This document shows, one piece after another, positions 1-64,000 of a stretch of DNA of 64,000 bases. Origin of the DNA: an uncultured Bacteroidales bacterium (GTDB lineage Bacteria > Bacteroidota > Bacteroidia > Bacteroidales > Bacteroidaceae); contig CACZXN010000002.1 in the NCBI GenBank assembly GCA_902785075.1, forward strand, positions 22,991 to 86,990, given 5' to 3'. Each line of letters starts with the position of its first letter. Within the stretch, counting starts at the first letter, position 1. Both the position numbers and the translations under genes were made by a program. Under the pieces are notes generated by a model. The model was not told the DNA's origin and did no database searches. It saw nothing but the letters and a program-made list of their open reading frames with translations.

Positions 1-1490
1 ATCATTACAATGTAAACTATACCACCACATCTGTTCCAACAACCAACTATGTGTTTGAACCCATGTGGGCAGCAAAGAGCGAAAAACTGCTTCGTAGCGA
101 CAAAAAAGGGTTTGCAACTGCTGCATACGGTATAGATAACAATATGTTAGGACGTATTGCATACGGAATCGACCTATCCGAGAACGACGAACTGAACTTC
201 GACTTCTCTACACGAGGTCACAACAGCGAAACTGATCATATCAGCGGTACAAACAAATGGATGAACCGCTTTTTCACCAGTCATTTCAAGGCGGGCTTTG
301 AGCATCGTTTCGATGCGACTTCATCGCTACTGATTGATGCAAGTTATGGTACTGATGTATTTAACTATCAATCGCCTATAGGCGGATTAGGATATACAGA
401 CAAACAGCATAATGACTTGATGGATGTCGGCATAGAACTCACTCCTTATTCATTTGGTAAGTTTGGATTAGGAGCAAGTGCTGCAATTACGTTGTTCAAC
501 CAAAAATATGTTACTTCATTGGTCGATAAGGCAAAAGAGGTCGCCTTAAGCGGAACACTTACGCCATCATATCAGTTTAACGATGATGTAAGTATAGACC
601 TTGAGGCATGCATCGATTACACTAATTATCCGATGACAGGCTTTGGCAATGGAACAACATTCGATTTCACTCCTCATCTCTATTGGAAAAACGATGTCGT
701 CGATTTAAAAGCTGGAGTATATGTAGATAATGATTTGCATATAGCACCTGATGTAAATGCCACTTTCCACGTGAACCCAAGATTCGACATCTATCTGCAA
801 GCAGAAGGAGGAAGAGTATATAACGATTTCAAAAGTTTTGCCCAAATGACTCCATACTGGTGTCTGGACATTGCTGATGGTGACTTTAACGATCAATTCG
901 ATCAACTGAGAGCACAGGGAGGTATCCGAATGCGACCTATTGACGGTCTCTATGCCGACTTGAGTGCTGGATATGATATTTCAAAAGATAGAGCCGAAAT
1001 AGCAGACTTTCTGATGGATCGTACCACAAATTGTACGTATGCACCTATCATGTTTGCTGACGGAAAGAATTTCTTTGTGAATGCTAATATCAAATACGAC
1101 TATCGAAACCTATTCATGATAGACCTGAACGGCAGATATAATCATTGGTCGACAGATTACAAGCCGACTGGATATATAGGCATCAATACAACGAATTGGG
1201 ACCAGATTCTTTGGAGACCACAACTGGAACTTGATTGCTGCATTAGGGTTCAACCTATTGAACGCCTGACAATTGGAGCAGATTTCCTATTTGAGTCGTT
1301 TCAGAATAAGACCAACCGCTACGAACGTCCAAACACTTTGGACTTAGGAGCGACTATCAGTTATACATTCCCATTCAGACTTACCCTTTATGCCAAAGGT
1401 GACAACTTGCTGAACAAGAAGTACGACCAATATATGATGTACCGCTCACCTGGTATCAATTTCCTGGCAGGAGCAGCGATTACTTTCTAA
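1..1490 (+). CDS. outer-membrane beta-barrel protein, 5'-truncated by window edge
   Basis: The frame of the 51..1490 ORF stays open back to base 3 with no stop, so the true start lies upstream of the window. Strand-like alternating pattern rich in Y/F/D/N/G. C-terminus ...GAAITF ends in Phe, as is typical for OMP barrels. Confidence 0.55.
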   Translation, partial: HYNVNYTTTSVPTTNYVFEPMWAAKSEKLLRSDKKGFATAAYGIDNNMLGRIAYGIDLSENDELNFDFSTRGHNSETDHISGTNKWMNRFFTSHFKAGFEHRFDATSSLLIDASYGTDVFNYQSPIGGLGYTDKQHNDLMDVGIELTPYSFGKFGLGASAAITLFNQKYVTSLVDKAKEVALSGTLTPSYQFNDDVSIDLEACIDYTNYPMTGFGNGTTFDFTPHLYWKNDVVDLKAGVYVDNDLHIAPDVNATFHVNPRFDIYLQAEGGRVYNDFKSFAQMTPYWCLDIADGDFNDQFDQLRAQGGIRMRPIDGLYADLSAGYDISKDRAEIADFLMDRTTNCTYAPIMFADGKNFFVNANIKYDYRNLFMIDLNGRYNHWSTDYKPTGYIGINTTNWDQILWRPQLELDCCIRVQPIERLTIGADFLFESFQNKTNRYERPNTLDLGATISYTFPFRLTLYAKGDNLLNKKYDQYMMYRSPGINFLAGAAITF

Positions 1491-1515
1491 CAAATGTCCT
1501 ATATCAACTATCTAT

Positions 1516-3105
1516 ATGACTCGAAAATTTGATTTTCTCATTATCGGTTCTGGAGTAGCAGGAATGAGTTATGCTCTAAAGGTGGCAAGAGCAAAAAAAG
1601 GAAAAATAGCCATTGTTTGCAAGACAACACTTGAAGAAGCAAATACAGCCAAAGCACAAGGCGGTATTGCGTCTGTGACAAATTTGTTAGTTGACAATTT
1701 TGAGAAGCATATTGAAGACACGATGATTGCTGGTGACTACATCAGCGATCGAGAAGCTGTTGAGCAAGTGGTCAGAAATGCTCCTGCCGGTATTCAAGAA
1801 CTGGTAGAATGGGGCGTGAACTTCGACAAAAAGGAAGACGGAACATTCGACCTACATAAAGAAGGGGGACACTCTGAGTTCCGAATCCTCCATCATGCTG
1901 ACGATACAGGAGCTGAAATACAGCGAGGACTGATGGCCGCTATCCGCAGTAACCCAGACATTGAAATTCTAGAGAACCATTTTGCTGTGGAAATCATAAC
2001 ACAACACCATCTTGGCATAAGGGTCACTCGACGTACTCCTGACATAGAATGCTACGGAGCTTACATATTAAATCCTGAGACAGGAAAAGTGGATACCTAT
2101 TTGTCACGTGTCACTATTATGGCCACAGGAGGTACAGGAGCTATCTATGCAACCACTTCAAACCCGAATATCGCTACAGGAGATGGTATAGCTATGGTAT
2201 ATCGCGCAAAAGGAAAAGTGAAGGATATGGAGTTTGTACAATTCCACCCCACAGTATTATACAACCCAAAGGAGACACATCCTGCGTACCTCATTACAGA
2301 AGCGATGCGTGGTTATGGCGGTATTCTGCGATTGCCAAACGGAAAGGAGTTTATGCAGAAATACGATGAACGACTGAGTTTAGCTCCAAGAGATATTGTT
2401 GCTCGCGCCATCGATAAAGAAATGAAAGTACATGGTCTGGATCATGTATGTTTGGATGTTACTCATAAAGACCCAGAGGAAACAAAACACCATTTCCCAA
2501 ATATCTATGCAAAATGTCTGTCGATTGGAATTGATATTACAAAGGAATACATTCCTGTATGCCCAAGTGCTCATTATATGTGTGGTGGTATCAAAGTAGA
2601 CCTCGACGGACAAACTAGTATTCGCAGATTATATGCTCTCGGAGAATGCTCTTGCACAGGACTACATGGAGGAAACCGTTTAGCAAGCAACTCGCTCATC
2701 GAAGCGGTTGTCTATGCCGACAAGGCAGCAAAACACTCTTTGGAAGTGATTGACAATTATGAATTTAATAATAAGGTGCCTCAATGGAATGATGAAGGCA
2801 CGATGACGAACGAAGAAAAGGTGCTGATTGCTCAAGACGTTAAAGAAGTGGGACAAATCATGTCAACCTATGTCGGAATTGTCCGTAGCGACCTACGCCT
2901 GCATCGAGCATGGGAACGATTGGATTTGCTCTATGAAGAGACAGAACATCTGTTTAAACGAGTGAAGCCAACACGAGACATCTGTGAGTTACGCAACATG
3001 ATTAACGTAGGATATCTCATCACTCGCCAAGCTCTTGAACGTAAAGAAAGTCGTGGATTACACTTTACTGTAGACTACGAGAAACATGCATTAGATAAAA
3101 AATAA
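1516..3105 (+). CDS. nadB: L-aspartate oxidase
   Basis: 529 aa. N-terminal FAD fold DFLIIGSGVAGMSYA. HYMCGGIKVD and GECSCTGLHGGNRLASNSL motifs of the NadB/SdhA flavoprotein family. Length fits NadB. Confidence 0.88.
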   Translation: MTRKFDFLIIGSGVAGMSYALKVARAKKGKIAIVCKTTLEEANTAKAQGGIASVTNLLVDNFEKHIEDTMIAGDYISDREAVEQVVRNAPAGIQELVEWGVNFDKKEDGTFDLHKEGGHSEFRILHHADDTGAEIQRGLMAAIRSNPDIEILENHFAVEIITQHHLGIRVTRRTPDIECYGAYILNPETGKVDTYLSRVTIMATGGTGAIYATTSNPNIATGDGIAMVYRAKGKVKDMEFVQFHPTVLYNPKETHPAYLITEAMRGYGGILRLPNGKEFMQKYDERLSLAPRDIVARAIDKEMKVHGLDHVCLDVTHKDPEETKHHFPNIYAKCLSIGIDITKEYIPVCPSAHYMCGGIKVDLDGQTSIRRLYALGECSCTGLHGGNRLASNSLIEAVVYADKAAKHSLEVIDNYEFNNKVPQWNDEGTMTNEEKVLIAQDVKEVGQIMSTYVGIVRSDLRLHRAWERLDLLYEETEHLFKRVKPTRDICELRNMINVGYLITRQALERKESRGLHFTVDYEKHALDKK

Positions 3106-3124
3106 TAAAAGAACTAATTACACT

Positions 3125-5524
3125 ATGAATTTTCCCATTAAGTATCCAGAAAACAACGGCGGCATGAATGATCGCATCAAGCGTCTTCATGAACAGAGTT
3201 TAAATACTCCTGCTACCCTGACAATTGAACGTGCTTTGATTGAAACGGCATTCTATAAAGAAAACGAAGGTAAAATGCCTATTGCCGTATTACGTGCACG
3301 TAACTTCTATGAAATATGTAAAAAGAAAACCATCTACATTGGTGATGACGAACTGATTGTAGGTGAACGAGGTCCTGTTCCAAAAGCAGTTCCAACATTC
3401 CCCGAGTTGACTTGTCACAGCGTGGAGGACCTACATGTGCTCAATACACGTGAATTACAACCTTATTATATCAGCCAAGAAGACATTGACACCTATGCAC
3501 GAGAGGTCATTCCTTATTGGAAAGGCAAGACTCAACGTGAACGAATCTTCAATCATGTAAGTAAAGAATGGGAAGAAGCTTACCATAATGGTGTCTTTAC
3601 TGAATTTATGGAGCAACGGGCTGCTGGACATACAGCAATGGATGGTAAGATGTACCATCGTGGATTGTTGGATGTAAAGGCTATGATTGCCGATGAAATC
3701 GCAGCTTTGGATTATATTAACGACCCACAAGCAACTGATAAGGAACATGAATTGACAGCAATGTCTATCAGCTGTGATGCAGCTATATTATTTGCCGAAC
3801 GTCATGCCGAATTAGCTGAACAGAAGGCCAAAGAATGTAACAATCCACAACGTAAAGCAGAATTGCTTCAGATAGCTGAGGTGTGTCGCTGGGTCCCAGC
3901 TAATGCTCCTCGAAACTTTTGGGAGGCTATACAGATGTATTGGTTTGTGCACCTTGGAACAGTAACAGAACTGAATGGCTGGGACAGTATGAATCCAGGA
4001 CATATCGACCAACACTTACGCCCATTCTATGAGAAAGGCATTGAGAACGGAACGCTGACACGCGACAAAGCAAAGGAATTGCTGTCATGTCTTTGGATAA
4101 AATTCAATAACCAACCTGCACCTCCGAAAGTTGGAATCACTGCTTTGGAATCAGGAACGTATAACGACTTTACGAATATCAACATCGGTGGTATCGATAA
4201 AGAAGGTAACGATGCATCAAATGAGTTATCGTACATGATTTTGGAAATCCAGGAAGAACTTCACGAACTTCAACCAGGTTTATCCATTCATATAAGCAAA
4301 GTTACAAATGACGATTTCCTGCTAGCAGGTTGTAGAGTTATCCGTGAGGGGAATGGTTATCCTTCAGTATTCAATCCTGATGTTTATGTACAAGAGCTTG
4401 TTCGTCAAGGAAAATCGTTGGAAGATGCACGTGAAGGCGGTTGCTCTGGATGCATTGAAGTAGGTGCTTTTGGCAAAGAAGCCTATCTGCTTACGGGCTA
4501 TCTGAACACTCCAAAGATATTGGAAATAACTCTCCATAATGGTGTAGATCCTAATTCTGGAAAGAAACTCGGATTGGAAACAGGCGACCCTCGAGATTTC
4601 AAATCATATGAGGAACTCTATGATGCATGGAAGAAGCAGATGGTGTACTTCGTCAACATGAAGTTAGCTGTCAATAACTATATAGAACGCATGTTCTCAC
4701 TTTATGCACCAGCAACATTCCTTAGTCTATTTATTGATGATTGTATCAAGAACGGTAAGGATTATTATAGCGGGGGCGCACGCTATAACACCCAGTATAT
4801 ACAATGTACGGGACTAGGTACTATCACTGACAGTCTATCAACCATCAAGAAACATGTGTTTGAAGATAAGCGCTACACAATGGATGAGTTGCTAAAGGCA
4901 GTAGACAAAAACTTCGAAGGGGAGGAGAAGATGCGACTATACATCCGCAACCACACTCCGTTCTTCGGAAATGATGACGATTATGCCGATGAAATCGCTG
5001 TAAAAGTCTATAATGACTTGGTCGGGGCAATTGAAGGACACCCAAACACACGTGGAGGAAAGACTTACCTGAATATGTTGAGTACAACATGCCATAACTA
5101 TTTCGGATCGGTTTGTTGTGCTACTCCAAACGGTCGATTGGCTCATTTCGCAATCAGCGATGGAACGTCTCCATCTCATGGAGGCGATTCGAATGGTCCG
5201 ACTTGTGTTATCAAATCATTAGGCAAGCTTGACCACACTAAGAGTGGAGGAACCTTGTTGAACTTACGTTTTGTACCAAAATTACTACAACGTGACGATG
5301 ATTTGAAGAAATTTGCGTCACTCATCCGAACTTATTTTGCTTATGGAGGTCATCATGTACAGTTCAATATCGTAGATACCCAGACACTATTAGATGCTCA
5401 AGCAAATCCAGACGACTATAAGGATTTGTTGGTACGTATGGCTGGCTATTCTGATTACTTTAACGATATGAACCTGCAACTCCAAAACGAAGTAATTGCT
5501 AGAACAGAAAACGACGAATTATAA
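3125..5524 (+). CDS. glycyl radical enzyme (PFL2/glycerol-dehydratase-like eliminase family), substrate unknown
   Basis: 799 aa. C-terminal glycine-radical motif RMAGYSDYF. Cys-loop GCSGCIEVG (G-C-x-E) typical of GRE eliminases. TAATG overlap with the downstream activase. Confidence 0.88.
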   Translation: MNFPIKYPENNGGMNDRIKRLHEQSLNTPATLTIERALIETAFYKENEGKMPIAVLRARNFYEICKKKTIYIGDDELIVGERGPVPKAVPTFPELTCHSVEDLHVLNTRELQPYYISQEDIDTYAREVIPYWKGKTQRERIFNHVSKEWEEAYHNGVFTEFMEQRAAGHTAMDGKMYHRGLLDVKAMIADEIAALDYINDPQATDKEHELTAMSISCDAAILFAERHAELAEQKAKECNNPQRKAELLQIAEVCRWVPANAPRNFWEAIQMYWFVHLGTVTELNGWDSMNPGHIDQHLRPFYEKGIENGTLTRDKAKELLSCLWIKFNNQPAPPKVGITALESGTYNDFTNINIGGIDKEGNDASNELSYMILEIQEELHELQPGLSIHISKVTNDDFLLAGCRVIREGNGYPSVFNPDVYVQELVRQGKSLEDAREGGCSGCIEVGAFGKEAYLLTGYLNTPKILEITLHNGVDPNSGKKLGLETGDPRDFKSYEELYDAWKKQMVYFVNMKLAVNNYIERMFSLYAPATFLSLFIDDCIKNGKDYYSGGARYNTQYIQCTGLGTITDSLSTIKKHVFEDKRYTMDELLKAVDKNFEGEEKMRLYIRNHTPFFGNDDDYADEIAVKVYNDLVGAIEGHPNTRGGKTYLNMLSTTCHNYFGSVCCATPNGRLAHFAISDGTSPSHGGDSNGPTCVIKSLGKLDHTKSGGTLLNLRFVPKLLQRDDDLKKFASLIRTYFAYGGHHVQFNIVDTQTLLDAQANPDDYKDLLVRMAGYSDYFNDMNLQLQNEVIARTENDEL

Positions 5525-6432
5525 TGGCGTTGATATTCGACATAAAACGATACTCAGTAAATGATGGTCCTGGAATCAGGACCACCATCTTTCTGAAGGG
5601 GTGTCCTCTGAGGTGCGTGTGGTGTCATAATCCTGAAGGGTTAGAGACAAAACCTCAGCGGATGTACACTAAGTCGAAGTGCATAGGATGCAAAAGTTGT
5701 ATTGAAGTTTGTGGACACGATGTCTTGACACTTACACCAGATGGTATAAAAGCTGATGAAAGCAAATGTGTGCTGTGTCAGCAATGTGCTGATGTTTGCC
5801 CATCGCTGGCAATGAAGTTTGGTGGAAAAGATTGGAAGATGGATGAACTGATGGCCGTCATTGAAAAAGAACGTCAAGTAATGGAAGATAGCGGAGGTGG
5901 AGTAACAATTTGTGGCGGTGAACCATTGATGCATCATAAGTACACTCTTGAGATACTCGAAGAATTGAAAAAACACCGATTTCATCGGACTGTTGACACT
6001 ACTTTATTTGCAAATTCAAATATCGTTAAAGAAATTGCAGCTAACTGTGAACTCTTTCTTGTTGATCTCAAGCTGATGGATTCAAAACAACATAGGTTCT
6101 ATACAGGAGTTCCCAACGAAACCATACTTGACAACATCCGCATGATTGCAGAGATGGGATGTGATTTCTTTATTCGGATTCCATTGATTGACGGAGTGAA
6201 TGCTGATGAGAAAAACATCGATGAATCCGCACGTTTTTTAGCTTCAATCCCTTGGAATCGCAAGATAGTGAATCTGTTACCATATCATGATATTGGAAAA
6301 GGTAAACATGAGAAACTAGGTACAACTTACAATCCTGATGCAATCTATATGGCTACACCATCCATAGAAATTCAGAACAGGTGTATTGCCCAATTCGAGA
6401 AATATGGCATCAAAGCAACAATTGGTGGTTAA
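5524..6432 (+). CDS. glycyl-radical enzyme activating protein (radical SAM)
   Basis: CPLRCVWCHNPE (CX3CX2C). Two ferredoxin-like clusters, CIGCKSCIEVC and CVLCQQCADVCP. 302 aa, translationally coupled to the GRE. Confidence 0.9.
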   Translation: MALIFDIKRYSVNDGPGIRTTIFLKGCPLRCVWCHNPEGLETKPQRMYTKSKCIGCKSCIEVCGHDVLTLTPDGIKADESKCVLCQQCADVCPSLAMKFGGKDWKMDELMAVIEKERQVMEDSGGGVTICGGEPLMHHKYTLEILEELKKHRFHRTVDTTLFANSNIVKEIAANCELFLVDLKLMDSKQHRFYTGVPNETILDNIRMIAEMGCDFFIRIPLIDGVNADEKNIDESARFLASIPWNRKIVNLLPYHDIGKGKHEKLGTTYNPDAIYMATPSIEIQNRCIAQFEKYGIKATIGG

Positions 6433-6456
6433 AAAGGTTAGAAGGAACAATATGTT

Positions 6457-7521
6457 ATGAAAGAAAGAAACCATGCATTCGACTTTTTATGCGGAATTTG
6501 TATCATCCGGATGATTCTTTACCATATCACTGGTTTTTGTAATATGTCTGAAGATGAGGGGTGGATGATTATTATGCATTGGACCTTCTTTTTCATGTCA
6601 TTCTTCTTCTTTAAGGCTGGATACTTTAACAAAACTGTAGATGGTAACTCATGGGAGTTTACTAAGAAGAAATTCAAGCAACTGATGATTCCTTATTTTG
6701 TATGGGGCTTTATTGGATGCATAATCTATTTTACTTTTGCTTGGTTTATTCTAGATCCGAGAAACGTAATGGTTAAAGACATAACCATCAAGCACCTTTG
6801 GGAAACAAGCGGTTTTTATGGAAATGGTCCCTGCTGGTTCCTATTTTCTTTTTTTGTGGCATATATAGCAATGCACTTGTTCAGCAAGTGCCCATCTATA
6901 GCTATACCTGTCACCCACAATCGAAGTTTCAGAATCAAGATACATTGGGTTGTTTTTATATTCCCGTTTATTAGCTATCTGCTTTACGAGCAAGGTAATC
7001 CATTGTGGCTTAATTTAAACAATGTTTTCTGGGGCATCTTCCTATTTTTCCTTGGACGAGTTTGGAGGGTTGCAATTGAACGACTACGTCCTCAAAAGAT
7101 GATCATTTTGTCGAGTATGATGATTATCGTATTCATCGTACTCAACATTATCGATTCTAGCAAATATACAATGAGCTCAAACGAATGGGAGGGTAATTTC
7201 CCCATCTTAATTAGTAAACTCATTCTGTCTAGCTGCGGACTATCTGGCTTATTCCTATCATTTTCATTCCCTCGTATACCTATTATTAATTATATCGGCC
7301 AACATTCAATGGTGTTTTTTGTAGCTCATTATCCAATCATTACATTTTATAAAATGTTACGTTCAGCATGTGTCCATTCTCTCAAAGGGAAAATTGACGA
7401 CCTCATCATCATGTCTATACTGACTTTTATCGTTTGTGCATGGTTGGTTCCTTACATTGAACAGATACCTTGGTTAAGTGGTAGATTTAATCAAAAGCAA
7501 TCGAATTCCTTAACAAAATAG
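6457..7521 (+). CDS. acyltransferase family 3 (O-acyltransferase-like) integral membrane protein
   Basis: 354 aa with about 10 hydrophobic helices. N-terminal pattern RNHAFDFLCGICIIRMILYH resembles the acyltransferase_3 family. Confidence 0.6.
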   Translation: MKERNHAFDFLCGICIIRMILYHITGFCNMSEDEGWMIIMHWTFFFMSFFFFKAGYFNKTVDGNSWEFTKKKFKQLMIPYFVWGFIGCIIYFTFAWFILDPRNVMVKDITIKHLWETSGFYGNGPCWFLFSFFVAYIAMHLFSKCPSIAIPVTHNRSFRIKIHWVVFIFPFISYLLYEQGNPLWLNLNNVFWGIFLFFLGRVWRVAIERLRPQKMIILSSMMIIVFIVLNIIDSSKYTMSSNEWEGNFPILISKLILSSCGLSGLFLSFSFPRIPIINYIGQHSMVFFVAHYPIITFYKMLRSACVHSLKGKIDDLIIMSILTFIVCAWLVPYIEQIPWLSGRFNQKQSNSLTK

Positions 7522-7643
7522 CGATTTATCACCCGATGTTACAAATCTGCAAAAAGAATTATCATTATAGCAACGTTTTTCTAAAGAAAAAAGGTTACTT
7601 TGCAAACTGAAATTAATACAAATCAATAATTATCATTTTTAAC

Positions 7644-9062
7644 ATGGAAACAAATCAAACGAATGTAAACAGCTCAAAGGGATTCTTCAAGCTGAATTGG
7701 ATGCAACGCATCGGTTTCGGTTCTGGTGACTTGGCTCAGAACCTCATCTTCCAAACAGTGGCGACCTATTTAATGATATACCTTACAACGGTATTAAAGA
7801 TAAATCTCGCCTTTGTCAGTGGATTGATTCTCACTGTTCGACTTGTCGACTGTTTTTGGAGTCCTATCGTGGGGCGTTATATTGACAACCGCAATCCTAA
7901 ACTAGGCAAGTATCGTGCATACCTTCTTTATGGTGGTATTCCCCTAACAATCGCCGCTTGCCTATTGATGCTTCCTCAGGCAGCTTCATGGTCTATGCCG
8001 ATGAAAATGATCTATGCTGCTGTCAGTTATACCGTGTTGAGCATGATTTATTCAGTCGTAAATATACCTTATGGCTCAATCATGGCTAGTATGACACGTG
8101 ACAATAATGAAGTACTTATCCTTACTTCTACACGTATGGTATGTGCCAATATTGGCCAGATTGTGGTTCAGGCAGGTTTCCCAATTGGACTTGCCATGTG
8201 CGTTCATACTGCTATTGACTGGAATCAGGCAACATTTATGGCTATTGGCACCATCCCCGCTTTTATCATCCTACCATCTCTGCCAATATTAAAAAAATGG
8301 TTAGGCAAAAAAGGGTTATATTATACACTTCTCTCTATTGGCTTAGTAGGATTTGCCGCCTTGTTCGTTATTGGTAAGTTCTTTGATATTGAGAGTTGCA
8401 CTACAATTATTCAGGTTGCAAAAGTGATGACAGGTGTGGGCCTGCTAGTTGGTTCGCTGATGTGGGCACTCGTTCCTGAGGTCATTACTGAAGCCGAATA
8501 TCGTACTGGTAACAGACCCGCAGCTACAGTTAATGCATTGGCTGGTGTTGCTTTTAAGGCAGGATTCTCAATTGCAGGTTGGATTACACCTTTGGTAATG
8601 GGTATGATAGGTTTTAACTTCGTAAATGAAGAGTCAGCCTTGCCAACAGACCCAAGTGCTTGGTTCATGGTAACATGTGTTTTTGCACTTGTTGGTTTTG
8701 TGCTCTTAATGTTCTGCTTTATGGGTAGCAAAGAAAATATCACTACAACACCAGATAAACCTGTCTCATTTGCAGAAATGTGGCAGGAGTTCAAGGTTAA
8801 CAAATGCCTTCAGTTAGTTCTTGGTATCTTTGTTGTCGTGTTCTTGGCATCATTTATCAGTGCACCCGTTAATGCATATTATGTGAAGTTGGCCAATTAT
8901 TCTGAAATAGCACAGAATGCCATTCTTATGTTCACAACCATTATCCCTGGCCTACTTCTCGTCATTGTAGGCTACCTAGTATACAAGTATCCTCTTACAG
9001 ATGAGAAACTTGATGAAATCAACCACGAGATTGAGGCTCGTTCTGCAAAAGAACATGCATAA
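7644..9062 (+). CDS. glycoside-pentoside-hexuronide (GPH):cation symporter, MFS superfamily
   Basis: 472 aa, about 12 TM. N-terminal GFGSGDLAQNLIFQ motif characteristic of GPH/MelB/XynT-type transporters. Sits directly upstream of xylanolytic genes. Confidence 0.8.
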   Translation: METNQTNVNSSKGFFKLNWMQRIGFGSGDLAQNLIFQTVATYLMIYLTTVLKINLAFVSGLILTVRLVDCFWSPIVGRYIDNRNPKLGKYRAYLLYGGIPLTIAACLLMLPQAASWSMPMKMIYAAVSYTVLSMIYSVVNIPYGSIMASMTRDNNEVLILTSTRMVCANIGQIVVQAGFPIGLAMCVHTAIDWNQATFMAIGTIPAFIILPSLPILKKWLGKKGLYYTLLSIGLVGFAALFVIGKFFDIESCTTIIQVAKVMTGVGLLVGSLMWALVPEVITEAEYRTGNRPAATVNALAGVAFKAGFSIAGWITPLVMGMIGFNFVNEESALPTDPSAWFMVTCVFALVGFVLLMFCFMGSKENITTTPDKPVSFAEMWQEFKVNKCLQLVLGIFVVVFLASFISAPVNAYYVKLANYSEIAQNAILMFTTIIPGLLLVIVGYLVYKYPLTDEKLDEINHEIEARSAKEHA

Positions 9063-9136
9063 ATCCATTTAACCATCAATTCCTCTTGTTCCTAAGGGGC
9101 AAGAGGAATTTTATCACTCTCTCAAAATAATATAAA

Positions 9137-10240
9137 ATGAAACAAAACCGTTTATTACTATTTCTACTTTTCTCATTTAGTGTAGTCTCAATCTACGCTC
9201 AAAACACTATGCGTGAGGCATTCAAGGATAAGTTCCTGATTGGAGCCGCTGTCAATATTCGGCAGGTGAAGAGTAAAGATCCAAAGATTCAGAAGGTCAT
9301 CAAGGAGCAGTTTAGTGCATTGGTACCTGAGAATTGCATGAAACCTGAAGAAATACACCCCAAGCAGTATCTGTGGGACTTCAGCGATGCTGATGCTATT
9401 GTAAAGTTAGCTCAGAAAAACAAACAGGCCATCACAGGTCACTGTCTAGTTTGGCATTCCCAAGTTCCTTACTGGTTCTTCAAGGACGATATGGCTCAAC
9501 CAGTCACCAAAGAAGAGTTGATCAATCGTATGCGCGACCATATCCATACCGTGGTAGGTAGATACAAGGGAAAAATCAAAGGATGGGATGTAGTGAATGA
9601 AGCCATCCTTGACAACGGACAGATGCGCAATACCCAGTTTTATAATACCATCGGACCAGAATACATTCGCCTTGCTTTCCAGTTTGCTCATGAAGCAGAC
9701 CCTAATGCAGAGCTTTATTATAATGACTACAGCATGGATAACCCAGCAAAACGCCAAACAGTCGTTAATATCATTCGTGACTTGAAGGCTCATGGATGTA
9801 GAATTGATGGCGTAGGTATGCAATCTCATGTATCATTCTCTACTAACCTAGCAGAATATGAGAAGAGTATCGAGACCTTTGCAGCTGAGGGTGTTAAGGT
9901 GATGGTGACCGAACTTGATCTTAGTGTCCTTCCTTGGCCAAGTGGGAATTATGGCGCAGCCGTAGAAACAAACTTTGAATATCAGAAATCGATGAATCCA
10001 TACACAGACGGTCTTCCTGCAGACAAGGCTAAGGAGCAGACCGATTTCTTTGTGAAACTATTCAAGATCTATTTAAAGCATGCCGATGTCATCGACCGTG
10101 TCACCTTCTGGGGACTTACAGATGGTGACAGTTGGAAGAACGGATGGCCTATGGCAGGTAGAACAGATTATCCCTTGGCTATCGATCGCAATTACAATCC
10201 CAAACCATTTGTGGAAGAAATCATTAAATTAGCTAAATAA
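9137..10240 (+). CDS. endo-1,4-beta-xylanase, GH10, secreted
   Basis: Signal peptide MKQNRLLLFLLFSFSVVSIYAQ. GH10 catalytic motifs WDVVNEA (acid/base) and VTELDL (nucleophile). Confidence 0.9.
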   Translation: MKQNRLLLFLLFSFSVVSIYAQNTMREAFKDKFLIGAAVNIRQVKSKDPKIQKVIKEQFSALVPENCMKPEEIHPKQYLWDFSDADAIVKLAQKNKQAITGHCLVWHSQVPYWFFKDDMAQPVTKEELINRMRDHIHTVVGRYKGKIKGWDVVNEAILDNGQMRNTQFYNTIGPEYIRLAFQFAHEADPNAELYYNDYSMDNPAKRQTVVNIIRDLKAHGCRIDGVGMQSHVSFSTNLAEYEKSIETFAAEGVKVMVTELDLSVLPWPSGNYGAAVETNFEYQKSMNPYTDGLPADKAKEQTDFFVKLFKIYLKHADVIDRVTFWGLTDGDSWKNGWPMAGRTDYPLAIDRNYNPKPFVEEIIKLAK

Positions 10241-10270
10241 TCAAATCATTACAATTAAACATTAGAAACA

Positions 10271-11308
10271 ATGAAACCTAAAAAACATTATCTTTTCCCT
10301 TCTGATTACATGGCCGATCCTGCGGCACACGTGTTTAATGGTAAAATCTACATCTACCCTTCTCATGACTGGGAGGCTGGTGCAGAAGAAGATGACGATG
10401 GTGGTCACTTCCAGATGAAAGACTATCATGCATTATTACTCGAGGATCCTGAGAACGGAGAGGCAACGGACCTTGGTGTCATCTTTGACGTAAAAGATGT
10501 TCCATGGGCAGAAAAGCAGCTATGGGATAGCGATGTCGTTGAAAAGAACGGCAAGTATTATTATGTATTCTCTGGAAAGGGCTACGATGGTGTATTCCGT
10601 CTTGGAGTTGCTGTAGCCGACAAACCCGAAGGTCCTTTCGTTCCAGAAGCTCAGCCTATACGCGGTTCTTTCAGTATTGACCCTTGTGTTTTCAAGGATG
10701 ATGATGGTACCATCTACACCTATTTTGGTGGACTTTGGGGCGGACAGCTCCAATGGTGGCAGCCATATGCTCCAGGTTTTGCACCTATCACTGGCAAGCA
10801 CGGTGATGAAAATGGACTCACAGATATGGGGTCTGCTCCGACTCGTAAAGATGAACTCTTTGCACAGCCCGATGCTCCTGCTCTGCCAAGTTTCGTAGCG
10901 AAGATGAGTGATGATATGCTTCAGTTTGCAGAAGCACCACGTAGAGTTGTTGTTATTGACAAGGATGGTCAACCGCTGAAAGTCAGCGACCCACATCGTT
11001 TCTTCGAAGCAAGTTGGGTATTCAAGAAGAACGGAAAATACTATTTCACCTACTCTACAGGTGATAGTCATTTCCTATGCTATGCAATTGGTGACAATCC
11101 TTATGGCCCATTCACTTATCAGGGTATCATCATGACTCCAGTTGTTGGATGGACAACCCACCATTGTATCCTAGAGTACAAAGGCAAGTGGTATCTCTTC
11201 CATCACGATTGTGTTCCATCTGATGGCAAAACATGGCTTCGTTCATTGAAGATTTGTGAACTGGAATTTGATGGAGATTTGATTAAGACTATCGATGGTA
11301 TTGACTAA
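10271..11308 (+). CDS. GH43 beta-xylosidase/alpha-L-arabinofuranosidase, no signal peptide
   Basis: 345 aa. N-terminal ADPAAHVFNGKIYIYPSHD (GH43 catalytic Asp context). Repeated five-bladed propeller W/Y-rich blades. No signal peptide. Confidence 0.8.
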   Translation: MKPKKHYLFPSDYMADPAAHVFNGKIYIYPSHDWEAGAEEDDDGGHFQMKDYHALLLEDPENGEATDLGVIFDVKDVPWAEKQLWDSDVVEKNGKYYYVFSGKGYDGVFRLGVAVADKPEGPFVPEAQPIRGSFSIDPCVFKDDDGTIYTYFGGLWGGQLQWWQPYAPGFAPITGKHGDENGLTDMGSAPTRKDELFAQPDAPALPSFVAKMSDDMLQFAEAPRRVVVIDKDGQPLKVSDPHRFFEASWVFKKNGKYYFTYSTGDSHFLCYAIGDNPYGPFTYQGIIMTPVVGWTTHHCILEYKGKWYLFHHDCVPSDGKTWLRSLKICELEFDGDLIKTIDGID

Positions 11309-11309
11309 T

Positions 11310-13358
11310 ATGATAAAGTGTTATAAAAGGGTGGCAATCGCCACCCTCTTGGTTTTACAGGTAATTGGTGCACATGCCATCGATGGGTATGATTTATGGC
11401 TAAGAATGCCTTTGGTGACAGATGGAGCTAAAGTGACAATCGATAATCCTCAAATCCCTGAAACAGCTAATTTCGCCCCGCAGTTTGCCCCTATTGTCAT
11501 CTCACGTAGTGAGTTGAATACCTTTCTCCATAACACAGGTAGGGAGGTACATCTTGCCATCGATGCCAAAGCTCCTGCAAACGACGGTTTTACTATCAAA
11601 TATGGAGCAAACCGTATTGACATCAAGTCAGCATCAGCTGTTGGCGTGCTTTATGGTGCTTACCATCTGCTTCGTCTTCAGCAGACAGGACACCTGCCTA
11701 AGAATGGGCAGACCATTAAGGAGATACCTATGTCCAAATACCGTCTCCTCAACCACTGGGATAACCTTAACGGTACCATCGAACGTGGTTTTGCCGGTCG
11801 TTCCATCTTTTGGAGCAGCAAAGGAGATATAGTTGATGAGAATAGTGCACGGATTCAATTGTATGCACGTGCCAATGCTTCAATCGGTATTAACGGTACC
11901 GTTCTCAACAATGTGAATGCCAGTCCTCAGATGTTGACCTCCGAACGTCTTGATCAGGTCAGGCGAATTGCCCGTATTCTTGCCCCTTATGGTATTAAGG
12001 TATATCTCTCTGTCAACTTTGCGTCACCCAGGGCATTGGGCGATGTATCGACAGCCGACCCTCTTGACCCAGATGTAATCCGTTGGTGGAAGAACAAGGT
12101 GAAGGAAATCTATGATGCTATCCCCAATTTCGGTGGATTCCTCGTCAAGGCCAATAGTGAGGGTGAGCCAGGGCCACAGGACTTTGGACGCACTCATGTC
12201 GATGGTGCCAACATGTTGGCTGATGCACTCAAGCCATATGGCGGAATTGTCATGTGGCGCGCTTTCGTTTACGCAGCAGATAGTCCAGATCGTGCAAACC
12301 AAGCTTACGATGAATTCATGCCTTTCGATGGAAAGTTCCGCGATAACGTTATTTTGCAAGTCAAGAATGGCCCTATTGATTTCCAACCACGCGAACCTGT
12401 ACATCCTTTGTTCTACTCAATGAAACATACAAAAGTGATGCCTGAGTTTCAGATTACACAGGAATACCTCGGAGAGTCTGTACACTCTGTCTACTTAGCT
12501 CCAATGTGGAAAGAAGTAACTGATGAAATCGATATGAGTATCGGTGCTGCAGGTGTTTCAAATGTTGGTGATTCCAAAAACTGGTGTGGCAACGATTTGA
12601 TACAAGCCAACTGGTACGCATACGGCCGTCTGGCATGGGACAAACGTCTTTCATCCAAACAAATAGCCGATGAATTCGTGCGTCAAACTTTCACAAAAGA
12701 TGAACAAGGTGTACAGACACTTACTGACTTGATGCTCGCCACCCACGAAGCATGCGTCAACTACATGATGCCGATGGGCATCCACCACATCTTTGCAGGT
12801 GGACACCACTATGGACCAGAGCCTTGGTATGCTCCTCGTGGAGTGAGAGTCGATTGGACACCTCCTTATTATCATAAAGCTGATGCAAATGGTATGGGAT
12901 TCGATCGTACGACAAAGGGGTCAAACAATGTATCCCAATACCCAAAGAAGTTGGCCAAATTGTTTAATAATGTGAATACATGCCCAGAGAAATATCTTCT
13001 GTGGTTCCATCATGTCGGGTGGACACAGAAACTGCCTTGTGGTGAAACCCTTTGGGATCGTCTTTGTCATAAATATGATGAAGGTGTACGTACGGCAGAA
13101 GGATTTGTTCGTACATGGGAGGTTCTCAAACCTTATATAGATGAAGAACGCTATATGGCATTGAAAATAAAGTTCGATCGTCAGGCTAAGGATGCATGGT
13201 GGTGGCGAGACGCCTGCCTGCTCTATTTCCAAACGTTCTCAAAATTGCCGTTCCCCAAAGACTGCCCACCTGCTCGTCATGACTTGCAAACCCTAATGCA
13301 ATATCATCTTAGAATGGACAACTATACAGCAGCGCCCATTGATCAACTCCCCGATTAA
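11310..13358 (+). CDS. aguA: alpha-glucuronidase, GH67
   Basis: About 682 aa counted from the ATG at 11310 (MIKCYKRVAIATLLVLQVIGAHA signal). LLNHWDNLNGTIERGFAG and FLVKANSEGEPGP blocks recalled from GH67. The ORF-track start at 11295 overlaps the GH43 stop. Confidence 0.8.
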   Translation: MIKCYKRVAIATLLVLQVIGAHAIDGYDLWLRMPLVTDGAKVTIDNPQIPETANFAPQFAPIVISRSELNTFLHNTGREVHLAIDAKAPANDGFTIKYGANRIDIKSASAVGVLYGAYHLLRLQQTGHLPKNGQTIKEIPMSKYRLLNHWDNLNGTIERGFAGRSIFWSSKGDIVDENSARIQLYARANASIGINGTVLNNVNASPQMLTSERLDQVRRIARILAPYGIKVYLSVNFASPRALGDVSTADPLDPDVIRWWKNKVKEIYDAIPNFGGFLVKANSEGEPGPQDFGRTHVDGANMLADALKPYGGIVMWRAFVYAADSPDRANQAYDEFMPFDGKFRDNVILQVKNGPIDFQPREPVHPLFYSMKHTKVMPEFQITQEYLGESVHSVYLAPMWKEVTDEIDMSIGAAGVSNVGDSKNWCGNDLIQANWYAYGRLAWDKRLSSKQIADEFVRQTFTKDEQGVQTLTDLMLATHEACVNYMMPMGIHHIFAGGHHYGPEPWYAPRGVRVDWTPPYYHKADANGMGFDRTTKGSNNVSQYPKKLAKLFNNVNTCPEKYLLWFHHVGWTQKLPCGETLWDRLCHKYDEGVRTAEGFVRTWEVLKPYIDEERYMALKIKFDRQAKDAWWWRDACLLYFQTFSKLPFPKDCPPARHDLQTLMQYHLRMDNYTAAPIDQLPD

Positions 13359-13367
13359 CAGAAATAC

Positions 13368-14684
13368 ATGGATATACGAGAATACTTCTACATCAGCATT
13401 ACACGTAGCGACGAACAAGATATTATCGAGTCCGTTAAGAAAGGAATTGTATTTAAGGGATTCAATCTCTGGGTACTAGTTTTTGCCATCTTCGTCGCAT
13501 CATTAGGACTCAATGTTAACAGTACAGCAGTCATCATCGGCGCTATGCTCATCAGTCCCCTTATGGGTCCAATTATCGGCATGGGACTTGCGGTCGGCAT
13601 CTCCGATTTCGAAATGCTAAAACGATCGTTCAAACACTACGCATTGAGTGCAGGAGTATCCGTTATCACTGCGACCATCTATTTCCTACTATCGCCTATC
13701 AACGAAGCGCAATCAGAACTCTTAGCACGCACCAGCCCAAACATCTACGATGTACTTATCGCTTTCTTTGGTGGTATGGCTGGTGTTGTTGCTATCTGTG
13801 CCAAAGAGAAAGGTAACGTCATCCCAGGTGTAGCAATCGCCACAGCATTGATGCCACCTCTCTGCACCGCAGGTTTTGGACTGGCACAAGGCGAATGGAT
13901 GTTCTTCCTTGGAGCTCTATATCTATTTTTCATCAACACCGTCTTCATCAGTCTTGCCACCTACCTAGGTATACGTTTCTTCCGTTTCCAACGTTATACA
14001 TATGTGGATAAGAAACGAGGAAAACTTGTGAATCGATACATTATGGCCATTGTCATTTTAACCATCATCCCAGCCATCTTTACAACTATCAGTATTGTAC
14101 GAGAATCGATGTTCATGAGTAGAGCCAATAGTTTTATTAACAACGAACTAAGTTTTTCTGGTACCCAAGTCATACAGCGCGATATATCATGGGGAGATAA
14201 TGCCATCAAGGTCATTCTCATAGGGAAAAAAGTACATGAAGCGAACATCGATTCTGCTCGTTCCAACCTTAGATATTACCACCTAGGTGAGACCAATCTA
14301 ACAGTTACTCAAGGATTTGATGCAGACTCACTAAACCTTCTTTCACTAGAGAATGCTTCTATCGAAGCCCTCTACAAACAGGACGAACAAACTATTGAGG
14401 AGTTAAAGTTGCGTTTGTCTAAGTTAGAGCAAGAAACAGCTTCCTACCGGAAAATTAATAGTCTGTCAGAAGTTGTCACCAAAGAATTGAATACTCTATT
14501 CCCAAATATCTTATCTGTGGCTATTGGTCAATCCATACGCAACTATACAGACAATCAAACTCCAGATACCATTTGTCAAGTACATCTCAACACAAAAGGA
14601 AAGCTTGCTGCTATAGATTACCAAAGAATTACTTCATGGCTCCAAACACGGTTAGAGACCCAACAACTCGAAGTCATTGAATAG
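13368..14684 (+). CDS. DUF389-like integral membrane protein with C-terminal soluble extension
   Basis: GAMLISPLMGPIIGMG motif and multiple TM helices, as recalled for DUF389/TIGR00341. C-terminal roughly 190 aa is hydrophilic with a coiled-coil-like stretch. Confidence 0.55.
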   Translation: MDIREYFYISITRSDEQDIIESVKKGIVFKGFNLWVLVFAIFVASLGLNVNSTAVIIGAMLISPLMGPIIGMGLAVGISDFEMLKRSFKHYALSAGVSVITATIYFLLSPINEAQSELLARTSPNIYDVLIAFFGGMAGVVAICAKEKGNVIPGVAIATALMPPLCTAGFGLAQGEWMFFLGALYLFFINTVFISLATYLGIRFFRFQRYTYVDKKRGKLVNRYIMAIVILTIIPAIFTTISIVRESMFMSRANSFINNELSFSGTQVIQRDISWGDNAIKVILIGKKVHEANIDSARSNLRYYHLGETNLTVTQGFDADSLNLLSLENASIEALYKQDEQTIEELKLRLSKLEQETASYRKINSLSEVVTKELNTLFPNILSVAIGQSIRNYTDNQTPDTICQVHLNTKGKLAAIDYQRITSWLQTRLETQQLEVIE

Positions 14685-14778
14685 TTCGTATTTCTTTCAA
14701 ATGAGGTTATAATGCAAGAATTATCAACACTAATGATTCTTTTTGCTGTTTCATATATGGTGTTTCATTAAAATTTCG

Positions 14779-14786
14779 TATCTTTG
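14779..14786 (+). promoter_or_regulatory. Bacteroidota -7 box TATCTTTG (TAnnTTTG)
   Basis: Exact match to the TAnnTTTG consensus, 22 nt upstream of the ATG at 14808. This shows the ORF-track TTG start at 14784 lies inside the promoter. Confidence 0.55.
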
Positions 14787-14807
14787 CAAATTATAAGAAA
14801 ACGGCTT

Positions 14808-15929
14808 ATGAAGATAGGTTTTGATGCAAAAAGACTATATAATAATTTTACTGGCTTAGGGAATTACAGCCGAACAACAATCGACATACTAACGGAGTAC
14901 GTCCCTCAAAACCAGTATTTATTGTATAGTCCCTCTTTAACAGAGAATCATGTTACGACACCTTATCTTCATCACAAATTGTGCAAAACTATTACACCTT
15001 CTGGTCTTCTGAAGGGAAGTCTTTGGCGAACAGTAGGATTATCTGCCGCTGGTCATCACGATGAAATAGATCTTTTTCATGGACTAAGTAATGAAATACC
15101 ATTTGGCTTATCAAGTCACAATATTCCATCTGTTGTAACAATACATGATGTAGCATTTAAAACTTTTCCTGATATGTACTATTGGCATGATCGCATCATA
15201 TATCATCAAAAGTGGAATTATGCCTGTAAACATGCTAATCGCATTATTGCTATCAGTGAGAGTACAAAGAAAGACATAATACGCTTTTATAATGTACCTG
15301 AAGAAAAAATCAGTGTAGTCTATCAACCTGTCAATCAGACATATTACACGCCAAGTGAAAATATACAGGCCACAGATTTTACTCCTTATATGTTATATGT
15401 AGGTTCTGTTAACTCTCGTAAAAACCTACTTGGAATTGTTCGGGCTATGGAACAAGTCCCTAGTGATTTACAGATTCCATTAACTATCGTTGGTAACGGA
15501 GGAACCTACAAACACAAGGTGGAAGAATATATTGAAATGCATCAAATGACTCATCTGTTTAAATGGGTCTCTGCCATAGATAGTGCTCAATTGCAACAAC
15601 TATATGCAAACGCAGCTGTGTTTCTTTATCCGTCATTTTACGAAGGATTTGGCTTGCCAGTCGTTGAGGCGCTCCTTTCTTGTTGCCCTGTTATCACGAG
15701 CAATATCAGCAGTCTGCCAGAAGCAGGCGGTCCTTCTACCCTTTATGTGAACCCTTATGACGTTGAAGATATTCGCAACAGTATTGTTAACGTACTTACT
15801 GATACTACATTGCGAAACAAGATGACTCACGATGGATACCAATATGCAATGAATAAGTTTCACCCAGAAACATTAGCGCATCAGTTATCGGAAGTGTATA
15901 AAAAGACTATCAATGAATATAACAATTGA
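14808..15929 (+). CDS. glycosyltransferase family 4 (GT-B)
   Basis: C-terminal EGFGLPVVEA (E-x7-E) motif. About 373 aa counted from MKIGFDAKRLYNNFTGLGNY. Confidence 0.8.
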   Translation: MKIGFDAKRLYNNFTGLGNYSRTTIDILTEYVPQNQYLLYSPSLTENHVTTPYLHHKLCKTITPSGLLKGSLWRTVGLSAAGHHDEIDLFHGLSNEIPFGLSSHNIPSVVTIHDVAFKTFPDMYYWHDRIIYHQKWNYACKHANRIIAISESTKKDIIRFYNVPEEKISVVYQPVNQTYYTPSENIQATDFTPYMLYVGSVNSRKNLLGIVRAMEQVPSDLQIPLTIVGNGGTYKHKVEEYIEMHQMTHLFKWVSAIDSAQLQQLYANAAVFLYPSFYEGFGLPVVEALLSCCPVITSNISSLPEAGGPSTLYVNPYDVEDIRNSIVNVLTDTTLRNKMTHDGYQYAMNKFHPETLAHQLSEVYKKTINEYNN

Positions 15930-15946
15930 TAGAAACATCTAAATGA

Positions 15947-17275
15947 ATGTATATAAATGATAATATGGCAAAAAAAGTGTATTTAGGCATGATTGGTGAT
16001 ATCATGCATCCAGGACTAATTAACATCATCAATGAAGGTGCGAAATATGGTGACGTGATTATTGGTCTGTTTACAGACAAAGCAATTGCGAATCATAGGC
16101 GACTACCATACCTCACATGGGAACAGCGCAAAACTGTAATCGAACATATTATAGGAGTATCATCTGTCGTCCCTCAAGATGAGTGGAGTTATGTAGAAAA
16201 CCTAAAGCGGTACAAACCGGATTATATTATTCATGGAGACGACTGGCAATACGGACCTGATAAATATATCCGCGATGAGGTATTCAAAACCATGGAGCGT
16301 CTCGGTGGTGAAGTAATTGAAATACCCTATACAAAAGGAATATCAGATTCTAGTTTGAAAGAAGAGATTGACGCTTTAGGAGTTACCCCACAGGCACGAC
16401 TATCCTCACTTCGACGATTGATTTCTGCCAAACCTGTTGTTCGCATTCTAGAATCCCACAATGGTCTCACAGGTCTTATTGCAGAACATACCTCAGTTGA
16501 AGTCAATGGTCAACATCGTGAATTCGATGGTATGTGGGCTAGTTCTTTAACAGACTCTACATCTAAAGGAAAGCCCGACATCGAAGCAGTTGACCTCACT
16601 ACCCGTCTACACGATTTAAATGACACATTGGAGGTAACAACTAAACCTTTTATCTTCGATGGCGATACTGGTGGAAAAATTGAGCATTTCGGTTTTACAG
16701 TACGAACATTGGAACGCTTGGGTATATCTGCTGTCATTATTGAAGATAAGGTAGGCTTAAAGCAGAATTCACTCTTTGGTACAGATGCTATTCAAACACA
16801 AGACACCATCGAAGGATTTTGTAATAAAATCAAAGCGGGCAAAGAATCTCAGATTACTAGAGACTTTATGATTATTTCTCGTTGTGAATCACTCATTGCA
16901 GGCAAATCCGTGGATGATGCCCTTGAACGTTGCCTCGCTTATGTGGCTGCAGGTGCTGATGGTGTGATGATTCATAGTAAGAACAAAAGTGGAGAAGACA
17001 TTAAAGAGTTCTGCTTGCGTTTCCGTGAGAAGGACCCCCATACGCCTATTGTGGCAGTTCCTACCACCTATAATCAATTCACTGAAGAGGAATTAGCTAC
17101 ATGGGGTATAAACGTTGTCATCTATGCCAATCACATGCTACGTAGCGCCTATCCAGCAATGGTAAAGTGTGCCGAAACCATATTGGAAACCTCTCGCAGT
17201 CTTGAGGCATCTGATAAGTATTGTATGCCTATCAAACAAATATTGAATTTAATTCCAGGAACAAAGAAAAAATAA
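15947..17275 (+). CDS. aepX: phosphoenolpyruvate phosphomutase with N-terminal cytidylyltransferase-like domain
   Basis: PepM signature EDKxxxxxNS present as IIEDKVGLKQNSL. N-terminal roughly 130 aa is a TagD-like nucleotidyltransferase fold (VYLGMIGDIMHPGLINII). Alternative start at 15965 (MAKKVYLG). Confidence 0.85.
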   Translation: MYINDNMAKKVYLGMIGDIMHPGLINIINEGAKYGDVIIGLFTDKAIANHRRLPYLTWEQRKTVIEHIIGVSSVVPQDEWSYVENLKRYKPDYIIHGDDWQYGPDKYIRDEVFKTMERLGGEVIEIPYTKGISDSSLKEEIDALGVTPQARLSSLRRLISAKPVVRILESHNGLTGLIAEHTSVEVNGQHREFDGMWASSLTDSTSKGKPDIEAVDLTTRLHDLNDTLEVTTKPFIFDGDTGGKIEHFGFTVRTLERLGISAVIIEDKVGLKQNSLFGTDAIQTQDTIEGFCNKIKAGKESQITRDFMIISRCESLIAGKSVDDALERCLAYVAAGADGVMIHSKNKSGEDIKEFCLRFREKDPHTPIVAVPTTYNQFTEEELATWGINVVIYANHMLRSAYPAMVKCAETILETSRSLEASDKYCMPIKQILNLIPGTKKK

Positions 17276-17277
17276 AT

Positions 17278-18414
17278 ATGATTAGACCGTCATTCTTTTA
17301 TGATACCCTAAAAAGCTATGGTATAGATTTCTATACAGGTGTCCCAGATTCCCTCTTGAAGAATCTTTGTGCTTATATTACCGATCATGCAGATGCTACC
17401 CATCATGTAATTGCAGCCAATGAGGGTGGTGCTATGGGTTTAGCGGCTGGTCATTATTTAGCCACTAACCACATACCTGTTGTCTATATGCAAAACTCAG
17501 GACAAGGAAACACAATCAATCCACTTGCTTCTTTAACAGATCCTGATGTTTACCACATTCCCGTTCTACTCGTTATCGGTTGGCGAGGAAAGCCCGGTAT
17601 TCACGATGAGCCCCAACATGTAAAACAGGGAAAAGTAACAACAGGGTTGCTCAATTTGATGGGTATTGATTATACAGTTCTCGCGAAGGAAGAAGAAAAG
17701 GCTGCCATACAGATTCAAAAAGCTGTGCAGTATATGCAAAACACCAATAACTGTTATGCTTTGGTGATTGAAAAAGACACATTCGATGCTTATACACTTC
17801 AAAATAGCATTAACAATTCCTTAACTCTTTCACGAGAGGAAGCAATCGAGACAGTCGTAGAAACATTGCAACCCACAGCAACTGTAGTTTCAACAACAGG
17901 CATGATTTCTCGTGAATTATTTGAGATTCGGGAAAAGAGAGCCGAAGGGCACCAATGTGATTTTCTTACGGTAGGTTCTATGGGGCATGCTTCTCAGATC
18001 GCTTTAGGTATTGCTCTGGAAAAGCCAGATCGTCATATTTGGTGCTTTGATGGCGATGGTGCCAGTATCATGCACATGGGTAACATGGCAATTGTAGCAC
18101 AAAAAGCACCTAAGAATTATATACATGTAATTTTTAATAATGGAGCACATGATTCTGTAGGAGGCCAACCAACAGTTGGTCTTTCCATTGATTTTCCTGC
18201 TATTGCAAAAGCAATAGGATACAAGGCTACTTTCTGCGTAAGTGATAAAGAGGAGTTGAAAAAGGCACTCTCGATTATCAATACATCCTCTTCGTCCCTA
18301 GAAGGACCTATTTTCTTAGAGGTTAAAGTTAAAAAGGGTAATAGAAAAGACTTAGGGCGCCCAACAACCACTCCAGAACAGAACAAAGAGGCTCTTATGT
18401 CTTTCTTGAAATAA
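17278..18414 (+). CDS. aepY: phosphonopyruvate decarboxylase (ThDP-dependent)
   Basis: ThDP motif GDGASIMHMGN...NNGAHDS. Lies immediately after PEP mutase, 2-nt gap. The ORF-track start at 17221 overlaps aepX; the ATG at 17278 (MIRPSFFYD) is preferred. Confidence 0.85.
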   Translation: MIRPSFFYDTLKSYGIDFYTGVPDSLLKNLCAYITDHADATHHVIAANEGGAMGLAAGHYLATNHIPVVYMQNSGQGNTINPLASLTDPDVYHIPVLLVIGWRGKPGIHDEPQHVKQGKVTTGLLNLMGIDYTVLAKEEEKAAIQIQKAVQYMQNTNNCYALVIEKDTFDAYTLQNSINNSLTLSREEAIETVVETLQPTATVVSTTGMISRELFEIREKRAEGHQCDFLTVGSMGHASQIALGIALEKPDRHIWCFDGDGASIMHMGNMAIVAQKAPKNYIHVIFNNGAHDSVGGQPTVGLSIDFPAIAKAIGYKATFCVSDKEELKKALSIINTSSSSLEGPIFLEVKVKKGNRKDLGRPTTTPEQNKEALMSFLK

Positions 18415-18444
18415 ATAGTCAACAATCATATTGAAAGCAATAGT

Positions 18445-19167
18445 ATGAAAGTAAAGACGGCTGTAATTATGGCAGCAGGTATGGGAACACGTTTCGGTAA
18501 TATGACCGAAAAGATGCCAAAAGGTTTTATCCCATTTAAAGGCAAACCAATGATAGTACGTAGCATTGAGACATTGATTTCATGTGGGATTGAACGAATC
18601 ATTATTGGTACAGGCTATAAAAAAGAAGCATACGAAGAATTAGCCCAAAGATATACACAAATACAATGTGTATTTTCTCCCCTCTATGCTGAGACAAACA
18701 GCATGTACACACTCTACAATAACAGGGAGGCAATAGGTAATGATGACTTTCTGCTATTAGAGTCTGATTTAGTATTTGAAAAAAAGGCAATTCTTGAGCT
18801 GATTAATTGTCCCTTTTCGTCTGCAATGTTAATTACACCAGTAACTAAATTCCAAGACCAATATTATGTAGAGATGAACAATCGATGTGAACTTATCAAT
18901 TGTTCAACAAACAAAGACAGCATTACACCATCAGGAGAACTTGTTGGTATTCACAAACTTAGTAATAGTTTCTATAAAACTTGCATTTCTGAATATGCAA
19001 AACAATTAATAGAGAAACCAAAGTTAGGTTACGAATATCAATTGCTCTACGTCTCACAGAACATTACTCCAATGCATGTTCTTCGATTAGACTCTCTACA
19101 ATGGTATGAAATCGATGATATAAACGACCTGCGTTATGCAGAACAAAATGTGGAAATCGACTTATGA
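18445..19167 (+). CDS. LicC-like nucleotidyltransferase (candidate AEP/phosphocholine cytidylyltransferase)
   Basis: N-terminal AVIMAAGMGTRFG (GxGTR) NTP-transferase motif. 240 aa. Position directly after aepXY. Confidence 0.7.
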   Translation: MKVKTAVIMAAGMGTRFGNMTEKMPKGFIPFKGKPMIVRSIETLISCGIERIIIGTGYKKEAYEELAQRYTQIQCVFSPLYAETNSMYTLYNNREAIGNDDFLLLESDLVFEKKAILELINCPFSSAMLITPVTKFQDQYYVEMNNRCELINCSTNKDSITPSGELVGIHKLSNSFYKTCISEYAKQLIEKPKLGYEYQLLYVSQNITPMHVLRLDSLQWYEIDDINDLRYAEQNVEIDL

Positions 19168-20117
19168 ACTTACTCTTAGACAAAGATCTCACAGCATGTA
19201 AAGAGATACTACTCCAGTCACTTCAACAGGAAAGCAACCCACTCCTCGGTCAGGTATTGGATTTAGTAAAAACTCGAACAGGTAAGATGATGCGCCCACA
19301 AATGGTGCTGCTGTCAGCAAAACTATTTGGCTCCGTTACTCCTGCAGTTTATGCAGTAGCTGTAGCTTTTGAAGCGCTCCACACCGCCAGTTTGATACAT
19401 GACGATGTTGTGGATGAGAGTGATGAACGTAGGGGTCAAGAGTCTGTCAATTATGCTCAGACCAATCGTGTGGCTATTCTTTCTGGGGATTATATCTTGG
19501 GTGAAGCACTCCGGCTAATTGCCTCTGTTAATGATCCTCGGATTGTACTACTCATGTCAAAAGCTTCAAAAGCATTAGCAGACGGAGAATTGCTGCAACT
19601 TCATACCATTCAGTCAGAAGACTTATCTGAGGCAACTTATATGCATGTTATCACCAACAAAACAGCTGTGCTCTTTGCTTCTTGTGCTGCATCTGGAGCC
19701 ACCCTTGTTGGAGCCACACAAGCTGATATTAATAATATCTATCGATTTGCAGAACAAGTAGGGTTGTGCTTCCAAATAAAAGACGACATTCTGGATTTTG
19801 TTGGTGGTGATATTGGGAAACCCCAAGGAAATGATCTCAAAGAAGGGAAAATTACGCTACCTTTACTCTATGCACTTCAAGGACACGAGCAAGAAATGAA
19901 ACCACTTATTCGCTCTGTAAAGGAGGGCACAACAACTCCAGAGGACATCAGCTATCTTATCAATTTTACACAAGAGAATGGTGGAATTGACTATGCAGAA
20001 TCTGTTATGAACAAAATTGCCAATCAAGCTCGACAACTTCTTGATAAATATCCCGAAAGCCCAGTGAAGGTTGCACTCAACGAATATGTCGACTATGTCA
20101 TTGAACGGAAGAAATAG
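19164..20117 (+). CDS. trans-polyprenyl diphosphate synthase
   Basis: FARM LIHDDVVDESDERRG and SARM KDDILDF motifs. ATGA overlap with the preceding NTase gene. Confidence 0.85.
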   Translation: MNLLLDKDLTACKEILLQSLQQESNPLLGQVLDLVKTRTGKMMRPQMVLLSAKLFGSVTPAVYAVAVAFEALHTASLIHDDVVDESDERRGQESVNYAQTNRVAILSGDYILGEALRLIASVNDPRIVLLMSKASKALADGELLQLHTIQSEDLSEATYMHVITNKTAVLFASCAASGATLVGATQADINNIYRFAEQVGLCFQIKDDILDFVGGDIGKPQGNDLKEGKITLPLLYALQGHEQEMKPLIRSVKEGTTTPEDISYLINFTQENGGIDYAESVMNKIANQARQLLDKYPESPVKVALNEYVDYVIERKK

Positions 20118-22326
20118 CTGTTTATCCCTCCTCCTTTTTACTCTCTCATTCTGTTGTTTTCGGCTTCATGCTCAAGAACCGATGGAATGGGATGATTTTA
20201 TGCGTGACATCTATGAGGAATATATAGAAAGTGACGATGAATTGGGGGAAAATTCTTATGCTACCACACAAGAGGAAGATAATGCAACTGACGCTCTACT
20301 TGAGGAATTATATACACTTCACCTATCACCTATCAATTTAAATGATCTAAGAATTGTAAAGGATGCAGAGGAACAAATGATAAACACAAAAGCACGTCTT
20401 CGACAATTACCTTTTCTTAGCGACCAACAAATCGAGGCAATTGTTTATTACGTCAATAATAACTATCCTATGCAATCATTGGGCGAATTGATGCTTATAC
20501 GAGAACTCGATTACCAGACACGCTCCCGATTGCCTTTGTTCTGTTATGTTGGCGAACCTACCGTTCAAAATAAAGATAATATTCTGAAATTACTACGCTA
20601 TGCAAATCATGAAGTTATCGCTCGTACAACTATTCCTTTTTACACCAAAGATGGTTTCTTGGACAAACCCCAAAACATAATTGACGCTTCTCCAAATAAG
20701 ATTTATCGAGGTAATAACAATTATCATTCGCTTCGTTACCAACTTCGTTCCAGACAGCAAAAGCGGTCAAACGGTATTTCACAACAATTAATCGCAGGTT
20801 TTTCTATAGAAAAAGATGCTGGAGAAGATTATTTCGACTACTTGTCTGGCTATGTAATGATGAATGGTTTAGGGAAAATTCGTACATTAATTATAGGAGA
20901 TTACAAACTAAACTATGGATTAGGTCTGATTGTAAATAACAGTTTTAATCTTGGAAAAAATACCATGGGAGTATTATCGAATGCTCCGATATCTAGACAT
21001 GGTATACGTCCACATGCATCTACAGCAGAATCCAATTACTTTCGAGGCATCGCTATCGATTATTCTCTTTGCAGATCTGCTCATCTTTCAGCATTTGTAT
21101 CATATCACGATATTGATGCCACCAAAGATCAAAATTCTGCTATTCCATCTATCACCTCTCTGAAGACTGATGGTTTACATCGGACTTTGCTTGAAAAAAG
21201 CAAGAAAGGTATTGTTCAAGAGTTATCTGGGGGATGTAATCTTAGTTTTTTCCATCGTGGACTTCAGGTTGAATTGACAGGAATAGCCTCGCACTTCTCT
21301 ATACCGCTTAAACCTAAGTACAATACGCCCGCTACAGAATACCGCAAATATAACTTACAAGGCGATAATTTTGGTTCAATCGGATTATTCTATCGATACA
21401 TGACTAATCGATGGAATCTACAAGGAGAATATGCTGTAAGTTTTTCAAATGCGGAAGACAAAGCAATGAATATAGACCATCCCAATAATGGTTTTGCGTT
21501 TGTCAATAACCTACGTTTCCTTGTAGATAACCAGACATCTTTATCTGCTATCGTCAGGTATTATAATCCCAAATATGCTACTCTATATGGCAAATCCTTC
21601 GGAGAGAATTCTCGTCCGCAGAATGAGTTGGGTCTTTTAGTTGGGATTGCAACAGAACCTTGGACACATTTTCATCTTGAGGCTTATGTTGACGGTTTCA
21701 TATTCCCCAAAAAACGCTATCATGCTGCAGCAGGCTCAAAGGGGATAGATGGGCTATTAAAAATGACTTATTCTCCTAACCAAAAATCTTCATGGCAATT
21801 ACGTTATCGAGTGAAATCCAAGGAACAAGACTGTAAAATTGAGCAAGACAAGACAGAACTGTTTTTTAATACCCGTCAAGACTTGCGGCTTCAATGGAAT
21901 TATAAGCTCAACAACTATCTAACTATTCGCACTACAGGCGGATTTGTATATCGTTGGAATGCAGATAGCAACGATGAAATGGGCTATTTATTCAGTCAAC
22001 ATATACGACACGAACGAACATTGGCTCGCCAAAAAGGAAGACAGCGAATAGACGTGATGCTAGCCTATTTCCATACAGATTCATATGCTGCAAAGGTCTA
22101 CACAACATCTCCTTCACTTCTTTACACATTCGGAATGAACTCCTTATATGGCCAAGGAATCAATGCTGTTGCCATGTTTTCGAGAAGTCTTTCGCGAAAT
22201 CTCTTTGCTATTTGCAAGCTATCAGTTACAAAATACTTCGACCGAAACACAATTGGTACAGGATTGGACATGATAAACGCATCTCATAAAGAAGATATAC
22301 AACTACAATTAAGATGGAAAATATAA
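20095..22326 (+). CDS. helix-hairpin-helix domain / predicted beta-barrel protein, unknown function
   Basis: Signal-like MSLNGRNSCLSLLLFTLSFCCFRLHAQ. ComEA-like HhH segment LRQLPFLSDQQIEAIVYY...LGELMLIRELD. The remaining roughly 550 aa has an alternating beta-strand pattern rich in Y/G/N. The start was chosen downstream of the ORF-track TTG at 20071. Confidence 0.55.
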   Translation: MSLNGRNSCLSLLLFTLSFCCFRLHAQEPMEWDDFMRDIYEEYIESDDELGENSYATTQEEDNATDALLEELYTLHLSPINLNDLRIVKDAEEQMINTKARLRQLPFLSDQQIEAIVYYVNNNYPMQSLGELMLIRELDYQTRSRLPLFCYVGEPTVQNKDNILKLLRYANHEVIARTTIPFYTKDGFLDKPQNIIDASPNKIYRGNNNYHSLRYQLRSRQQKRSNGISQQLIAGFSIEKDAGEDYFDYLSGYVMMNGLGKIRTLIIGDYKLNYGLGLIVNNSFNLGKNTMGVLSNAPISRHGIRPHASTAESNYFRGIAIDYSLCRSAHLSAFVSYHDIDATKDQNSAIPSITSLKTDGLHRTLLEKSKKGIVQELSGGCNLSFFHRGLQVELTGIASHFSIPLKPKYNTPATEYRKYNLQGDNFGSIGLFYRYMTNRWNLQGEYAVSFSNAEDKAMNIDHPNNGFAFVNNLRFLVDNQTSLSAIVRYYNPKYATLYGKSFGENSRPQNELGLLVGIATEPWTHFHLEAYVDGFIFPKKRYHAAAGSKGIDGLLKMTYSPNQKSSWQLRYRVKSKEQDCKIEQDKTELFFNTRQDLRLQWNYKLNNYLTIRTTGGFVYRWNADSNDEMGYLFSQHIRHERTLARQKGRQRIDVMLAYFHTDSYAAKVYTTSPSLLYTFGMNSLYGQGINAVAMFSRSLSRNLFAICKLSVTKYFDRNTIGTGLDMINASHKEDIQLQLRWKI

Positions 22327-22384
22327 GGCATCTAGACCTTGAACTTTGAGACCTTCCGAACAATCACTTTTGGATTCCCATTAA

Positions 22385-22530
22385 TGGAAATTTTTGCAGC
22401 CCCTAGGGGAAAAAGCTTTTTCCCTTAAGGGGAATTTCTGTTGCAGGTCGTGCAACGTACGTTGCAGGTCGTGCAACATAAGTTGCACGACCTGCAACAG
22501 AAAAAACCCCTAGAGGAAATAAAAAAACTT
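22385..22530. repeat. composite palindromic element between convergent genes (17-mer x3 plus chained palindromes)
   Basis: GTTGCAGGTCGTGCAAC at 22441-22457 and 22461-22477. Its reverse complement GTTGCACGACCTGCAAC at 22482-22498. All are separated by 4-bp spacers. Upstream lies CCCCTAGGGG / GGGAAAAAGCTTTTTCCC / CCCTTAAGGG. Confidence 0.85.
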
Positions 22531-22609
22531 CCTTAATAGCGGCAAAAAAAAGGCTAAGGATTAGCGGGAGAAATCATGTTTTAAAAGTCGGGATTTCAAG
22601 CGATAATTC

Positions 22610-23314
22610 TTATTTACCCCTGACTTTACACATGAAATAAGTGAAATATAAACGTGGGAGCAAACGCAACTGGTCGCCAACCTTATCAACCTCCCTAATA
22701 ACACGAATATTATCCATGAGACCCTTGGAGCGATGAACATTGGAGACTCCTTTTACATCATAATCAGTAATCGTAACAGGAATATGGCGGAACGTCTTCC
22801 CTGCTTGGAACAATTGCTTGGACTGCTTGAAATCTGCAGACATCGGATGATTCAGGTCAAATGGATATTCGCGAAGACATTGAGTACGGGTAAACACAGC
22901 TTGATGGCAATAATACATTTTATGGCTGTTGTGTGGCTCTTTCGCTACAATTAAGTTTCCCTTTTTAAGTATATCTCCATAAACGACATCAGCAGTTAAT
23001 CCCTGTGTAATCACATCAGCAAGCACATGAGGGTTAGCAAACGTATCTGCAGCATTGAGAAAGATGCAATAGTCTCCATGAACCATCTCTACCGCTTTAT
23101 TCATTGCATCATAGATGCCTCGATCGGGAGCAGAAGTATAAAATAAAGGAATTGATGGCTTTAGAGTTGCAAGATACTCAGGAGTTCCGTCAGTAGAAGC
23201 ACCATCCACCACAATACACTCCACATCTGGGTAAGTTTGTTCCCAGACACTCTGAAGCGTCCTCTTTAAAGAAGGTAACGCATTGTATGTGACCGTAATG
23301 ACAGAAATGAGCAT
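22610..23314 (-). CDS. glycosyltransferase family 2
   Basis: N-terminal ISVITVTYNALPSLKRTLQSV...VVDGASTDGT, typical of GT2 (GT-A). 234 aa. Confidence 0.8.
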   Translation of the reverse strand: MLISVITVTYNALPSLKRTLQSVWEQTYPDVECIVVDGASTDGTPEYLATLKPSIPLFYTSAPDRGIYDAMNKAVEMVHGDYCIFLNAADTFANPHVLADVITQGLTADVVYGDILKKGNLIVAKEPHNSHKMYYCHQAVFTRTQCLREYPFDLNHPMSADFKQSKQLFQAGKTFRHIPVTITDYDVKGVSNVHRSKGLMDNIRVIREVDKVGDQLRLLPRLYFTYFMCKVRGK

Positions 23315-23332
23315 GTAGTAAGAAGAAGTTGC

Positions 23333-24160
23333 CTATTTGAAAACTCTGGTATCCTGATAGTCATGATACGAATGGTCAAAATCGACATAATCAAACCCAT
23401 GAATACGACGATGGTTTTCAGGCGGTAGCTTCATATAATCGCCAAACAAACATTTCAAATATGTGTCAGGATGCTCCACACCCAACAATTCATGTCCCTC
23501 GAACATGATCGGGGTTGGTGTTCCCATTACCTCGCGTGGCATAGTGCTACGATCACCACTATCATAGTCAGCAATCAGTGGAGCCGTTTCGTAATCGTAG
23601 GCTGTCTGTATGCGTTTTTGTAAACGCTGTAAAGTGATATTTTTAACTGTAGCTTGTAGCAATCGAGGCAACCATGAAGTATAACCATGACCACGTTTAT
23701 ATGGATCTCTGTTACGCAAATACACCCATGTCTTTACCATATGAACCAACCCGATACGTAGCTTACGACGCCATCGCTGAGCAGGAATACCGTCGATAGG
23801 ACAAACATCAATATATACACCACCTATTTGATTGAGCGACCATCGCTCAATGAGTGTTGTACTACCATCAATCACCTTCAGCAGAGCACAACTGCTGTTT
23901 TCGTCTAATTCAAAAGTCTGTAGTTCGAATGGTTTAGGCAACCATTCAGAACCATGCTCAATAAATCGCTGAAAATCTGGGCGAGGCATTGCTATATCAG
24001 CATCATCATCCCAAGGAATAAAGCCTCCATGACGCACAGCTCCTAACATAGTACCATCTGAGAGCCAATAGCGTATGCCATGCTCACGACAAACCTTATC
24101 CACAACTACCAGAATGTTCAAAATACGCTGGTGGATATCTTCTATTTTGTAATTGGCCAT
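23333..24160 (-). CDS. licD: LicD-family phosphotransferase (phosphocholine/phosphonate transferase to glycan)
   Basis: DGTMLGAVRHGGFIPWDDDADIAM, the LicD nucleotidyltransferase-fold motif. 275 aa. Confidence 0.8.
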   Translation of the reverse strand: MANYKIEDIHQRILNILVVVDKVCREHGIRYWLSDGTMLGAVRHGGFIPWDDDADIAMPRPDFQRFIEHGSEWLPKPFELQTFELDENSSCALLKVIDGSTTLIERWSLNQIGGVYIDVCPIDGIPAQRWRRKLRIGLVHMVKTWVYLRNRDPYKRGHGYTSWLPRLLQATVKNITLQRLQKRIQTAYDYETAPLIADYDSGDRSTMPREVMGTPTPIMFEGHELLGVEHPDTYLKCLFGDYMKLPPENHRRIHGFDYVDFDHSYHDYQDTRVFK

Positions 24161-24181
24161 TGTTTTCTCTTATTTTTACTG

Positions 24182-24229
24182 CAAAGATACAACAAAATTT
24201 TGTTCTTTCAATTATTTTTTATAACTTTG
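24182..24229. promoter_or_regulatory. divergent promoter pair (CAAAGATA for licD strand; TAACTTTG for DegT strand)
   Basis: Reverse-complement TAnnTTTG box at 24182-24189, 22 nt upstream of the licD start. Forward TAACTTTG at 24222-24229, 21 nt upstream of the ATG at 24250. Confidence 0.5.
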
Positions 24230-24249
24230 TGGCATAAAAAGGTATTTAT

Positions 24250-25359
24250 ATGATTAGATTATCTAAATCTGTGGTTGGAAAGGCAGAATCAGATGCAGTC
24301 GCGCATGTGATTGAAGACATTGGCTACTTAGGAATGGGAGCCATTGTGGGTGAGTTTGAGCATCAGCTAGAGCAGTATATCGGTGGAAACCGTCGTGCCA
24401 TCTGTGTCAACAGCGGAACAGCAGCATTACATTTATCTATTCAAGCAGTAACCAAACCTGGTGATGAAGTACTGGTACCGTCGTTCACATTTGTGGCAAC
24501 CTATCAAGCCATCAGGGCTGCCGGATGTACACCTGTCAGTTGTGACATTCGCCCAGACACCTTGACGCTCGACCTTAAAGATGCAGAGCGCCGTATCACC
24601 CCTCGCACCACAGCCATGATGCCAGTATACTATGCCAGCAATTGCTGTATGGCCAAAGACTACCAAGCTTTTGCGAAAGAACATGGTTTACGATTAGTAG
24701 AAGATGCTGCCCATAGTTTTGGTTGTACTTGCCAAGGACAGAAAATCGGCTCCTTTGGAGATGTGGTCTGTTTCTCATTCGATGGAATTAAGAACATCAC
24801 AACAGGTGAAGGAGGAGCTATTTTCACAGCAGACGAAGATATCATCCAAAAAGTCAGTGATGCCCGCTTGCTTGGCGTTCAAAAAGACTCTGAGAAACGT
24901 TATGCAGGAAAGCGCAGTTGGAATTTTGATGTTGTGGATCAAGGCTACCGCTATCACATGAGTAACATTTTTGCAGCTATCGGCCAAGTTCAGCTCTCTA
25001 GATTTGAAAAGGAGTTTGCTCCACGCCGTCGTTATATTGCTCAACGCTATTGTGAGTTGCTCAAAGATACTCCTTATGTCAAATTGACACCTATGGATTA
25101 CGAGCACGAAATAGTGCCCCATATCTTTGCTTTGCAAATTCTGGAAGGAAAACGTCCACAATTAGAGCAGTTGTTGAAAGACAATGACATCCAATATGGC
25201 ATACAATATGCCCCAAATCATCATCTCACCCTCTTCCATGAGGATGTAGAACTGCCTGTTACCGATGAGGTTTACTCGCGCATCATTTCCATACCTATGC
25301 ATCCAGAATTAAGCGAGGATGACATTCAACTGATTTGTAAACTAATTAACAGCCTATGA
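24250..25359 (+). CDS. DegT/DnrJ/EryC1/StrS-family PLP-dependent sugar aminotransferase
   Basis: 369 aa. Family blocks GTAALHLS, VPSFTFVAT, FSFDGIKNITTGEGG (Lys in the DGIK context). ATGA overlap with the next gene. Confidence 0.8.
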   Translation: MIRLSKSVVGKAESDAVAHVIEDIGYLGMGAIVGEFEHQLEQYIGGNRRAICVNSGTAALHLSIQAVTKPGDEVLVPSFTFVATYQAIRAAGCTPVSCDIRPDTLTLDLKDAERRITPRTTAMMPVYYASNCCMAKDYQAFAKEHGLRLVEDAAHSFGCTCQGQKIGSFGDVVCFSFDGIKNITTGEGGAIFTADEDIIQKVSDARLLGVQKDSEKRYAGKRSWNFDVVDQGYRYHMSNIFAAIGQVQLSRFEKEFAPRRRYIAQRYCELLKDTPYVKLTPMDYEHEIVPHIFALQILEGKRPQLEQLLKDNDIQYGIQYAPNHHLTLFHEDVELPVTDEVYSRIISIPMHPELSEDDIQLICKLINSL

Positions 25360-26129
25360 AAACAATCATCTTAGCTGGAGGTTTCGGCACTCGCCTATCA
25401 GAATACACAAAACAGATTCCCAAGCCTATGGTAGAGATTGGCGGAAAGCCAATCCTATGGCACATTATGAACCACTACGCCCACTATGGTTACAAGGATT
25501 TTATTGTAGCTTTAGGCTATAAGGGAGAAGTTATCAAGGACTATTTCCTGCAGTATTATGCTCGGAATAATGATTTCACAATCGACTTAAGCAGCGGATC
25601 CATTCATTATATTAATGAACATGCTCGTGACTGGCGAGTGACACTTGTTGACACAGGCGCAGCCTCAATGACAGGTGGACGCGTACTCAGATTAAAAGAT
25701 TACATAGGTCAGGAAGACTTTATGTTGACTTACGGTGATGCAGTCAGTGATGTAAATATAAGTGAACTCGTAAATCGTTATCATCAATCAAATTGTCTGG
25801 CTATGGTGACTGCCGTACACCCAACAGCCCGTTTTGGTGAACTACAAATCGATTCAGAAGACTATGTTCGTTCCTTCAAAGAGAAACCCCAGGTCAATCA
25901 AGGATGGATTAACGGCGGTTTCTTCGTACTCAGTCCTAAAGTGTTTAACTATATTGAAAATGATCTAACCACATTCGAGGCAGAACCTTTGGAGCGCTTG
26001 GCAGTAGAAGGGCAGTTGGTAACATACCGTCATGAAGGTTTCTGGCAATGTATGGATACTGTCCGCGACCGCGATTTGCTGAACAAACTGTGGGACGAGA
26101 ATCGGGCACCTTGGAAACTTTCTGTCTAA
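25356..26129 (+). CDS. rfbF: glucose-1-phosphate cytidylyltransferase-like NTP transferase
   Basis: MKTIILAGGFGTRLSEYT..PKPMVEIGGKPILWHIM. 257 aa, typical RfbF length and N-terminus. Confidence 0.75.
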   Translation: MKTIILAGGFGTRLSEYTKQIPKPMVEIGGKPILWHIMNHYAHYGYKDFIVALGYKGEVIKDYFLQYYARNNDFTIDLSSGSIHYINEHARDWRVTLVDTGAASMTGGRVLRLKDYIGQEDFMLTYGDAVSDVNISELVNRYHQSNCLAMVTAVHPTARFGELQIDSEDYVRSFKEKPQVNQGWINGGFFVLSPKVFNYIENDLTTFEAEPLERLAVEGQLVTYRHEGFWQCMDTVRDRDLLNKLWDENRAPWKLSV

Positions 26130-26166
26130 CTAAGAACGAAATTGATTATTCAAATTAAAACAAAAA

Positions 26167-27255
26167 ATGAATATACTACAAAATGACATCAAACACACGC
26201 TCAATGGTCTCACGACTGCAGAACGTGCTAAATTCAACGGCTCTACTGTACTTATCACAGGTTGTGCTGGTTTTTTAGGTTATTATATGATGCAGTTCTT
26301 TGCTGCCGAATGCGAAGAGTTGGGCATCAAAAAGATTATTGGACTCGATAACTTCATGTTAGGCCAACCAGGATGGATTAAGGAATTGGAGAAGAATCCC
26401 AAAGTAGCCCTACGTAAGTTCGACATCATCAAGGACAACATTGCAGATATAGAAGGAGCATCAGAAGCAGACTTCATCATTCACATGGCTTCAATTGCTT
26501 CACCAATGTTCTACCGCAAATATCCTATTGAGACCTTAGACGCAAACATCTGGGGACTTCGTTCACTACTTGATTACTATTCCACACGTAACATCAAAGG
26601 ATTCTTGTTCTTCTCTTCAAGCGAGTTGTATGGCGACCCCGACCCTGCACATGTACCAACATCTGAGGACTATAATGGAAATGTTTGCGCTACAGGTCCA
26701 AGAGCTTGCTATGACGAGTCTAAACGTTTTGGAGAGACGATGTGCATGCTCTTTGCTCAAAAATACAATATGCCAATCGGCGTAGCACGTCCTTTCAACA
26801 ATTATGGTCCAGGTATGCGTATCGGAGACAAACGAGTCCCTGCAGATTTCGCTTTAGCCATTATGGAGAACAGAGATATCGAGATACTCAGCAATGGAAC
26901 TCCGACACGTACGTTCTGCTATATCGCAGATAGTGTATGCGGTTATTTCAAGATTCTGTTGCATGGGCAATATGACTTCTTCAACATCGGTATCGAAAAA
27001 CCAGAGATTACCATCGCGCAACTGGCAGAGATATATGTTGAGGCAGGACGGGAATTATTCGGATACAAAGGTGAGGTACGCTATGCTGTATCAGAAGACA
27101 AAGAGTATCTCACAAATAATCCTCAACGTAGATGCCCTTGCATCGACAAGGCTCGTAAGTTGTTGGGCTATAACCCCACCATCTTAGTTGATGAGGGTGT
27201 ATCACGTTTCTTGATGTACCTCAAGGAGAGTAACGAAGAAGAATACAAATGGTAG
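26167..27255 (+). CDS. NAD-dependent epimerase/dehydratase (extended SDR; UDP-glucuronate decarboxylase/ArnA-C-like)
   Basis: Rossmann motif ITGCAGFLGYY. Catalytic YDESKR (YxxxK). 362 aa. Confidence 0.7.
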   Translation: MNILQNDIKHTLNGLTTAERAKFNGSTVLITGCAGFLGYYMMQFFAAECEELGIKKIIGLDNFMLGQPGWIKELEKNPKVALRKFDIIKDNIADIEGASEADFIIHMASIASPMFYRKYPIETLDANIWGLRSLLDYYSTRNIKGFLFFSSSELYGDPDPAHVPTSEDYNGNVCATGPRACYDESKRFGETMCMLFAQKYNMPIGVARPFNNYGPGMRIGDKRVPADFALAIMENRDIEILSNGTPTRTFCYIADSVCGYFKILLHGQYDFFNIGIEKPEITIAQLAEIYVEAGRELFGYKGEVRYAVSEDKEYLTNNPQRRCPCIDKARKLLGYNPTILVDEGVSRFLMYLKESNEEEYKW

Positions 27256-27285
27256 AGAAATAGGAAGAAGCAAATCATCAGCAAT

Positions 27286-28545
27286 ATGACAATCACAGTA
27301 TTTGGATTGGGGTTTGTAGGTCTGACCACATCGTTGGGCTTCGCAGAGTATGGACATACAGTCTATGGTGTAGAAATAAATAGCGAGCGATTAGAAACCA
27401 TTAAAGGTGGACGATTGCCTTTTCTTGAACCAGGTCTTGACGAGGTCTTACTTCGTCATCTTGGTAATCGATTCCATCCAATTGGTATAAATGAACTGGA
27501 AAAGGCTGTCAGTCAGAGTGATTGCATCTATTATTGTGTTGGAACACCGTATGGAAAGGACGGACAAGCGGATCTCACCTATCTCTTCAGCGCCCTTGAT
27601 CAAACACTTAACGTGCGGCCCAATAATAAATATCAAGTTTTGGTTGTTAAGTCTACCATTCCCCCATCGACTACTTCACAAAAAATCATTCCATATTTAG
27701 AAGAAAAGGGCCTCAATGTAGGACAAGACTTAGGGGTGGCCAACAACCCAGAATTCTTGCGTGAGGGTCATTGCTGGGATGACTTCATTAAAGCAGACCG
27801 TATAGTCCTTGGTGTTAGTGACGAACGCTCTGCAGAAATGCTTCGTAAGGTATATGCCACCATCCAAGAACCTATACATTGTGTATCATTGAATACTGGT
27901 GAGTTTATCAAGTATTTGTCAAATACACTCCTTGCTACTCTAATCAGCTACAGCAATGAGATGAGCCTTGTAGCAGATACGATTGGTGGCATTGATGTTG
28001 CTGCGGCTTTCCGTATCCTTCATGAAGACAAGAGGTGGGGTGGTGCTACGATGGCAAGTTATGTTTATCCAGGCTGTGGATATGGAGGTTACTGCCTGCC
28101 CAAGGATACCAATGCTCTATATGCTGTAGCTAATACCGCAGGGTTTGACGCGCAAATACTCAAAAATGTCATAAGTATAAATAACCAAATGCCTGCTCAG
28201 ATTGCCCAAAAAGTAGCTAAAATTGTTGGAACAGACAAACAGCGTATCATTGGCATTCTAGGTTTGTCATTTAAACCAGGCAGCGATGACGTACGTGATA
28301 CTCCGTCAGCAAAAATCATTAAACAACTGCGACTATTAGGCTATACCAACATTATTGGATATGACCCCGTAGCCAATGCAGAGTTCGATCGCTATTATTC
28401 AGATTTAGCTATTAGCTATGAGCAGAGTTATGGCGAATTGATTCGAAAAGCAGAAGTATTGGTTATCACCACTGCTTGGCAAGAGTTTGCTAACATCAAA
28501 CAGCTTACTCAAAAGCCTGTTGTAGATTGTCGCTACATGTTATAG
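27286..28545 (+). CDS. nucleotide-sugar 6-dehydrogenase family (UDP-glucose/GDP-mannose dehydrogenase-like)
   Basis: N-terminal ITVFGLGFVGLTTS. Catalytic-Cys context GYGGYCLPKD. 419 aa. Confidence 0.8.
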   Translation: MTITVFGLGFVGLTTSLGFAEYGHTVYGVEINSERLETIKGGRLPFLEPGLDEVLLRHLGNRFHPIGINELEKAVSQSDCIYYCVGTPYGKDGQADLTYLFSALDQTLNVRPNNKYQVLVVKSTIPPSTTSQKIIPYLEEKGLNVGQDLGVANNPEFLREGHCWDDFIKADRIVLGVSDERSAEMLRKVYATIQEPIHCVSLNTGEFIKYLSNTLLATLISYSNEMSLVADTIGGIDVAAAFRILHEDKRWGGATMASYVYPGCGYGGYCLPKDTNALYAVANTAGFDAQILKNVISINNQMPAQIAQKVAKIVGTDKQRIIGILGLSFKPGSDDVRDTPSAKIIKQLRLLGYTNIIGYDPVANAEFDRYYSDLAISYEQSYGELIRKAEVLVITTAWQEFANIKQLTQKPVVDCRYML

Positions 28546-28612
28546 CCCCTATCCATAATTGTATATAGGGCAGAAACTATTCCCAAGTACTTAGGGATGT
28601 GCTGTTATTTCC

Positions 28613-29728
28613 TTATCGAGGAACAGGAATTCCGATTGTCTCAAGGGCTTCTTTAAATACCACAAAGAAGTCTTTGATGTCTTGTGGATATATTTTTCCT
28701 AAGGCGCAGAGTCGGAAGGTATTGGTGGTACTTATCTTACCTGGGTAGATTGTGAATCCTCGCTCGTAACAGTAATCGTGCACCTTTTCAAAACTCCAGT
28801 TTGGATTATCTGGGTATTTTACAGATACCACTAATCCTGACTCGATATTACGATCGATGGCTGTATCCAGTCCCAGTTTGTCCAATCCTTCGTGGATAGC
28901 TTCGTACACAGCTCTATGGCGAGCAAACTTAGCTTCTTCACCTTCTTCGAAGTATTCCTTCAATGCCTGAATCGTAGCATAGATGGTCTGTACAGGAGGA
29001 GTGAAGTGCATTTCACCCGTCTTCTCGAAGTACTCATACTGTAGATAGAGATTGCAATAGTATGATCGAGTGGGATAGTTTTTGCTTGCCTTGATTATAT
29101 CTGTCTTACCAATGATAAAGCTTAATCCCGACATTGCCATTAGACCCTTCTGAGCGGAAGCCATACAGAAATCTACATTATCTTTCACCACATCGAGAGG
29201 AATCATACCCAAAGAGGCAGTTGTATCTGTGATGAAGATGGCTCCATGCTTGTGAGCCAGGTCTCCAATCTCACGAATAGGATTCAGGATGCCTGTACCC
29301 GTTTCGTGATGGCAGCAATACACAACTGCAACATCTGGGTTTTCCTTCAGTGTTTGCTCCACCTTGCTCAAATCGGGTTGTTCATAAACAGAGAACTTGA
29401 GATCGATATGAGGGATGTGGTACATCTGACAAACCTCAACAGCACGAGTATTGTAGGCTCCATTATTGACCACCAGTATTTTCTTTCCTTCAGGTACGAG
29501 AGAGTTGATGCAGACATCAATATTGATTGTACCCGAACCACAGAATAGTACAGAAGTATATTGGTCTGCTGGAGCATGAACTACTTTTAGCAGGTCTGCA
29601 CGCAGACCTTTCATCAGTCCTGCAAACTCTTTCTCACGAGGACAAATATCTGGTACTACTTGCGCCATTTTCACCGTATCTGTTGTGGTGGCGGGACCTG
29701 GATTCAGTAAAACGTTTCGTTTGATCAT
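28613..29728 (-). CDS. phnW: 2-aminoethylphosphonate:pyruvate aminotransferase (class V)
   Basis: LLNPGPATTT N-terminus. PLP-Lys context ASAQKGLMAMSG. 371 aa. It is the only class-V aminotransferase in a window that also encodes aepX/aepY. Confidence 0.75.
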   Translation of the reverse strand: MIKRNVLLNPGPATTTDTVKMAQVVPDICPREKEFAGLMKGLRADLLKVVHAPADQYTSVLFCGSGTINIDVCINSLVPEGKKILVVNNGAYNTRAVEVCQMYHIPHIDLKFSVYEQPDLSKVEQTLKENPDVAVVYCCHHETGTGILNPIREIGDLAHKHGAIFITDTTASLGMIPLDVVKDNVDFCMASAQKGLMAMSGLSFIIGKTDIIKASKNYPTRSYYCNLYLQYEYFEKTGEMHFTPPVQTIYATIQALKEYFEEGEEAKFARHRAVYEAIHEGLDKLGLDTAIDRNIESGLVVSVKYPDNPNWSFEKVHDYCYERGFTIYPGKISTTNTFRLCALGKIYPQDIKDFFVVFKEALETIGIPVPR

Positions 29729-29785
29729 TGCAATTATTTCGTTATTACGTTATATCGGTATTACGTTATTTTATGATGACAGTCA

Positions 29786-31174
29786 TTAATAAAGCCCGAA
29801 TGCTCCAAGGAGGAGGATGGCCATGATGACAGGCACAACATACTTCAACATGATGACATACATGGTTTTGCGATAGAAGCTATAACCATTGAGACGCATC
29901 TCACCCACAAGCAACTTAGGCGTTACAACCCATCCAATTAGGAGACAAGTACAGATTGACAGGAACGGCATCAGGACATTGTTGCTGACATAGTCGAAGA
30001 TATCCAGAATCTGACCTACTGCACCATTGGGCAAGGTATACTCGAAGTAGAGGTCGTTGTAGCCTCGGCATACGAGGAATGAGAACAAGGCTCCCAGAGC
30101 TGCGAGAATGCAGACAGAACGTCTGCGCGACCAGTGAAAACGGTCTATCACGCTTGTTACACAGGCTTCCAAGATAGATACTGCGCTAGTAAGAGCTGCA
30201 AAGAGTACCATCAAGAAGAATAGTATACCCAAAATGGGACCAAAGAATCCTAGGGAGTCAAACACCTTTGGAAGGGCAACAAACATCAGGCCAGGACCTG
30301 CGGACATACCTTCTGTGCCCATAAATACGTAGACACTTGGGATTATCATCAATCCGGCAAGAACAGCAATCAAGGTGTCACATACCTCTATATTATCAAC
30401 CGCCTTTCCTAAGTTTACATCTTTCTTCATATAGGATCCGTATGCCACCATGATGCCCATCGCAATTGAGAGCGAGTAGAACAACTGGCCTGCTGCATCC
30501 ATCGTAATCATCAGGAATCGCTTCAGGGTGATTCCCTCAAAGTTGGGGATTAAGTAGATTGCAGCTCCTTGTAAGCCTGTACGTGTGGTTCCATCTTCAT
30601 CCGTATGTGAGATGAAGAGTGAATAGATACTGATGAAAACGATAATAACTAGGAGTGCAGGCATGAGGATGCGCGAGTACTTCTCGATACCTTTCTCAAC
30701 ACCTCTATATACAATATGGAAACAGAGGGCTGCGAATACCAGCATAAAGAGCACAGGAGTCCACTCTGAAGTGATAAATTGGGTGAAAAAGCCATCCTGT
30801 ACGGCATCTTCTCCTTGCAAGGTTGCATAAGTACAAAGATATTTCAACACCCAACCACCTATTACGCAGTAGTAGGGATAGATGATGCAAGGCACGATGA
30901 ACGACAAGTGACCAATAAAGCCCCATTTCTTGTTGAAGAACTTGTAAGCCGTAAGTGGTCCTTGCTGCGAACGTCTGCCAATTGCAATCTCAGTAATCAG
31001 CAAAGTGAAGCCAAACGTAAGCGCCAGCACTACATAAATCAAGAGGAACAATCCGCCGCCATCGCGTGCTGCCAGATAAGGAAAACGCCAGATATTACCC
31101 AGTCCTACGGCACTTCCTGCTGCTGCAAGTACAAACCCCAAAGAACTGCTGAATGAATTACGATTATCTGCCAT
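29786..31174 (-). CDS. sodium-dependent transporter, SNF (neurotransmitter:sodium symporter) family
   Basis: GLGNIWRFPYLA signature. About 11-12 TM, 462 aa. Confidence 0.85.
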   Translation of the reverse strand: MADNRNSFSSSLGFVLAAAGSAVGLGNIWRFPYLAARDGGGLFLLIYVVLALTFGFTLLITEIAIGRRSQQGPLTAYKFFNKKWGFIGHLSFIVPCIIYPYYCVIGGWVLKYLCTYATLQGEDAVQDGFFTQFITSEWTPVLFMLVFAALCFHIVYRGVEKGIEKYSRILMPALLVIIVFISIYSLFISHTDEDGTTRTGLQGAAIYLIPNFEGITLKRFLMITMDAAGQLFYSLSIAMGIMVAYGSYMKKDVNLGKAVDNIEVCDTLIAVLAGLMIIPSVYVFMGTEGMSAGPGLMFVALPKVFDSLGFFGPILGILFFLMVLFAALTSAVSILEACVTSVIDRFHWSRRRSVCILAALGALFSFLVCRGYNDLYFEYTLPNGAVGQILDIFDYVSNNVLMPFLSICTCLLIGWVVTPKLLVGEMRLNGYSFYRKTMYVIMLKYVVPVIMAILLLGAFGLY

Positions 31175-31242
31175 TATTTGTTATTATCTGCTATTTGAGT
31201 TGCAAAGATACAAAAAATAATTCAATTGTAAACTTTTTCTTT

Positions 31243-31280
31243 GAAAAAACAGCAGGTAGCTATATGCCACCTGCCGTTTT
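31243..31280 (-). terminator. hairpin plus T-run downstream of lipoprotein paralogue A
   Basis: GCAGGT (31252-31257) pairs with ACCTGC (31269-31274). On the minus strand it is followed by TTTTTT (complement of 31244-31249). Confidence 0.45.
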
Positions 31281-31309
31281 CTTTATTTAATAATAAGGTA
31301 TTATATACG

Positions 31310-32160
31310 TTACTTCGTATAAATTTCGTTGAAATTAGCTGGGCTCTTACCGTTGTTAACCTGGACTTTTGTCCATTCATTTGATGGAGAAACGATACAA
31401 TCCCATGCGTTCTTGTCTCCAACAAACTCCTTAAATGTACCATCATCATTTGCTACCCAATATTGGCTTGCAAGCAGATTGTCAGTTGGAGTTTCGCTGA
31501 TAACTCTACCTTCAGCATTGGTAGTAACATCCAACAAGTAAGGTTTGTTGTCCTTCATATAAACATGAAGGTCTAACTTCTGATAGTCATACAGCATTGC
31601 AAATGCATTTACATAATACTCTGGATGCTCTTCTGAAGTAAATGTTACTGTAGATTCATCAAACATCGGTTTGAGGTCTTCACGAGTGACAGGAATAGTT
31701 TCGGTTGGGTTTTCTTTATTAACGATTTCGCTATTGAAGTAGTTCCATACCTCGAAGGTAATACCATCCTGATATGTGTACTGCAGATAGTCGAGAGCGG
31801 CTTGAGAAATACCCTCAGTAGTTACACGGATACCACCATCTTCATACTGTACCTTTACCTTTATTTCTTCGTTGGCTGTCTTGGTTTCACCATCCTTTTT
31901 ATATTCACCTGTTACAGTATAAATATAGGTGAAGCTACCACCTTCGTATGTTGCGTCCTTTCCAGGATTAGAATACTGATAATTTGGATCCAATTGGTGG
32001 CTATATACAATTGCCATATCGTCAACATCGCAATAGTAATCCTTTGCTACAGGGATGTATACCTCAACATCAGTCAATGCGCGTACATGGATAGACAACT
32101 TAGTTGCGATATAGTCATCCACTTCCTTCTCATCATTAACTGAGAAATTAATCTCTACTT
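31310..32160. repeat. high-identity duplicated block (C-terminal domain of paralogue A), partner 33747-34600
   Basis: Roughly 90% nucleotide identity by eye at a constant offset of 2440 bp. There are perfect runs of about 50 nt, e.g. 31580-31630 = 34020-34070. Confidence 0.85.
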
Positions 32161-33460
32161 CGTCTGCAGGAACAATGTCTGTGATATGCTCTTCAATTTC
32201 TTCACCACCACCACCATTATCACCTTCTGCTGGGATCAGCTTAATTACCCAGTCATTGAATACCTTGTCGCCTGGTAAGTATTCGCCAGAGTTCTTCTTT
32301 GTTTGGTAATCATAACAGAGATACAGGTTCTTCTCACCATTGAATTCAATCACATAGAATCTGTAAGCATCATGCTTTGTATTTTCTGTATCACCCCATG
32401 AATCATGATAGGTAGGATCTTCTACAGGAACATTGATGAGAAGTGCACGTGGGCCACCCACTGCGTTATAGTCGTTACGATGTTTTGAGAAGGCTACAAA
32501 ATCCATCTGCTGACTACCTACTACGTCATGTGATGCACCATTGTGGTCTTTCAAAGTTGGGAATTGCGAGCATTTATATTCAAAGAAGCTACCACCCACA
32601 TTCTGGATGAAATAAGTAGTTAGGTTACAAGTCAAGCCACCCTCGTCTGGATGCGCTGCAAGGTATGCCATTACATAGTCGTACTCAGCCTGAGAAACAT
32701 TTTCACCACGATCAGTCTTTGCTGGAGCCTTGTCAACATATTTTGCATATTCAGCAGGCATGTGCTCCTTTGTAGTGTTTTCCCAGTCTTGTACCTTGTA
32801 GTAGTTGCTATTTACAACAACGTCTGTGCCAGAACCACCTTGACCCGCAGTTGCTGGAGTAACCTTGAACACCCAATCATTGTAAACATTATCATCATCT
32901 CCATCCAAACCAAGATAAATGCTGCCACTTATATCAAACAATTTGTACTTGTTGGAAACAGTTGCACCATTCTTATCAAATGTTACATTTGTTAGTGGAG
33001 TATTGATAAACACGACATCATTCCAATAATATTGGTTTGAACTACTAACTAAAAGTCCATTTATAGTGAAATTTGTTAATCCTACAGGATTGCCTCCCAC
33101 CCACTGAACATAAAAATCTGTTACATCAGTAGTTGTCTCTGTAGCAGATGTTATAGCTGATAAAGCAGCCTGCTTTTCTGAATCTGACAAGTCATTAGGA
33201 AAATTATAACCTTCTGGAGCATTCCATGAATAACAAACTGCTGCTGCACCTTCTCCTCTTGTTTCAGCTTTAGTAGTTAATGTACTAGCAAGTACATTTC
33301 CGTCAGAGTAGACAACGAAATCAGGTGTCTTTACGATTTGCATAGTAAAACCTTGTCGTCTGTAGAAATCTTCAAGAGTGTCGTCGCTTTTACATGCGAA
33401 GAACACATTAGCACAAAGAGTAGCAATAGCTAAACTCCACAATACATAGATTTTCTTCAT
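31310..33460 (-). CDS. surface lipoprotein paralogue A (unknown family), 716 aa
   Basis: The ATG at 33460 gives MKKIYVLWSLAIATLCANVFFAC, a lipobox. The N-module and the C-terminal roughly 280 aa are shared with 33747..35606. The ORF-track start at 33541 lies in the 5' leader. Confidence 0.8.
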   Translation of the reverse strand: MKKIYVLWSLAIATLCANVFFACKSDDTLEDFYRRQGFTMQIVKTPDFVVYSDGNVLASTLTTKAETRGEGAAAVCYSWNAPEGYNFPNDLSDSEKQAALSAITSATETTTDVTDFYVQWVGGNPVGLTNFTINGLLVSSSNQYYWNDVVFINTPLTNVTFDKNGATVSNKYKLFDISGSIYLGLDGDDDNVYNDWVFKVTPATAGQGGSGTDVVVNSNYYKVQDWENTTKEHMPAEYAKYVDKAPAKTDRGENVSQAEYDYVMAYLAAHPDEGGLTCNLTTYFIQNVGGSFFEYKCSQFPTLKDHNGASHDVVGSQQMDFVAFSKHRNDYNAVGGPRALLINVPVEDPTYHDSWGDTENTKHDAYRFYVIEFNGEKNLYLCYDYQTKKNSGEYLPGDKVFNDWVIKLIPAEGDNGGGGEEIEEHITDIVPADEVEINFSVNDEKEVDDYIATKLSIHVRALTDVEVYIPVAKDYYCDVDDMAIVYSHQLDPNYQYSNPGKDATYEGGSFTYIYTVTGEYKKDGETKTANEEIKVKVQYEDGGIRVTTEGISQAALDYLQYTYQDGITFEVWNYFNSEIVNKENPTETIPVTREDLKPMFDESTVTFTSEEHPEYYVNAFAMLYDYQKLDLHVYMKDNKPYLLDVTTNAEGRVISETPTDNLLASQYWVANDDGTFKEFVGDKNAWDCIVSPSNEWTKVQVNNGKSPANFNEIYTK

Positions 33461-33606
33461 AATAATTGATTTGTATAAGAAAAAATAATTTGATTGATAT
33501 TCGTCATTTTTCGTTTTAGTGATTCTGCACTTCAATCTCACAAGTTGTTCATCAGATTCAACCGATTACATCAGCACTTTCAATCTTCTGCCTTTCAATT
33601 GGTTTG

Positions 33607-33614
33607 CAAAGTTA
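33607..33614 (-). promoter_or_regulatory. -7 box for paralogue A (TAACTTTG on minus strand)
   Basis: CAAAGTTA on the plus strand, about 150 nt upstream of the start at 33460. The context is conserved with the paralogue B promoter. Confidence 0.5.
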
Positions 33615-33678
33615 CAACTTTTTTGGTTACCCAAACATAATTATTCTTTTTTTTTGCATTTCAGAGTCAAAATATATA

Positions 33679-33712
33679 CAAAAAATGGCAGATTGCTAAT
33701 ACCATCTGCCAT
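33679..33712 (-). terminator. intrinsic terminator of paralogue B
   Basis: ATGGCAGAT (33685-33693) pairs with ATCTGCCAT (33704-33712). On the minus strand it is followed by TTTTT. Confidence 0.65.
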
Positions 33713-33746
33713 CTTTATATATAAATAAGGTAAAACCTTACTTACG

Positions 33747-35606
33747 TTACTTCTTGTAGATTACATTGAAGTCTGCTGGAGTAGTACCAGTGTGAGTTGT
33801 TTCAACTGTGTAAGCAGCAGGAGGAGTAACTGTGCAATCCCAAGCATTCTTATCACCTACGAATTTCTTGAATGTACCATCATCATTAGCTTCCCAGTAC
33901 TTCGTATCGAGCAGATTACTTGTTTTAGTTTCAGAGATGATATTACGATTAGCATCACGAACAACATCCAACAGATAAGGTTTATTATCATCACCCATGT
34001 AAACATCGAGATCAACCTTCTGATAGTCATACAGCATTGCAAATGCATTTACATAATACTCTGGATGCTCTGTTGAGGTAAATTTGACTGTAGATCCATC
34101 AAACATCGGTTTGAGGTCGTCACGAGTTACAGGAATTGTTTCGGTTGGGCTATCTTCCTTAACGATTGCGCTATTGAAGTAGTTCCATACCTCGAAGGTA
34201 ATACCATCTTGGTACTTGTAATTCAGATAGTCAAGAGCTGCTTGAGAAATACCCTCGGTAGTTACACGGATGCCACCTTCTTTATACTCTACCTTTACCT
34301 TTATTTCTTTGTTGACTGTCTTGGTTTCACCATCCTTTTTATATTCACCTTTTACAGTATAAATATAGGTGAAGCTACCACCTTTGTATGTTTCGGTCTT
34401 TCCAGGATTAGAATACTGGTAGTTTGGATCCAATCTGTGGCTATATACAATTGCCATATCGTCAACATCGCAATAGTAATCCTTTGCTACTGGGATGAAT
34501 ACCTCAACATCAGTCAGAGCACGAATGTGGATTGACAGTTTAGTTGCGATGTAATCGTCCTTCTCCTTCTTGTCGTTTACTGAGAGGTTGATCTCAACTT
34601 CGTCAGTAACAACCGAAGTAGTATTTTCTCCACCTTCATTTTCTCCTTCGTTTCCTCCTTCTTCATTTTCATTGTCGTCATCAGGAACAGTAATATCTGT
34701 ACCATCAGCATGAGTGATCTTGATTACCCAGTCATCATAAACACCATCACCAGGATATACGAATGGGTTACCAAAATCATCAGTCTTTGACATACGATAG
34801 TCGAAGCAGAGATAACAACTCATCTTGCCTTCATACTCAATATAGTAGTACGTAAATGCATCATGATTCCAATTTGCTAAATCGCCGTACATTGCCTTAT
34901 AACTAGGTTTAGTCAAAGGAATTTTGTCATAGAAGCATAACAGACGATGTCCCTGGTGTGAAGTATAAGGATGAGATTCGCCAGCAATATGAATATTATC
35001 AAAATACAGGTAATTCATCACATTTCCACCAATATAGGTCTCTGTGCGATATCCCGTATGATTCCAATTCGGAATTTGGAAATCATACTTAGTGTCACTT
35101 GAACCTACATTTTGTACGAAGTAATCCTTCTCAACGGTACATTTATCCTTTGCTTCCTCAGGATGTTCTTTAATATACTTCATCACATAAGCATATTCAG
35201 CTCCAGAAACCCCCTCTACACCACTTTTACCATCATTAGATTTCAAAGGTGCATTAGCAGCATATGGAGCATAAACGTCTGGTATTTCTTTATAACCTGT
35301 AGTATGCCAAATTCCATTAATCGATCCTCTATAATCATAAGCCTCAACTAAAAAGTAATCTACACCTTCCACAGGTTCAACAATATCACCTTCACCACGA
35401 GTTTCAGCACGAGTAGTAGTAGATAATGTGCTAGCAAGTACATTTCCGTCAGAGTACACAACGAAATCAGGTGTCTTTACGAGTTGCATCGTAAAACCCT
35501 GCCGTCTGTAGAAATCTTCGAGTGTGTCGTCGCTCTTACATGCGAAGAACACATTTGCAAAAAAAGTAGCAATAGCTAAACTCCATAAAACATAGATTTT
35601 CTTCAT
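33747..35606 (-). CDS. surface lipoprotein paralogue B (unknown family), 619 aa
   Basis: MKKIYVLWSLAIATFFANVFFAC lipobox. Shares the N-module and C-terminal domain with A. Acidic linker DDDNENEEGGNEGENEGGEN precedes the conserved domain. Confidence 0.85.
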   Translation of the reverse strand: MKKIYVLWSLAIATFFANVFFACKSDDTLEDFYRRQGFTMQLVKTPDFVVYSDGNVLASTLSTTTRAETRGEGDIVEPVEGVDYFLVEAYDYRGSINGIWHTTGYKEIPDVYAPYAANAPLKSNDGKSGVEGVSGAEYAYVMKYIKEHPEEAKDKCTVEKDYFVQNVGSSDTKYDFQIPNWNHTGYRTETYIGGNVMNYLYFDNIHIAGESHPYTSHQGHRLLCFYDKIPLTKPSYKAMYGDLANWNHDAFTYYYIEYEGKMSCYLCFDYRMSKTDDFGNPFVYPGDGVYDDWVIKITHADGTDITVPDDDNENEEGGNEGENEGGENTTSVVTDEVEINLSVNDKKEKDDYIATKLSIHIRALTDVEVFIPVAKDYYCDVDDMAIVYSHRLDPNYQYSNPGKTETYKGGSFTYIYTVKGEYKKDGETKTVNKEIKVKVEYKEGGIRVTTEGISQAALDYLNYKYQDGITFEVWNYFNSAIVKEDSPTETIPVTRDDLKPMFDGSTVKFTSTEHPEYYVNAFAMLYDYQKVDLDVYMGDDNKPYLLDVVRDANRNIISETKTSNLLDTKYWEANDDGTFKKFVGDKNAWDCTVTPPAAYTVETTHTGTTPADFNVIYKK

Positions 35607-35776
35607 AAATTCAAAATGATATAAAAGTTAATAATTAGTGTTTTTTTTGATTCTTCAAATTTTGTTTTTAATGGTTCAGCACTTCATTCCTAACAAGTAG
35701 TTCATCAAGTTCATCAAACTCACAGATTCAATCGATGACACCAGCACTTTCAATCTTCTGTCTTTCTATTAGGTTG

Positions 35777-35784
35777 CAAAGGTA
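35777..35784 (-). promoter_or_regulatory. -7 box for paralogue B (TACCTTTG on minus strand)
   Basis: CAAAGGTA on the plus strand, about 170 nt upstream of the start at 35606. Confidence 0.5.
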
Positions 35785-35901
35785 ACACCTTATTATATTA
35801 TAACCAAATGTTTTTGAACAAATTTATAGAAAAAATGTAAAATTGGCATATATCACCACGAATTTTGTCACCTTTTGAAACAAAAGGTCAAATTGTGTCA
35901 C

Positions 35902-37044
35902 TTATTCTCTATCGATATAGTAGATGTTGTAGTTATCGGGCAATTGATAGTATTTCGTCTCAACATCATAAGGAACGTCAGCATTGTTCTCGTGTACTAA
36001 TGGATATTGTTCGCCACTAAATTTGACGGTACAATCCCATTCGTTCTTATGTCTGAGCAGGAGATAATCTTTCGAAGGTGACCCATCGCTACGTGCTGGT
36101 CGTACCCAATACTTAGAATCGAGCAATTCGGTACATTCTTTATCTTTATAAGGTATTTGCATTCCTGTTTCTGAATCCACCTTGCTATACACGGTTTCCT
36201 GGCAATTGTTGACTCTTTTGAATTCATTCACATAGATATAGGGCCGCTCAGAGAAATCGATGGTAGCTCCACGATTGAAATTATCGCGCAAAGCATCGCG
36301 TGTTATCGTTGGCATGAAATAATTCCATATATCAATCTGAATACCCTCATTGAAGGCACGCTTCAGATAAGCAATCACATTATCGGTCACACCCGTGATG
36401 GTAACCTCAACACCTTCTGTTCCATTTTCAATACGCCCATAACCTACTTTTGCAACAACCGTGTCACTGCTAACAAGACAAGTCATCGATGCTTCACCAT
36501 AGATAGTTTTCAGTTTTGAGATGTGATTTGATGGTTGAATCGATGAGACGTAAGACTTAGCCATCATGTCCAAAGCATGTCGATTGTTATATGTGAAATA
36601 CTGAGCACTTAGCGGCAGAAATACAGCTACATCAGTAGGTGTACGGAAATAGAGAGACAGCAGAACAGCTCTGAAATCCGTTTCGTCCCAAGTTCGCAGG
36701 GCTTCGAACATATCGTTATCAGCAGCCACATAGAGCCTGGCAGAAACTTGATCCGTCACTTCCATTCGCTCACCATTAGAAAGAGTGATATGCTCTTTTT
36801 CAGCACGAGTTTCGAGAGTGTTTGTTGTGCTCGAAAGTACAAAGTCTGAACATTTGAATACAAAATCAGGAATGGCTACAACCCTCATTTTCTGATTGAT
36901 ATAGGCATCAGAATCATCTGTGTCATCACAAGCCAACAAACTGCCCGTCAACGCAACAACTGCAATAACGGCTATCGTATTTTGAAGAAGTGTCTTTGCA
37001 TATCGCAACATCACTTTTGAGGATTTTAACAAATTCGCTTTCAT
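35902..37044 (-). CDS. surface lipoprotein paralogue C (divergent, core-only), 380 aa
   Basis: Lipobox ...ALTGSLLAC. Shares the blocks IPDFV...ETR, IWNYF and NEWDCTV with A and B. Alternative start at 37011. Confidence 0.75.
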   Translation of the reverse strand: MKANLLKSSKVMLRYAKTLLQNTIAVIAVVALTGSLLACDDTDDSDAYINQKMRVVAIPDFVFKCSDFVLSSTTNTLETRAEKEHITLSNGERMEVTDQVSARLYVAADNDMFEALRTWDETDFRAVLLSLYFRTPTDVAVFLPLSAQYFTYNNRHALDMMAKSYVSSIQPSNHISKLKTIYGEASMTCLVSSDTVVAKVGYGRIENGTEGVEVTITGVTDNVIAYLKRAFNEGIQIDIWNYFMPTITRDALRDNFNRGATIDFSERPYIYVNEFKRVNNCQETVYSKVDSETGMQIPYKDKECTELLDSKYWVRPARSDGSPSKDYLLLRHKNEWDCTVKFSGEQYPLVHENNADVPYDVETKYYQLPDNYNIYYIDRE

Positions 37045-37089
37045 AATTGCAACTCTTATTTAAAGAAGAGATGTAAGTTAATTATGATG

Positions 37090-37211
37090 CAAAGATACAA
37101 TAATTTTTCCAAATAAATGAATATTTACGGCAGAAAACTACTGAAACGCAGCGAAATAGGTGTGTTTTTTGAGAGAATGCATTGAAAGTTAGGAATTATT
37201 TGTTATCTTTG
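37090..37211. promoter_or_regulatory. divergent promoter region (CAAAGATA for paralogue C; TATCTTTG for the Cys-rich gene)
   Basis: Reverse-complement TAnnTTTG box at 37090-37097. Forward box at 37204-37211, 25 nt upstream of the ATG at 37236. Confidence 0.5.
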
Positions 37212-37235
37212 CAGAAGAAATCAAACAATCTATCT

Positions 37236-37670
37236 ATGCCAAAGAAGTTTTACCGTTCTACCCCGATTGATTACGCCGTGTGCCAATATGCAGATTGCCC
37301 TTTGGCTGCCAAATGTCTGCATCAGTTGACCTATCAGCCTTTGTTGGCAGAAGTAACGATTTTGAAATTATTGAATCCCAATAAATGTTCGAAAGACGAA
37401 ACATGTGAGTTCTTTCGCGACTCAAAACCCGTGATGTATGCACGCGGATTCAAGCATTTTCAGCAACAGCTGTATCCTGAACAATATAAGCGTTTTTCTA
37501 TCCGATTGATGGGCGAATTCGGGCGTACAGGCTTCTACGAACGGCGTAGAGGCGAAACTGCCCTTTCGCCAAAAGAACAGCAAATCGTACTCTCTGTGCT
37601 TCAGGAAGTTGGAGCGACTGGCGAATTCAAGTTCAGCTCGTACGAGGAGAATTACAATTGGTTTGATTAG
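37236..37670 (+). CDS. small Cys-rich cytoplasmic protein, unknown function
   Basis: 144 aa from MPKKFYRSTPIDYAVCQYADCPLAAKCLH, with further Cys in NKCSKDETCEFF. No signal peptide. The ORF-track TTG start at 37182 overlaps the promoter box. Confidence 0.65.
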   Translation: MPKKFYRSTPIDYAVCQYADCPLAAKCLHQLTYQPLLAEVTILKLLNPNKCSKDETCEFFRDSKPVMYARGFKHFQQQLYPEQYKRFSIRLMGEFGRTGFYERRRGETALSPKEQQIVLSVLQEVGATGEFKFSSYEENYNWFD

Positions 37671-37709
37671 CCTCTCAATGCAGGCATAGTACGTCAGCCA
37701 AAATACTCG

Positions 37710-37774
37710 AGTACGCCTTAAGGCGCACTCGAGTGCGCCCTAAGGCGAACTGCAGTGCGCCCTAGGGCGCACTA
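37710..37774. repeat. 65-bp palindrome-chain repeat, copy 1 (inverted partner at 55215-55279)
   Basis: AGTACGCCTTAAGGCGCACTCGAGTGCGCCCTAAGGCGAACTGCAGTGCGCCCTAGGGCGCACTA is the exact reverse complement of 55215-55279. Confidence 0.95.
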
Positions 37775-37952
37775 ATCTCCGCACCTATCGTTTCGTATCG
37801 AAAGCTTGGAGAACAAATGCGAAATGCGCTTAAAGTGCGAAACAACCCCTATCTTGCTATACGAGGAGATGGTTTTCTGCTACCTTCGAACCATTATACC
37901 AATCGCTTGGTCGATTTTGCCGAAAATATTTTGTAGGGTCGGTCAGATGTTG

Positions 37953-37960
37953 TAACTTTG
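37953..37960 (+). promoter_or_regulatory. -7 box TAACTTTG upstream of the M16 peptidase gene
   Basis: Consensus match, 113 nt upstream of the ATG at 38074. Confidence 0.45.
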
Positions 37961-38073
37961 CACAGCTAATTATAGAATTTTAGCTGTTGAAGTGAAAAAA
38001 ACACCATTTTTCTGTAGTGAATGATTGTTATTTGCGTCAAACGGACAAAAAGCTTTTAATGTTAAATAAAGAA

Positions 38074-40902
38074 ATGAAAAAAATCATGATGTCGTTAGCA
38101 TTGGTGCTGACCATGCTGACAAGTGCGAATGCACAACAATTGCAAATACCCAACCTGCCGCTCGACCCAGCAGTGAAGATGGGTACATTGGATAATGGGT
38201 TGACTTATTACATCCGCCACAACGAATGGCCTGAGCAGCGTGCCAACTTCTACATCGCTCAGAAGGTAGGTTCGATGCAGGAGGAGGACGACCAGCGAGG
38301 ATTGGCTCACTTCCTTGAGCACATGTGTTTCAACGGAACCACTCACTTCCCAGGTAATGCCCTGAAAACTTACTTGGAAACTATTGGTGTGAAATTCGGT
38401 GAGAACCTGAACGCTTACACCAGCTTCGACGAAACAGTTTATAATATAGATAATGTGCCAGTTATCTCCAACCCTCAGTCGATCGACTCTTGTCTGCTGA
38501 TTCTGCACGACTGGAGCCACGACCTGTTGCTCGAAGGCAAGGAAATCGACAAGGAGCGTGGTGTGATTGAAGAAGAGTGGCGTATGCGTAGCAGCGCCCA
38601 GCAGCGTATTCTCGAAAAGGCGCTACCGGTATTGTTCGAGGGCAGCAAATATGCTCATCGTATGCCAATCGGCACGATGGAAATCGTAAAGAACTTCCCT
38701 TATGAGACCATCCGCAAGTACTACAGAAAGTGGTATCGTCCTGATCTCCAGGCAATTGTAGTAGTGGGCGATGTGGATGTAGATGCTATCGAAGCAAAGA
38801 TTAAGAGCATCTTCTCAGACATCAAACCAGCTCCAGCTGATGCAGCTAAGCGTGAGTATTTCACAGTAGCAGAAAACAAGGAGCCTATTTTCTCTGTTCA
38901 CAGCGACAAGGAACAGCAGCGTTCACAGATGAACATCCTGTGGAAACACGAAGCCTTCCCTCGTGAGATGAAAAATACAGCACTGAACTATGCCCAAAAC
39001 TATCTCATGGGTGCTATGGGAGGTATGCTTCGCACCCGTATAGCAGAACTGATGCAGAAGGAAAACCCACCGTTCCTAGGTGGAGGCATTTCGTTTAACG
39101 ACGACTATCTGGTAACCAACGCAATGGCTTGTTCGGGTTTCTCAATCGCATTTGCTGACAATCAGCACAAGCGCGCCATCGAAGCGATGTATCGTGAAAT
39201 GCTCAGAGCAGAACGATTCGGTTTCACTGTCAGCGAGTACGAGCGCTATCGTGAAGAGTACAAGGCAAGTATTGAAAATATGTACGAGCGTCGTGACAAA
39301 ATCAGCAACAACTCTTATGTAAACGAATACATACGTCACTTCCTCGACAACGAGGCAGCTCCAGGTATCGAATGGGAACACACCAACCTCATTCAGATTG
39401 CTGATCAAGTGAGCGTTGAAGCTATCAATCAGGCACTTGAACAACTGGTTAACGACCGCAAAGGGGCAGCTCCTGTCATCTTCGGTATGTTCCCAGAAAA
39501 AGAAGGACTCACCCTGCCTACCAAAGACGAAGTGCTGGCCATCCTCAAGGCTGTCGAAGCAGAAGAAATCGAAGCCTACAAGGAAGAAGTGTCAGACGAA
39601 CCAATCCTTGACGAAAGCAAGCTGAAAGGCAGCAAAATCAAGAAAACAGAAAAAGCTGCATTCGACTTCACAAAACTGACACTCGCAAACGGTATCGAAA
39701 TCTTCGTACGCAAGACCGACTTCACACCAAACAACATCTCAATGTCAGCTCAAAGCTGGGGTGGAACCTCCCTGTATGGTGAAAAAGACTATCTCGACAT
39801 CAGCAACGCATCAAGCATCAGCATGGGCGGTTGGGGCAACTTCTCTGCAATCGATATGAGCAAGAAACTCGCAGGAATCAAAGCCAGCGTAGGTCCTTCA
39901 ATCGGCACACGCTCAGAAGGAATGAGTGGTAGCTGTGTGACCAAAGACTTCGAAACCATGCTGAAGCTCACTTATCTGGCCTTCACCTCTCCACGTAAAG
40001 ACGAAGAAGTGTTCAAATCAACAATGGCTCGCTCAAAGGCACAAATTGAGAATGCAGAACTCAACCCACAGACAGCACTCTCAGATACCGTGCAGCATGT
40101 CATCTATAACAACCACTATATGGTTCGCCGCACAAAGCCAGCTGATATCGACAAACTCAACTACGACCACATGATTCAGCTCTACAAGGAACGCTTTGCT
40201 GATGCAAACGACTTCCAGTTCTACTTCATCGGCGACATCGATATCGAAGCAGCTAAACCTCTGTTCGAGAAGTATCTGGGTAGCCTTCCTACACTCAAAT
40301 CGAAGGAGACATACAAGGTAGTCGACCTTAAGATGGCAACAGGTAAGAAAGAAAACATCTTCACCAAAGAGCAGGAAACTCCAAATGCAATCGTAATCGA
40401 ACTCTACCACGCTCCAATGCAGGAAAACCTGAAGAATATCCTCGCAGTCGACATGCTGGAACAAAGCCTCCAGATGCTCTTCACAGAAACTGTTCGTGAA
40501 GACGAAGGAGGAGCATACGGAGTAGGTGTCAATGCAGGCATATCTGACTATCCAGAGAAACGTGCCCAGCTCGTCATTCAGCTCCCAACAGCACCAGAGA
40601 AGCGTGCCCGCATGATGGAAATCATCGATAAAGGACTTGCCGATATGGCTGCAAACGGTCCGAAAGCAGAAGACATGCAGAAGATCAAGGAATACATGCT
40701 TCGCAGTCATGACGAAAGCCTCAAGACAAACGGCTACTGGATGGGAGCAATCCAGAACCTGGTTCGTGAAAACAAGAACTATGTGGACGGCTATGTTGAC
40801 GCAGTCAATAGCATCACAATCAAAGATGTACAGCAGGTAGCCAAGACCATTATCGAAAGCGGAAACCGCATCGTAGTCGGTATGACAAGCCCAGTGAAAT
40901 AA
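38074..40902 (+). CDS. M16-family zinc metallopeptidase (insulinase-like), secreted
   Basis: Signal MKKIMMSLALVLTMLTSANAQ. Inverted zinc motif HFLEHMCF (HxxEH). About 940 aa, two-halves M16 architecture. Confidence 0.85.
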   Translation: MKKIMMSLALVLTMLTSANAQQLQIPNLPLDPAVKMGTLDNGLTYYIRHNEWPEQRANFYIAQKVGSMQEEDDQRGLAHFLEHMCFNGTTHFPGNALKTYLETIGVKFGENLNAYTSFDETVYNIDNVPVISNPQSIDSCLLILHDWSHDLLLEGKEIDKERGVIEEEWRMRSSAQQRILEKALPVLFEGSKYAHRMPIGTMEIVKNFPYETIRKYYRKWYRPDLQAIVVVGDVDVDAIEAKIKSIFSDIKPAPADAAKREYFTVAENKEPIFSVHSDKEQQRSQMNILWKHEAFPREMKNTALNYAQNYLMGAMGGMLRTRIAELMQKENPPFLGGGISFNDDYLVTNAMACSGFSIAFADNQHKRAIEAMYREMLRAERFGFTVSEYERYREEYKASIENMYERRDKISNNSYVNEYIRHFLDNEAAPGIEWEHTNLIQIADQVSVEAINQALEQLVNDRKGAAPVIFGMFPEKEGLTLPTKDEVLAILKAVEAEEIEAYKEEVSDEPILDESKLKGSKIKKTEKAAFDFTKLTLANGIEIFVRKTDFTPNNISMSAQSWGGTSLYGEKDYLDISNASSISMGGWGNFSAIDMSKKLAGIKASVGPSIGTRSEGMSGSCVTKDFETMLKLTYLAFTSPRKDEEVFKSTMARSKAQIENAELNPQTALSDTVQHVIYNNHYMVRRTKPADIDKLNYDHMIQLYKERFADANDFQFYFIGDIDIEAAKPLFEKYLGSLPTLKSKETYKVVDLKMATGKKENIFTKEQETPNAIVIELYHAPMQENLKNILAVDMLEQSLQMLFTETVREDEGGAYGVGVNAGISDYPEKRAQLVIQLPTAPEKRARMMEIIDKGLADMAANGPKAEDMQKIKEYMLRSHDESLKTNGYWMGAIQNLVRENKNYVDGYVDAVNSITIKDVQQVAKTIIESGNRIVVGMTSPVK

Positions 40903-41124
40903 ACATCGAACAGATAACAACTTTCTTTATTATATAATAAGGTGTGGTGAGAAACTGCACCTTATTATTTATATAGCAGCACCAATAGGAATTTTTCTAT
41001 AGCGTTTAGGAATTCCCCTATTTTTCCCAATCTTTTTATTTTTGCTTTAAACCTTTTAAACTCCCAACTATCAAAAGGATGCAAAGTTGAAATTCATTAT
41101 TAACAATTCAAACATTAAAGCATT

Positions 41125-41640
41125 ATGAAAAAATTAGTTATCGCACTCGTAGCAATGATGATTACTACATGCAGTTTTGCTCAGGCTCCTCAGGGCATGG
41201 GCGGTGGTATGAGACAGTTCAACCCAGAAGACATGGCTAAGCGTCAGGCAGACCGTATGAAGGAAACTTGTGGCCTCAACGATGAGCAGTACAAGAAAGT
41301 AACTGAATACTACGTAGAGCAGTCAAAGGCTCAGATGGAGCAGATGCAGAAGATGATGCAAGGTGGCCAAGGTGGTGGTCAGATGGACTTCCAGGCTATG
41401 CAGAAGCAGATGCAGGAGCGTCAGGAAGCTCAGAACAAGTTCTTGAAGGGTGTGCTCACAGAAGATCAGTTCAAGAAGTACGAGAAGGCTCAGGAAGAGC
41501 AGCGTCGTAACTTCCAGGGATTCGGTGGCGGTCAAGGCGGTCCTCAGGGACAGCGTCCACAAGGTCAGCGTCCACAGGGACAGCGTCCTCAGGGTGGTGG
41601 CTTCCCAGGCGGTGGCTTCCCAGGCGGCGGTCAGCAATAA
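41125..41640 (+). CDS. periplasmic LTXXQ-motif (Spy/CpxP-like) protein with Q/G/M-rich repeats
   Basis: Signal peptide ending SFAQA. LNDEQYKKV and LTEDQFKKY match LTXXQ-like motifs. C-terminal GQRPQ x3 and GGFPGG x2. Confidence 0.6.
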   Translation: MKKLVIALVAMMITTCSFAQAPQGMGGGMRQFNPEDMAKRQADRMKETCGLNDEQYKKVTEYYVEQSKAQMEQMQKMMQGGQGGGQMDFQAMQKQMQERQEAQNKFLKGVLTEDQFKKYEKAQEEQRRNFQGFGGGQGGPQGQRPQGQRPQGQRPQGGGFPGGGFPGGGQQ

Positions 41641-41660
41641 ACTCAATAAGTATATAAGGT

Positions 41661-41708
41661 TCTCAAAGACTTTGAGAGAGGTCAATGCAGTTAGCATTGA
41701 CCTTTTTT
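41661..41708 (+). terminator. tandem hairpins plus T-run
   Basis: TCTCAAA gac TTTGAGA, then GGTCAATGC agtta GCATTGACC, followed by TTTTTT (41703-41708). Confidence 0.75.
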
Positions 41709-41821
41709 ATTCACTGATACCCTCGAACTTTAAAGAAGAGAAAGAAAATGATAGCATAAAGATAGAAAAAAAGCAAATTGTAAATAGTAAATGCTAAATA
41801 ATTCGTATCTTTGCACTCAAA

Positions 41822-43348
41822 ATGAAGCAAAGCTATATGGAACAGAATCTTTTGATATATAACACACTGACTCGGCAAAAAGAATTATTCCGCCCACTCA
41901 ATGCACCACATGTAGGGATGTATGTATGCGGACCTACTGTATATGGTGATGCCCACCTAGGACATGCACGCCCAGCTATTACGTTCGACATCGTATTCCG
42001 CTACCTACAGCATCTTGGCTACAAAGTAAGATATGTGCGCAATATTACAGATGTAGGACATTTGGAGCATGATGCCGATGAAGGAGAGGATAAGATAGCG
42101 AAAAAAGCACGTTTGGAACAATTGGAACCAATGGAAGTGGCTCAGTATTACACTAACCGTTTCCATGATGCAATGGCTGCCTTGAACGTATTACCACCAT
42201 CTATCGAACCACATGCTACTGGTCACATCATCGAACAGGAACAATTGGTACAGGAAATCCTCGATAACGGATTCGCATACGAATCGAACGGTTCTGTCTA
42301 TTTCGATGTAGAAGCCTACAATAAAAAACATAAGTACGGAATCCTATCCGGACGTAATCTCGATGACATCATCAACAACTCACGCGAGTTGGCTGGTGTC
42401 GGCGAAAAGAAAAACCAAGCAGACTTTGCCTTGTGGAAAAAGGCATTACCCGAACATATCATGCGCTGGCCATCAAAGTGGAGCGACGGATTCCCTGGAT
42501 GGCACTGCGAGTGCACAGCAATGGGACGTAAATATCTTGGAAACCATTTCGACATACATGGAGGCGGTATGGACCTCATCTTCCCACACCATGAATGCGA
42601 AATAGCACAGGCGGTTGCCAGCCAAGGTGACCAAATGGTACACTACTGGGTACACAACAACATGATTACCATCAATGGGCAAAAGATGGGAAAGAGTCTT
42701 GGGAATTTCATCACCTTGCAAGAATTCTTTGACGGCAGTCATAAGGATAAAGATGGTAACGAAATGCTGACACAGGCCTATGCACCTATGACAATTCGAT
42801 TCTTCATCCTTCAAGCTCACTACCGCAGTACTGTTGACTTCAGCAACGATGCACTTATCTCGGCAGAGAAAGGCCTGGAACGATTGATGGATGCTCACAA
42901 AGCATTAAAATCTATCCAACCGACAAACGAAGGAACTGTAGATATGGCATTTGTTGATGACCTACGCCAAAAATGCTATGAAGCATTGAACGACGATTTC
43001 AACACCCCAATAGTTATCAGCAACCTTTTCGATGCCACACGTGTCATCAATCAGATTGTCGACAAGAAAGCCACTATTACAGCTGCCGTTTTGGAAGAAC
43101 TTACCAAGGTATTCGAGTTGTTTACCTTCGATCTGTTAGGCTTGAAGTCATCCGTAAGCGGACAGAATGGAGGCGCTGCACGCGAAGAAGCATTTGGTAA
43201 AGTGGTGGATATGCTACTTGAGCAACGTATGAAGGCAAAAGCCAACAAGGACTGGGCTACTAGCGACATGATTCGTGACCAATTAGCAGCATTAGGCTTC
43301 GAGGTTAAAGATACGAAAGACGGATTCACTTGGAAACTGAACAAATAA
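41822..43348 (+). CDS. cysS: cysteine--tRNA ligase
   Basis: HIGH motif ([10 protein letters not shown]) and KMSKS variant (QKMGKSLGN). 508 aa. The -7 box TATCTTTG at 41806-41813 makes the ATG at 41837 (MEQNLLIY) a plausible true start. Confidence 0.9.
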
Positions 43349-43388
43349 TCTCTATAGCACTAAAGAATAAGAACCTATTCCAAATGAT

Positions 43389-43589
43389 ATGAGCAAATTC
43401 CAAAGAATACTACAAAAATCACAGAAGATACTGATGTTCACATCCTTATTCTTCTTGGTCGTTTGCTTAGGTGCCTCGATTTGGGCCGCTAATGTCTTAA
43501 ACGATAATTCTCTGTACTTATACTCAGCAGTTTTTGTACTAGCAATTATCTGGTTCAGTATCACCATCTATCGAAGTTATAAAAAATAA
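43389..43589 (+). CDS. small two-TM membrane protein (hypothetical)
   Basis: 66 aa with two clear hydrophobic helices (MFTSLFFLVVCLGASIWAA and LYSAVFVLAIIWFSITIY). Sits between cysS and a strong terminator. No other support. Confidence 0.4.
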   Translation: MSKFQRILQKSQKILMFTSLFFLVVCLGASIWAANVLNDNSLYLYSAVFVLAIIWFSITIYRSYKK

Positions 43590-43602
43590 GTGATGCGAAA
43601 AC

Positions 43603-43647
43603 AAAAATCCTCCCTTGAACGCTTAATTCAAGGGAGGATTTCTTTTT
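43603..43647. terminator. bidirectional intrinsic terminator
   Basis: 14-bp perfect stem, AATCCTCCCTTGAA (43606-43619) with TTCAAGGGAGGATT (43627-43640). Flanked by an A-run upstream and TCTTTTT downstream. Lies between convergent genes. Confidence 0.85.
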
Positions 43648-43656
43648 GGAAATTCA

Positions 43657-46600
43657 CTATTCCAATAATTTCATTAAAGTATTATCATCAGGATGTTCCG
43701 AATAGTAAGCGATAAACTCCTTAGGCGTCATACCAAAGTAATCACGGAACGTATTACTAAAATGAGAGTGAGACGAGAAACCAACTCGATAGGCTACTTC
43801 AGACACATTCACATTATTGTTTATCAAAAGGTATGCTGCTTGTTTCAAACGATAAGAACGAATGAAGTTATTTGGCGATACACCATAGCGGTCTTTCATT
43901 TTCCTATTCAGATGAACTCGGCTGATTCCTACTATGTTTGCCAACTCGTTCACTCCAAATGAGGAATCATCAAGGTTCTTCTTCAAACTCTCATTGATAC
44001 GTGCAAACAACTTATCATCAGCACTATCGATTGTTTTTTCTGTGTAGTCATAATCAACTTCTGTACGACGCATCTTACCCATCATTTTCTCACGTACCTT
44101 GATACCTTGAATAATTGCACTCTTCAGTTTCAACACATTGAATGGCTTACTGATGAAATGATCGACTTGCAGATTCAAACTATTTATCTCAGCCATATCA
44201 CTATTCTCGCTAGTCAGCATGATGATAGGGATACTATCCGTCTCAGGATTGGACTTAATTCGTTTGCTTAACTCAATACCATTTCCGTCAGGCATCCGAA
44301 TATCTGTCACAACAGCATCAGGGCGAGTCTTCAGAATCTCCTGCCAAGCTTCGTTACCACTATTAGCAGTAAACACGTTAAATGCATCGCTGATTTGCGT
44401 TTTTATGTAAAGGCACAAGTTCTTATCATCATCGACAACCAAGACCGTCTTCTTTGTTTTGTCAACATTGTCAGATTCTTCATCTGTTTCTTGCTCCATT
44501 TCTATATTTGCAAACAAATCATCCTTTGTTTGGAATTCAGAGTCTTCTTCGCCTCGGGGTGACAGTTCCTCTTCTGTTAGATGAATCTTATGTAATGGGA
44601 ATCGCAAGACAAACTCAACACCGTCTGGTTCCATATTATGAACATTTATAGTACCGTGATGTAAGTTTACGAGTTCGTTTACAAGATTCAATCCGATACC
44701 TGAGCCTATCGTCTCATTAGTCACATTATTTGCTTGGAAGAACCGTTCAAAGACATGAGGAATATCCTCCTCTGAGATATACGAACCACTATTGTATATT
44801 CTAATCTCGAACCAATCTATTGCATCTTCCATAAGACTCTTAGTCCTTACGAGTATACGTCCGTTTTCGGGTGTATATTTAAAAGCATTTGACAGAATAT
44901 TCGAAAGGATCTTCTCAAAATGTACCTTATCAACCCATAATGTCTCACTCGGATTGAGGTGGTCGATACGATAATCGATATTCTTGGCTTTCGCATATGA
45001 TGAGAAAGAATCAAACACATCCTTCGAATAGTCGTTGAAATTCACTTCCGAGAAATGAAGATGGAATTGTCCATTATCAATTTTACGTATATCAGTTATC
45101 TGTTTTACGGTCGTAATCAAACGGTCACAATTCAATTTCATAACATTATACATTCCCAACAGACCTTGATCAGTGGTCGAAGCTATCAATTGGGAAAGTG
45201 GGGAGACAATCATCGTCAACGGAGAACGGAGTTCGTGAGCAATGCTGGTAAACATCCTTAATTTAGCTTCTTTCAGGTTTTCTTCCTGTCTGACTGCCAA
45301 CAACAACTGTTGCTGACGTTTCCGCTCCGCATAGATTCTAAAGCCAAAATAGCCAAGAATAAAGAGTACAATGAAATAGGTTAACCATGCAGCGACAGTA
45401 TTGTACCATGGTTGATGGATATTGATTAGCAATGTCTTTTCTATAGCAGATTGTTCGTTGTTCTCCAAATAAGCTTTAAGATGAAGCTTATATGAACCTG
45501 GCGGCAGGTTTGGATAATTAGCCTCCAGGTCAGCACTTGCAAGATGCCATTCTTGGTCATACCCTTCAAGATAATATTGGAAGCGCACTTGATTTGGAGT
45601 TGCAAACTCAGGAACACCAAACGATACTGCAACAGAGTTTTGATCGTGCGACAAAGATAGTTCCGACAGAGCAATTACATTGGCATTCATCGCATTCTGA
45701 TGCTTAAATGGTATATAGCGGATAGGCGCTCCATTAATCCTCACAGACGTAAAGCTAATATCATGAATCAATTTCTTCGGCACTCTCATCAATGTCGCAT
45801 TAAACTTGATGATTCCATTATCACCACCAAATACAATATCATGCGAAGGGGTCATAACGTGAGCATTACGATGGAACTCTCCAATATAGTATCCGTCAAA
45901 CGATGAATAGCTATAGGACTTCATCGATTGCTTGTCAATACGCATGACCGATTTTGATGTTGTCAGCCAAATATCTTTGTCAGCAACTTCAATTGATTTA
46001 ACATTCTCTTCAGGGAGAATCTCAAACGACTCGCCATTCTGTATATTATAAGAGATAAGCCCCTGATTCGTTCCTACCAATAGGGTTTTGTTCATGATGG
46101 CAATACACTGAGGCATCAGGATACTCGATTTAGGGAATTTCACTTCCTCACCTTTCTTGGTTTCGATGTTATAAGAGAAAATACCTTGTGCAGTTCCTAT
46201 CCAAAGTGTACCAAAGTCATCACAACATAGCGAATAAATCCACCCATTGAACGACATCGTAGAAAATAGGTTGGTAACCGTTTTGTTAATCAAATCAACA
46301 ACAAAGACTCCCTGTCCATTCGTACCGACAAACAACAAGTCTTTTTGTGGATAGTATTTTAACATCATTACAAAACTGGTTGATAGGAACTTTAGCCAAT
46401 CTGGCGTCACAAACTGGTTTCCTTGTAGGTATTGTAAACCTCCACCATACGAACCTACCCAAACCGTATTTCGCTTATCGATAGCAATCGTTTGAACTAA
46501 AGAAGATGCTAATCCATTAGAATAGGGTGTAGTGGTTTGGTTTCTTCCTTTAATTTCAAGTTTGAACACTCCACAGCCGTCTGTTCCTACCCAAAATGCA

Positions 46601-47715
46601 TGGTTGTCGTATGCAATAGATGTCACACTTGTTGCATTTAGTTTGTTGTCGTTTGGAGAGAATGCATAATAGCCAATCTCGTTTCTATTTCTTGGTACGA
46701 CAAACACTCCTTTCTGCGCAAACCCAATAATCAGATTACCCTCTTTGTCAGCCGCAAAGGATCTAACTTTGGCAAACTCGATATTCATGCTTGGATCATT
46801 ATAGTGGAATGACGACAACGTTTCCTCTGAAGTCATTTGCCACAATCCATGATTATCTGTTCCTACGAGTATTTTATTGTTCTGATCTTCAAACAAGGTG
46901 GTTATCGGCATCGGGTTGGTGAGCGCATTTGGTGTCGCTCTCAAGATTTTCTGCTGATTATCATATACCAAAATACCATGTCCCGTACCGAAATAAATAT
47001 TCTTGTTTTTATGGCTTTGGATTATAGAGGTGACATTATTAGTCATAAGAATACGATCCACATCAGGAGTGGTTTGATATGTTTGCAAAGTCATCGATTT
47101 CAGGTCAATCTTGAATACTTGTCGAAAAACCACACACCCCCAAAGATTACCATCTGAGTCAATATATATCTGTGAACAGAAAGGGAATGGGGCAATTTTT
47201 CGTAGTTTCCTCGTGATGACAGTATCTACTTCCTGTGTCTCTGTGTTAAAGACAAACAAGCCATTACCTTCAGTCGAAATCAATTTCATATCAGGTTCTA
47301 TATAATCAATGATATGATTCACAGAATAACCCATTACAGAATCCTCATCCACACTCAGTATCTTATGCTCGAGGGTGCAATTTCTTCCGTTCAACAAATA
47401 CAGACCATTACTCGTTGCTAACCAATACTGGTCGTCTCGAAATTCTACAACCTTTTTATAAGCATTAATAGCACTATGATTAGGGAATAGTTTTGTAACA
47501 TCATAAAAATGGGTACCATCGAACACGTTTATTTCTGAAACACAGGAAATCCATGCCAGTCCTTTTGAGTCAATATCTACAGAATACATGTCGCTGGAGG
47601 TCAAACCTGATTGTGTTGTGTAAAGTCTAGAAACTTGCGCAAATGTAACATTGCAGATTGGTAACATCAAACATAATACAGCAAATTTATGAATGATTAT
47701 TGAAAAGTATTTCAT
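43657..47715 (-). CDS. hybrid two-component system sensor kinase/response regulator (HTCS) with AraC-type HTH
   Basis: 1352 aa. Signal/anchor, periplasmic beta-propeller-like repeats and one TM (AAWLTYFIVLFILGYFGF). HisKA (FTSIAHELRSPLT), HATPase (GSGIGLNLV), receiver (VLVVDDD...DIRMPDGNG). C-terminal AraC HTH (SHSHFSNTFRDYFGMTPKEF). Confidence 0.9.
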   Translation of the reverse strand: MKYFSIIIHKFAVLCLMLPICNVTFAQVSRLYTTQSGLTSSDMYSVDIDSKGLAWISCVSEINVFDGTHFYDVTKLFPNHSAINAYKKVVEFRDDQYWLATSNGLYLLNGRNCTLEHKILSVDEDSVMGYSVNHIIDYIEPDMKLISTEGNGLFVFNTETQEVDTVITRKLRKIAPFPFCSQIYIDSDGNLWGCVVFRQVFKIDLKSMTLQTYQTTPDVDRILMTNNVTSIIQSHKNKNIYFGTGHGILVYDNQQKILRATPNALTNPMPITTLFEDQNNKILVGTDNHGLWQMTSEETLSSFHYNDPSMNIEFAKVRSFAADKEGNLIIGFAQKGVFVVPRNRNEIGYYAFSPNDNKLNATSVTSIAYDNHAFWVGTDGCGVFKLEIKGRNQTTTPYSNGLASSLVQTIAIDKRNTVWVGSYGGGLQYLQGNQFVTPDWLKFLSTSFVMMLKYYPQKDLLFVGTNGQGVFVVDLINKTVTNLFSTMSFNGWIYSLCCDDFGTLWIGTAQGIFSYNIETKKGEEVKFPKSSILMPQCIAIMNKTLLVGTNQGLISYNIQNGESFEILPEENVKSIEVADKDIWLTTSKSVMRIDKQSMKSYSYSSFDGYYIGEFHRNAHVMTPSHDIVFGGDNGIIKFNATLMRVPKKLIHDISFTSVRINGAPIRYIPFKHQNAMNANVIALSELSLSHDQNSVAVSFGVPEFATPNQVRFQYYLEGYDQEWHLASADLEANYPNLPPGSYKLHLKAYLENNEQSAIEKTLLINIHQPWYNTVAAWLTYFIVLFILGYFGFRIYAERKRQQQLLLAVRQEENLKEAKLRMFTSIAHELRSPLTMIVSPLSQLIASTTDQGLLGMYNVMKLNCDRLITTVKQITDIRKIDNGQFHLHFSEVNFNDYSKDVFDSFSSYAKAKNIDYRIDHLNPSETLWVDKVHFEKILSNILSNAFKYTPENGRILVRTKSLMEDAIDWFEIRIYNSGSYISEEDIPHVFERFFQANNVTNETIGSGIGLNLVNELVNLHHGTINVHNMEPDGVEFVLRFPLHKIHLTEEELSPRGEEDSEFQTKDDLFANIEMEQETDEESDNVDKTKKTVLVVDDDKNLCLYIKTQISDAFNVFTANSGNEAWQEILKTRPDAVVTDIRMPDGNGIELSKRIKSNPETDSIPIIMLTSENSDMAEINSLNLQVDHFISKPFNVLKLKSAIIQGIKVREKMMGKMRRTEVDYDYTEKTIDSADDKLFARINESLKKNLDDSSFGVNELANIVGISRVHLNRKMKDRYGVSPNNFIRSYRLKQAAYLLINNNVNVSEVAYRVGFSSHSHFSNTFRDYFGMTPKEFIAYYSEHPDDNTLMKLLE

Positions 47716-47755
47716 ACAATTCTTTGATTAGTCTTCTTTAAATAGTAATGCACTG

Positions 47756-47939
47756 CAAAGTTAATACATTTTCAGTATTTCAAAAAGTAAATAAGCAAAT
47801 TCTTCTATAAAAATTGTAAAAAATGTAACAAATAACGCAATTTGACAATAACTAATGGCATTATATTGTTTAAAATGCAAAAAACTCTTTCAAATTTGAA
47901 ACATTGGTTTGGCGCTATAAATTAAAATTTATACCTTTG
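47756..47939. promoter_or_regulatory. AT-rich divergent promoter region (HTCS and T9SS cargo gene)
   Basis: CAAAGTTA at 47756-47763 is a reverse-complement TAnnTTTG box for the HTCS. TACCTTTG at 47932-47939 lies 80 nt upstream of the ATG at 48020. Confidence 0.5.
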
Positions 47940-48019
47940 TACTTGGAATCCAAAATATATGACATTTTCAAATTTATATAACACCAATTTATTAATTTTT
48001 AATCAAAACAATTTTACGA

Positions 48020-51000
48020 ATGAAAAAAATTCTACTTTGTGCAGCATTTACAATTATAAGTTTTGCTGTATTTGCTCAAGATGTTCCAGACGCTTCTCAA
48101 TGGAAGGTTGGTGACGATGTTTCAGAAGCAGTAGGCTTTGGAAACTTGAGTTTCGAAAACGATCCTATGGATTATTGGAAAGTTAACTGTACGAAAGGCA
48201 ATCCAAATCAAACTGGTGGATTGTTTGAAATCTACGATGGATCGGGTGATGTGTTCCAATACCTTTATTTACCTGCAGGTATGTATGAGTTAAACTGTCA
48301 AGGTTACTATCGTTTTGGTACTTCTTGGGATGCGGACCCAAATTCTTACAACGATGGCACATGGAAGAACTTGTCTTTGCTCTATGCAACAGCAGGAACC
48401 TATGACATCACAAGCGAAGAATTCACTGAATCAGGTACTACATTCTCTAATCCCTTGATGCCTCGTTTGTTCGAAGGCGTAATGGAGCAGTTGTATGTTG
48501 GTCCAAAGGAAGGCGAAGATGGTTATCCTGGTTGGGATATGTCTGATGGAACATATTTGGATGGTCGTTGGGGACCTTGTTCTATTCCAGGTTCACTTGT
48601 TTGGTTTGCTTCAGACAAGTATCTTCCATTCGAAAGCGATGAAGATGAAACAGTATATAACAAAGTTACATTCTTTGTAACTGAAGCTTCCTGGGTCAAG
48701 GTTGGTGTTCAAAAGAATGAAACAAAAGATGCTGACTCTTTCATGGCTACCAACTTCCACCTTATTTATAAAGGTACAGCAGATGATGCAGCCAAGATTG
48801 CATTAGCATACAAATCACTTGAAATAGCACAGAAGAAGGCAGAAACGCTTGCTGACGAAATTATGGTTGATTATCAAGCTCTCGGCGCTATGCTTCTCGA
48901 TGCTATTATGGAGCTTGATTACGATGACACTACTGTTGAAGGTATTGAAGCTGCAACTATTGCTTTCAATGAATTATTCACCAATTACACTCAATACTAT
49001 CAAGAAGCAAAGCAACTTACGACAGCTATCGCCGCAATGGAAGAGTTGGCCGCAGCAACTGACTATGAAGGCAAGGAAGCTTTCCTTAAGGCTATCGATG
49101 ATGCTACAACTGTTGCTACAGCAACCGATTTTGACGCAGCAAGTAGCCCTGAAGCATATAAAGAAGCATATAACGCCTTGACAGAAGCAAGAGGTGCTTA
49201 TGTTTTGACTCGTCCTGCTATTGATGGTGTTTACAACTATTCTGACCTTATCAATCAACCATTCTTCTGCAACAATGAATTCAATCCAACATGGGATGAG
49301 GATTTGCAGCAGTATATCTTCAGCGATGAGATTGAAAGCAGTTGGTGTACTGTTACGGAAACTGGTTATAACGACTTGGTGAACGAACATGCTGACTGGA
49401 TTCCTATCTCTAGCAACGTAACTATCGCTTCAAGTGGTAATGATGAAGGTCGCTGGGTCATCAACTCAACTACTTGGCACGGGGGTGTTCCTGCTTCTGT
49501 AACTCTTCAGCACGGATATCCTGCTGTTGGTGGTTGGACCGCTGAGCCTACAGGCAATCCAGAACTTCTCCATCAGACAATAGTTAATCTGCCTAATGGT
49601 TACTATAGCATGAGTGCTCTTATGTGTAATGTACAGGCAATTTCTGATCTTCAGTATGTTTATATCGAAGGAACTGGTGGGGTACAGGAAAAAGCTAACC
49701 TAACCATGGGTGCCCAAGGATGGTGGGGCGGCTGGAGCCGTAACTCAATCTGGGAGAAACTTGAGACAGGTATGGTTGAAGTTACCGATGGTAAGGTTAC
49801 AATCGGTTCAAGCTCTGACTCATTCTATGGTGTTACAGGTTTCCAACTCTATTACTATGGTGAAAAGCCAGACTTCACAGCTATGATTCGTAAAAAACTT
49901 GAAGCCGTTTCTGAGGAAATGGAAAACCTTACATTCCCTGGTGACTTTACTTATGTTGAAGAACTGATGAAGACGATACCAGCTACAATCACTGGTTTCG
50001 AGGCATACGAGGCAGCAAATAAGACAATCGCAGAGATTTCTGAATACACAGCTACTGCATTTAATTATCTGAATAACTGGAATCTGGGCGACCGAATTGC
50101 AAATGCTCAAGTTAACTATGAACCAGATGCACCTGAATACAAGATTCTCGACAAGATGTTCGACTATTTCATGACTATCGGAACAAATGCAACTGATACT
50201 TATAAGACTGCTCAGGAGGCATCTGCACTTTATGACCAGTTAGAGGCTTATTTCACTTATCGTACTAAGGTTGCTGAATATGCTTCTTACTATCCTGCAA
50301 TCAATGATATCATCGCTGATCAGAACACAGGATTGATGGCTGGTATCACTTCAGAGAAGCTTGACAATTACACCAAGTCTCTCGAGGATGCAGAAGCTAT
50401 TGGTGCTGCTGCAGATATCGCTAAGATACTTGAACCTCTTGATTTGGACAAAGCTACTCCAGAGAACCCTGTTGACATCACACTGATTGTTAAAAATCCT
50501 ACATACGATGAAGGTAGTACAGGTTGGGAAGGAGCTATTACAGTAGATAATCGTCTCCACAATGCAGAGCGATTTAATACAAAGTTCGATGTTAGTCAAA
50601 CCATTAAATCTCTTCCTGCAGGATGCTACCTTGTAAAGGTTCAGGCATACTATCGTGACGGTGGTAGCGCAGGTGATGCAAACTCAGGCGTTTACTACAA
50701 TTGGAACGTAGCTGCCAACAAGAACATGGAATATTGGGATAACAAGAATGTTGAACTATATGCTCGCACAAATGAAGCTGAGCGCGTTGAATATGTTCAG
50801 TCACTTGCAAGTGTTCAATATACAGAACCTGGTACTTACAGAATCTTCAATACAACTGACGATTCAAATATCGAACAGGTTGTCGATGAACATGGAAATC
50901 CTGTCTATGATGACGAAGGTAAGGAGGTATGGACAGATCCAGATACTCTTTGGTACACTTACGACGATGCAGAAGTCTCTTGGACATTAGACCAGCGCGT

Positions 51001-51358
51001 TTATATTATCGAAGAGGGTGATACTATTGCAACTTACTACTATCCAAACTCTATGGAAGGTGCAAATGCCCGCTTCAACAAGACTCCTGAGGCATATCAG
51101 AACGAAGTTGTCATTATGGTTGAAGAAGGTAATAATCTCACATTCGGTATCCGCAAGTCAACAGAAATCGACAACGACTGGTGTATGTTCGACAATTGGA
51201 AACTCTTCTATCTCGGCAAGGACACACCTGAGGCTATCAATGAAATTGCAGGCGAAAAGAATGCTGTCAAGGCTATCTTCAACCTTGCTGGCCAACAGAT
51301 GAACGGTCTCCAGAAGGGTCTCAACATTGTTGATGGAAAGAAAGTGTTTGTGAAGTAA
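48020..51358 (+). CDS. large secreted multi-domain protein with T9SS C-terminal sorting domain, unknown function
   Basis: Signal MKKILLCAAFTIISFAVFAQ. Three internally repeated modules. C-terminal ...AIFNLAGQQMNGLQKGLNIVDGKKVFVK resembles a type A Por/T9SS CTD. Confidence 0.8.
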   Translation: MKKILLCAAFTIISFAVFAQDVPDASQWKVGDDVSEAVGFGNLSFENDPMDYWKVNCTKGNPNQTGGLFEIYDGSGDVFQYLYLPAGMYELNCQGYYRFGTSWDADPNSYNDGTWKNLSLLYATAGTYDITSEEFTESGTTFSNPLMPRLFEGVMEQLYVGPKEGEDGYPGWDMSDGTYLDGRWGPCSIPGSLVWFASDKYLPFESDEDETVYNKVTFFVTEASWVKVGVQKNETKDADSFMATNFHLIYKGTADDAAKIALAYKSLEIAQKKAETLADEIMVDYQALGAMLLDAIMELDYDDTTVEGIEAATIAFNELFTNYTQYYQEAKQLTTAIAAMEELAAATDYEGKEAFLKAIDDATTVATATDFDAASSPEAYKEAYNALTEARGAYVLTRPAIDGVYNYSDLINQPFFCNNEFNPTWDEDLQQYIFSDEIESSWCTVTETGYNDLVNEHADWIPISSNVTIASSGNDEGRWVINSTTWHGGVPASVTLQHGYPAVGGWTAEPTGNPELLHQTIVNLPNGYYSMSALMCNVQAISDLQYVYIEGTGGVQEKANLTMGAQGWWGGWSRNSIWEKLETGMVEVTDGKVTIGSSSDSFYGVTGFQLYYYGEKPDFTAMIRKKLEAVSEEMENLTFPGDFTYVEELMKTIPATITGFEAYEAANKTIAEISEYTATAFNYLNNWNLGDRIANAQVNYEPDAPEYKILDKMFDYFMTIGTNATDTYKTAQEASALYDQLEAYFTYRTKVAEYASYYPAINDIIADQNTGLMAGITSEKLDNYTKSLEDAEAIGAAADIAKILEPLDLDKATPENPVDITLIVKNPTYDEGSTGWEGAITVDNRLHNAERFNTKFDVSQTIKSLPAGCYLVKVQAYYRDGGSAGDANSGVYYNWNVAANKNMEYWDNKNVELYARTNEAERVEYVQSLASVQYTEPGTYRIFNTTDDSNIEQVVDEHGNPVYDDEGKEVWTDPDTLWYTYDDAEVSWTLDQRVYIIEEGDTIATYYYPNSMEGANARFNKTPEAYQNEVVIMVEEGNNLTFGIRKSTEIDNDWCMFDNWKLFYLGKDTPEAINEIAGEKNAVKAIFNLAGQQMNGLQKGLNIVDGKKVFVK

Positions 51359-51422
51359 TTTGTTTCTGACCTATAGGTCTAGGACTCATGAGACCTATAA
51401 GTCCTATAACTACTACATCAAG

Positions 51423-51459
51423 GTGCTCAGGCAGGCAATGTCTGGGCACTTGTTTTTTT
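51423..51459 (+). terminator. intrinsic terminator after the T9SS cargo gene
   Basis: GTGCTCAG (51423-51430) pairs with CTGGGCAC (51442-51449), including one G-U pair. Followed by TTGTTTTTTT. Confidence 0.65.
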
Positions 51460-51586
51460 CACATATAATGTGGCCATTATGGAATGCGCACTTATGTTAC
51501 AATCCATTAACGTTGCTATATATGCTTAAGAAAAGGGTCCCTCTTATATATAAAATAAGGTGTAAGAATCGTTTTTCTGCAAAAAA

Positions 51587-51614
51587 ATGATAAATGATAA
51601 ATGGTAAATGGTAA
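51587..51614. repeat. heptanucleotide tandem repeat (ATGATAA x2, ATGGTAA x2)
   Basis: Four contiguous 7-bp units read directly from the sequence. They lie 9 bp upstream of the TAACTTTG -7 box at 51623-51630. Confidence 0.9.
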
Positions 51615-51648
51615 TTATTTCGTAACTTTGCCCTGCTAAATATGTTTT

Positions 51649-52488
51649 ATGGCACAAAATGATGTTGATTTAAAGATAGATGTCGAAGCTATCGTCAAGA
51701 GCAAGGCGGGGAGTAAATACAAGTATTTCCCACGATTTATTGTTAATTGGCTCAAAAAAATCCTTCATCAGGATGAAGTGAACCGCTATCTTATGGGGCG
51801 TGCCAAAGGAAAGTTTGGACAGGATTTCCTTGATGAATGTGTGGCATATCTCGAAATGAATCTCGATGTCAGAGGGCTAGAGAAACTACCTTCGAACGAA
51901 GGCAATCGATACTACACCATCGTTTCTAACCATCCGCTGGGAGGTGAAGATGGTGTGGCCTTAGGCAGCATCTTGTGCCACAAATACGATAGCAAGATCA
52001 AGTATCTGGTCAACGATGTACTGATGAATCTGGAAGGATTAGCTCCGCTATGTATTCCCATCAACAAGACGGGTAACCAAAGCCGCAACTTCCCCAAGAT
52101 GGTCGATTTGGCGTTCCAATCTGAGAACAATGTGCTGATGTTCCCTGCTGGGCTTTGTTCGCGCAAGCAAAACGGAATCATTAGGGATTTGGATTGGAAG
52201 AAAACATTTATTAGCAAGAGTATCGAATACCAACGAGACGTGATTCCTGTGCATTTCTCAGGACAGAATTCAGAGCGGTTCTATCGCATTGCCAACATCT
52301 GCAAAGCATTGCATATAAAAGTGAATATCGCTATGTTGTTTCTCGTTGACGAGATGTATAAGAATGTAGGAAAATCATTTACCGTTACCTTTGGCGAACC
52401 AATTCCTTGGCAGACGTTCGACAAGTCGAAGTCGCATGCCGAGTGGGCACAATGGGTAAAGGATAAAGTATACGAATTAGATAAATGA
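51649..52488 (+). CDS. glsA: lysophospholipid/lyso-aminolipid O-acyltransferase (PlsC/OlsA-like; GlsA-like)
   Basis: 279 aa. Acyltransferase motif region SNHPLGGEDG and FPAGLCSR (PlsC block III-like). ATGA overlap with the downstream GNAT-type N-acyltransferase. Confidence 0.6.
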   Translation: MAQNDVDLKIDVEAIVKSKAGSKYKYFPRFIVNWLKKILHQDEVNRYLMGRAKGKFGQDFLDECVAYLEMNLDVRGLEKLPSNEGNRYYTIVSNHPLGGEDGVALGSILCHKYDSKIKYLVNDVLMNLEGLAPLCIPINKTGNQSRNFPKMVDLAFQSENNVLMFPAGLCSRKQNGIIRDLDWKKTFISKSIEYQRDVIPVHFSGQNSERFYRIANICKALHIKVNIAMLFLVDEMYKNVGKSFTVTFGEPIPWQTFDKSKSHAEWAQWVKDKVYELDK

Positions 52489-53495
52489 AAGAAATAATTG
52501 ATCCCATCAGCCGAGAGGTACTAAAATCGGAACTCACGGAAGACAAGCGTTTGCGATTCACCAATCGCAGCAATAACGAAATCTATATTGTCACTTGGCA
52601 GAATGCGCCCAATGTCGTGAAAGAGATTGGACGACTACGCGAGATTGCCTTTCGTGCGGCAGGAGGGGGAACAGGTAAGGATATGGATCTCGATGAGTTG
52701 GATGTATGCGACAACCCATACAAGCAACTGATTGTTTGGAATCCAGAAGAAGAGGAAATCATTGGCGGCTATCGCTATCTGTTGGGCACAGAAGTGGAAT
52801 TCGATGAAAAGGGACAACCTATTTTGGCTACCTCACACATGTTCCATTTTTCCGACACATTCATCCACGAATACCTTCCCTATACGGTAGAGTTGGGTCG
52901 TTCATTTGTGACATTAGAGTATCAAGCAACTCGCAGAGACACGAAAGCGCTGTTTGCCCTCGATAACCTGTGGGACGGTCTCGGAGCCTTGTCGGTTATC
53001 ATGCCAAACTGCAAGTATTTCTTTGGAAAGATGACCATGTATCCATCCTACAACCGTCGATGCAGAGACATGATTCTCTATTTCCTTAACAAGCATTTCC
53101 CCGACAAGGACAACCTGATTGTGCCGATGAAACCGTTAAAAATCGAACACGACCCAAAGGAATTTGAACAGCTGTTCTGCCACGATGACTTCAAGGACGA
53201 TTATGTCATCCTGAATCGTGAAATACGCAATAACGGGCTCGACATACCCCCATTGGTAAATGCTTACATGAGCCTGTCGCCAACGATGAAGATGTTTGGT
53301 ACAGCTATCAATGACGGGTTCGGCGATGTGGAGGAAACAGGCATCTTGATTGCTATCGACGAAATCATCGAGAGCAAGCGTATCCGCTATATCGACAATT
53401 TCGCAAAGGAACATCCCGAACTGGTCAATCAATCGCTCAAGGTGCTCTCTCACATTACCTCTGGAGTCAATAAAGTAAAGAAAAGAACAAAATAA
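52485..53495 (+). CDS. glsB: GNAT/hemolysin-like amino-acid N-acyltransferase (OlsB/GlsB-like)
   Basis: 336 aa. RLREIAFRAAGGGTGK block, as recalled for OlsB-like N-acyltransferases. The gene pairing matches the Bacteroidales glycine-lipid locus. Confidence 0.6.
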   Translation: MKEIIDPISREVLKSELTEDKRLRFTNRSNNEIYIVTWQNAPNVVKEIGRLREIAFRAAGGGTGKDMDLDELDVCDNPYKQLIVWNPEEEEIIGGYRYLLGTEVEFDEKGQPILATSHMFHFSDTFIHEYLPYTVELGRSFVTLEYQATRRDTKALFALDNLWDGLGALSVIMPNCKYFFGKMTMYPSYNRRCRDMILYFLNKHFPDKDNLIVPMKPLKIEHDPKEFEQLFCHDDFKDDYVILNREIRNNGLDIPPLVNAYMSLSPTMKMFGTAINDGFGDVEETGILIAIDEIIESKRIRYIDNFAKEHPELVNQSLKVLSHITSGVNKVKKRTK

Positions 53496-53626
53496 GACGG
53501 CTAAGCAAAAAAGAAGGAAAACAAAAAAATTAGAAAAAAATGCAATTTTTTTTGCATATTGTTTAAACCTTTTTCATTTTAGTCAGTCATAGCTTTAAAG
53601 TAGTAAATAGGTGTTTATCATTTTTT

Positions 53627-53667
53627 AGAGGACAATGGCACGAGAGTGTAATTATCCTCTTTTTTTG
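53627..53667 (+). terminator. intrinsic terminator 130-170 nt downstream of glsB
   Basis: AGAGGACAAT (53627-53636) pairs with ATTATCCTCT (53651-53660), one mismatch. Followed by T7 (53661-53667). Confidence 0.6.
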
Positions 53668-53707
53668 TCTAAATAAATCAGTAGTTAATCATTAAAAATT
53701 AAATGAT

Positions 53708-55051
53708 ATGATGGATTGGAATCAACTTATCTCAAACAAACGACTGGGGCAGGAAGACCTTCATTACCAGAAGAAAGACGACCGTACGGAATTTCATCGC
53801 GACTACGACCGCCTGATATTCTCCTCACCCTTCCGCCGTCTTCAGAACAAGACACAGGTGTTTCCGCTTCCAGGCAGCATCTTCGTACACAACCGCCTGA
53901 CTCATAGTTTGGAAGTAGCAAGTGTGGGACGTTCGTTGGGCGATGATGTCGCACGCCGATTGTCCGAAAAACACCCCGAACTGAAGGACTCTCACCTCTC
54001 TGAATGCGGATCTATCGTCAGCGCTGCCTGTCTTGCCCACGATATGGGTAACCCTCCGTTTGGGCATTCTGGCGAGCGAGCCATCGCTGCCTACTTCACA
54101 GAAGGGGCTGGTCAGAAATATCGTGAGTTGGTGACTCCAGAACAATGGAAAGACCTTGTTCTCTATGAAGGAAATGCGAATGCTTTCCGCTTGCTCACCC
54201 ATCAGTTCAAAGGACGTCGTCCAGGTGGATTCGTCATGACCTATTCCACCCTAGCATCCATCGTGAAATACCCCTATCCAGCCATTTATGCTGGCGAAAA
54301 GCAGAAATTCGGCTTCTTCCAAAGCGAGATAGATACCTATCGCAAGATAGCCAATGAATTGGGAATCCTCCAAACGAACGATAACGACTCACAACCCCGA
54401 TTCGCACGCTATCCGCTAGTTTATCTGGTAGAAGCAGCGGATGATATCTGCTACGAAATCATGGACATAGAAGACGCACACAAACTCAAGATACTCACCA
54501 CAAAGGAAACCCAAGAACTGCTGATCAACTATTTCGATGAAGAGCGGCAGAAGAGCATCAAAAGCGTATTAGAAAAAGTGACAGATGTCAACGAACAGAT
54601 TGTTTACCTGCGCTCATGCTGCATAGGAGCCTTAGAAGCAGCATGTGTTGATGTGTTCATCAAGAACGAAGAAGCCATCCTCAACGGTACCTTCGACGGT
54701 TCGCTTGTCAAGCATATCGAAGGACGTATCGGCGATGCTTACAAGGCGTGTGAAAAAACCTCCTACGACCACATCTACCGTAGTAAGGACGTGGTTGACA
54801 TCGAGTTGGCTGGTTACAAAATCATCAGCACCCTTATCGACCTTTTTACCACAGCAGCTATGACGCCTGACGGAGCCTACTCCAAGCTGTTGCTCGAACG
54901 AGTATCGAAACAATACGAAGTCATCGATGAAGGCGAAAACAATGTCTATCGCCGCATCATGGCTGTACTCGACTACATCTCAGGCATGACTGATGTTTAC
55001 GCTCTCGATCTTTTCAGGAAAATCAACGGAGAGAGTATCCCAATTATCTGA
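53708..55051 (+). CDS. dgt: dGTP triphosphohydrolase-like HD-domain protein
   Basis: RLTHSLEVASVGRS and CLAHDMGNPPFGHSGE (HD motif). DRLIFSSPFRRLQNKTQVF N-terminal block. 447 aa. Confidence 0.85.
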   Translation: MMDWNQLISNKRLGQEDLHYQKKDDRTEFHRDYDRLIFSSPFRRLQNKTQVFPLPGSIFVHNRLTHSLEVASVGRSLGDDVARRLSEKHPELKDSHLSECGSIVSAACLAHDMGNPPFGHSGERAIAAYFTEGAGQKYRELVTPEQWKDLVLYEGNANAFRLLTHQFKGRRPGGFVMTYSTLASIVKYPYPAIYAGEKQKFGFFQSEIDTYRKIANELGILQTNDNDSQPRFARYPLVYLVEAADDICYEIMDIEDAHKLKILTTKETQELLINYFDEERQKSIKSVLEKVTDVNEQIVYLRSCCIGALEAACVDVFIKNEEAILNGTFDGSLVKHIEGRIGDAYKACEKTSYDHIYRSKDVVDIELAGYKIISTLIDLFTTAAMTPDGAYSKLLLERVSKQYEVIDEGENNVYRRIMAVLDYISGMTDVYALDLFRKINGESIPII

Positions 55052-55214
55052 TGAGAACGGATAAAAACACGATGAAATGGGGAAAAACACAATAAAAACT
55101 GCAAAATACGATGAAACGGAAAAAAAACGATGAATACGTTAAAAAACAAAGAAAAACGGGCATATTTCTCAGTTTTTCTCCAAACGCACGTATTAGATAT
55201 ATAGGTGCTGAGAA

Positions 55215-55279
55215 TAGTGCGCCCTAGGGCGCACTGCAGTTCGCCTTAGGGCGCACTCGAGTGCGCCTTAAGGCGTACT
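55215..55279. repeat. 65-bp palindrome-chain repeat, copy 2 (inverted partner of 37710-37774)
   Basis: TAGTGCGCCCTAGGGCGCACTGCAGTTCGCCTTAGGGCGCACTCGAGTGCGCCTTAAGGCGTACT is the exact reverse complement of copy 1. Confidence 0.95.
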
Positions 55280-55514
55280 ATTTCAAGTGGCTAATGACGA
55301 TAGAATGATTGCTTCGACCTGAAGGTTGGAGCATTTTTTGACTTTTTATCCCAAACTTTCCACCCCCTCAAGAAGCTGAAAAGGGCACAAAACATAGGCC
55401 ACAAGCTATTATAAGTTGGTTTTTTGTAATTTGAAACTTTCCACCCCTTTTGCTTGTTCGGAACAGAAAAAACTTGTAACTTTGCAGCCGAAAATAATAA
55501 TTATTTGCAAATTT

Positions 55515-56753
55515 ATGAGAACATTTGGTATTTCAGTGGTAATGATGTGTTGCTCTGTTTCGTTTGCACAAGGTCCTACAAATTATGACTATCCAAGCGA
55601 ATTGGCAATCCCCATTCACGAGTGGCTTGTACCTTGTGAAGATGTGTGTAAAGTACAAAAAGAAGGAAAGCTCGACTTCAGGACGGAGAAATTTCGCCTT
55701 TTAGTTCCAGAAACTGCGAGCTTCGGATTTGTGTATGATCCATCGATGTTTCGAGAGTGTGCTTTGGTGTATGATTCTGTAGCTCATTCACTTGTCTATA
55801 GCATGCCTGGAACTGAAAAAAAGTACGATTCCATCGAGATGCACTATCTTAGCGCCAAAAGACGAGATATTGAGAAGAAGCCAATTATTCATGGGAACGA
55901 TACTATCAAAGTCGTCGAAAGTGTATTTTTGGATGTTCCTATCAATTATAAGGAACCAGAAGTAAGCAGGTTTTCTGTCCCAATCTCTGATGCTGCAGCA
56001 AAGAGTTTGCGACAGTTATGGGACGGAGCCGTGAAAACAGCTAAGATACCTGAGGAACCTTGGATCAGGTTCAACGATGAGAGTTGGGATTTGAATTATT
56101 ATATGCCACCAATGGTGTTGGATGGAGAGACGTATGACATTTTCATAGGCAAGAGATGTGCGAAACAATGGGCGCCTCAGGTTACAGGAAAGGTTCAGAT
56201 GCTGCTGATGTTCTTAGACCAACTAGGCGAAGCCGTGCATCAGGAAAACAAGGCAAGGGTGGATTCACTGGTAATGGTTTCAGAGTTTTTCGCACCATTG
56301 TTCAAATCAAATAGTTACAATCCCGAGGGACCTCATTATGCACGAGATAAGCAGATAACACCCAAGACCCATCTCAGCCAATTGGACGAAACGCAACGAA
56401 ACAACTATCTCAGAAACAAGGCGCTTGAGGTAGTGAAAATGTTTTCGAATGAATCAAGATCTAAGACAAGTGTAGAAATCACTGGAATACAGACACTTAA
56501 CCCAAACTACTCTTTATCGCCAGAAATGCGAGCATGTTACGGCAGACAGTTCTATGAGGTTATCATTCGTTATGACGAAGAACTACATGTTGATGTGAAA
56601 TGGCCGTATAAGGCAAAAGTTGCGATATGGGAAAGCGACGGAGAGCCAATGGGTGTGGTATTCGGCAACAAATGGGGTCATCATTTCTTCGCAAATCCGT
56701 ATCGTGAATGGGTAAGTCACGAACCAACACAACTAATGAGTATTCCACGTTGA
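55515..56753 (+). CDS. secreted hypothetical protein
   Basis: The ATG at 55515 follows a TAACTTTG box (55477-55484). Signal MRTFGISVVMMCCSVSFAQG. 412 aa, no recognisable motif. Confidence 0.6.
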   Translation: MRTFGISVVMMCCSVSFAQGPTNYDYPSELAIPIHEWLVPCEDVCKVQKEGKLDFRTEKFRLLVPETASFGFVYDPSMFRECALVYDSVAHSLVYSMPGTEKKYDSIEMHYLSAKRRDIEKKPIIHGNDTIKVVESVFLDVPINYKEPEVSRFSVPISDAAAKSLRQLWDGAVKTAKIPEEPWIRFNDESWDLNYYMPPMVLDGETYDIFIGKRCAKQWAPQVTGKVQMLLMFLDQLGEAVHQENKARVDSLVMVSEFFAPLFKSNSYNPEGPHYARDKQITPKTHLSQLDETQRNNYLRNKALEVVKMFSNESRSKTSVEITGIQTLNPNYSLSPEMRACYGRQFYEVIIRYDEELHVDVKWPYKAKVAIWESDGEPMGVVFGNKWGHHFFANPYREWVSHEPTQLMSIPR

Positions 56754-56828
56754 TGGAAAACGCCCAATAATCATCATTAACAAAAAATGAGGAATAATCG
56801 CATTTGTTCTGTAAAAAATACAAAAAGT

Positions 56829-57716
56829 ATGAATAGTTCTATACATAAGATGTTACAGCATTTGATTGCTTGCCTGTTTGTTTCCTTCATCACAATAAGT
56901 GCGCAAGCTACAGGTCAGGAAGGTGATATCATCACCATCGAAGGCACAGAATGGAACCTGATGGGAAAACCCATCGATTACGATTCCGTACTTTATCATC
57001 GACTGTTGGATATTTTGCCCAAAGACAGATCATATTCAACAGCCAACTGGGATGGCTACAAAGCCTATTGGAGCATCCGAAACGACTACCTATGTCTTGA
57101 CCGCATCGAGGTAGAATTTTATAATGCAGAAACGCGAGAGAGACGGACAGCCAATATCCCAGAGGCTGATTTGCAACGAGTGTTTGGCAAGTATTCGAAG
57201 CCACAAGGCATCGTAGCTTCGTGGTTCAATAGGGACATTAGGGCCACTAGGGGCAAACTGCTATACTATGTTCACGACGATTACTTCCGCAACTTGGAGT
57301 ATGAACAAATCCTGACTATCAAGCAAGGGAAAATCACTCGTCGACAATCCTATCACAATAAGGTTGTCATAGAGGAAGGTTTTGACTTTAATATGGTTAA
57401 AGGACAGGAGGATATCCATCGACTCTTCCCTCTCCATACGCAATATTATCCCGAGTTGGCTGGCAGTAGGCGAATCGTTATTACCATCTCAAAGGTGAAA
57501 TTGGACGCGAAAGGCAACCTTGTGGATTGTAGCGTATCTGTATCAGGCAAGGATGGCAAAATAGAAGGTTTGGCTCAAGAGGTGAAAACGCTTCTGAAAC
57601 AAACCCACCCTTGGAAGACACTCTATATCAACGGCGAATATGTATCAACCCGCTACCACGAAAGTATTAAGTTTCCTTACAATCTGAAAGAGAAGAGCGT
57701 CAATTCTGCCAAATAA
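56829..57716 (+). CDS. secreted hypothetical protein with possible TonB-C-like C-terminal domain
   Basis: Signal-like MNSSIHKMLQHLIACLFVSFITISAQA. The C-terminal roughly 80 aa (VKLDAKGNLVDCSVSVSGKDGKIEGLAQEVKTLLKQTHPWKTLYINGEYV) resembles the TonB_C pattern. Confidence 0.55.
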   Translation: MNSSIHKMLQHLIACLFVSFITISAQATGQEGDIITIEGTEWNLMGKPIDYDSVLYHRLLDILPKDRSYSTANWDGYKAYWSIRNDYLCLDRIEVEFYNAETRERRTANIPEADLQRVFGKYSKPQGIVASWFNRDIRATRGKLLYYVHDDYFRNLEYEQILTIKQGKITRRQSYHNKVVIEEGFDFNMVKGQEDIHRLFPLHTQYYPELAGSRRIVITISKVKLDAKGNLVDCSVSVSGKDGKIEGLAQEVKTLLKQTHPWKTLYINGEYVSTRYHESIKFPYNLKEKSVNSAK

Positions 57717-57934
57717 TGTATCACAAAGTTTCGAACACTATCAATCTCCAAAAGGAGATTAATAAACCTCAATAATTAGCACCAAACCATTGCAAAAACG
57801 CAGATAATAGCATTATTTCTGCATGAAAATGCGGAAAAGTGGGATTTGTGACTTGCAAACTCAGGAAAAAGCATTATTTTTGCAAGTTAAGAATAATGTT
57901 TACCCTCGGTTTGTGGGTGAAGATCATAAAAACT

Positions 57935-59848
57935 ATGTCAGAAGAGAATAACGAATTCACGCTATTATCGAAAATAGAATATCCGGAGGACTTAAGAAAG
58001 CTGAGACTCGGACAGTTGCCTCAGTTGTGCAAGGAACTCCGTACAGACATCATTGAAGAGTTGTCGGTCAATCCAGGACACTTAGCTTCAAGTTTGGGAG
58101 TGGTTGAAATCACTGTGGCGTTGCATTATGTGTTTGACACACCTAACGACCGCATCGTGTGGGATGTAGGGCATCAGGCTTATGCACACAAGATTTTGAA
58201 AAAAAGAAAAAAACGTTTTGGTACCAATCGTAAGTTTCACGGATTGAAACCGTTCCCCTTCCCAACAGAAAGCGAATATGACACCTTCTGTTGCGGACAC
58301 GCTTCAAATTCAATTTCTGCAGCATTAGGTATGGCTGTAGCTGCTCGCCAGCAAGGCATCGACAGGAAAATCGTAGCCGTAATCGGCGACGGAGCAATGA
58401 GTGGAGGTTTAGCTTTTGAAGGCCTCAACAACGTGTCAAGCACACCCAACGACATGCTCATCATCCTCAACGACAACAACATGTCGATTGACCAAAGTGT
58501 GGGCGGAATGCGCGAATACCTGCTCGACCTCACCACCAACAGCACCTACAACTCGTTGCGCTACAAGGCTTCGCTAAAACTCTATGAACTGGGAATCCTT
58601 AACGACAAGCGCAAGAAAGGACTGATAAGGTTCAACAACAGTATGAAATCATTGCTGACCAGTCAGCAGAACATCTTCGAAGGACTCGACATCCGATATT
58701 TTGGTCCTGCCAACGGGCATAAGGTGACAGAACTAGTTAAGATTCTGCGTGCCATCAAGGACATGAAAGGGCCAAAGATACTACACCTTCACACCATCAA
58801 AGGAAAAGGATATGCTCCAGCAGAACAAAACGCAACAGTGTGGCATGCACCAGGCAAGTTCGACTATGAATCAGGTGAGCGTATCGAAACCAATTCGAAC
58901 GTGCCTCAACCTCCTAAGTTCCAAGATGTATTCGGCAACACTTTGCTCGAACTGGCACAGAAGAACGATAAAATTGTAGGTGTGACACCAGCTATGCCAA
59001 CAGGATGCTCGATGAACATCATGATGAAAGCAATGCCAAACCGAACCTTCGACGTAGGTATCGCAGAGGGACATGCGGTTACTTTCTCAGGCGGAATGGC
59101 CAAAGACGGATTAATGCCTTTCTGCAACATCTACTCGTCGTTCATGCAACGCGCTTACGACAACATCATTCACGATGCAGCCATCATGAACCTGAATATG
59201 GTGTTGTGTCTGGATCGAGCCGGAATCGTTGGAGAAGACGGACCAACCCATCATGGAGCATTCGATATGGCCTTTCTGCGTCCGATTCCTAACCTCACCA
59301 TCGCTTCACCTTTCGATGAACACGAGTTGAGAAAGCTGATGTACACAGCTCAATTGCCCAACAAAGGCACGTTTGTCATACGCTATCCACGCGGAAAAGG
59401 GTCGCAGATTGACTGGAAATGTCCCTTCGAGGAAATCCCTATCGGCAAAGGTCGGAAACTGAAAGACGGTACCGACTTAGCCATCCTAACCATCGGACCT
59501 ATTGGAACAGAAGCAAGTAATGCCATACTCATGGCAGAAATGAATGCAGCCAACGCAGGCAGGAAACTGAGTGTGGCACACTATGATATGCGCTTCCTGA
59601 AACCACTCGACACAGCCATCCTCGACGAGGTATGCGAGAAGTTCAATCGCATCATCACTGTAGAAGACGGAATTCTGAACGGTGGATTCGGTAGTGCGGT
59701 ACTCGAATATATCAACGACCACAATCGTGATGTGAAAGTAGAACGCATGGGCATTCCTGACAAATTTGTGGAACACGGATCTGTAAAAGAACTCAGAAAA
59801 CTCATCCACCTGGATGCAGATGCAATATGTAAACAGATAGAACAATGA
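57935..59848 (+). CDS. dxs: 1-deoxy-D-xylulose-5-phosphate synthase
   Basis: ThDP motif [16 protein letters not shown]. Typical N-terminus [14 protein letters not shown]. The -7 box TATTTTTG at 57875-57882 excludes the ORF-track start at 57839. Confidence 0.9.
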
Positions 59849-61218
59849 AGATAGTTATCGCAGGAGCTGGTGCTGTAGGTACCCACCTGGCACAGATGCT
59901 CTCCAAAGAAAACTTGGACATCGTCCTGATAGACGAACAAGAAGACCGTCTTGCCAAGCTCAACAACGACCTTGACATCATGACGCTATGTTGTTCGCCT
60001 ACCTCTATCAAAGGACTGCAACAGTCGGGTATCGAAAATGCCAACCTGTTTATCGCAGTCACTCCTAACGAGAGTGAAAATCTCCTGTGCTGTATACTTG
60101 CTAAACAACTGGGTGCCCAACGAACAGTTGCTCGTATAGATAATTATGAGTATCTGTCAGAAGAAAACAAGCAGCTATTTGAGAACGCAGGCATCAGCTC
60201 GCTCATCTATCCAGAGTATCTTGCAAGCAAAGAACTGGCAGCATCCATCGGCTACAGCTGGGTAAGACAGCTATGGGAGTTCGATGGCGACCTGATTCTG
60301 CTGAGTGTTAAGATGCATGCCATCAATCCACTCGATAAACAACAGAAAACAAATGCCAAGAACCAACTGATAGGCCGTACTCTGAAAGAAATCGGTATGG
60401 ACGGGCACAGGTTTCATGTAGTAGCCATCAAGCGTAGAGACGAAACCATCATACCAAGCGGTGATGAGAAAATCCAATCGCGCGACCTCGTATTCTTCAT
60501 GACCACCCGTGACCAGATTAACAACATACGCCACCTGACAGGAAAGGATAATTATCCACAAGTGAAACATGTGATGATTATCGGTGGAGGAAAGTTAGCT
60601 GTGAGAACGGATGGAGCCATCCCCGACAACTACTCAGTAAAGATTATCGAGAAAGATGCTGCACGATGTGAGGAATTGGGAAAAATCACGAAACATCGCA
60701 CAATGATTCTAAACGGAGACGGTTATGATCTCGACCTCTTACAGGACGAAGGCTACAACCACATCGAAGCCTTTGCTGCCCTTACGAACAACGATGAGAA
60801 AAACATTTTGGCTTGTATGGCAGCTCGTAGAAACGGTATCTGCAACACGTATGCCCAAGTGGAGAATCTGGCCTTCCTCGATATGGTGGAATCACTTGAC
60901 GTAGGTACCGTCATCAACAAAAAGATGGTTGCAGCAAGCCACATTTACCAAATGCTGCTGAAAGCCGATGTAAACAATGTAAAGATGCTTACTGTGGCTG
61001 ATGCAGACGTTGCTGAATTTATTGTAAAAGAAGGCTCAAAGGTAACCAAGAAGCCAATCATGAATATCGGTATTCCAAACAATGTGAACATCGGAGGCAT
61101 GATACGTAATGGTCGAGGCGAATTGGTTTCTGGTAAGACTCAATTACAGGCAGGCGACAGAGTCGTTGTGTTCTGCGGAAGTTTGGCACTAAAAAAGTTA
61201 GAAAAATACTTTTCGTAA
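59845..61218 (+). CDS. trkA: Trk potassium uptake system NAD-binding subunit
   Basis: [16 protein letters not shown] Rossmann motif, with a second RCK half ([10 protein letters not shown]). 457 aa. ATGA overlap with dxs. Confidence 0.85.
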
Positions 61219-61221
61219 CGC

Positions 61222-62727
61222 ATGATTAACTGGCGACAAATATTCAAAGTGCTTGGCATGCTCCTCTTCATCGAAGCAGGCCTCTTGATGATTACGATGA
61301 TTGTTGCATTGATTTATCAAGAAAACATTATGCCATACGTGTGGACACTCGTTATCACACTCGTATTAGGCATATTAGGAAGAGGAATCGGCTGGGGAGC
61401 AGGAAAGAATATGGGACGAAGAGACGGTTACTTGATTGTATCGCTGGTGTGGCTTATTTTTTCACTCATCGGTATGATTCCTTTCATTCTGACTGAGAGT
61501 GTGCCAGATGTATCAAGCGCTTTTTTTGAAGCGATGTCTGGTTTTACTTCGACAGGAGCAACCATCATGGACGATATTGACTCTCTACCAAGGGGAATCA
61601 TCTTCTGGCGTAGTACAACACAGTGGATTGGAGGTATAGGAATCATCTTCTTCACTTTAGCAATCCTGCCTGCATTCGGAGTTGGAGAAGTCAAATTGTT
61701 TGCAGCAGAAGCCACAGGACCCTTACACGAAAAGATTCACCCTCGCATCAGCGTTGCCGTAAAGTGGATTGGTACAGTGTATTTGCTGCTGACTGTCCTA
61801 TGCATCGCTTCCCTGTTTTTATGTGGAATGGAATTCTTTGACGCTGTCAATATAGCAATGACAACAACTGGAACAGGTGGATTCTCGCCACATGCAGCAT
61901 TCTTTCATGACCAATGGCACTCACCCGCAATAGAATATGTGACCACCATCTTCATGCTCCTCTCCGGAATGAACTACACATTATTATTTTATACAATACT
62001 CAAAGGACGATTCCGTAAACTCTTCCAAAATCCAGAGTTAAGGGTTTACATGTTCATCGTCTTCATAACGACTGCGGCTTGTACTGTATTCATCATGATT
62101 CACAACAATAATGGAGATTTGGAGTTATCGTTCAGAGAGGCAATCTTTACTACTGTATCTATTCAGACAACCACAGGATTTGCTTCTTGCGACTATACAT
62201 TATGGCCACAGATGCTGATGCCCGTATTATTGTTCCTGATGTTTGCAGGAGCCTGTTCCGGTTCAACATCAGGAGGTTTCAAATGTATCCGTTGGGCCAT
62301 TTTGTGGGAAGGGTTACACAACGAATTCCGTAAAATTCTTCATCCAAGAGTTGTTGCACCTGTCAAGCTAAATAATGAAGTGATTCCTACATCCGTTCAA
62401 AAAACACTACTGGCATTCTGCGTATTATTTGTAGGATCATTATTCTTAGGTGCCTTCATATTAATCCTCTGTGGAGTAGATACAAACTACATAGCAACTC
62501 ATGACCAAACAATAGTGCTTCGACAAGACTTCACTGAAGCCTTCAGTCTCTCACTCTCCTCATTAAGTAATGTAGGACCTGCAATGGATTACTACGGACC
62601 AGCACATTCATGGGCAGTTATCAGCCCACTAGCAAAAATTGTTTGTGCTTTCCTGATGCTGATTGGACGTCTCGAGATATTCCCAATTCTCATATTATTC
62701 ACAAAAGGATTTTGGAAAAAAGAATAA
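61222..62727 (+). CDS. trkH: Trk-type potassium transporter membrane subunit
   Basis: 501 aa polytopic protein with repeated selectivity-filter-like segments (SGFTSTGAT, TTTGTGGFS, QTTTGF, SNVGP). Follows trkA. Confidence 0.85.
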   Translation: MINWRQIFKVLGMLLFIEAGLLMITMIVALIYQENIMPYVWTLVITLVLGILGRGIGWGAGKNMGRRDGYLIVSLVWLIFSLIGMIPFILTESVPDVSSAFFEAMSGFTSTGATIMDDIDSLPRGIIFWRSTTQWIGGIGIIFFTLAILPAFGVGEVKLFAAEATGPLHEKIHPRISVAVKWIGTVYLLLTVLCIASLFLCGMEFFDAVNIAMTTTGTGGFSPHAAFFHDQWHSPAIEYVTTIFMLLSGMNYTLLFYTILKGRFRKLFQNPELRVYMFIVFITTAACTVFIMIHNNNGDLELSFREAIFTTVSIQTTTGFASCDYTLWPQMLMPVLLFLMFAGACSGSTSGGFKCIRWAILWEGLHNEFRKILHPRVVAPVKLNNEVIPTSVQKTLLAFCVLFVGSLFLGAFILILCGVDTNYIATHDQTIVLRQDFTEAFSLSLSSLSNVGPAMDYYGPAHSWAVISPLAKIVCAFLMLIGRLEIFPILILFTKGFWKKE

Positions 62728-64000
62728 TGATAGCAAAGATTGATTCTGCCACCCTTCAAGGACTAGAAGCCCTTCCTGTCACGATAGAAGTAAATGTATG
62801 TGCAAGCCCACAACCCCGTTTTACGATAGTTGGCTTGCCTGACGCTGCTGTAAGAGAGAGCCAGGAACGTGTACTCTCTGCTTTAACGACGAATAACTAT
62901 AAAATCGCCATGAAGCAGATAATTGTCAATATGGCTCCTGCAGACGTCAAGAAAGAAGGTTCGGGATTTGATCTGCCAATTGCTATTGGAATATTGCTCT
63001 CTATGGAATCCATTGAGACAGACAATATTGGCAAATATATGTTTGTAGGTGAACTAAGCCTAGATGGTTCCATTCAACCCATTAAGGGTGTGTTGCCAAT
63101 TGCCATCAAGGCAAGAGAGATGGGATATGAAGGACTATTTGTTCCAGAGAGCAATGTGAGGGAAGCTGCAGTTGTAAACAGAATTAAGGTATATGGAGTC
63201 AAACACATCCTTGATGTGGTTGGTTTCTTGTCTGGTACCACACAACTCGAACCAACCATCATCAATACCCGCGAAGAATTCTATGCAAACCAATCGACTT
63301 TCAATTTTGATTTCGATGAGGTGAAAGGTCAGGAAAACGTAAAAAGAGCTTTTGAGGTAGCTGCGGCTGGTGGGCACAACATCATTCTTGTAGGTAGCCC
63401 TGGTTGCGGAAAATCTATGATGGCAAAACGTCTGCCATCCATCCTACCACCCTTATCTCTTGCAGAAAGTTTGGAAACAACTCAGATACATAGTGTAGCA
63501 GGAAAACTGAGTAGCACGACATCACTTATCACTCAGCGACCTTTCCGGGCACCTCATCATACCATCTCCGATGTTGCCCTTGTGGGGGGTGGTACCAATT
63601 TCTTACCAGGCGAAATATGTCTGGCTCATAATGGGGTTCTATTCCTTGACGAATTCACAGAATTTTCTAAATCTGTATTGGAAACCCTCCGACAACCTCT
63701 AGAAGATAGGGTGATATCAATCTCAAGGGCGAAATATAACATTACCATGCCTTGTTCGTTCATGTTGGTTGCATCGATGAATCCTTGTCCATGTGGATAC
63801 CATAATCACCCTACACACCCTTGTGTATGTACTCCTGGACAAATTCAGAAATATATGAACAAAATCAGCGGACCTCTCATGGACCGTATTGATATACAAG
63901 TTGAGGTAGCAAGTGTACCTTTTGAAGATATTGCCCAAGCTCCCAAGGGAGAATCGTCAGAAACAATCAGACAACGTGTCATTAATGCACGGAAGATTCA
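62727..64000 (+). CDS. comM: YifB/ComM-family Mg-chelatase-like AAA+ ATPase, 3'-truncated by window edge
   Basis: Not in the ORF track because no stop falls within the window. The ATG at 62727 (TAATG overlap with trkH) gives MIAKIDSATLQGLEALPVTIEVNV. Walker A GSPGCGKSMMAKRLP and the block FLDEFTEF follow. The frame is open to base 64000. Confidence 0.85.
   Translation, partial: MIAKIDSATLQGLEALPVTIEVNVCASPQPRFTIVGLPDAAVRESQERVLSALTTNNYKIAMKQIIVNMAPADVKKEGSGFDLPIAIGILLSMESIETDNIGKYMFVGELSLDGSIQPIKGVLPIAIKAREMGYEGLFVPESNVREAAVVNRIKVYGVKHILDVVGFLSGTTQLEPTIINTREEFYANQSTFNFDFDEVKGQENVKRAFEVAAAGGHNIILVGSPGCGKSMMAKRLPSILPPLSLAESLETTQIHSVAGKLSSTTSLITQRPFRAPHHTISDVALVGGGTNFLPGEICLAHNGVLFLDEFTEFSKSVLETLRQPLEDRVISISRAKYNITMPCSFMLVASMNPCPCGYHNHPTHPCVCTPGQIQKYMNKISGPLMDRIDIQVEVASVPFEDIAQAPKGESSETIRQRVINARKI

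Follow-up and report, generated by a model that had tools for sequence, protein, structure and literature searches.

In a 64 000-nucleotide stretch of DNA from an uncultured Bacteroidales bacterium (the window), a gene for a hybrid two-component system regulator (HTCS) stands divergently beside a gene for a large, predicted secreted protein (the cargo), and comparison of their homologues indicates that the two form a conserved two-gene unit in a few genera of uncultured rumen and hindgut Prevotellaceae. The reading that we favour, at slightly better than even chances, is that of an HTCS-controlled unit with a glycan-induced, T9SS-delivered and non-catalytic fibre-binding cargo. Gut Bacteroidota adjust their gene expression to the glycans of the diet mainly through HTCS regulators, which teaching presents as components of SusC/D loci. 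In the present case, an HTCS orthogroup is bound across several genera to a secreted, apparently non-enzymatic protein and not to SusC/D. The pair hints that dominant rumen fibre degraders have a second way of arranging glycan-responsive surface functions, and it would be a new variant in the organization of plant-fibre use, with the usual outer-membrane sugar importer genes replaced.

The HTCS gene (positions 43657..47715, minus strand) is an ORF of 1352 aa in which a profile search found the full HTCS domain set in one polypeptide (Reg_prop, Y_Y_Y, HisKA, HATPase_c, Response_reg and HTH_18/AraC). An N-terminal signal or anchor segment precedes the Reg_prop/Y_Y_Y sensor at about aa 27–770 (window 45406–47637; PF07494, 1.4e-20; PF07495, 1.4e-13), which is homologous to the solved BT4663-type sensors (PDB 4a2l, 2.4e-40; 3v9f, 1.9e-38). 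After the sensor come a hydrophobic TM segment (aa 770–796), the HisKA-HATPase region (aa 818–1042, with His827 in HELRSPL), the REC domain (aa 1091–1201, with the Asp in VVTDIRMP at 1135–1142) and the AraC-type HTH (aa 1258–1335; window 43711–43944), the kinase, receiver and HTH parts being matched by PF00512, PF02518, PF00072, PF12833 and PF00165. By these structural features the protein is predicted to be a complete HTCS, and to our knowledge every characterized propeller-type HTCS sensor binds oligosaccharides. A paralogous HTCS with 46–47% identity, encoded on another contig of the same genome, has three classical histidine kinases and a LacI-type gene as neighbours; these surroundings gave no hint of a ligand and the paralogue was dropped as a guide.

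The original prediction had placed this regulator across a 304-bp AT-rich gap from one secreted protein of 1112 aa, with terminators at both ends of the pair and no SusC/D, transporter or enzyme genes adjacent, a description that proved accurate. Both ORFs were exactly of these lengths, and the divergent intergenic region (47716..48019; 304 bp, 22% GC) is common to the HTCS and cargo promoters. The cargo gene (48020..51358, plus strand) begins with a predicted Sec-type signal peptide (MKKILLCAAFTIISFAVFA, followed by QD; 48020–48076, plus). Terminator-like hairpins were found between the 3′ ends of cysS and the HTCS gene (43605..43641; 15-bp stem, probably bidirectional) and 63 nt past the cargo stop codon (51421..51451, plus; 13-bp stem, then a T-run). 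The neighbours of the pair in the window were housekeeping genes, namely an M16 peptidase, DUF4890 and cysS upstream and an acyltransferase and GNAT pair with an HD phosphohydrolase downstream, and no SusC/D, transporter or CAZyme gene was among them. The three SusC genes of the source genome all lie elsewhere, and the presumed local regulon in this genome is a single gene, that of the cargo. A scan of positions 43000–52000 against Rfam gave no match, and therefore no riboswitch or known leader appears to be involved.

Sufficient upstream DNA was available for 66 related loci. In 40 of these the cargo gene had an HTCS homologue of 37–87% identity as its divergent neighbour, the gap having a median of close to 304 bp and the flanks varying. 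The deepest split in the cargo tree has linked pairs on either side, and in an independent genome sample the pair was adjacent in at least 26 genomes. The genus distributions of the two genes matched closely, with the cargo present in 15/16, 13/16, 4/4 and 10/16 and the HTCS orthogroup in 15/16, 13/16, 4/4 and 8/16 for the genera g1, g17, g20 and g22, respectively. Of five genomes from genera in which no cargo was found, two gave an HTCS match at E ≤ 1e-80 (about 30–33% identity) and three gave none. A tblastn search of 79 related loci, with the SusC/D of the source genome as queries, located a SusC-like gene within a distance of 10 kb in just 3, each time at least 7 kb off, and the locus lacks the susC/susD-like pair by which a PUL is recognized. 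A merely strain-specific adjacency, with homologous HTCS genes elsewhere always linked to a PUL, is not what these counts show, and the original proposal of an HTCS coupled to one secreted cargo instead of SusC/D is supported by them together with the phased repeat in the shared gap described below. It could still be argued that the adjacency is incidental, the HTCS running a PUL or a group of CAZymes far away and the cargo being under separate control, as 26 of the 66 loci had no divergent HTCS, the genes in g20 were both present but far apart or on separate contigs, and the genome does hold its three SusC genes elsewhere. We consider this highly improbable, however, because the adjacency and the gap of about 300 bp persist while flanks change and cargo identity among the conserved pairs falls to about 29%, because the two families co-occur, and because the phased element clusters between the two genes.

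The −7 consensus of Bacteroidetes promoters is TAnnTTTG, and a box of this type (TACCTTTG; 47932..47939, plus) lies 81 nt before the ATG of the cargo gene and aligns across 30 intergenic regions. The corresponding box of the HTCS gene (TAACTTTG, or CAAAGTTA on the plus strand; 47756..47763, minus) reads GCAAAG(T/A)TA in relatives. The heptamer TGWWACA was six-fold enriched in the shared intergenic regions of the pair (74 copies versus 12.0 ± 3.3 in shuffles), a figure to be read with the motif being short and AT-rich and the related sequences not being independent. Its density there was 5.2 per kb; 238 intergenic regions taken from the same loci as controls had 1.15 per kb and the genome as a whole 0.64 per kb, and neighbouring intergenic regions mostly lacked it. 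The copies were phased at −118, −108, −97, −87, −56 and −35 relative to the cargo −7 box, the prevailing spacings being 21 bp (8 cases) and 31 bp (9 cases). For Bacteroides, HTCS operators have been predicted to consist of direct repeats with a spacing of about 21 bp (PMC3878776), and the phased layout found here agrees with these, which makes it a candidate operator. The lineage of the window itself has two exact heptamers 73 bp apart, and not 21. The first, TGTAACA (47824..47830, plus), lies 108 nt upstream of the cargo −7 box and is a candidate HTCS operator half-site; its position is kept in the three closest relatives (loci L009, L012 and L014), and a degenerate TTGACAA follows at 47842, about 19 nt downstream. 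The second, TGAAACA (47897..47903, plus), lies 35 nt upstream of the box and is overlapped by the perfect 14-bp palindrome TTTCAAATTTGAAA (47888–47901). Cargo paralogues without an adjoining HTCS also had the heptamer, at about 3 per kb, and it therefore marks the cargo promoter, with the role of HTCS operator as a candidate one. A prediction of the regulon from phased heptamers in the source genome was dropped as uninformative, since only 8 intergenic regions held at least two of them, none upstream of a recognizable CAZyme and only that of the pair itself adjoining a tail-bearing gene.

The cargo protein gave no match in Pfam or NCBIfam at E ≤ 0.1, and no GH, PL, CE or other catalytic family in searches of Pfam, NCBIfam or PDB sequences, in keeping with the original statement that it has no recognizable glycoside hydrolase, lyase or protease motif; some homologues had borderline DUF5013 matches, over about 30 aa only. 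An AF2 model (pLDDT 86 for the whole cargo and 95.6 for the first module) predicts three CBM/lectin-like β-jelly-rolls and two intervening helical bundles, with no catalytic domain detected. These are, all on the plus strand, β-jelly-roll M1 (48083–48781), helical bundle H1 (48782–49213), β-sandwich M2 (49214–49873), helical bundle H2 (49874–50443) and β-jelly-roll M3 (50444–51223), followed by a disordered linker (51224–51268) and a short C-terminal sorting tail ending in AIFNLAGQQMNGLQKGLNIVDGKKVFVK (51269..51355). M1 is thereby predicted to have the β-jelly-roll fold of CBMs. In Foldseek searches with the whole cargo and with M1, the matches were almost all CBMs or lectins, M1 giving CBM61, CBM22, CBM16 and CBM4 and the whole cargo CBM6 and CBM61 as well, though weak for the modules, with a best E of about 2e-4 and TM to query of at most 0.40; TM to target was 0.58–0.61 for 2xom, 0.56 for 2cdo and 0.56 for 4xuo. 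A profile of the cargo family matched the terminal domains of the GH53 galactanase 9fli (E 1e-6), a PDB entry on which we found no literature, and this sole sequence link of the modules is to a galactanase appendage and not to a xylan-binding module. The modules share the β-jelly-roll fold with CBM61, CBM6, CBM22 and CBM16, but they are about 230 aa long with large insertions and none matched a Pfam CBM model, so that they fall outside the CBM families defined there by sequence and may represent a new carbohydrate-binding family. As an apparently non-catalytic, multi-module β-sandwich protein that is presumably at the surface and co-regulated with glycan use, the cargo also resembles SGBPs of the SusE/SusF type, one SGBP-B (7kwb) being among its Foldseek matches. 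Those proteins, however, are lipoproteins encoded after susC/D, whereas the cargo has no lipobox and no sequence similarity to them, and carries a T9SS-like tail and long helical spacers.

The module length, set against 130–160 aa for typical CBMs, also bears on whether the cargo could be an enzyme of an unrecognized family, such as a β-jelly-roll glycanase or lyase that would carry out an HTCS-induced, endo-acting first step at the surface. Invariant polar and aromatic residues (Q80, R98, W172, D176, Y201, D239, E850, R879 and D991) would suit such a function, catalysis of the GH16, GH12 and PL7 types also occurs on jelly-roll folds, a GH12-like xyloglucanase domain was among the weak Foldseek matches (TM about 0.3), and PUL genes near an HTCS often include a key endo-enzyme. 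We nevertheless regard an enzymatic cargo as unlikely, as the top 50 Foldseek matches in both searches were nearly all CBMs, lectins and non-catalytic appendages, the matches to catalytic domains were weak and of no consistent family, the sequence searches gave no GH, PL or CE match, and a module that recurs threefold, set apart by extended helical regions, is usual for multivalent binding and not for catalysis.

The substrate of a fibre-binding cargo may be indicated by the surroundings of the pair in other genomes. About half of the loci with a linked HTCS have the pair embedded among xylan-type CAZymes, including a fused feruloyl/acetyl-xylan esterase, GH5, GH43, GH8, GH97, GH31 and GH127 (cf. 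PMC7110780). The flanks differed by lineage, with cysS and a glycine-lipid-like pair, GH5 with CE1/CE6, PolA with GH127, or GH97 with GH31. When the flanking proteins of relatives were searched against PDB, the esterase matched feruloyl and acetyl-xylan esterases and the GH5 gave no match. The link to xylan comes from relatives only, because no enzyme gene adjoins the pair in this genome, but with so many relatives embedding it among xylan-type esterases and glycoside hydrolases the pair does not appear to be detached from glycan use.

A signal-responsive surface system outside glycan catabolism, in which another periplasmic cue would induce an adhesin, a coat or a factor in inter-bacterial or host interaction, would explain why the source genome and its three closest relatives have housekeeping neighbours only. 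It would also suit the many other large tail proteins of this genome that have no enzyme domain, some of them with cargo-like modules, as well as a whole-length Foldseek likeness of the cargo to the non-toxic C-terminal half of Cry protoxins, which is silent on substrate. This alternative has, in our view, a low probability, since the sensor is homologous to 4a2l and belongs to a type characterized solely as oligosaccharide-binding, since xylan-type CAZymes surround so many of the linked pairs, and since the modules are carbohydrate-binding-like in fold. The Cry likeness (E 1e-13 but TM 0.12) reflects a common alternation of β-roll and helix bundle only and was set aside as a sign of toxin function; the other tail proteins with cargo-like modules, all without enzyme domains, were likewise dropped as a clue to substrate.

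The cargo had originally been assigned a T9SS CTD, an assignment that needs correction. The CTD models TIGR04183 and PF18962 did not match it, either at E ≤ 0.1 with the whole protein or at E ≤ 10 with the last 114 aa, and a genome-wide search with TIGR04183 matched 8 other places but not the cargo ORF. Instead, the protein has a tail of about 30–40 aa that ends in KGLNIVDGKKVFVK, with a G-K-K-x-x-V-K-like terminus and an upstream IYxLxG strand. About 78 ORFs of the genome carry this short tail, including GH95, GH43-CBM6 and GH43 enzymes, and none of 44 tails searched against Pfam gave a match. An iterated HMM of the tail picked up two canonical-type CTDs (1.8e-5 and 8.5e-4), and hhalign of the tail with canonical CTDs of the same genome revealed a weak similarity (probability 66%, E 5.6e-5) with one internal deletion of about 15 residues. 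The PorU sortase is encoded in the source genome (983 bits), and across 121 genomes the distribution of the tail follows this T9SS machinery, with both present in 77, neither in 36 and only 4 + 4 discordant; in one genus the sole PorU-positive genome was also the sole tail-positive one. The C-terminus of the cargo is best described as a non-canonical short tail with only an indirect tie to T9SS.

In its N-terminal Sec signal, the Gln that follows the expected cleavage point, a far C-terminal end resembling motifs D/E and the IYxLxG strand, the weak profile similarity and the co-occurrence with PorU, the cargo is like those with type-A CTDs, of which the last 22 residues suffice for secretion (PMC10202324). 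It differs in having about 30–40 residues in place of a seven-strand Ig-like domain of 70–100 residues, with the internal stretch of about 15 residues missing and both curated models failing. If the tail is a genuine T9SS signal, which would also matter for annotation of T9SS cargo, lists of Prevotellaceae cargo based on TIGR04183 (e.g. PMC11107044) miss most candidates, and the T9SS secretome of these bacteria would be under-counted about ten-fold (about 78 versus 6–8 ORFs in this genome) because standard models miss the mini-CTD. More tentatively, the pair may exemplify a SusC/D-independent glycan-response module of certain Prevotellaceae genera from rumen and hindgut, in which a dedicated HTCS would drive a multivalent fibre-binding family that is exported by T9SS through an unrecognized mini-CTD of about 30–40 residues, a generalization that we put at well short of even chances. 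A close parallel is ‘Ca. Paraporphyromonas polyenzymogenes’ (PMC5831590), a fibre-degrading rumen Bacteroidales organism reported to have many T9SS-tagged proteins outside a SusC/D organization, comparable to the about 78 tail ORFs versus only 3 SusC genes of our source MAG. Reportedly, the cargo of that organism consists of multi-modular cellulases that carry canonical CTDs, and a dedicated HTCS–cargo dyad is not known to be described for it.

In the glycan-induced scheme that we favour, an oligosaccharide from plant hemicellulose, with decorated (arabino)xylan as our best guess, would enter the periplasm and engage the twin-propeller/Y_Y_Y sensor of the HTCS, whereupon His827 would be phosphorylated and pass its phosphate to the receiver Asp. 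The AraC-type HTH would then act on the helically phased TGWWACA repeats to turn on the cargo promoter, and the HTCS may also control its own gene. The cargo would be exported via Sec, cut before Gln20 and then either released or displayed at the cell surface, where its three jelly-rolls, spaced by the helical bundles, would bind plant cell-wall glycan and either anchor the cell on fibre or retain substrate for enzymes that T9SS secretes. It would stand in for the SusC/D and the surface glycan-binding proteins of a classical PUL, and the comparative evidence supports the original view of a signal-responsive secreted or surface factor.

HTCS-regulated Bacteroides PULs (BT4663 for heparin, BT1754 for fructan and the large xylan PUL of B. 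ovatus) are similar in having sensor, kinase, receiver and AraC domains in one polypeptide with a BT4663-homologous Reg_prop/Y_Y_Y part, in a regulator that adjoins its presumed target and in a candidate operator of phased repeats about 21 bp apart, and the xylan-type enzymes near the pair in many relatives are a further likeness. They differ in that the target here is not susC/susD, as the scarcity of SusC-like genes within 10 kb attests, and in that the output is predicted to be a T9SS-type secreted protein and not an importer, with a presumed local regulon of a single gene. With one sensor, one promoter region of about 300 bp with candidate operators and one output gene, the pair makes a clean test system. 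As a minor observation, a 79-nt inverted repeat (97%) at 37710–37788 and 55201–55279 encloses a 17.4-kb segment that includes the pair; a reading of this segment as a mobile or invertible cassette was rejected, because at least 10 copies of the element occur on 9 contigs and it is a dispersed palindromic repeat.

[quoted passage not shown] The pair is closed at each end by a terminator-like site, seen as a hairpin with a T-run at 43605-43641 and at 51421-51451. The domain set of the HTCS was complete (Reg_prop, Y_Y_Y, HisKA, HATPase_c, Response_reg and an AraC-type HTH), with His827 within HELRSPL, the receiver Asp within VVTDIRMP, a hydrophobic segment located C-terminally of the sensor, and the sensor itself sharing homology with two BT4663-type sensor domains of known structure, 4a2l and 3v9f. 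The genes flanking the pair in the window are housekeeping genes, with an M16 peptidase, DUF4890 and cysS upstream and an acyltransferase and GNAT pair together with an HD phosphohydrolase downstream. A 79-nt, 97% inverted repeat (37710-37788 and 55201-55279) encloses a 17.4-kb segment including the pair; it was rejected as a segment-specific cassette boundary, being a dispersed palindromic element with at least 10 copies on nine contigs of the same MAG (C2, C37, C39, C8, C23, C22, C36, C42 and C4). This genome also encodes an HTCS paralogue (C49:15756-19844, 46–47% identical) that adjoins three classical histidine-kinase genes, with a LacI-type regulator near and neither cargo nor CAZyme found in its vicinity.

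Scanning of GTDB species genomes for the cargo gave 141 relatives, with 79 loci retained, and all of these relatives belong to MAGs of uncultured Prevotellaceae/Bacteroidaceae from habitats such as rumen, reticulum, omasum and horse faeces. An HTCS homologue (37–87% identity) was the immediate divergent neighbour in 40 of the 66 informative loci, i.e. those with 4.5 kb or more of DNA upstream, with a median gap between the two genes of about 304 bp in related loci. The flanks varied by lineage, with cysS and a glycine-lipid-like pair in the sub-lineage of the window (loci L009, L012 and L014), GH5 and a fused esterase upstream with GH97-GH31 downstream in another, PolA-GH127 upstream with a GH5-GH43 fusion downstream in another, and a fasciclin protein with GH43 in yet another. 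A SusC-like gene was present within 10 kb in only 3 of the 79 loci, each time at least 7 kb away and on the opposite strand. The coupling of an HTCS to one secreted gene rather than to SusC/D, as originally predicted, is thus supported across changing flanks, with no general linkage of the HTCS to a PUL in the other genomes.

Within the family, 301 evenly sampled genomes were examined separately, with the HTCS orthogroup defined at E≤1e-200. Cargo and HTCS orthogroup followed almost identical patterns by genus: both were found in 15/16 genomes of coded genus g1, 13/16 of g17 and 4/4 of g20, with 10/16 (cargo) and 8/16 (HTCS) in g22, and in one and four genomes, respectively, of all remaining genera. 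By coordinates, the genes were back-to-back in at least 26 genomes of this sample. Among five genomes from genera where no cargo was found, an HTCS match at E≤1e-80 was seen in two, at just ~30–33% identity, and was absent in three. When 80 cargo proteins were placed in a tree, 35 of the 52 members of the window's clade had the divergent HTCS, as did one sub-branch of the second clade. The adjacency is thus ancient and has been maintained, rather than being strain-specific. That the two genes stand together incidentally, as adjacency in 40 rather than all of the 66 loci might hint, appears highly improbable, and it is very likely that HTCS and cargo, taken alone, form a conserved sensor-output unit.

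Aligning the intergenic regions revealed two Bacteroidetes-type -7 boxes (consensus TAnnTTTG), one for the cargo at 47932-47939 (TACCTTTG) and one for the HTCS at 47756-47763 on the minus strand (CAAAGTTA). Upstream of the cargo -7 box the heptamer TGWWACA recurred, with 74 occurrences in the 40 pair regions versus 12.0 ± 3.3 (maximum 21) in 300 dinucleotide shuffles, to be read with the compared sequences being kin and the motif being short and AT-rich. Its density was 5.2/kb in pair regions. It fell to 1.15/kb in 238 further intergenic regions from these loci, the heptamer being mostly absent from the adjoining ones, and to 0.64/kb when 937 intergenic regions of the window's own MAG were counted. 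The preferred positions from the -7 box were -118, -108, -97, -87, -56 and -35, and the most frequent spacings 21 bp (n=8) and 31 bp (n=9), i.e. two and three helical turns, a layout matching the HTCS operators predicted in Bacteroides, which are direct repeats with a mean spacing of 21 bp (Ravcheev et al., PMC3878776). The window's lineage has exact copies at 47824 and 47897, 73 bp apart, and just one degenerate site ~19 bp downstream of the former. Upstream of cargo paralogues without an adjoining HTCS, including loci L074-L083, the heptamer still occurred at about 3/kb, which fits control in trans, the HTCS being no more than a candidate binder. At locus L055 (~17715-22300) the cargo and a GH5-GH43 gene precede the HTCS, which is divergent from another, 326-aa gene, and the 333-bp region between the HTCS and that gene holds three heptamers; the element may thus also travel with the HTCS promoter.

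The cargo starts with a Sec signal (MKKILLCAAFTIISFAVFA|QD), and an AlphaFold model based on 67 homologues (mean pLDDT 86) gave a beta-jelly-roll M1 (22-254), a helical bundle H1 (255-398), a beta-sandwich M2 (399-618), a second bundle H2 (619-808) and a beta-jelly-roll M3 (809-1068), followed by a disordered linker and a small three-strand tail. In profile-profile comparisons M1 and M3 were homologous (99.6%), with M2 distantly related to them (~64% across a part). For the whole model, the best full-length Foldseek matches were Cry protoxins (E 1e-13, TM 0.12), which we read as a probable likeness in architecture only, namely the alternation of beta-rolls and helix bundles common to the C-terminal half of the protoxins, while at the domain level CBM61, CBM6, CBM22 and other glycan-binding modules were matched. 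A separate model of M1 (pLDDT 95.6) matched almost exclusively carbohydrate-binding folds (CBM61, CBM22, CBM16, CBM4, L-type lectins and a phage tailspike lectin domain), at weak scores (best E ~2e-4, TM to query ≤0.40). A surface factor directed at something other than glycans is a reading we consider improbable. Neither Pfam nor NCBIfam gave a model matching the cargo, and its database homologues are labelled 'hypothetical protein'. No search gave a consistent catalytic family, in agreement with the original prediction of no recognisable glycoside hydrolase, lyase or protease; the cargo might still be a novel enzyme, which we regard as unlikely. Most economically, the cargo would be a non-catalytic protein that binds glycans multivalently and whose modules form a new family.

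The T9SS CTD originally predicted for the cargo needs correcting: the canonical models TIGR04183 and PF18962 gave no match to its C-terminus, and a short tail (51269-51355) was found instead. The last 30–45 residues (...AIFNLAGQQMNGLQKGLNIVDGKKVFVK) recurred at the extreme C-terminus of many large ORFs of the genome, 47 in a first pass and ~78 after an iterated search, with the consensus IYNLxGQxxxxLQKGxNIvdGKKvxVK over 30–40 aa, and with Sec-type signals on many of them, judging by the N-termini available; canonical CTDs were seen in only 6–8 ORFs. Examples lie at C40:14131-22429, C34:17564-21226 and C2:6358-18680. The iterated HMM recruited two canonical-type CTDs, and hhalign of the tail against five canonical CTDs of the genome gave a probability of 66% (E 5.6e-5), aligning the strands IYxLxG and GxYI with a 15-residue deletion between them. 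The PorU sortase is present in this genome, and among 121 genomes of the family 77 had both tail and PorU, 36 neither, and 4 + 4 were discordant, of which one was just 65% complete and three showed no more than one weak match. Within genus g4, the sole PorU-positive genome was also the sole tail-positive one. For type-A CTDs, the final 22 residues, which comprise motifs D and E, are reported to be enough for secretion (PMC10202324), and the tail looks like a short, under-recognised variant of the type-A signal. Together, the CTD similarity, the PorU co-occurrence and that precedent make T9SS targeting of the cargo likely, with the tail possibly being an unrecognised short T9SS signal; in that case, counting by TIGR04183 would greatly underestimate the cargo of Prevotellaceae. 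Because this 2.9-Mb MAG (105 contigs, 85.5% complete) has three SusC-like and three HTCS genes in total versus ~78 tail-bearing, predicted secreted proteins, its gene content suggests a handling of fibre that is T9SS-centred rather than PUL-centred. The region C2:6358-18680 (L091), a short way upstream of the window, holds a run of five tail-bearing ORFs (228, 660, 1026, 1110 and 490 aa), some with cargo-like modules, and the two scanned (1110 and 660 aa) had no Pfam domain.

With regards to the glycan, no gene near the pair in the window's genome points to one. The commonest neighbours in relatives were GH5, a fused feruloyl-esterase/SASA (CE1- and CE6-like) esterase, GH43 alone or fused to GH8 or GH5, and GH97, GH31 and GH127, and the tail-bearing ORFs of the window's genome include GH95, GH43-CBM6 and GH43 (GH5-GH43-like) enzymes, encoded on another contig. 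We take this GH5/GH8/GH31/GH43/GH95/GH97 set to resemble the complex glucuronoarabinoxylan locus of B. ovatus. Fusion of CE6 and CE1 esterases typifies xylan loci, that B. ovatus locus among them (PMC7110780). With such neighbours, decorated xylan is our best, still tentative, guess for the HTCS signal; the sole sequence link of the cargo modules is to the N- and C-terminal appendages of the GH53 galactanase 9fli, matched by the cargo-family profile at E 1e-6. We propose that a plant-glycan fragment would bind the HTCS sensor, whereupon the AraC-type domain, released by the phosphorelay, would occupy the phased TGWWACA sites and switch on the cargo promoter, and that the cargo, exported by Sec and then by T9SS via its short tail, would bind plant cell-wall glycan at or near the cell surface with three spaced CBM-like modules. 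This whole chain, from glycan sensing to glycan binding, we hold to be plausible and on balance somewhat probable. Regulator class and secretion route are already known, and the literature searched held no description of a conserved HTCS-cargo dyad without SusC/D, nor of the cargo family or the mini-tail.

Cargo genes were also found duplicated in several species, in tandem at L017, L022, L027 and L049, with the HTCS upstream of the first copy in L027 and L049, and head-to-head at L056, L057 and L061. The window's genome has a second cargo paralogue (C12:10-2679, minus strand, 30% identity) truncated by the contig end, and in relatives the clade of this paralogue (L074-L083) lies behind dnaN/coaBC-like housekeeping genes.
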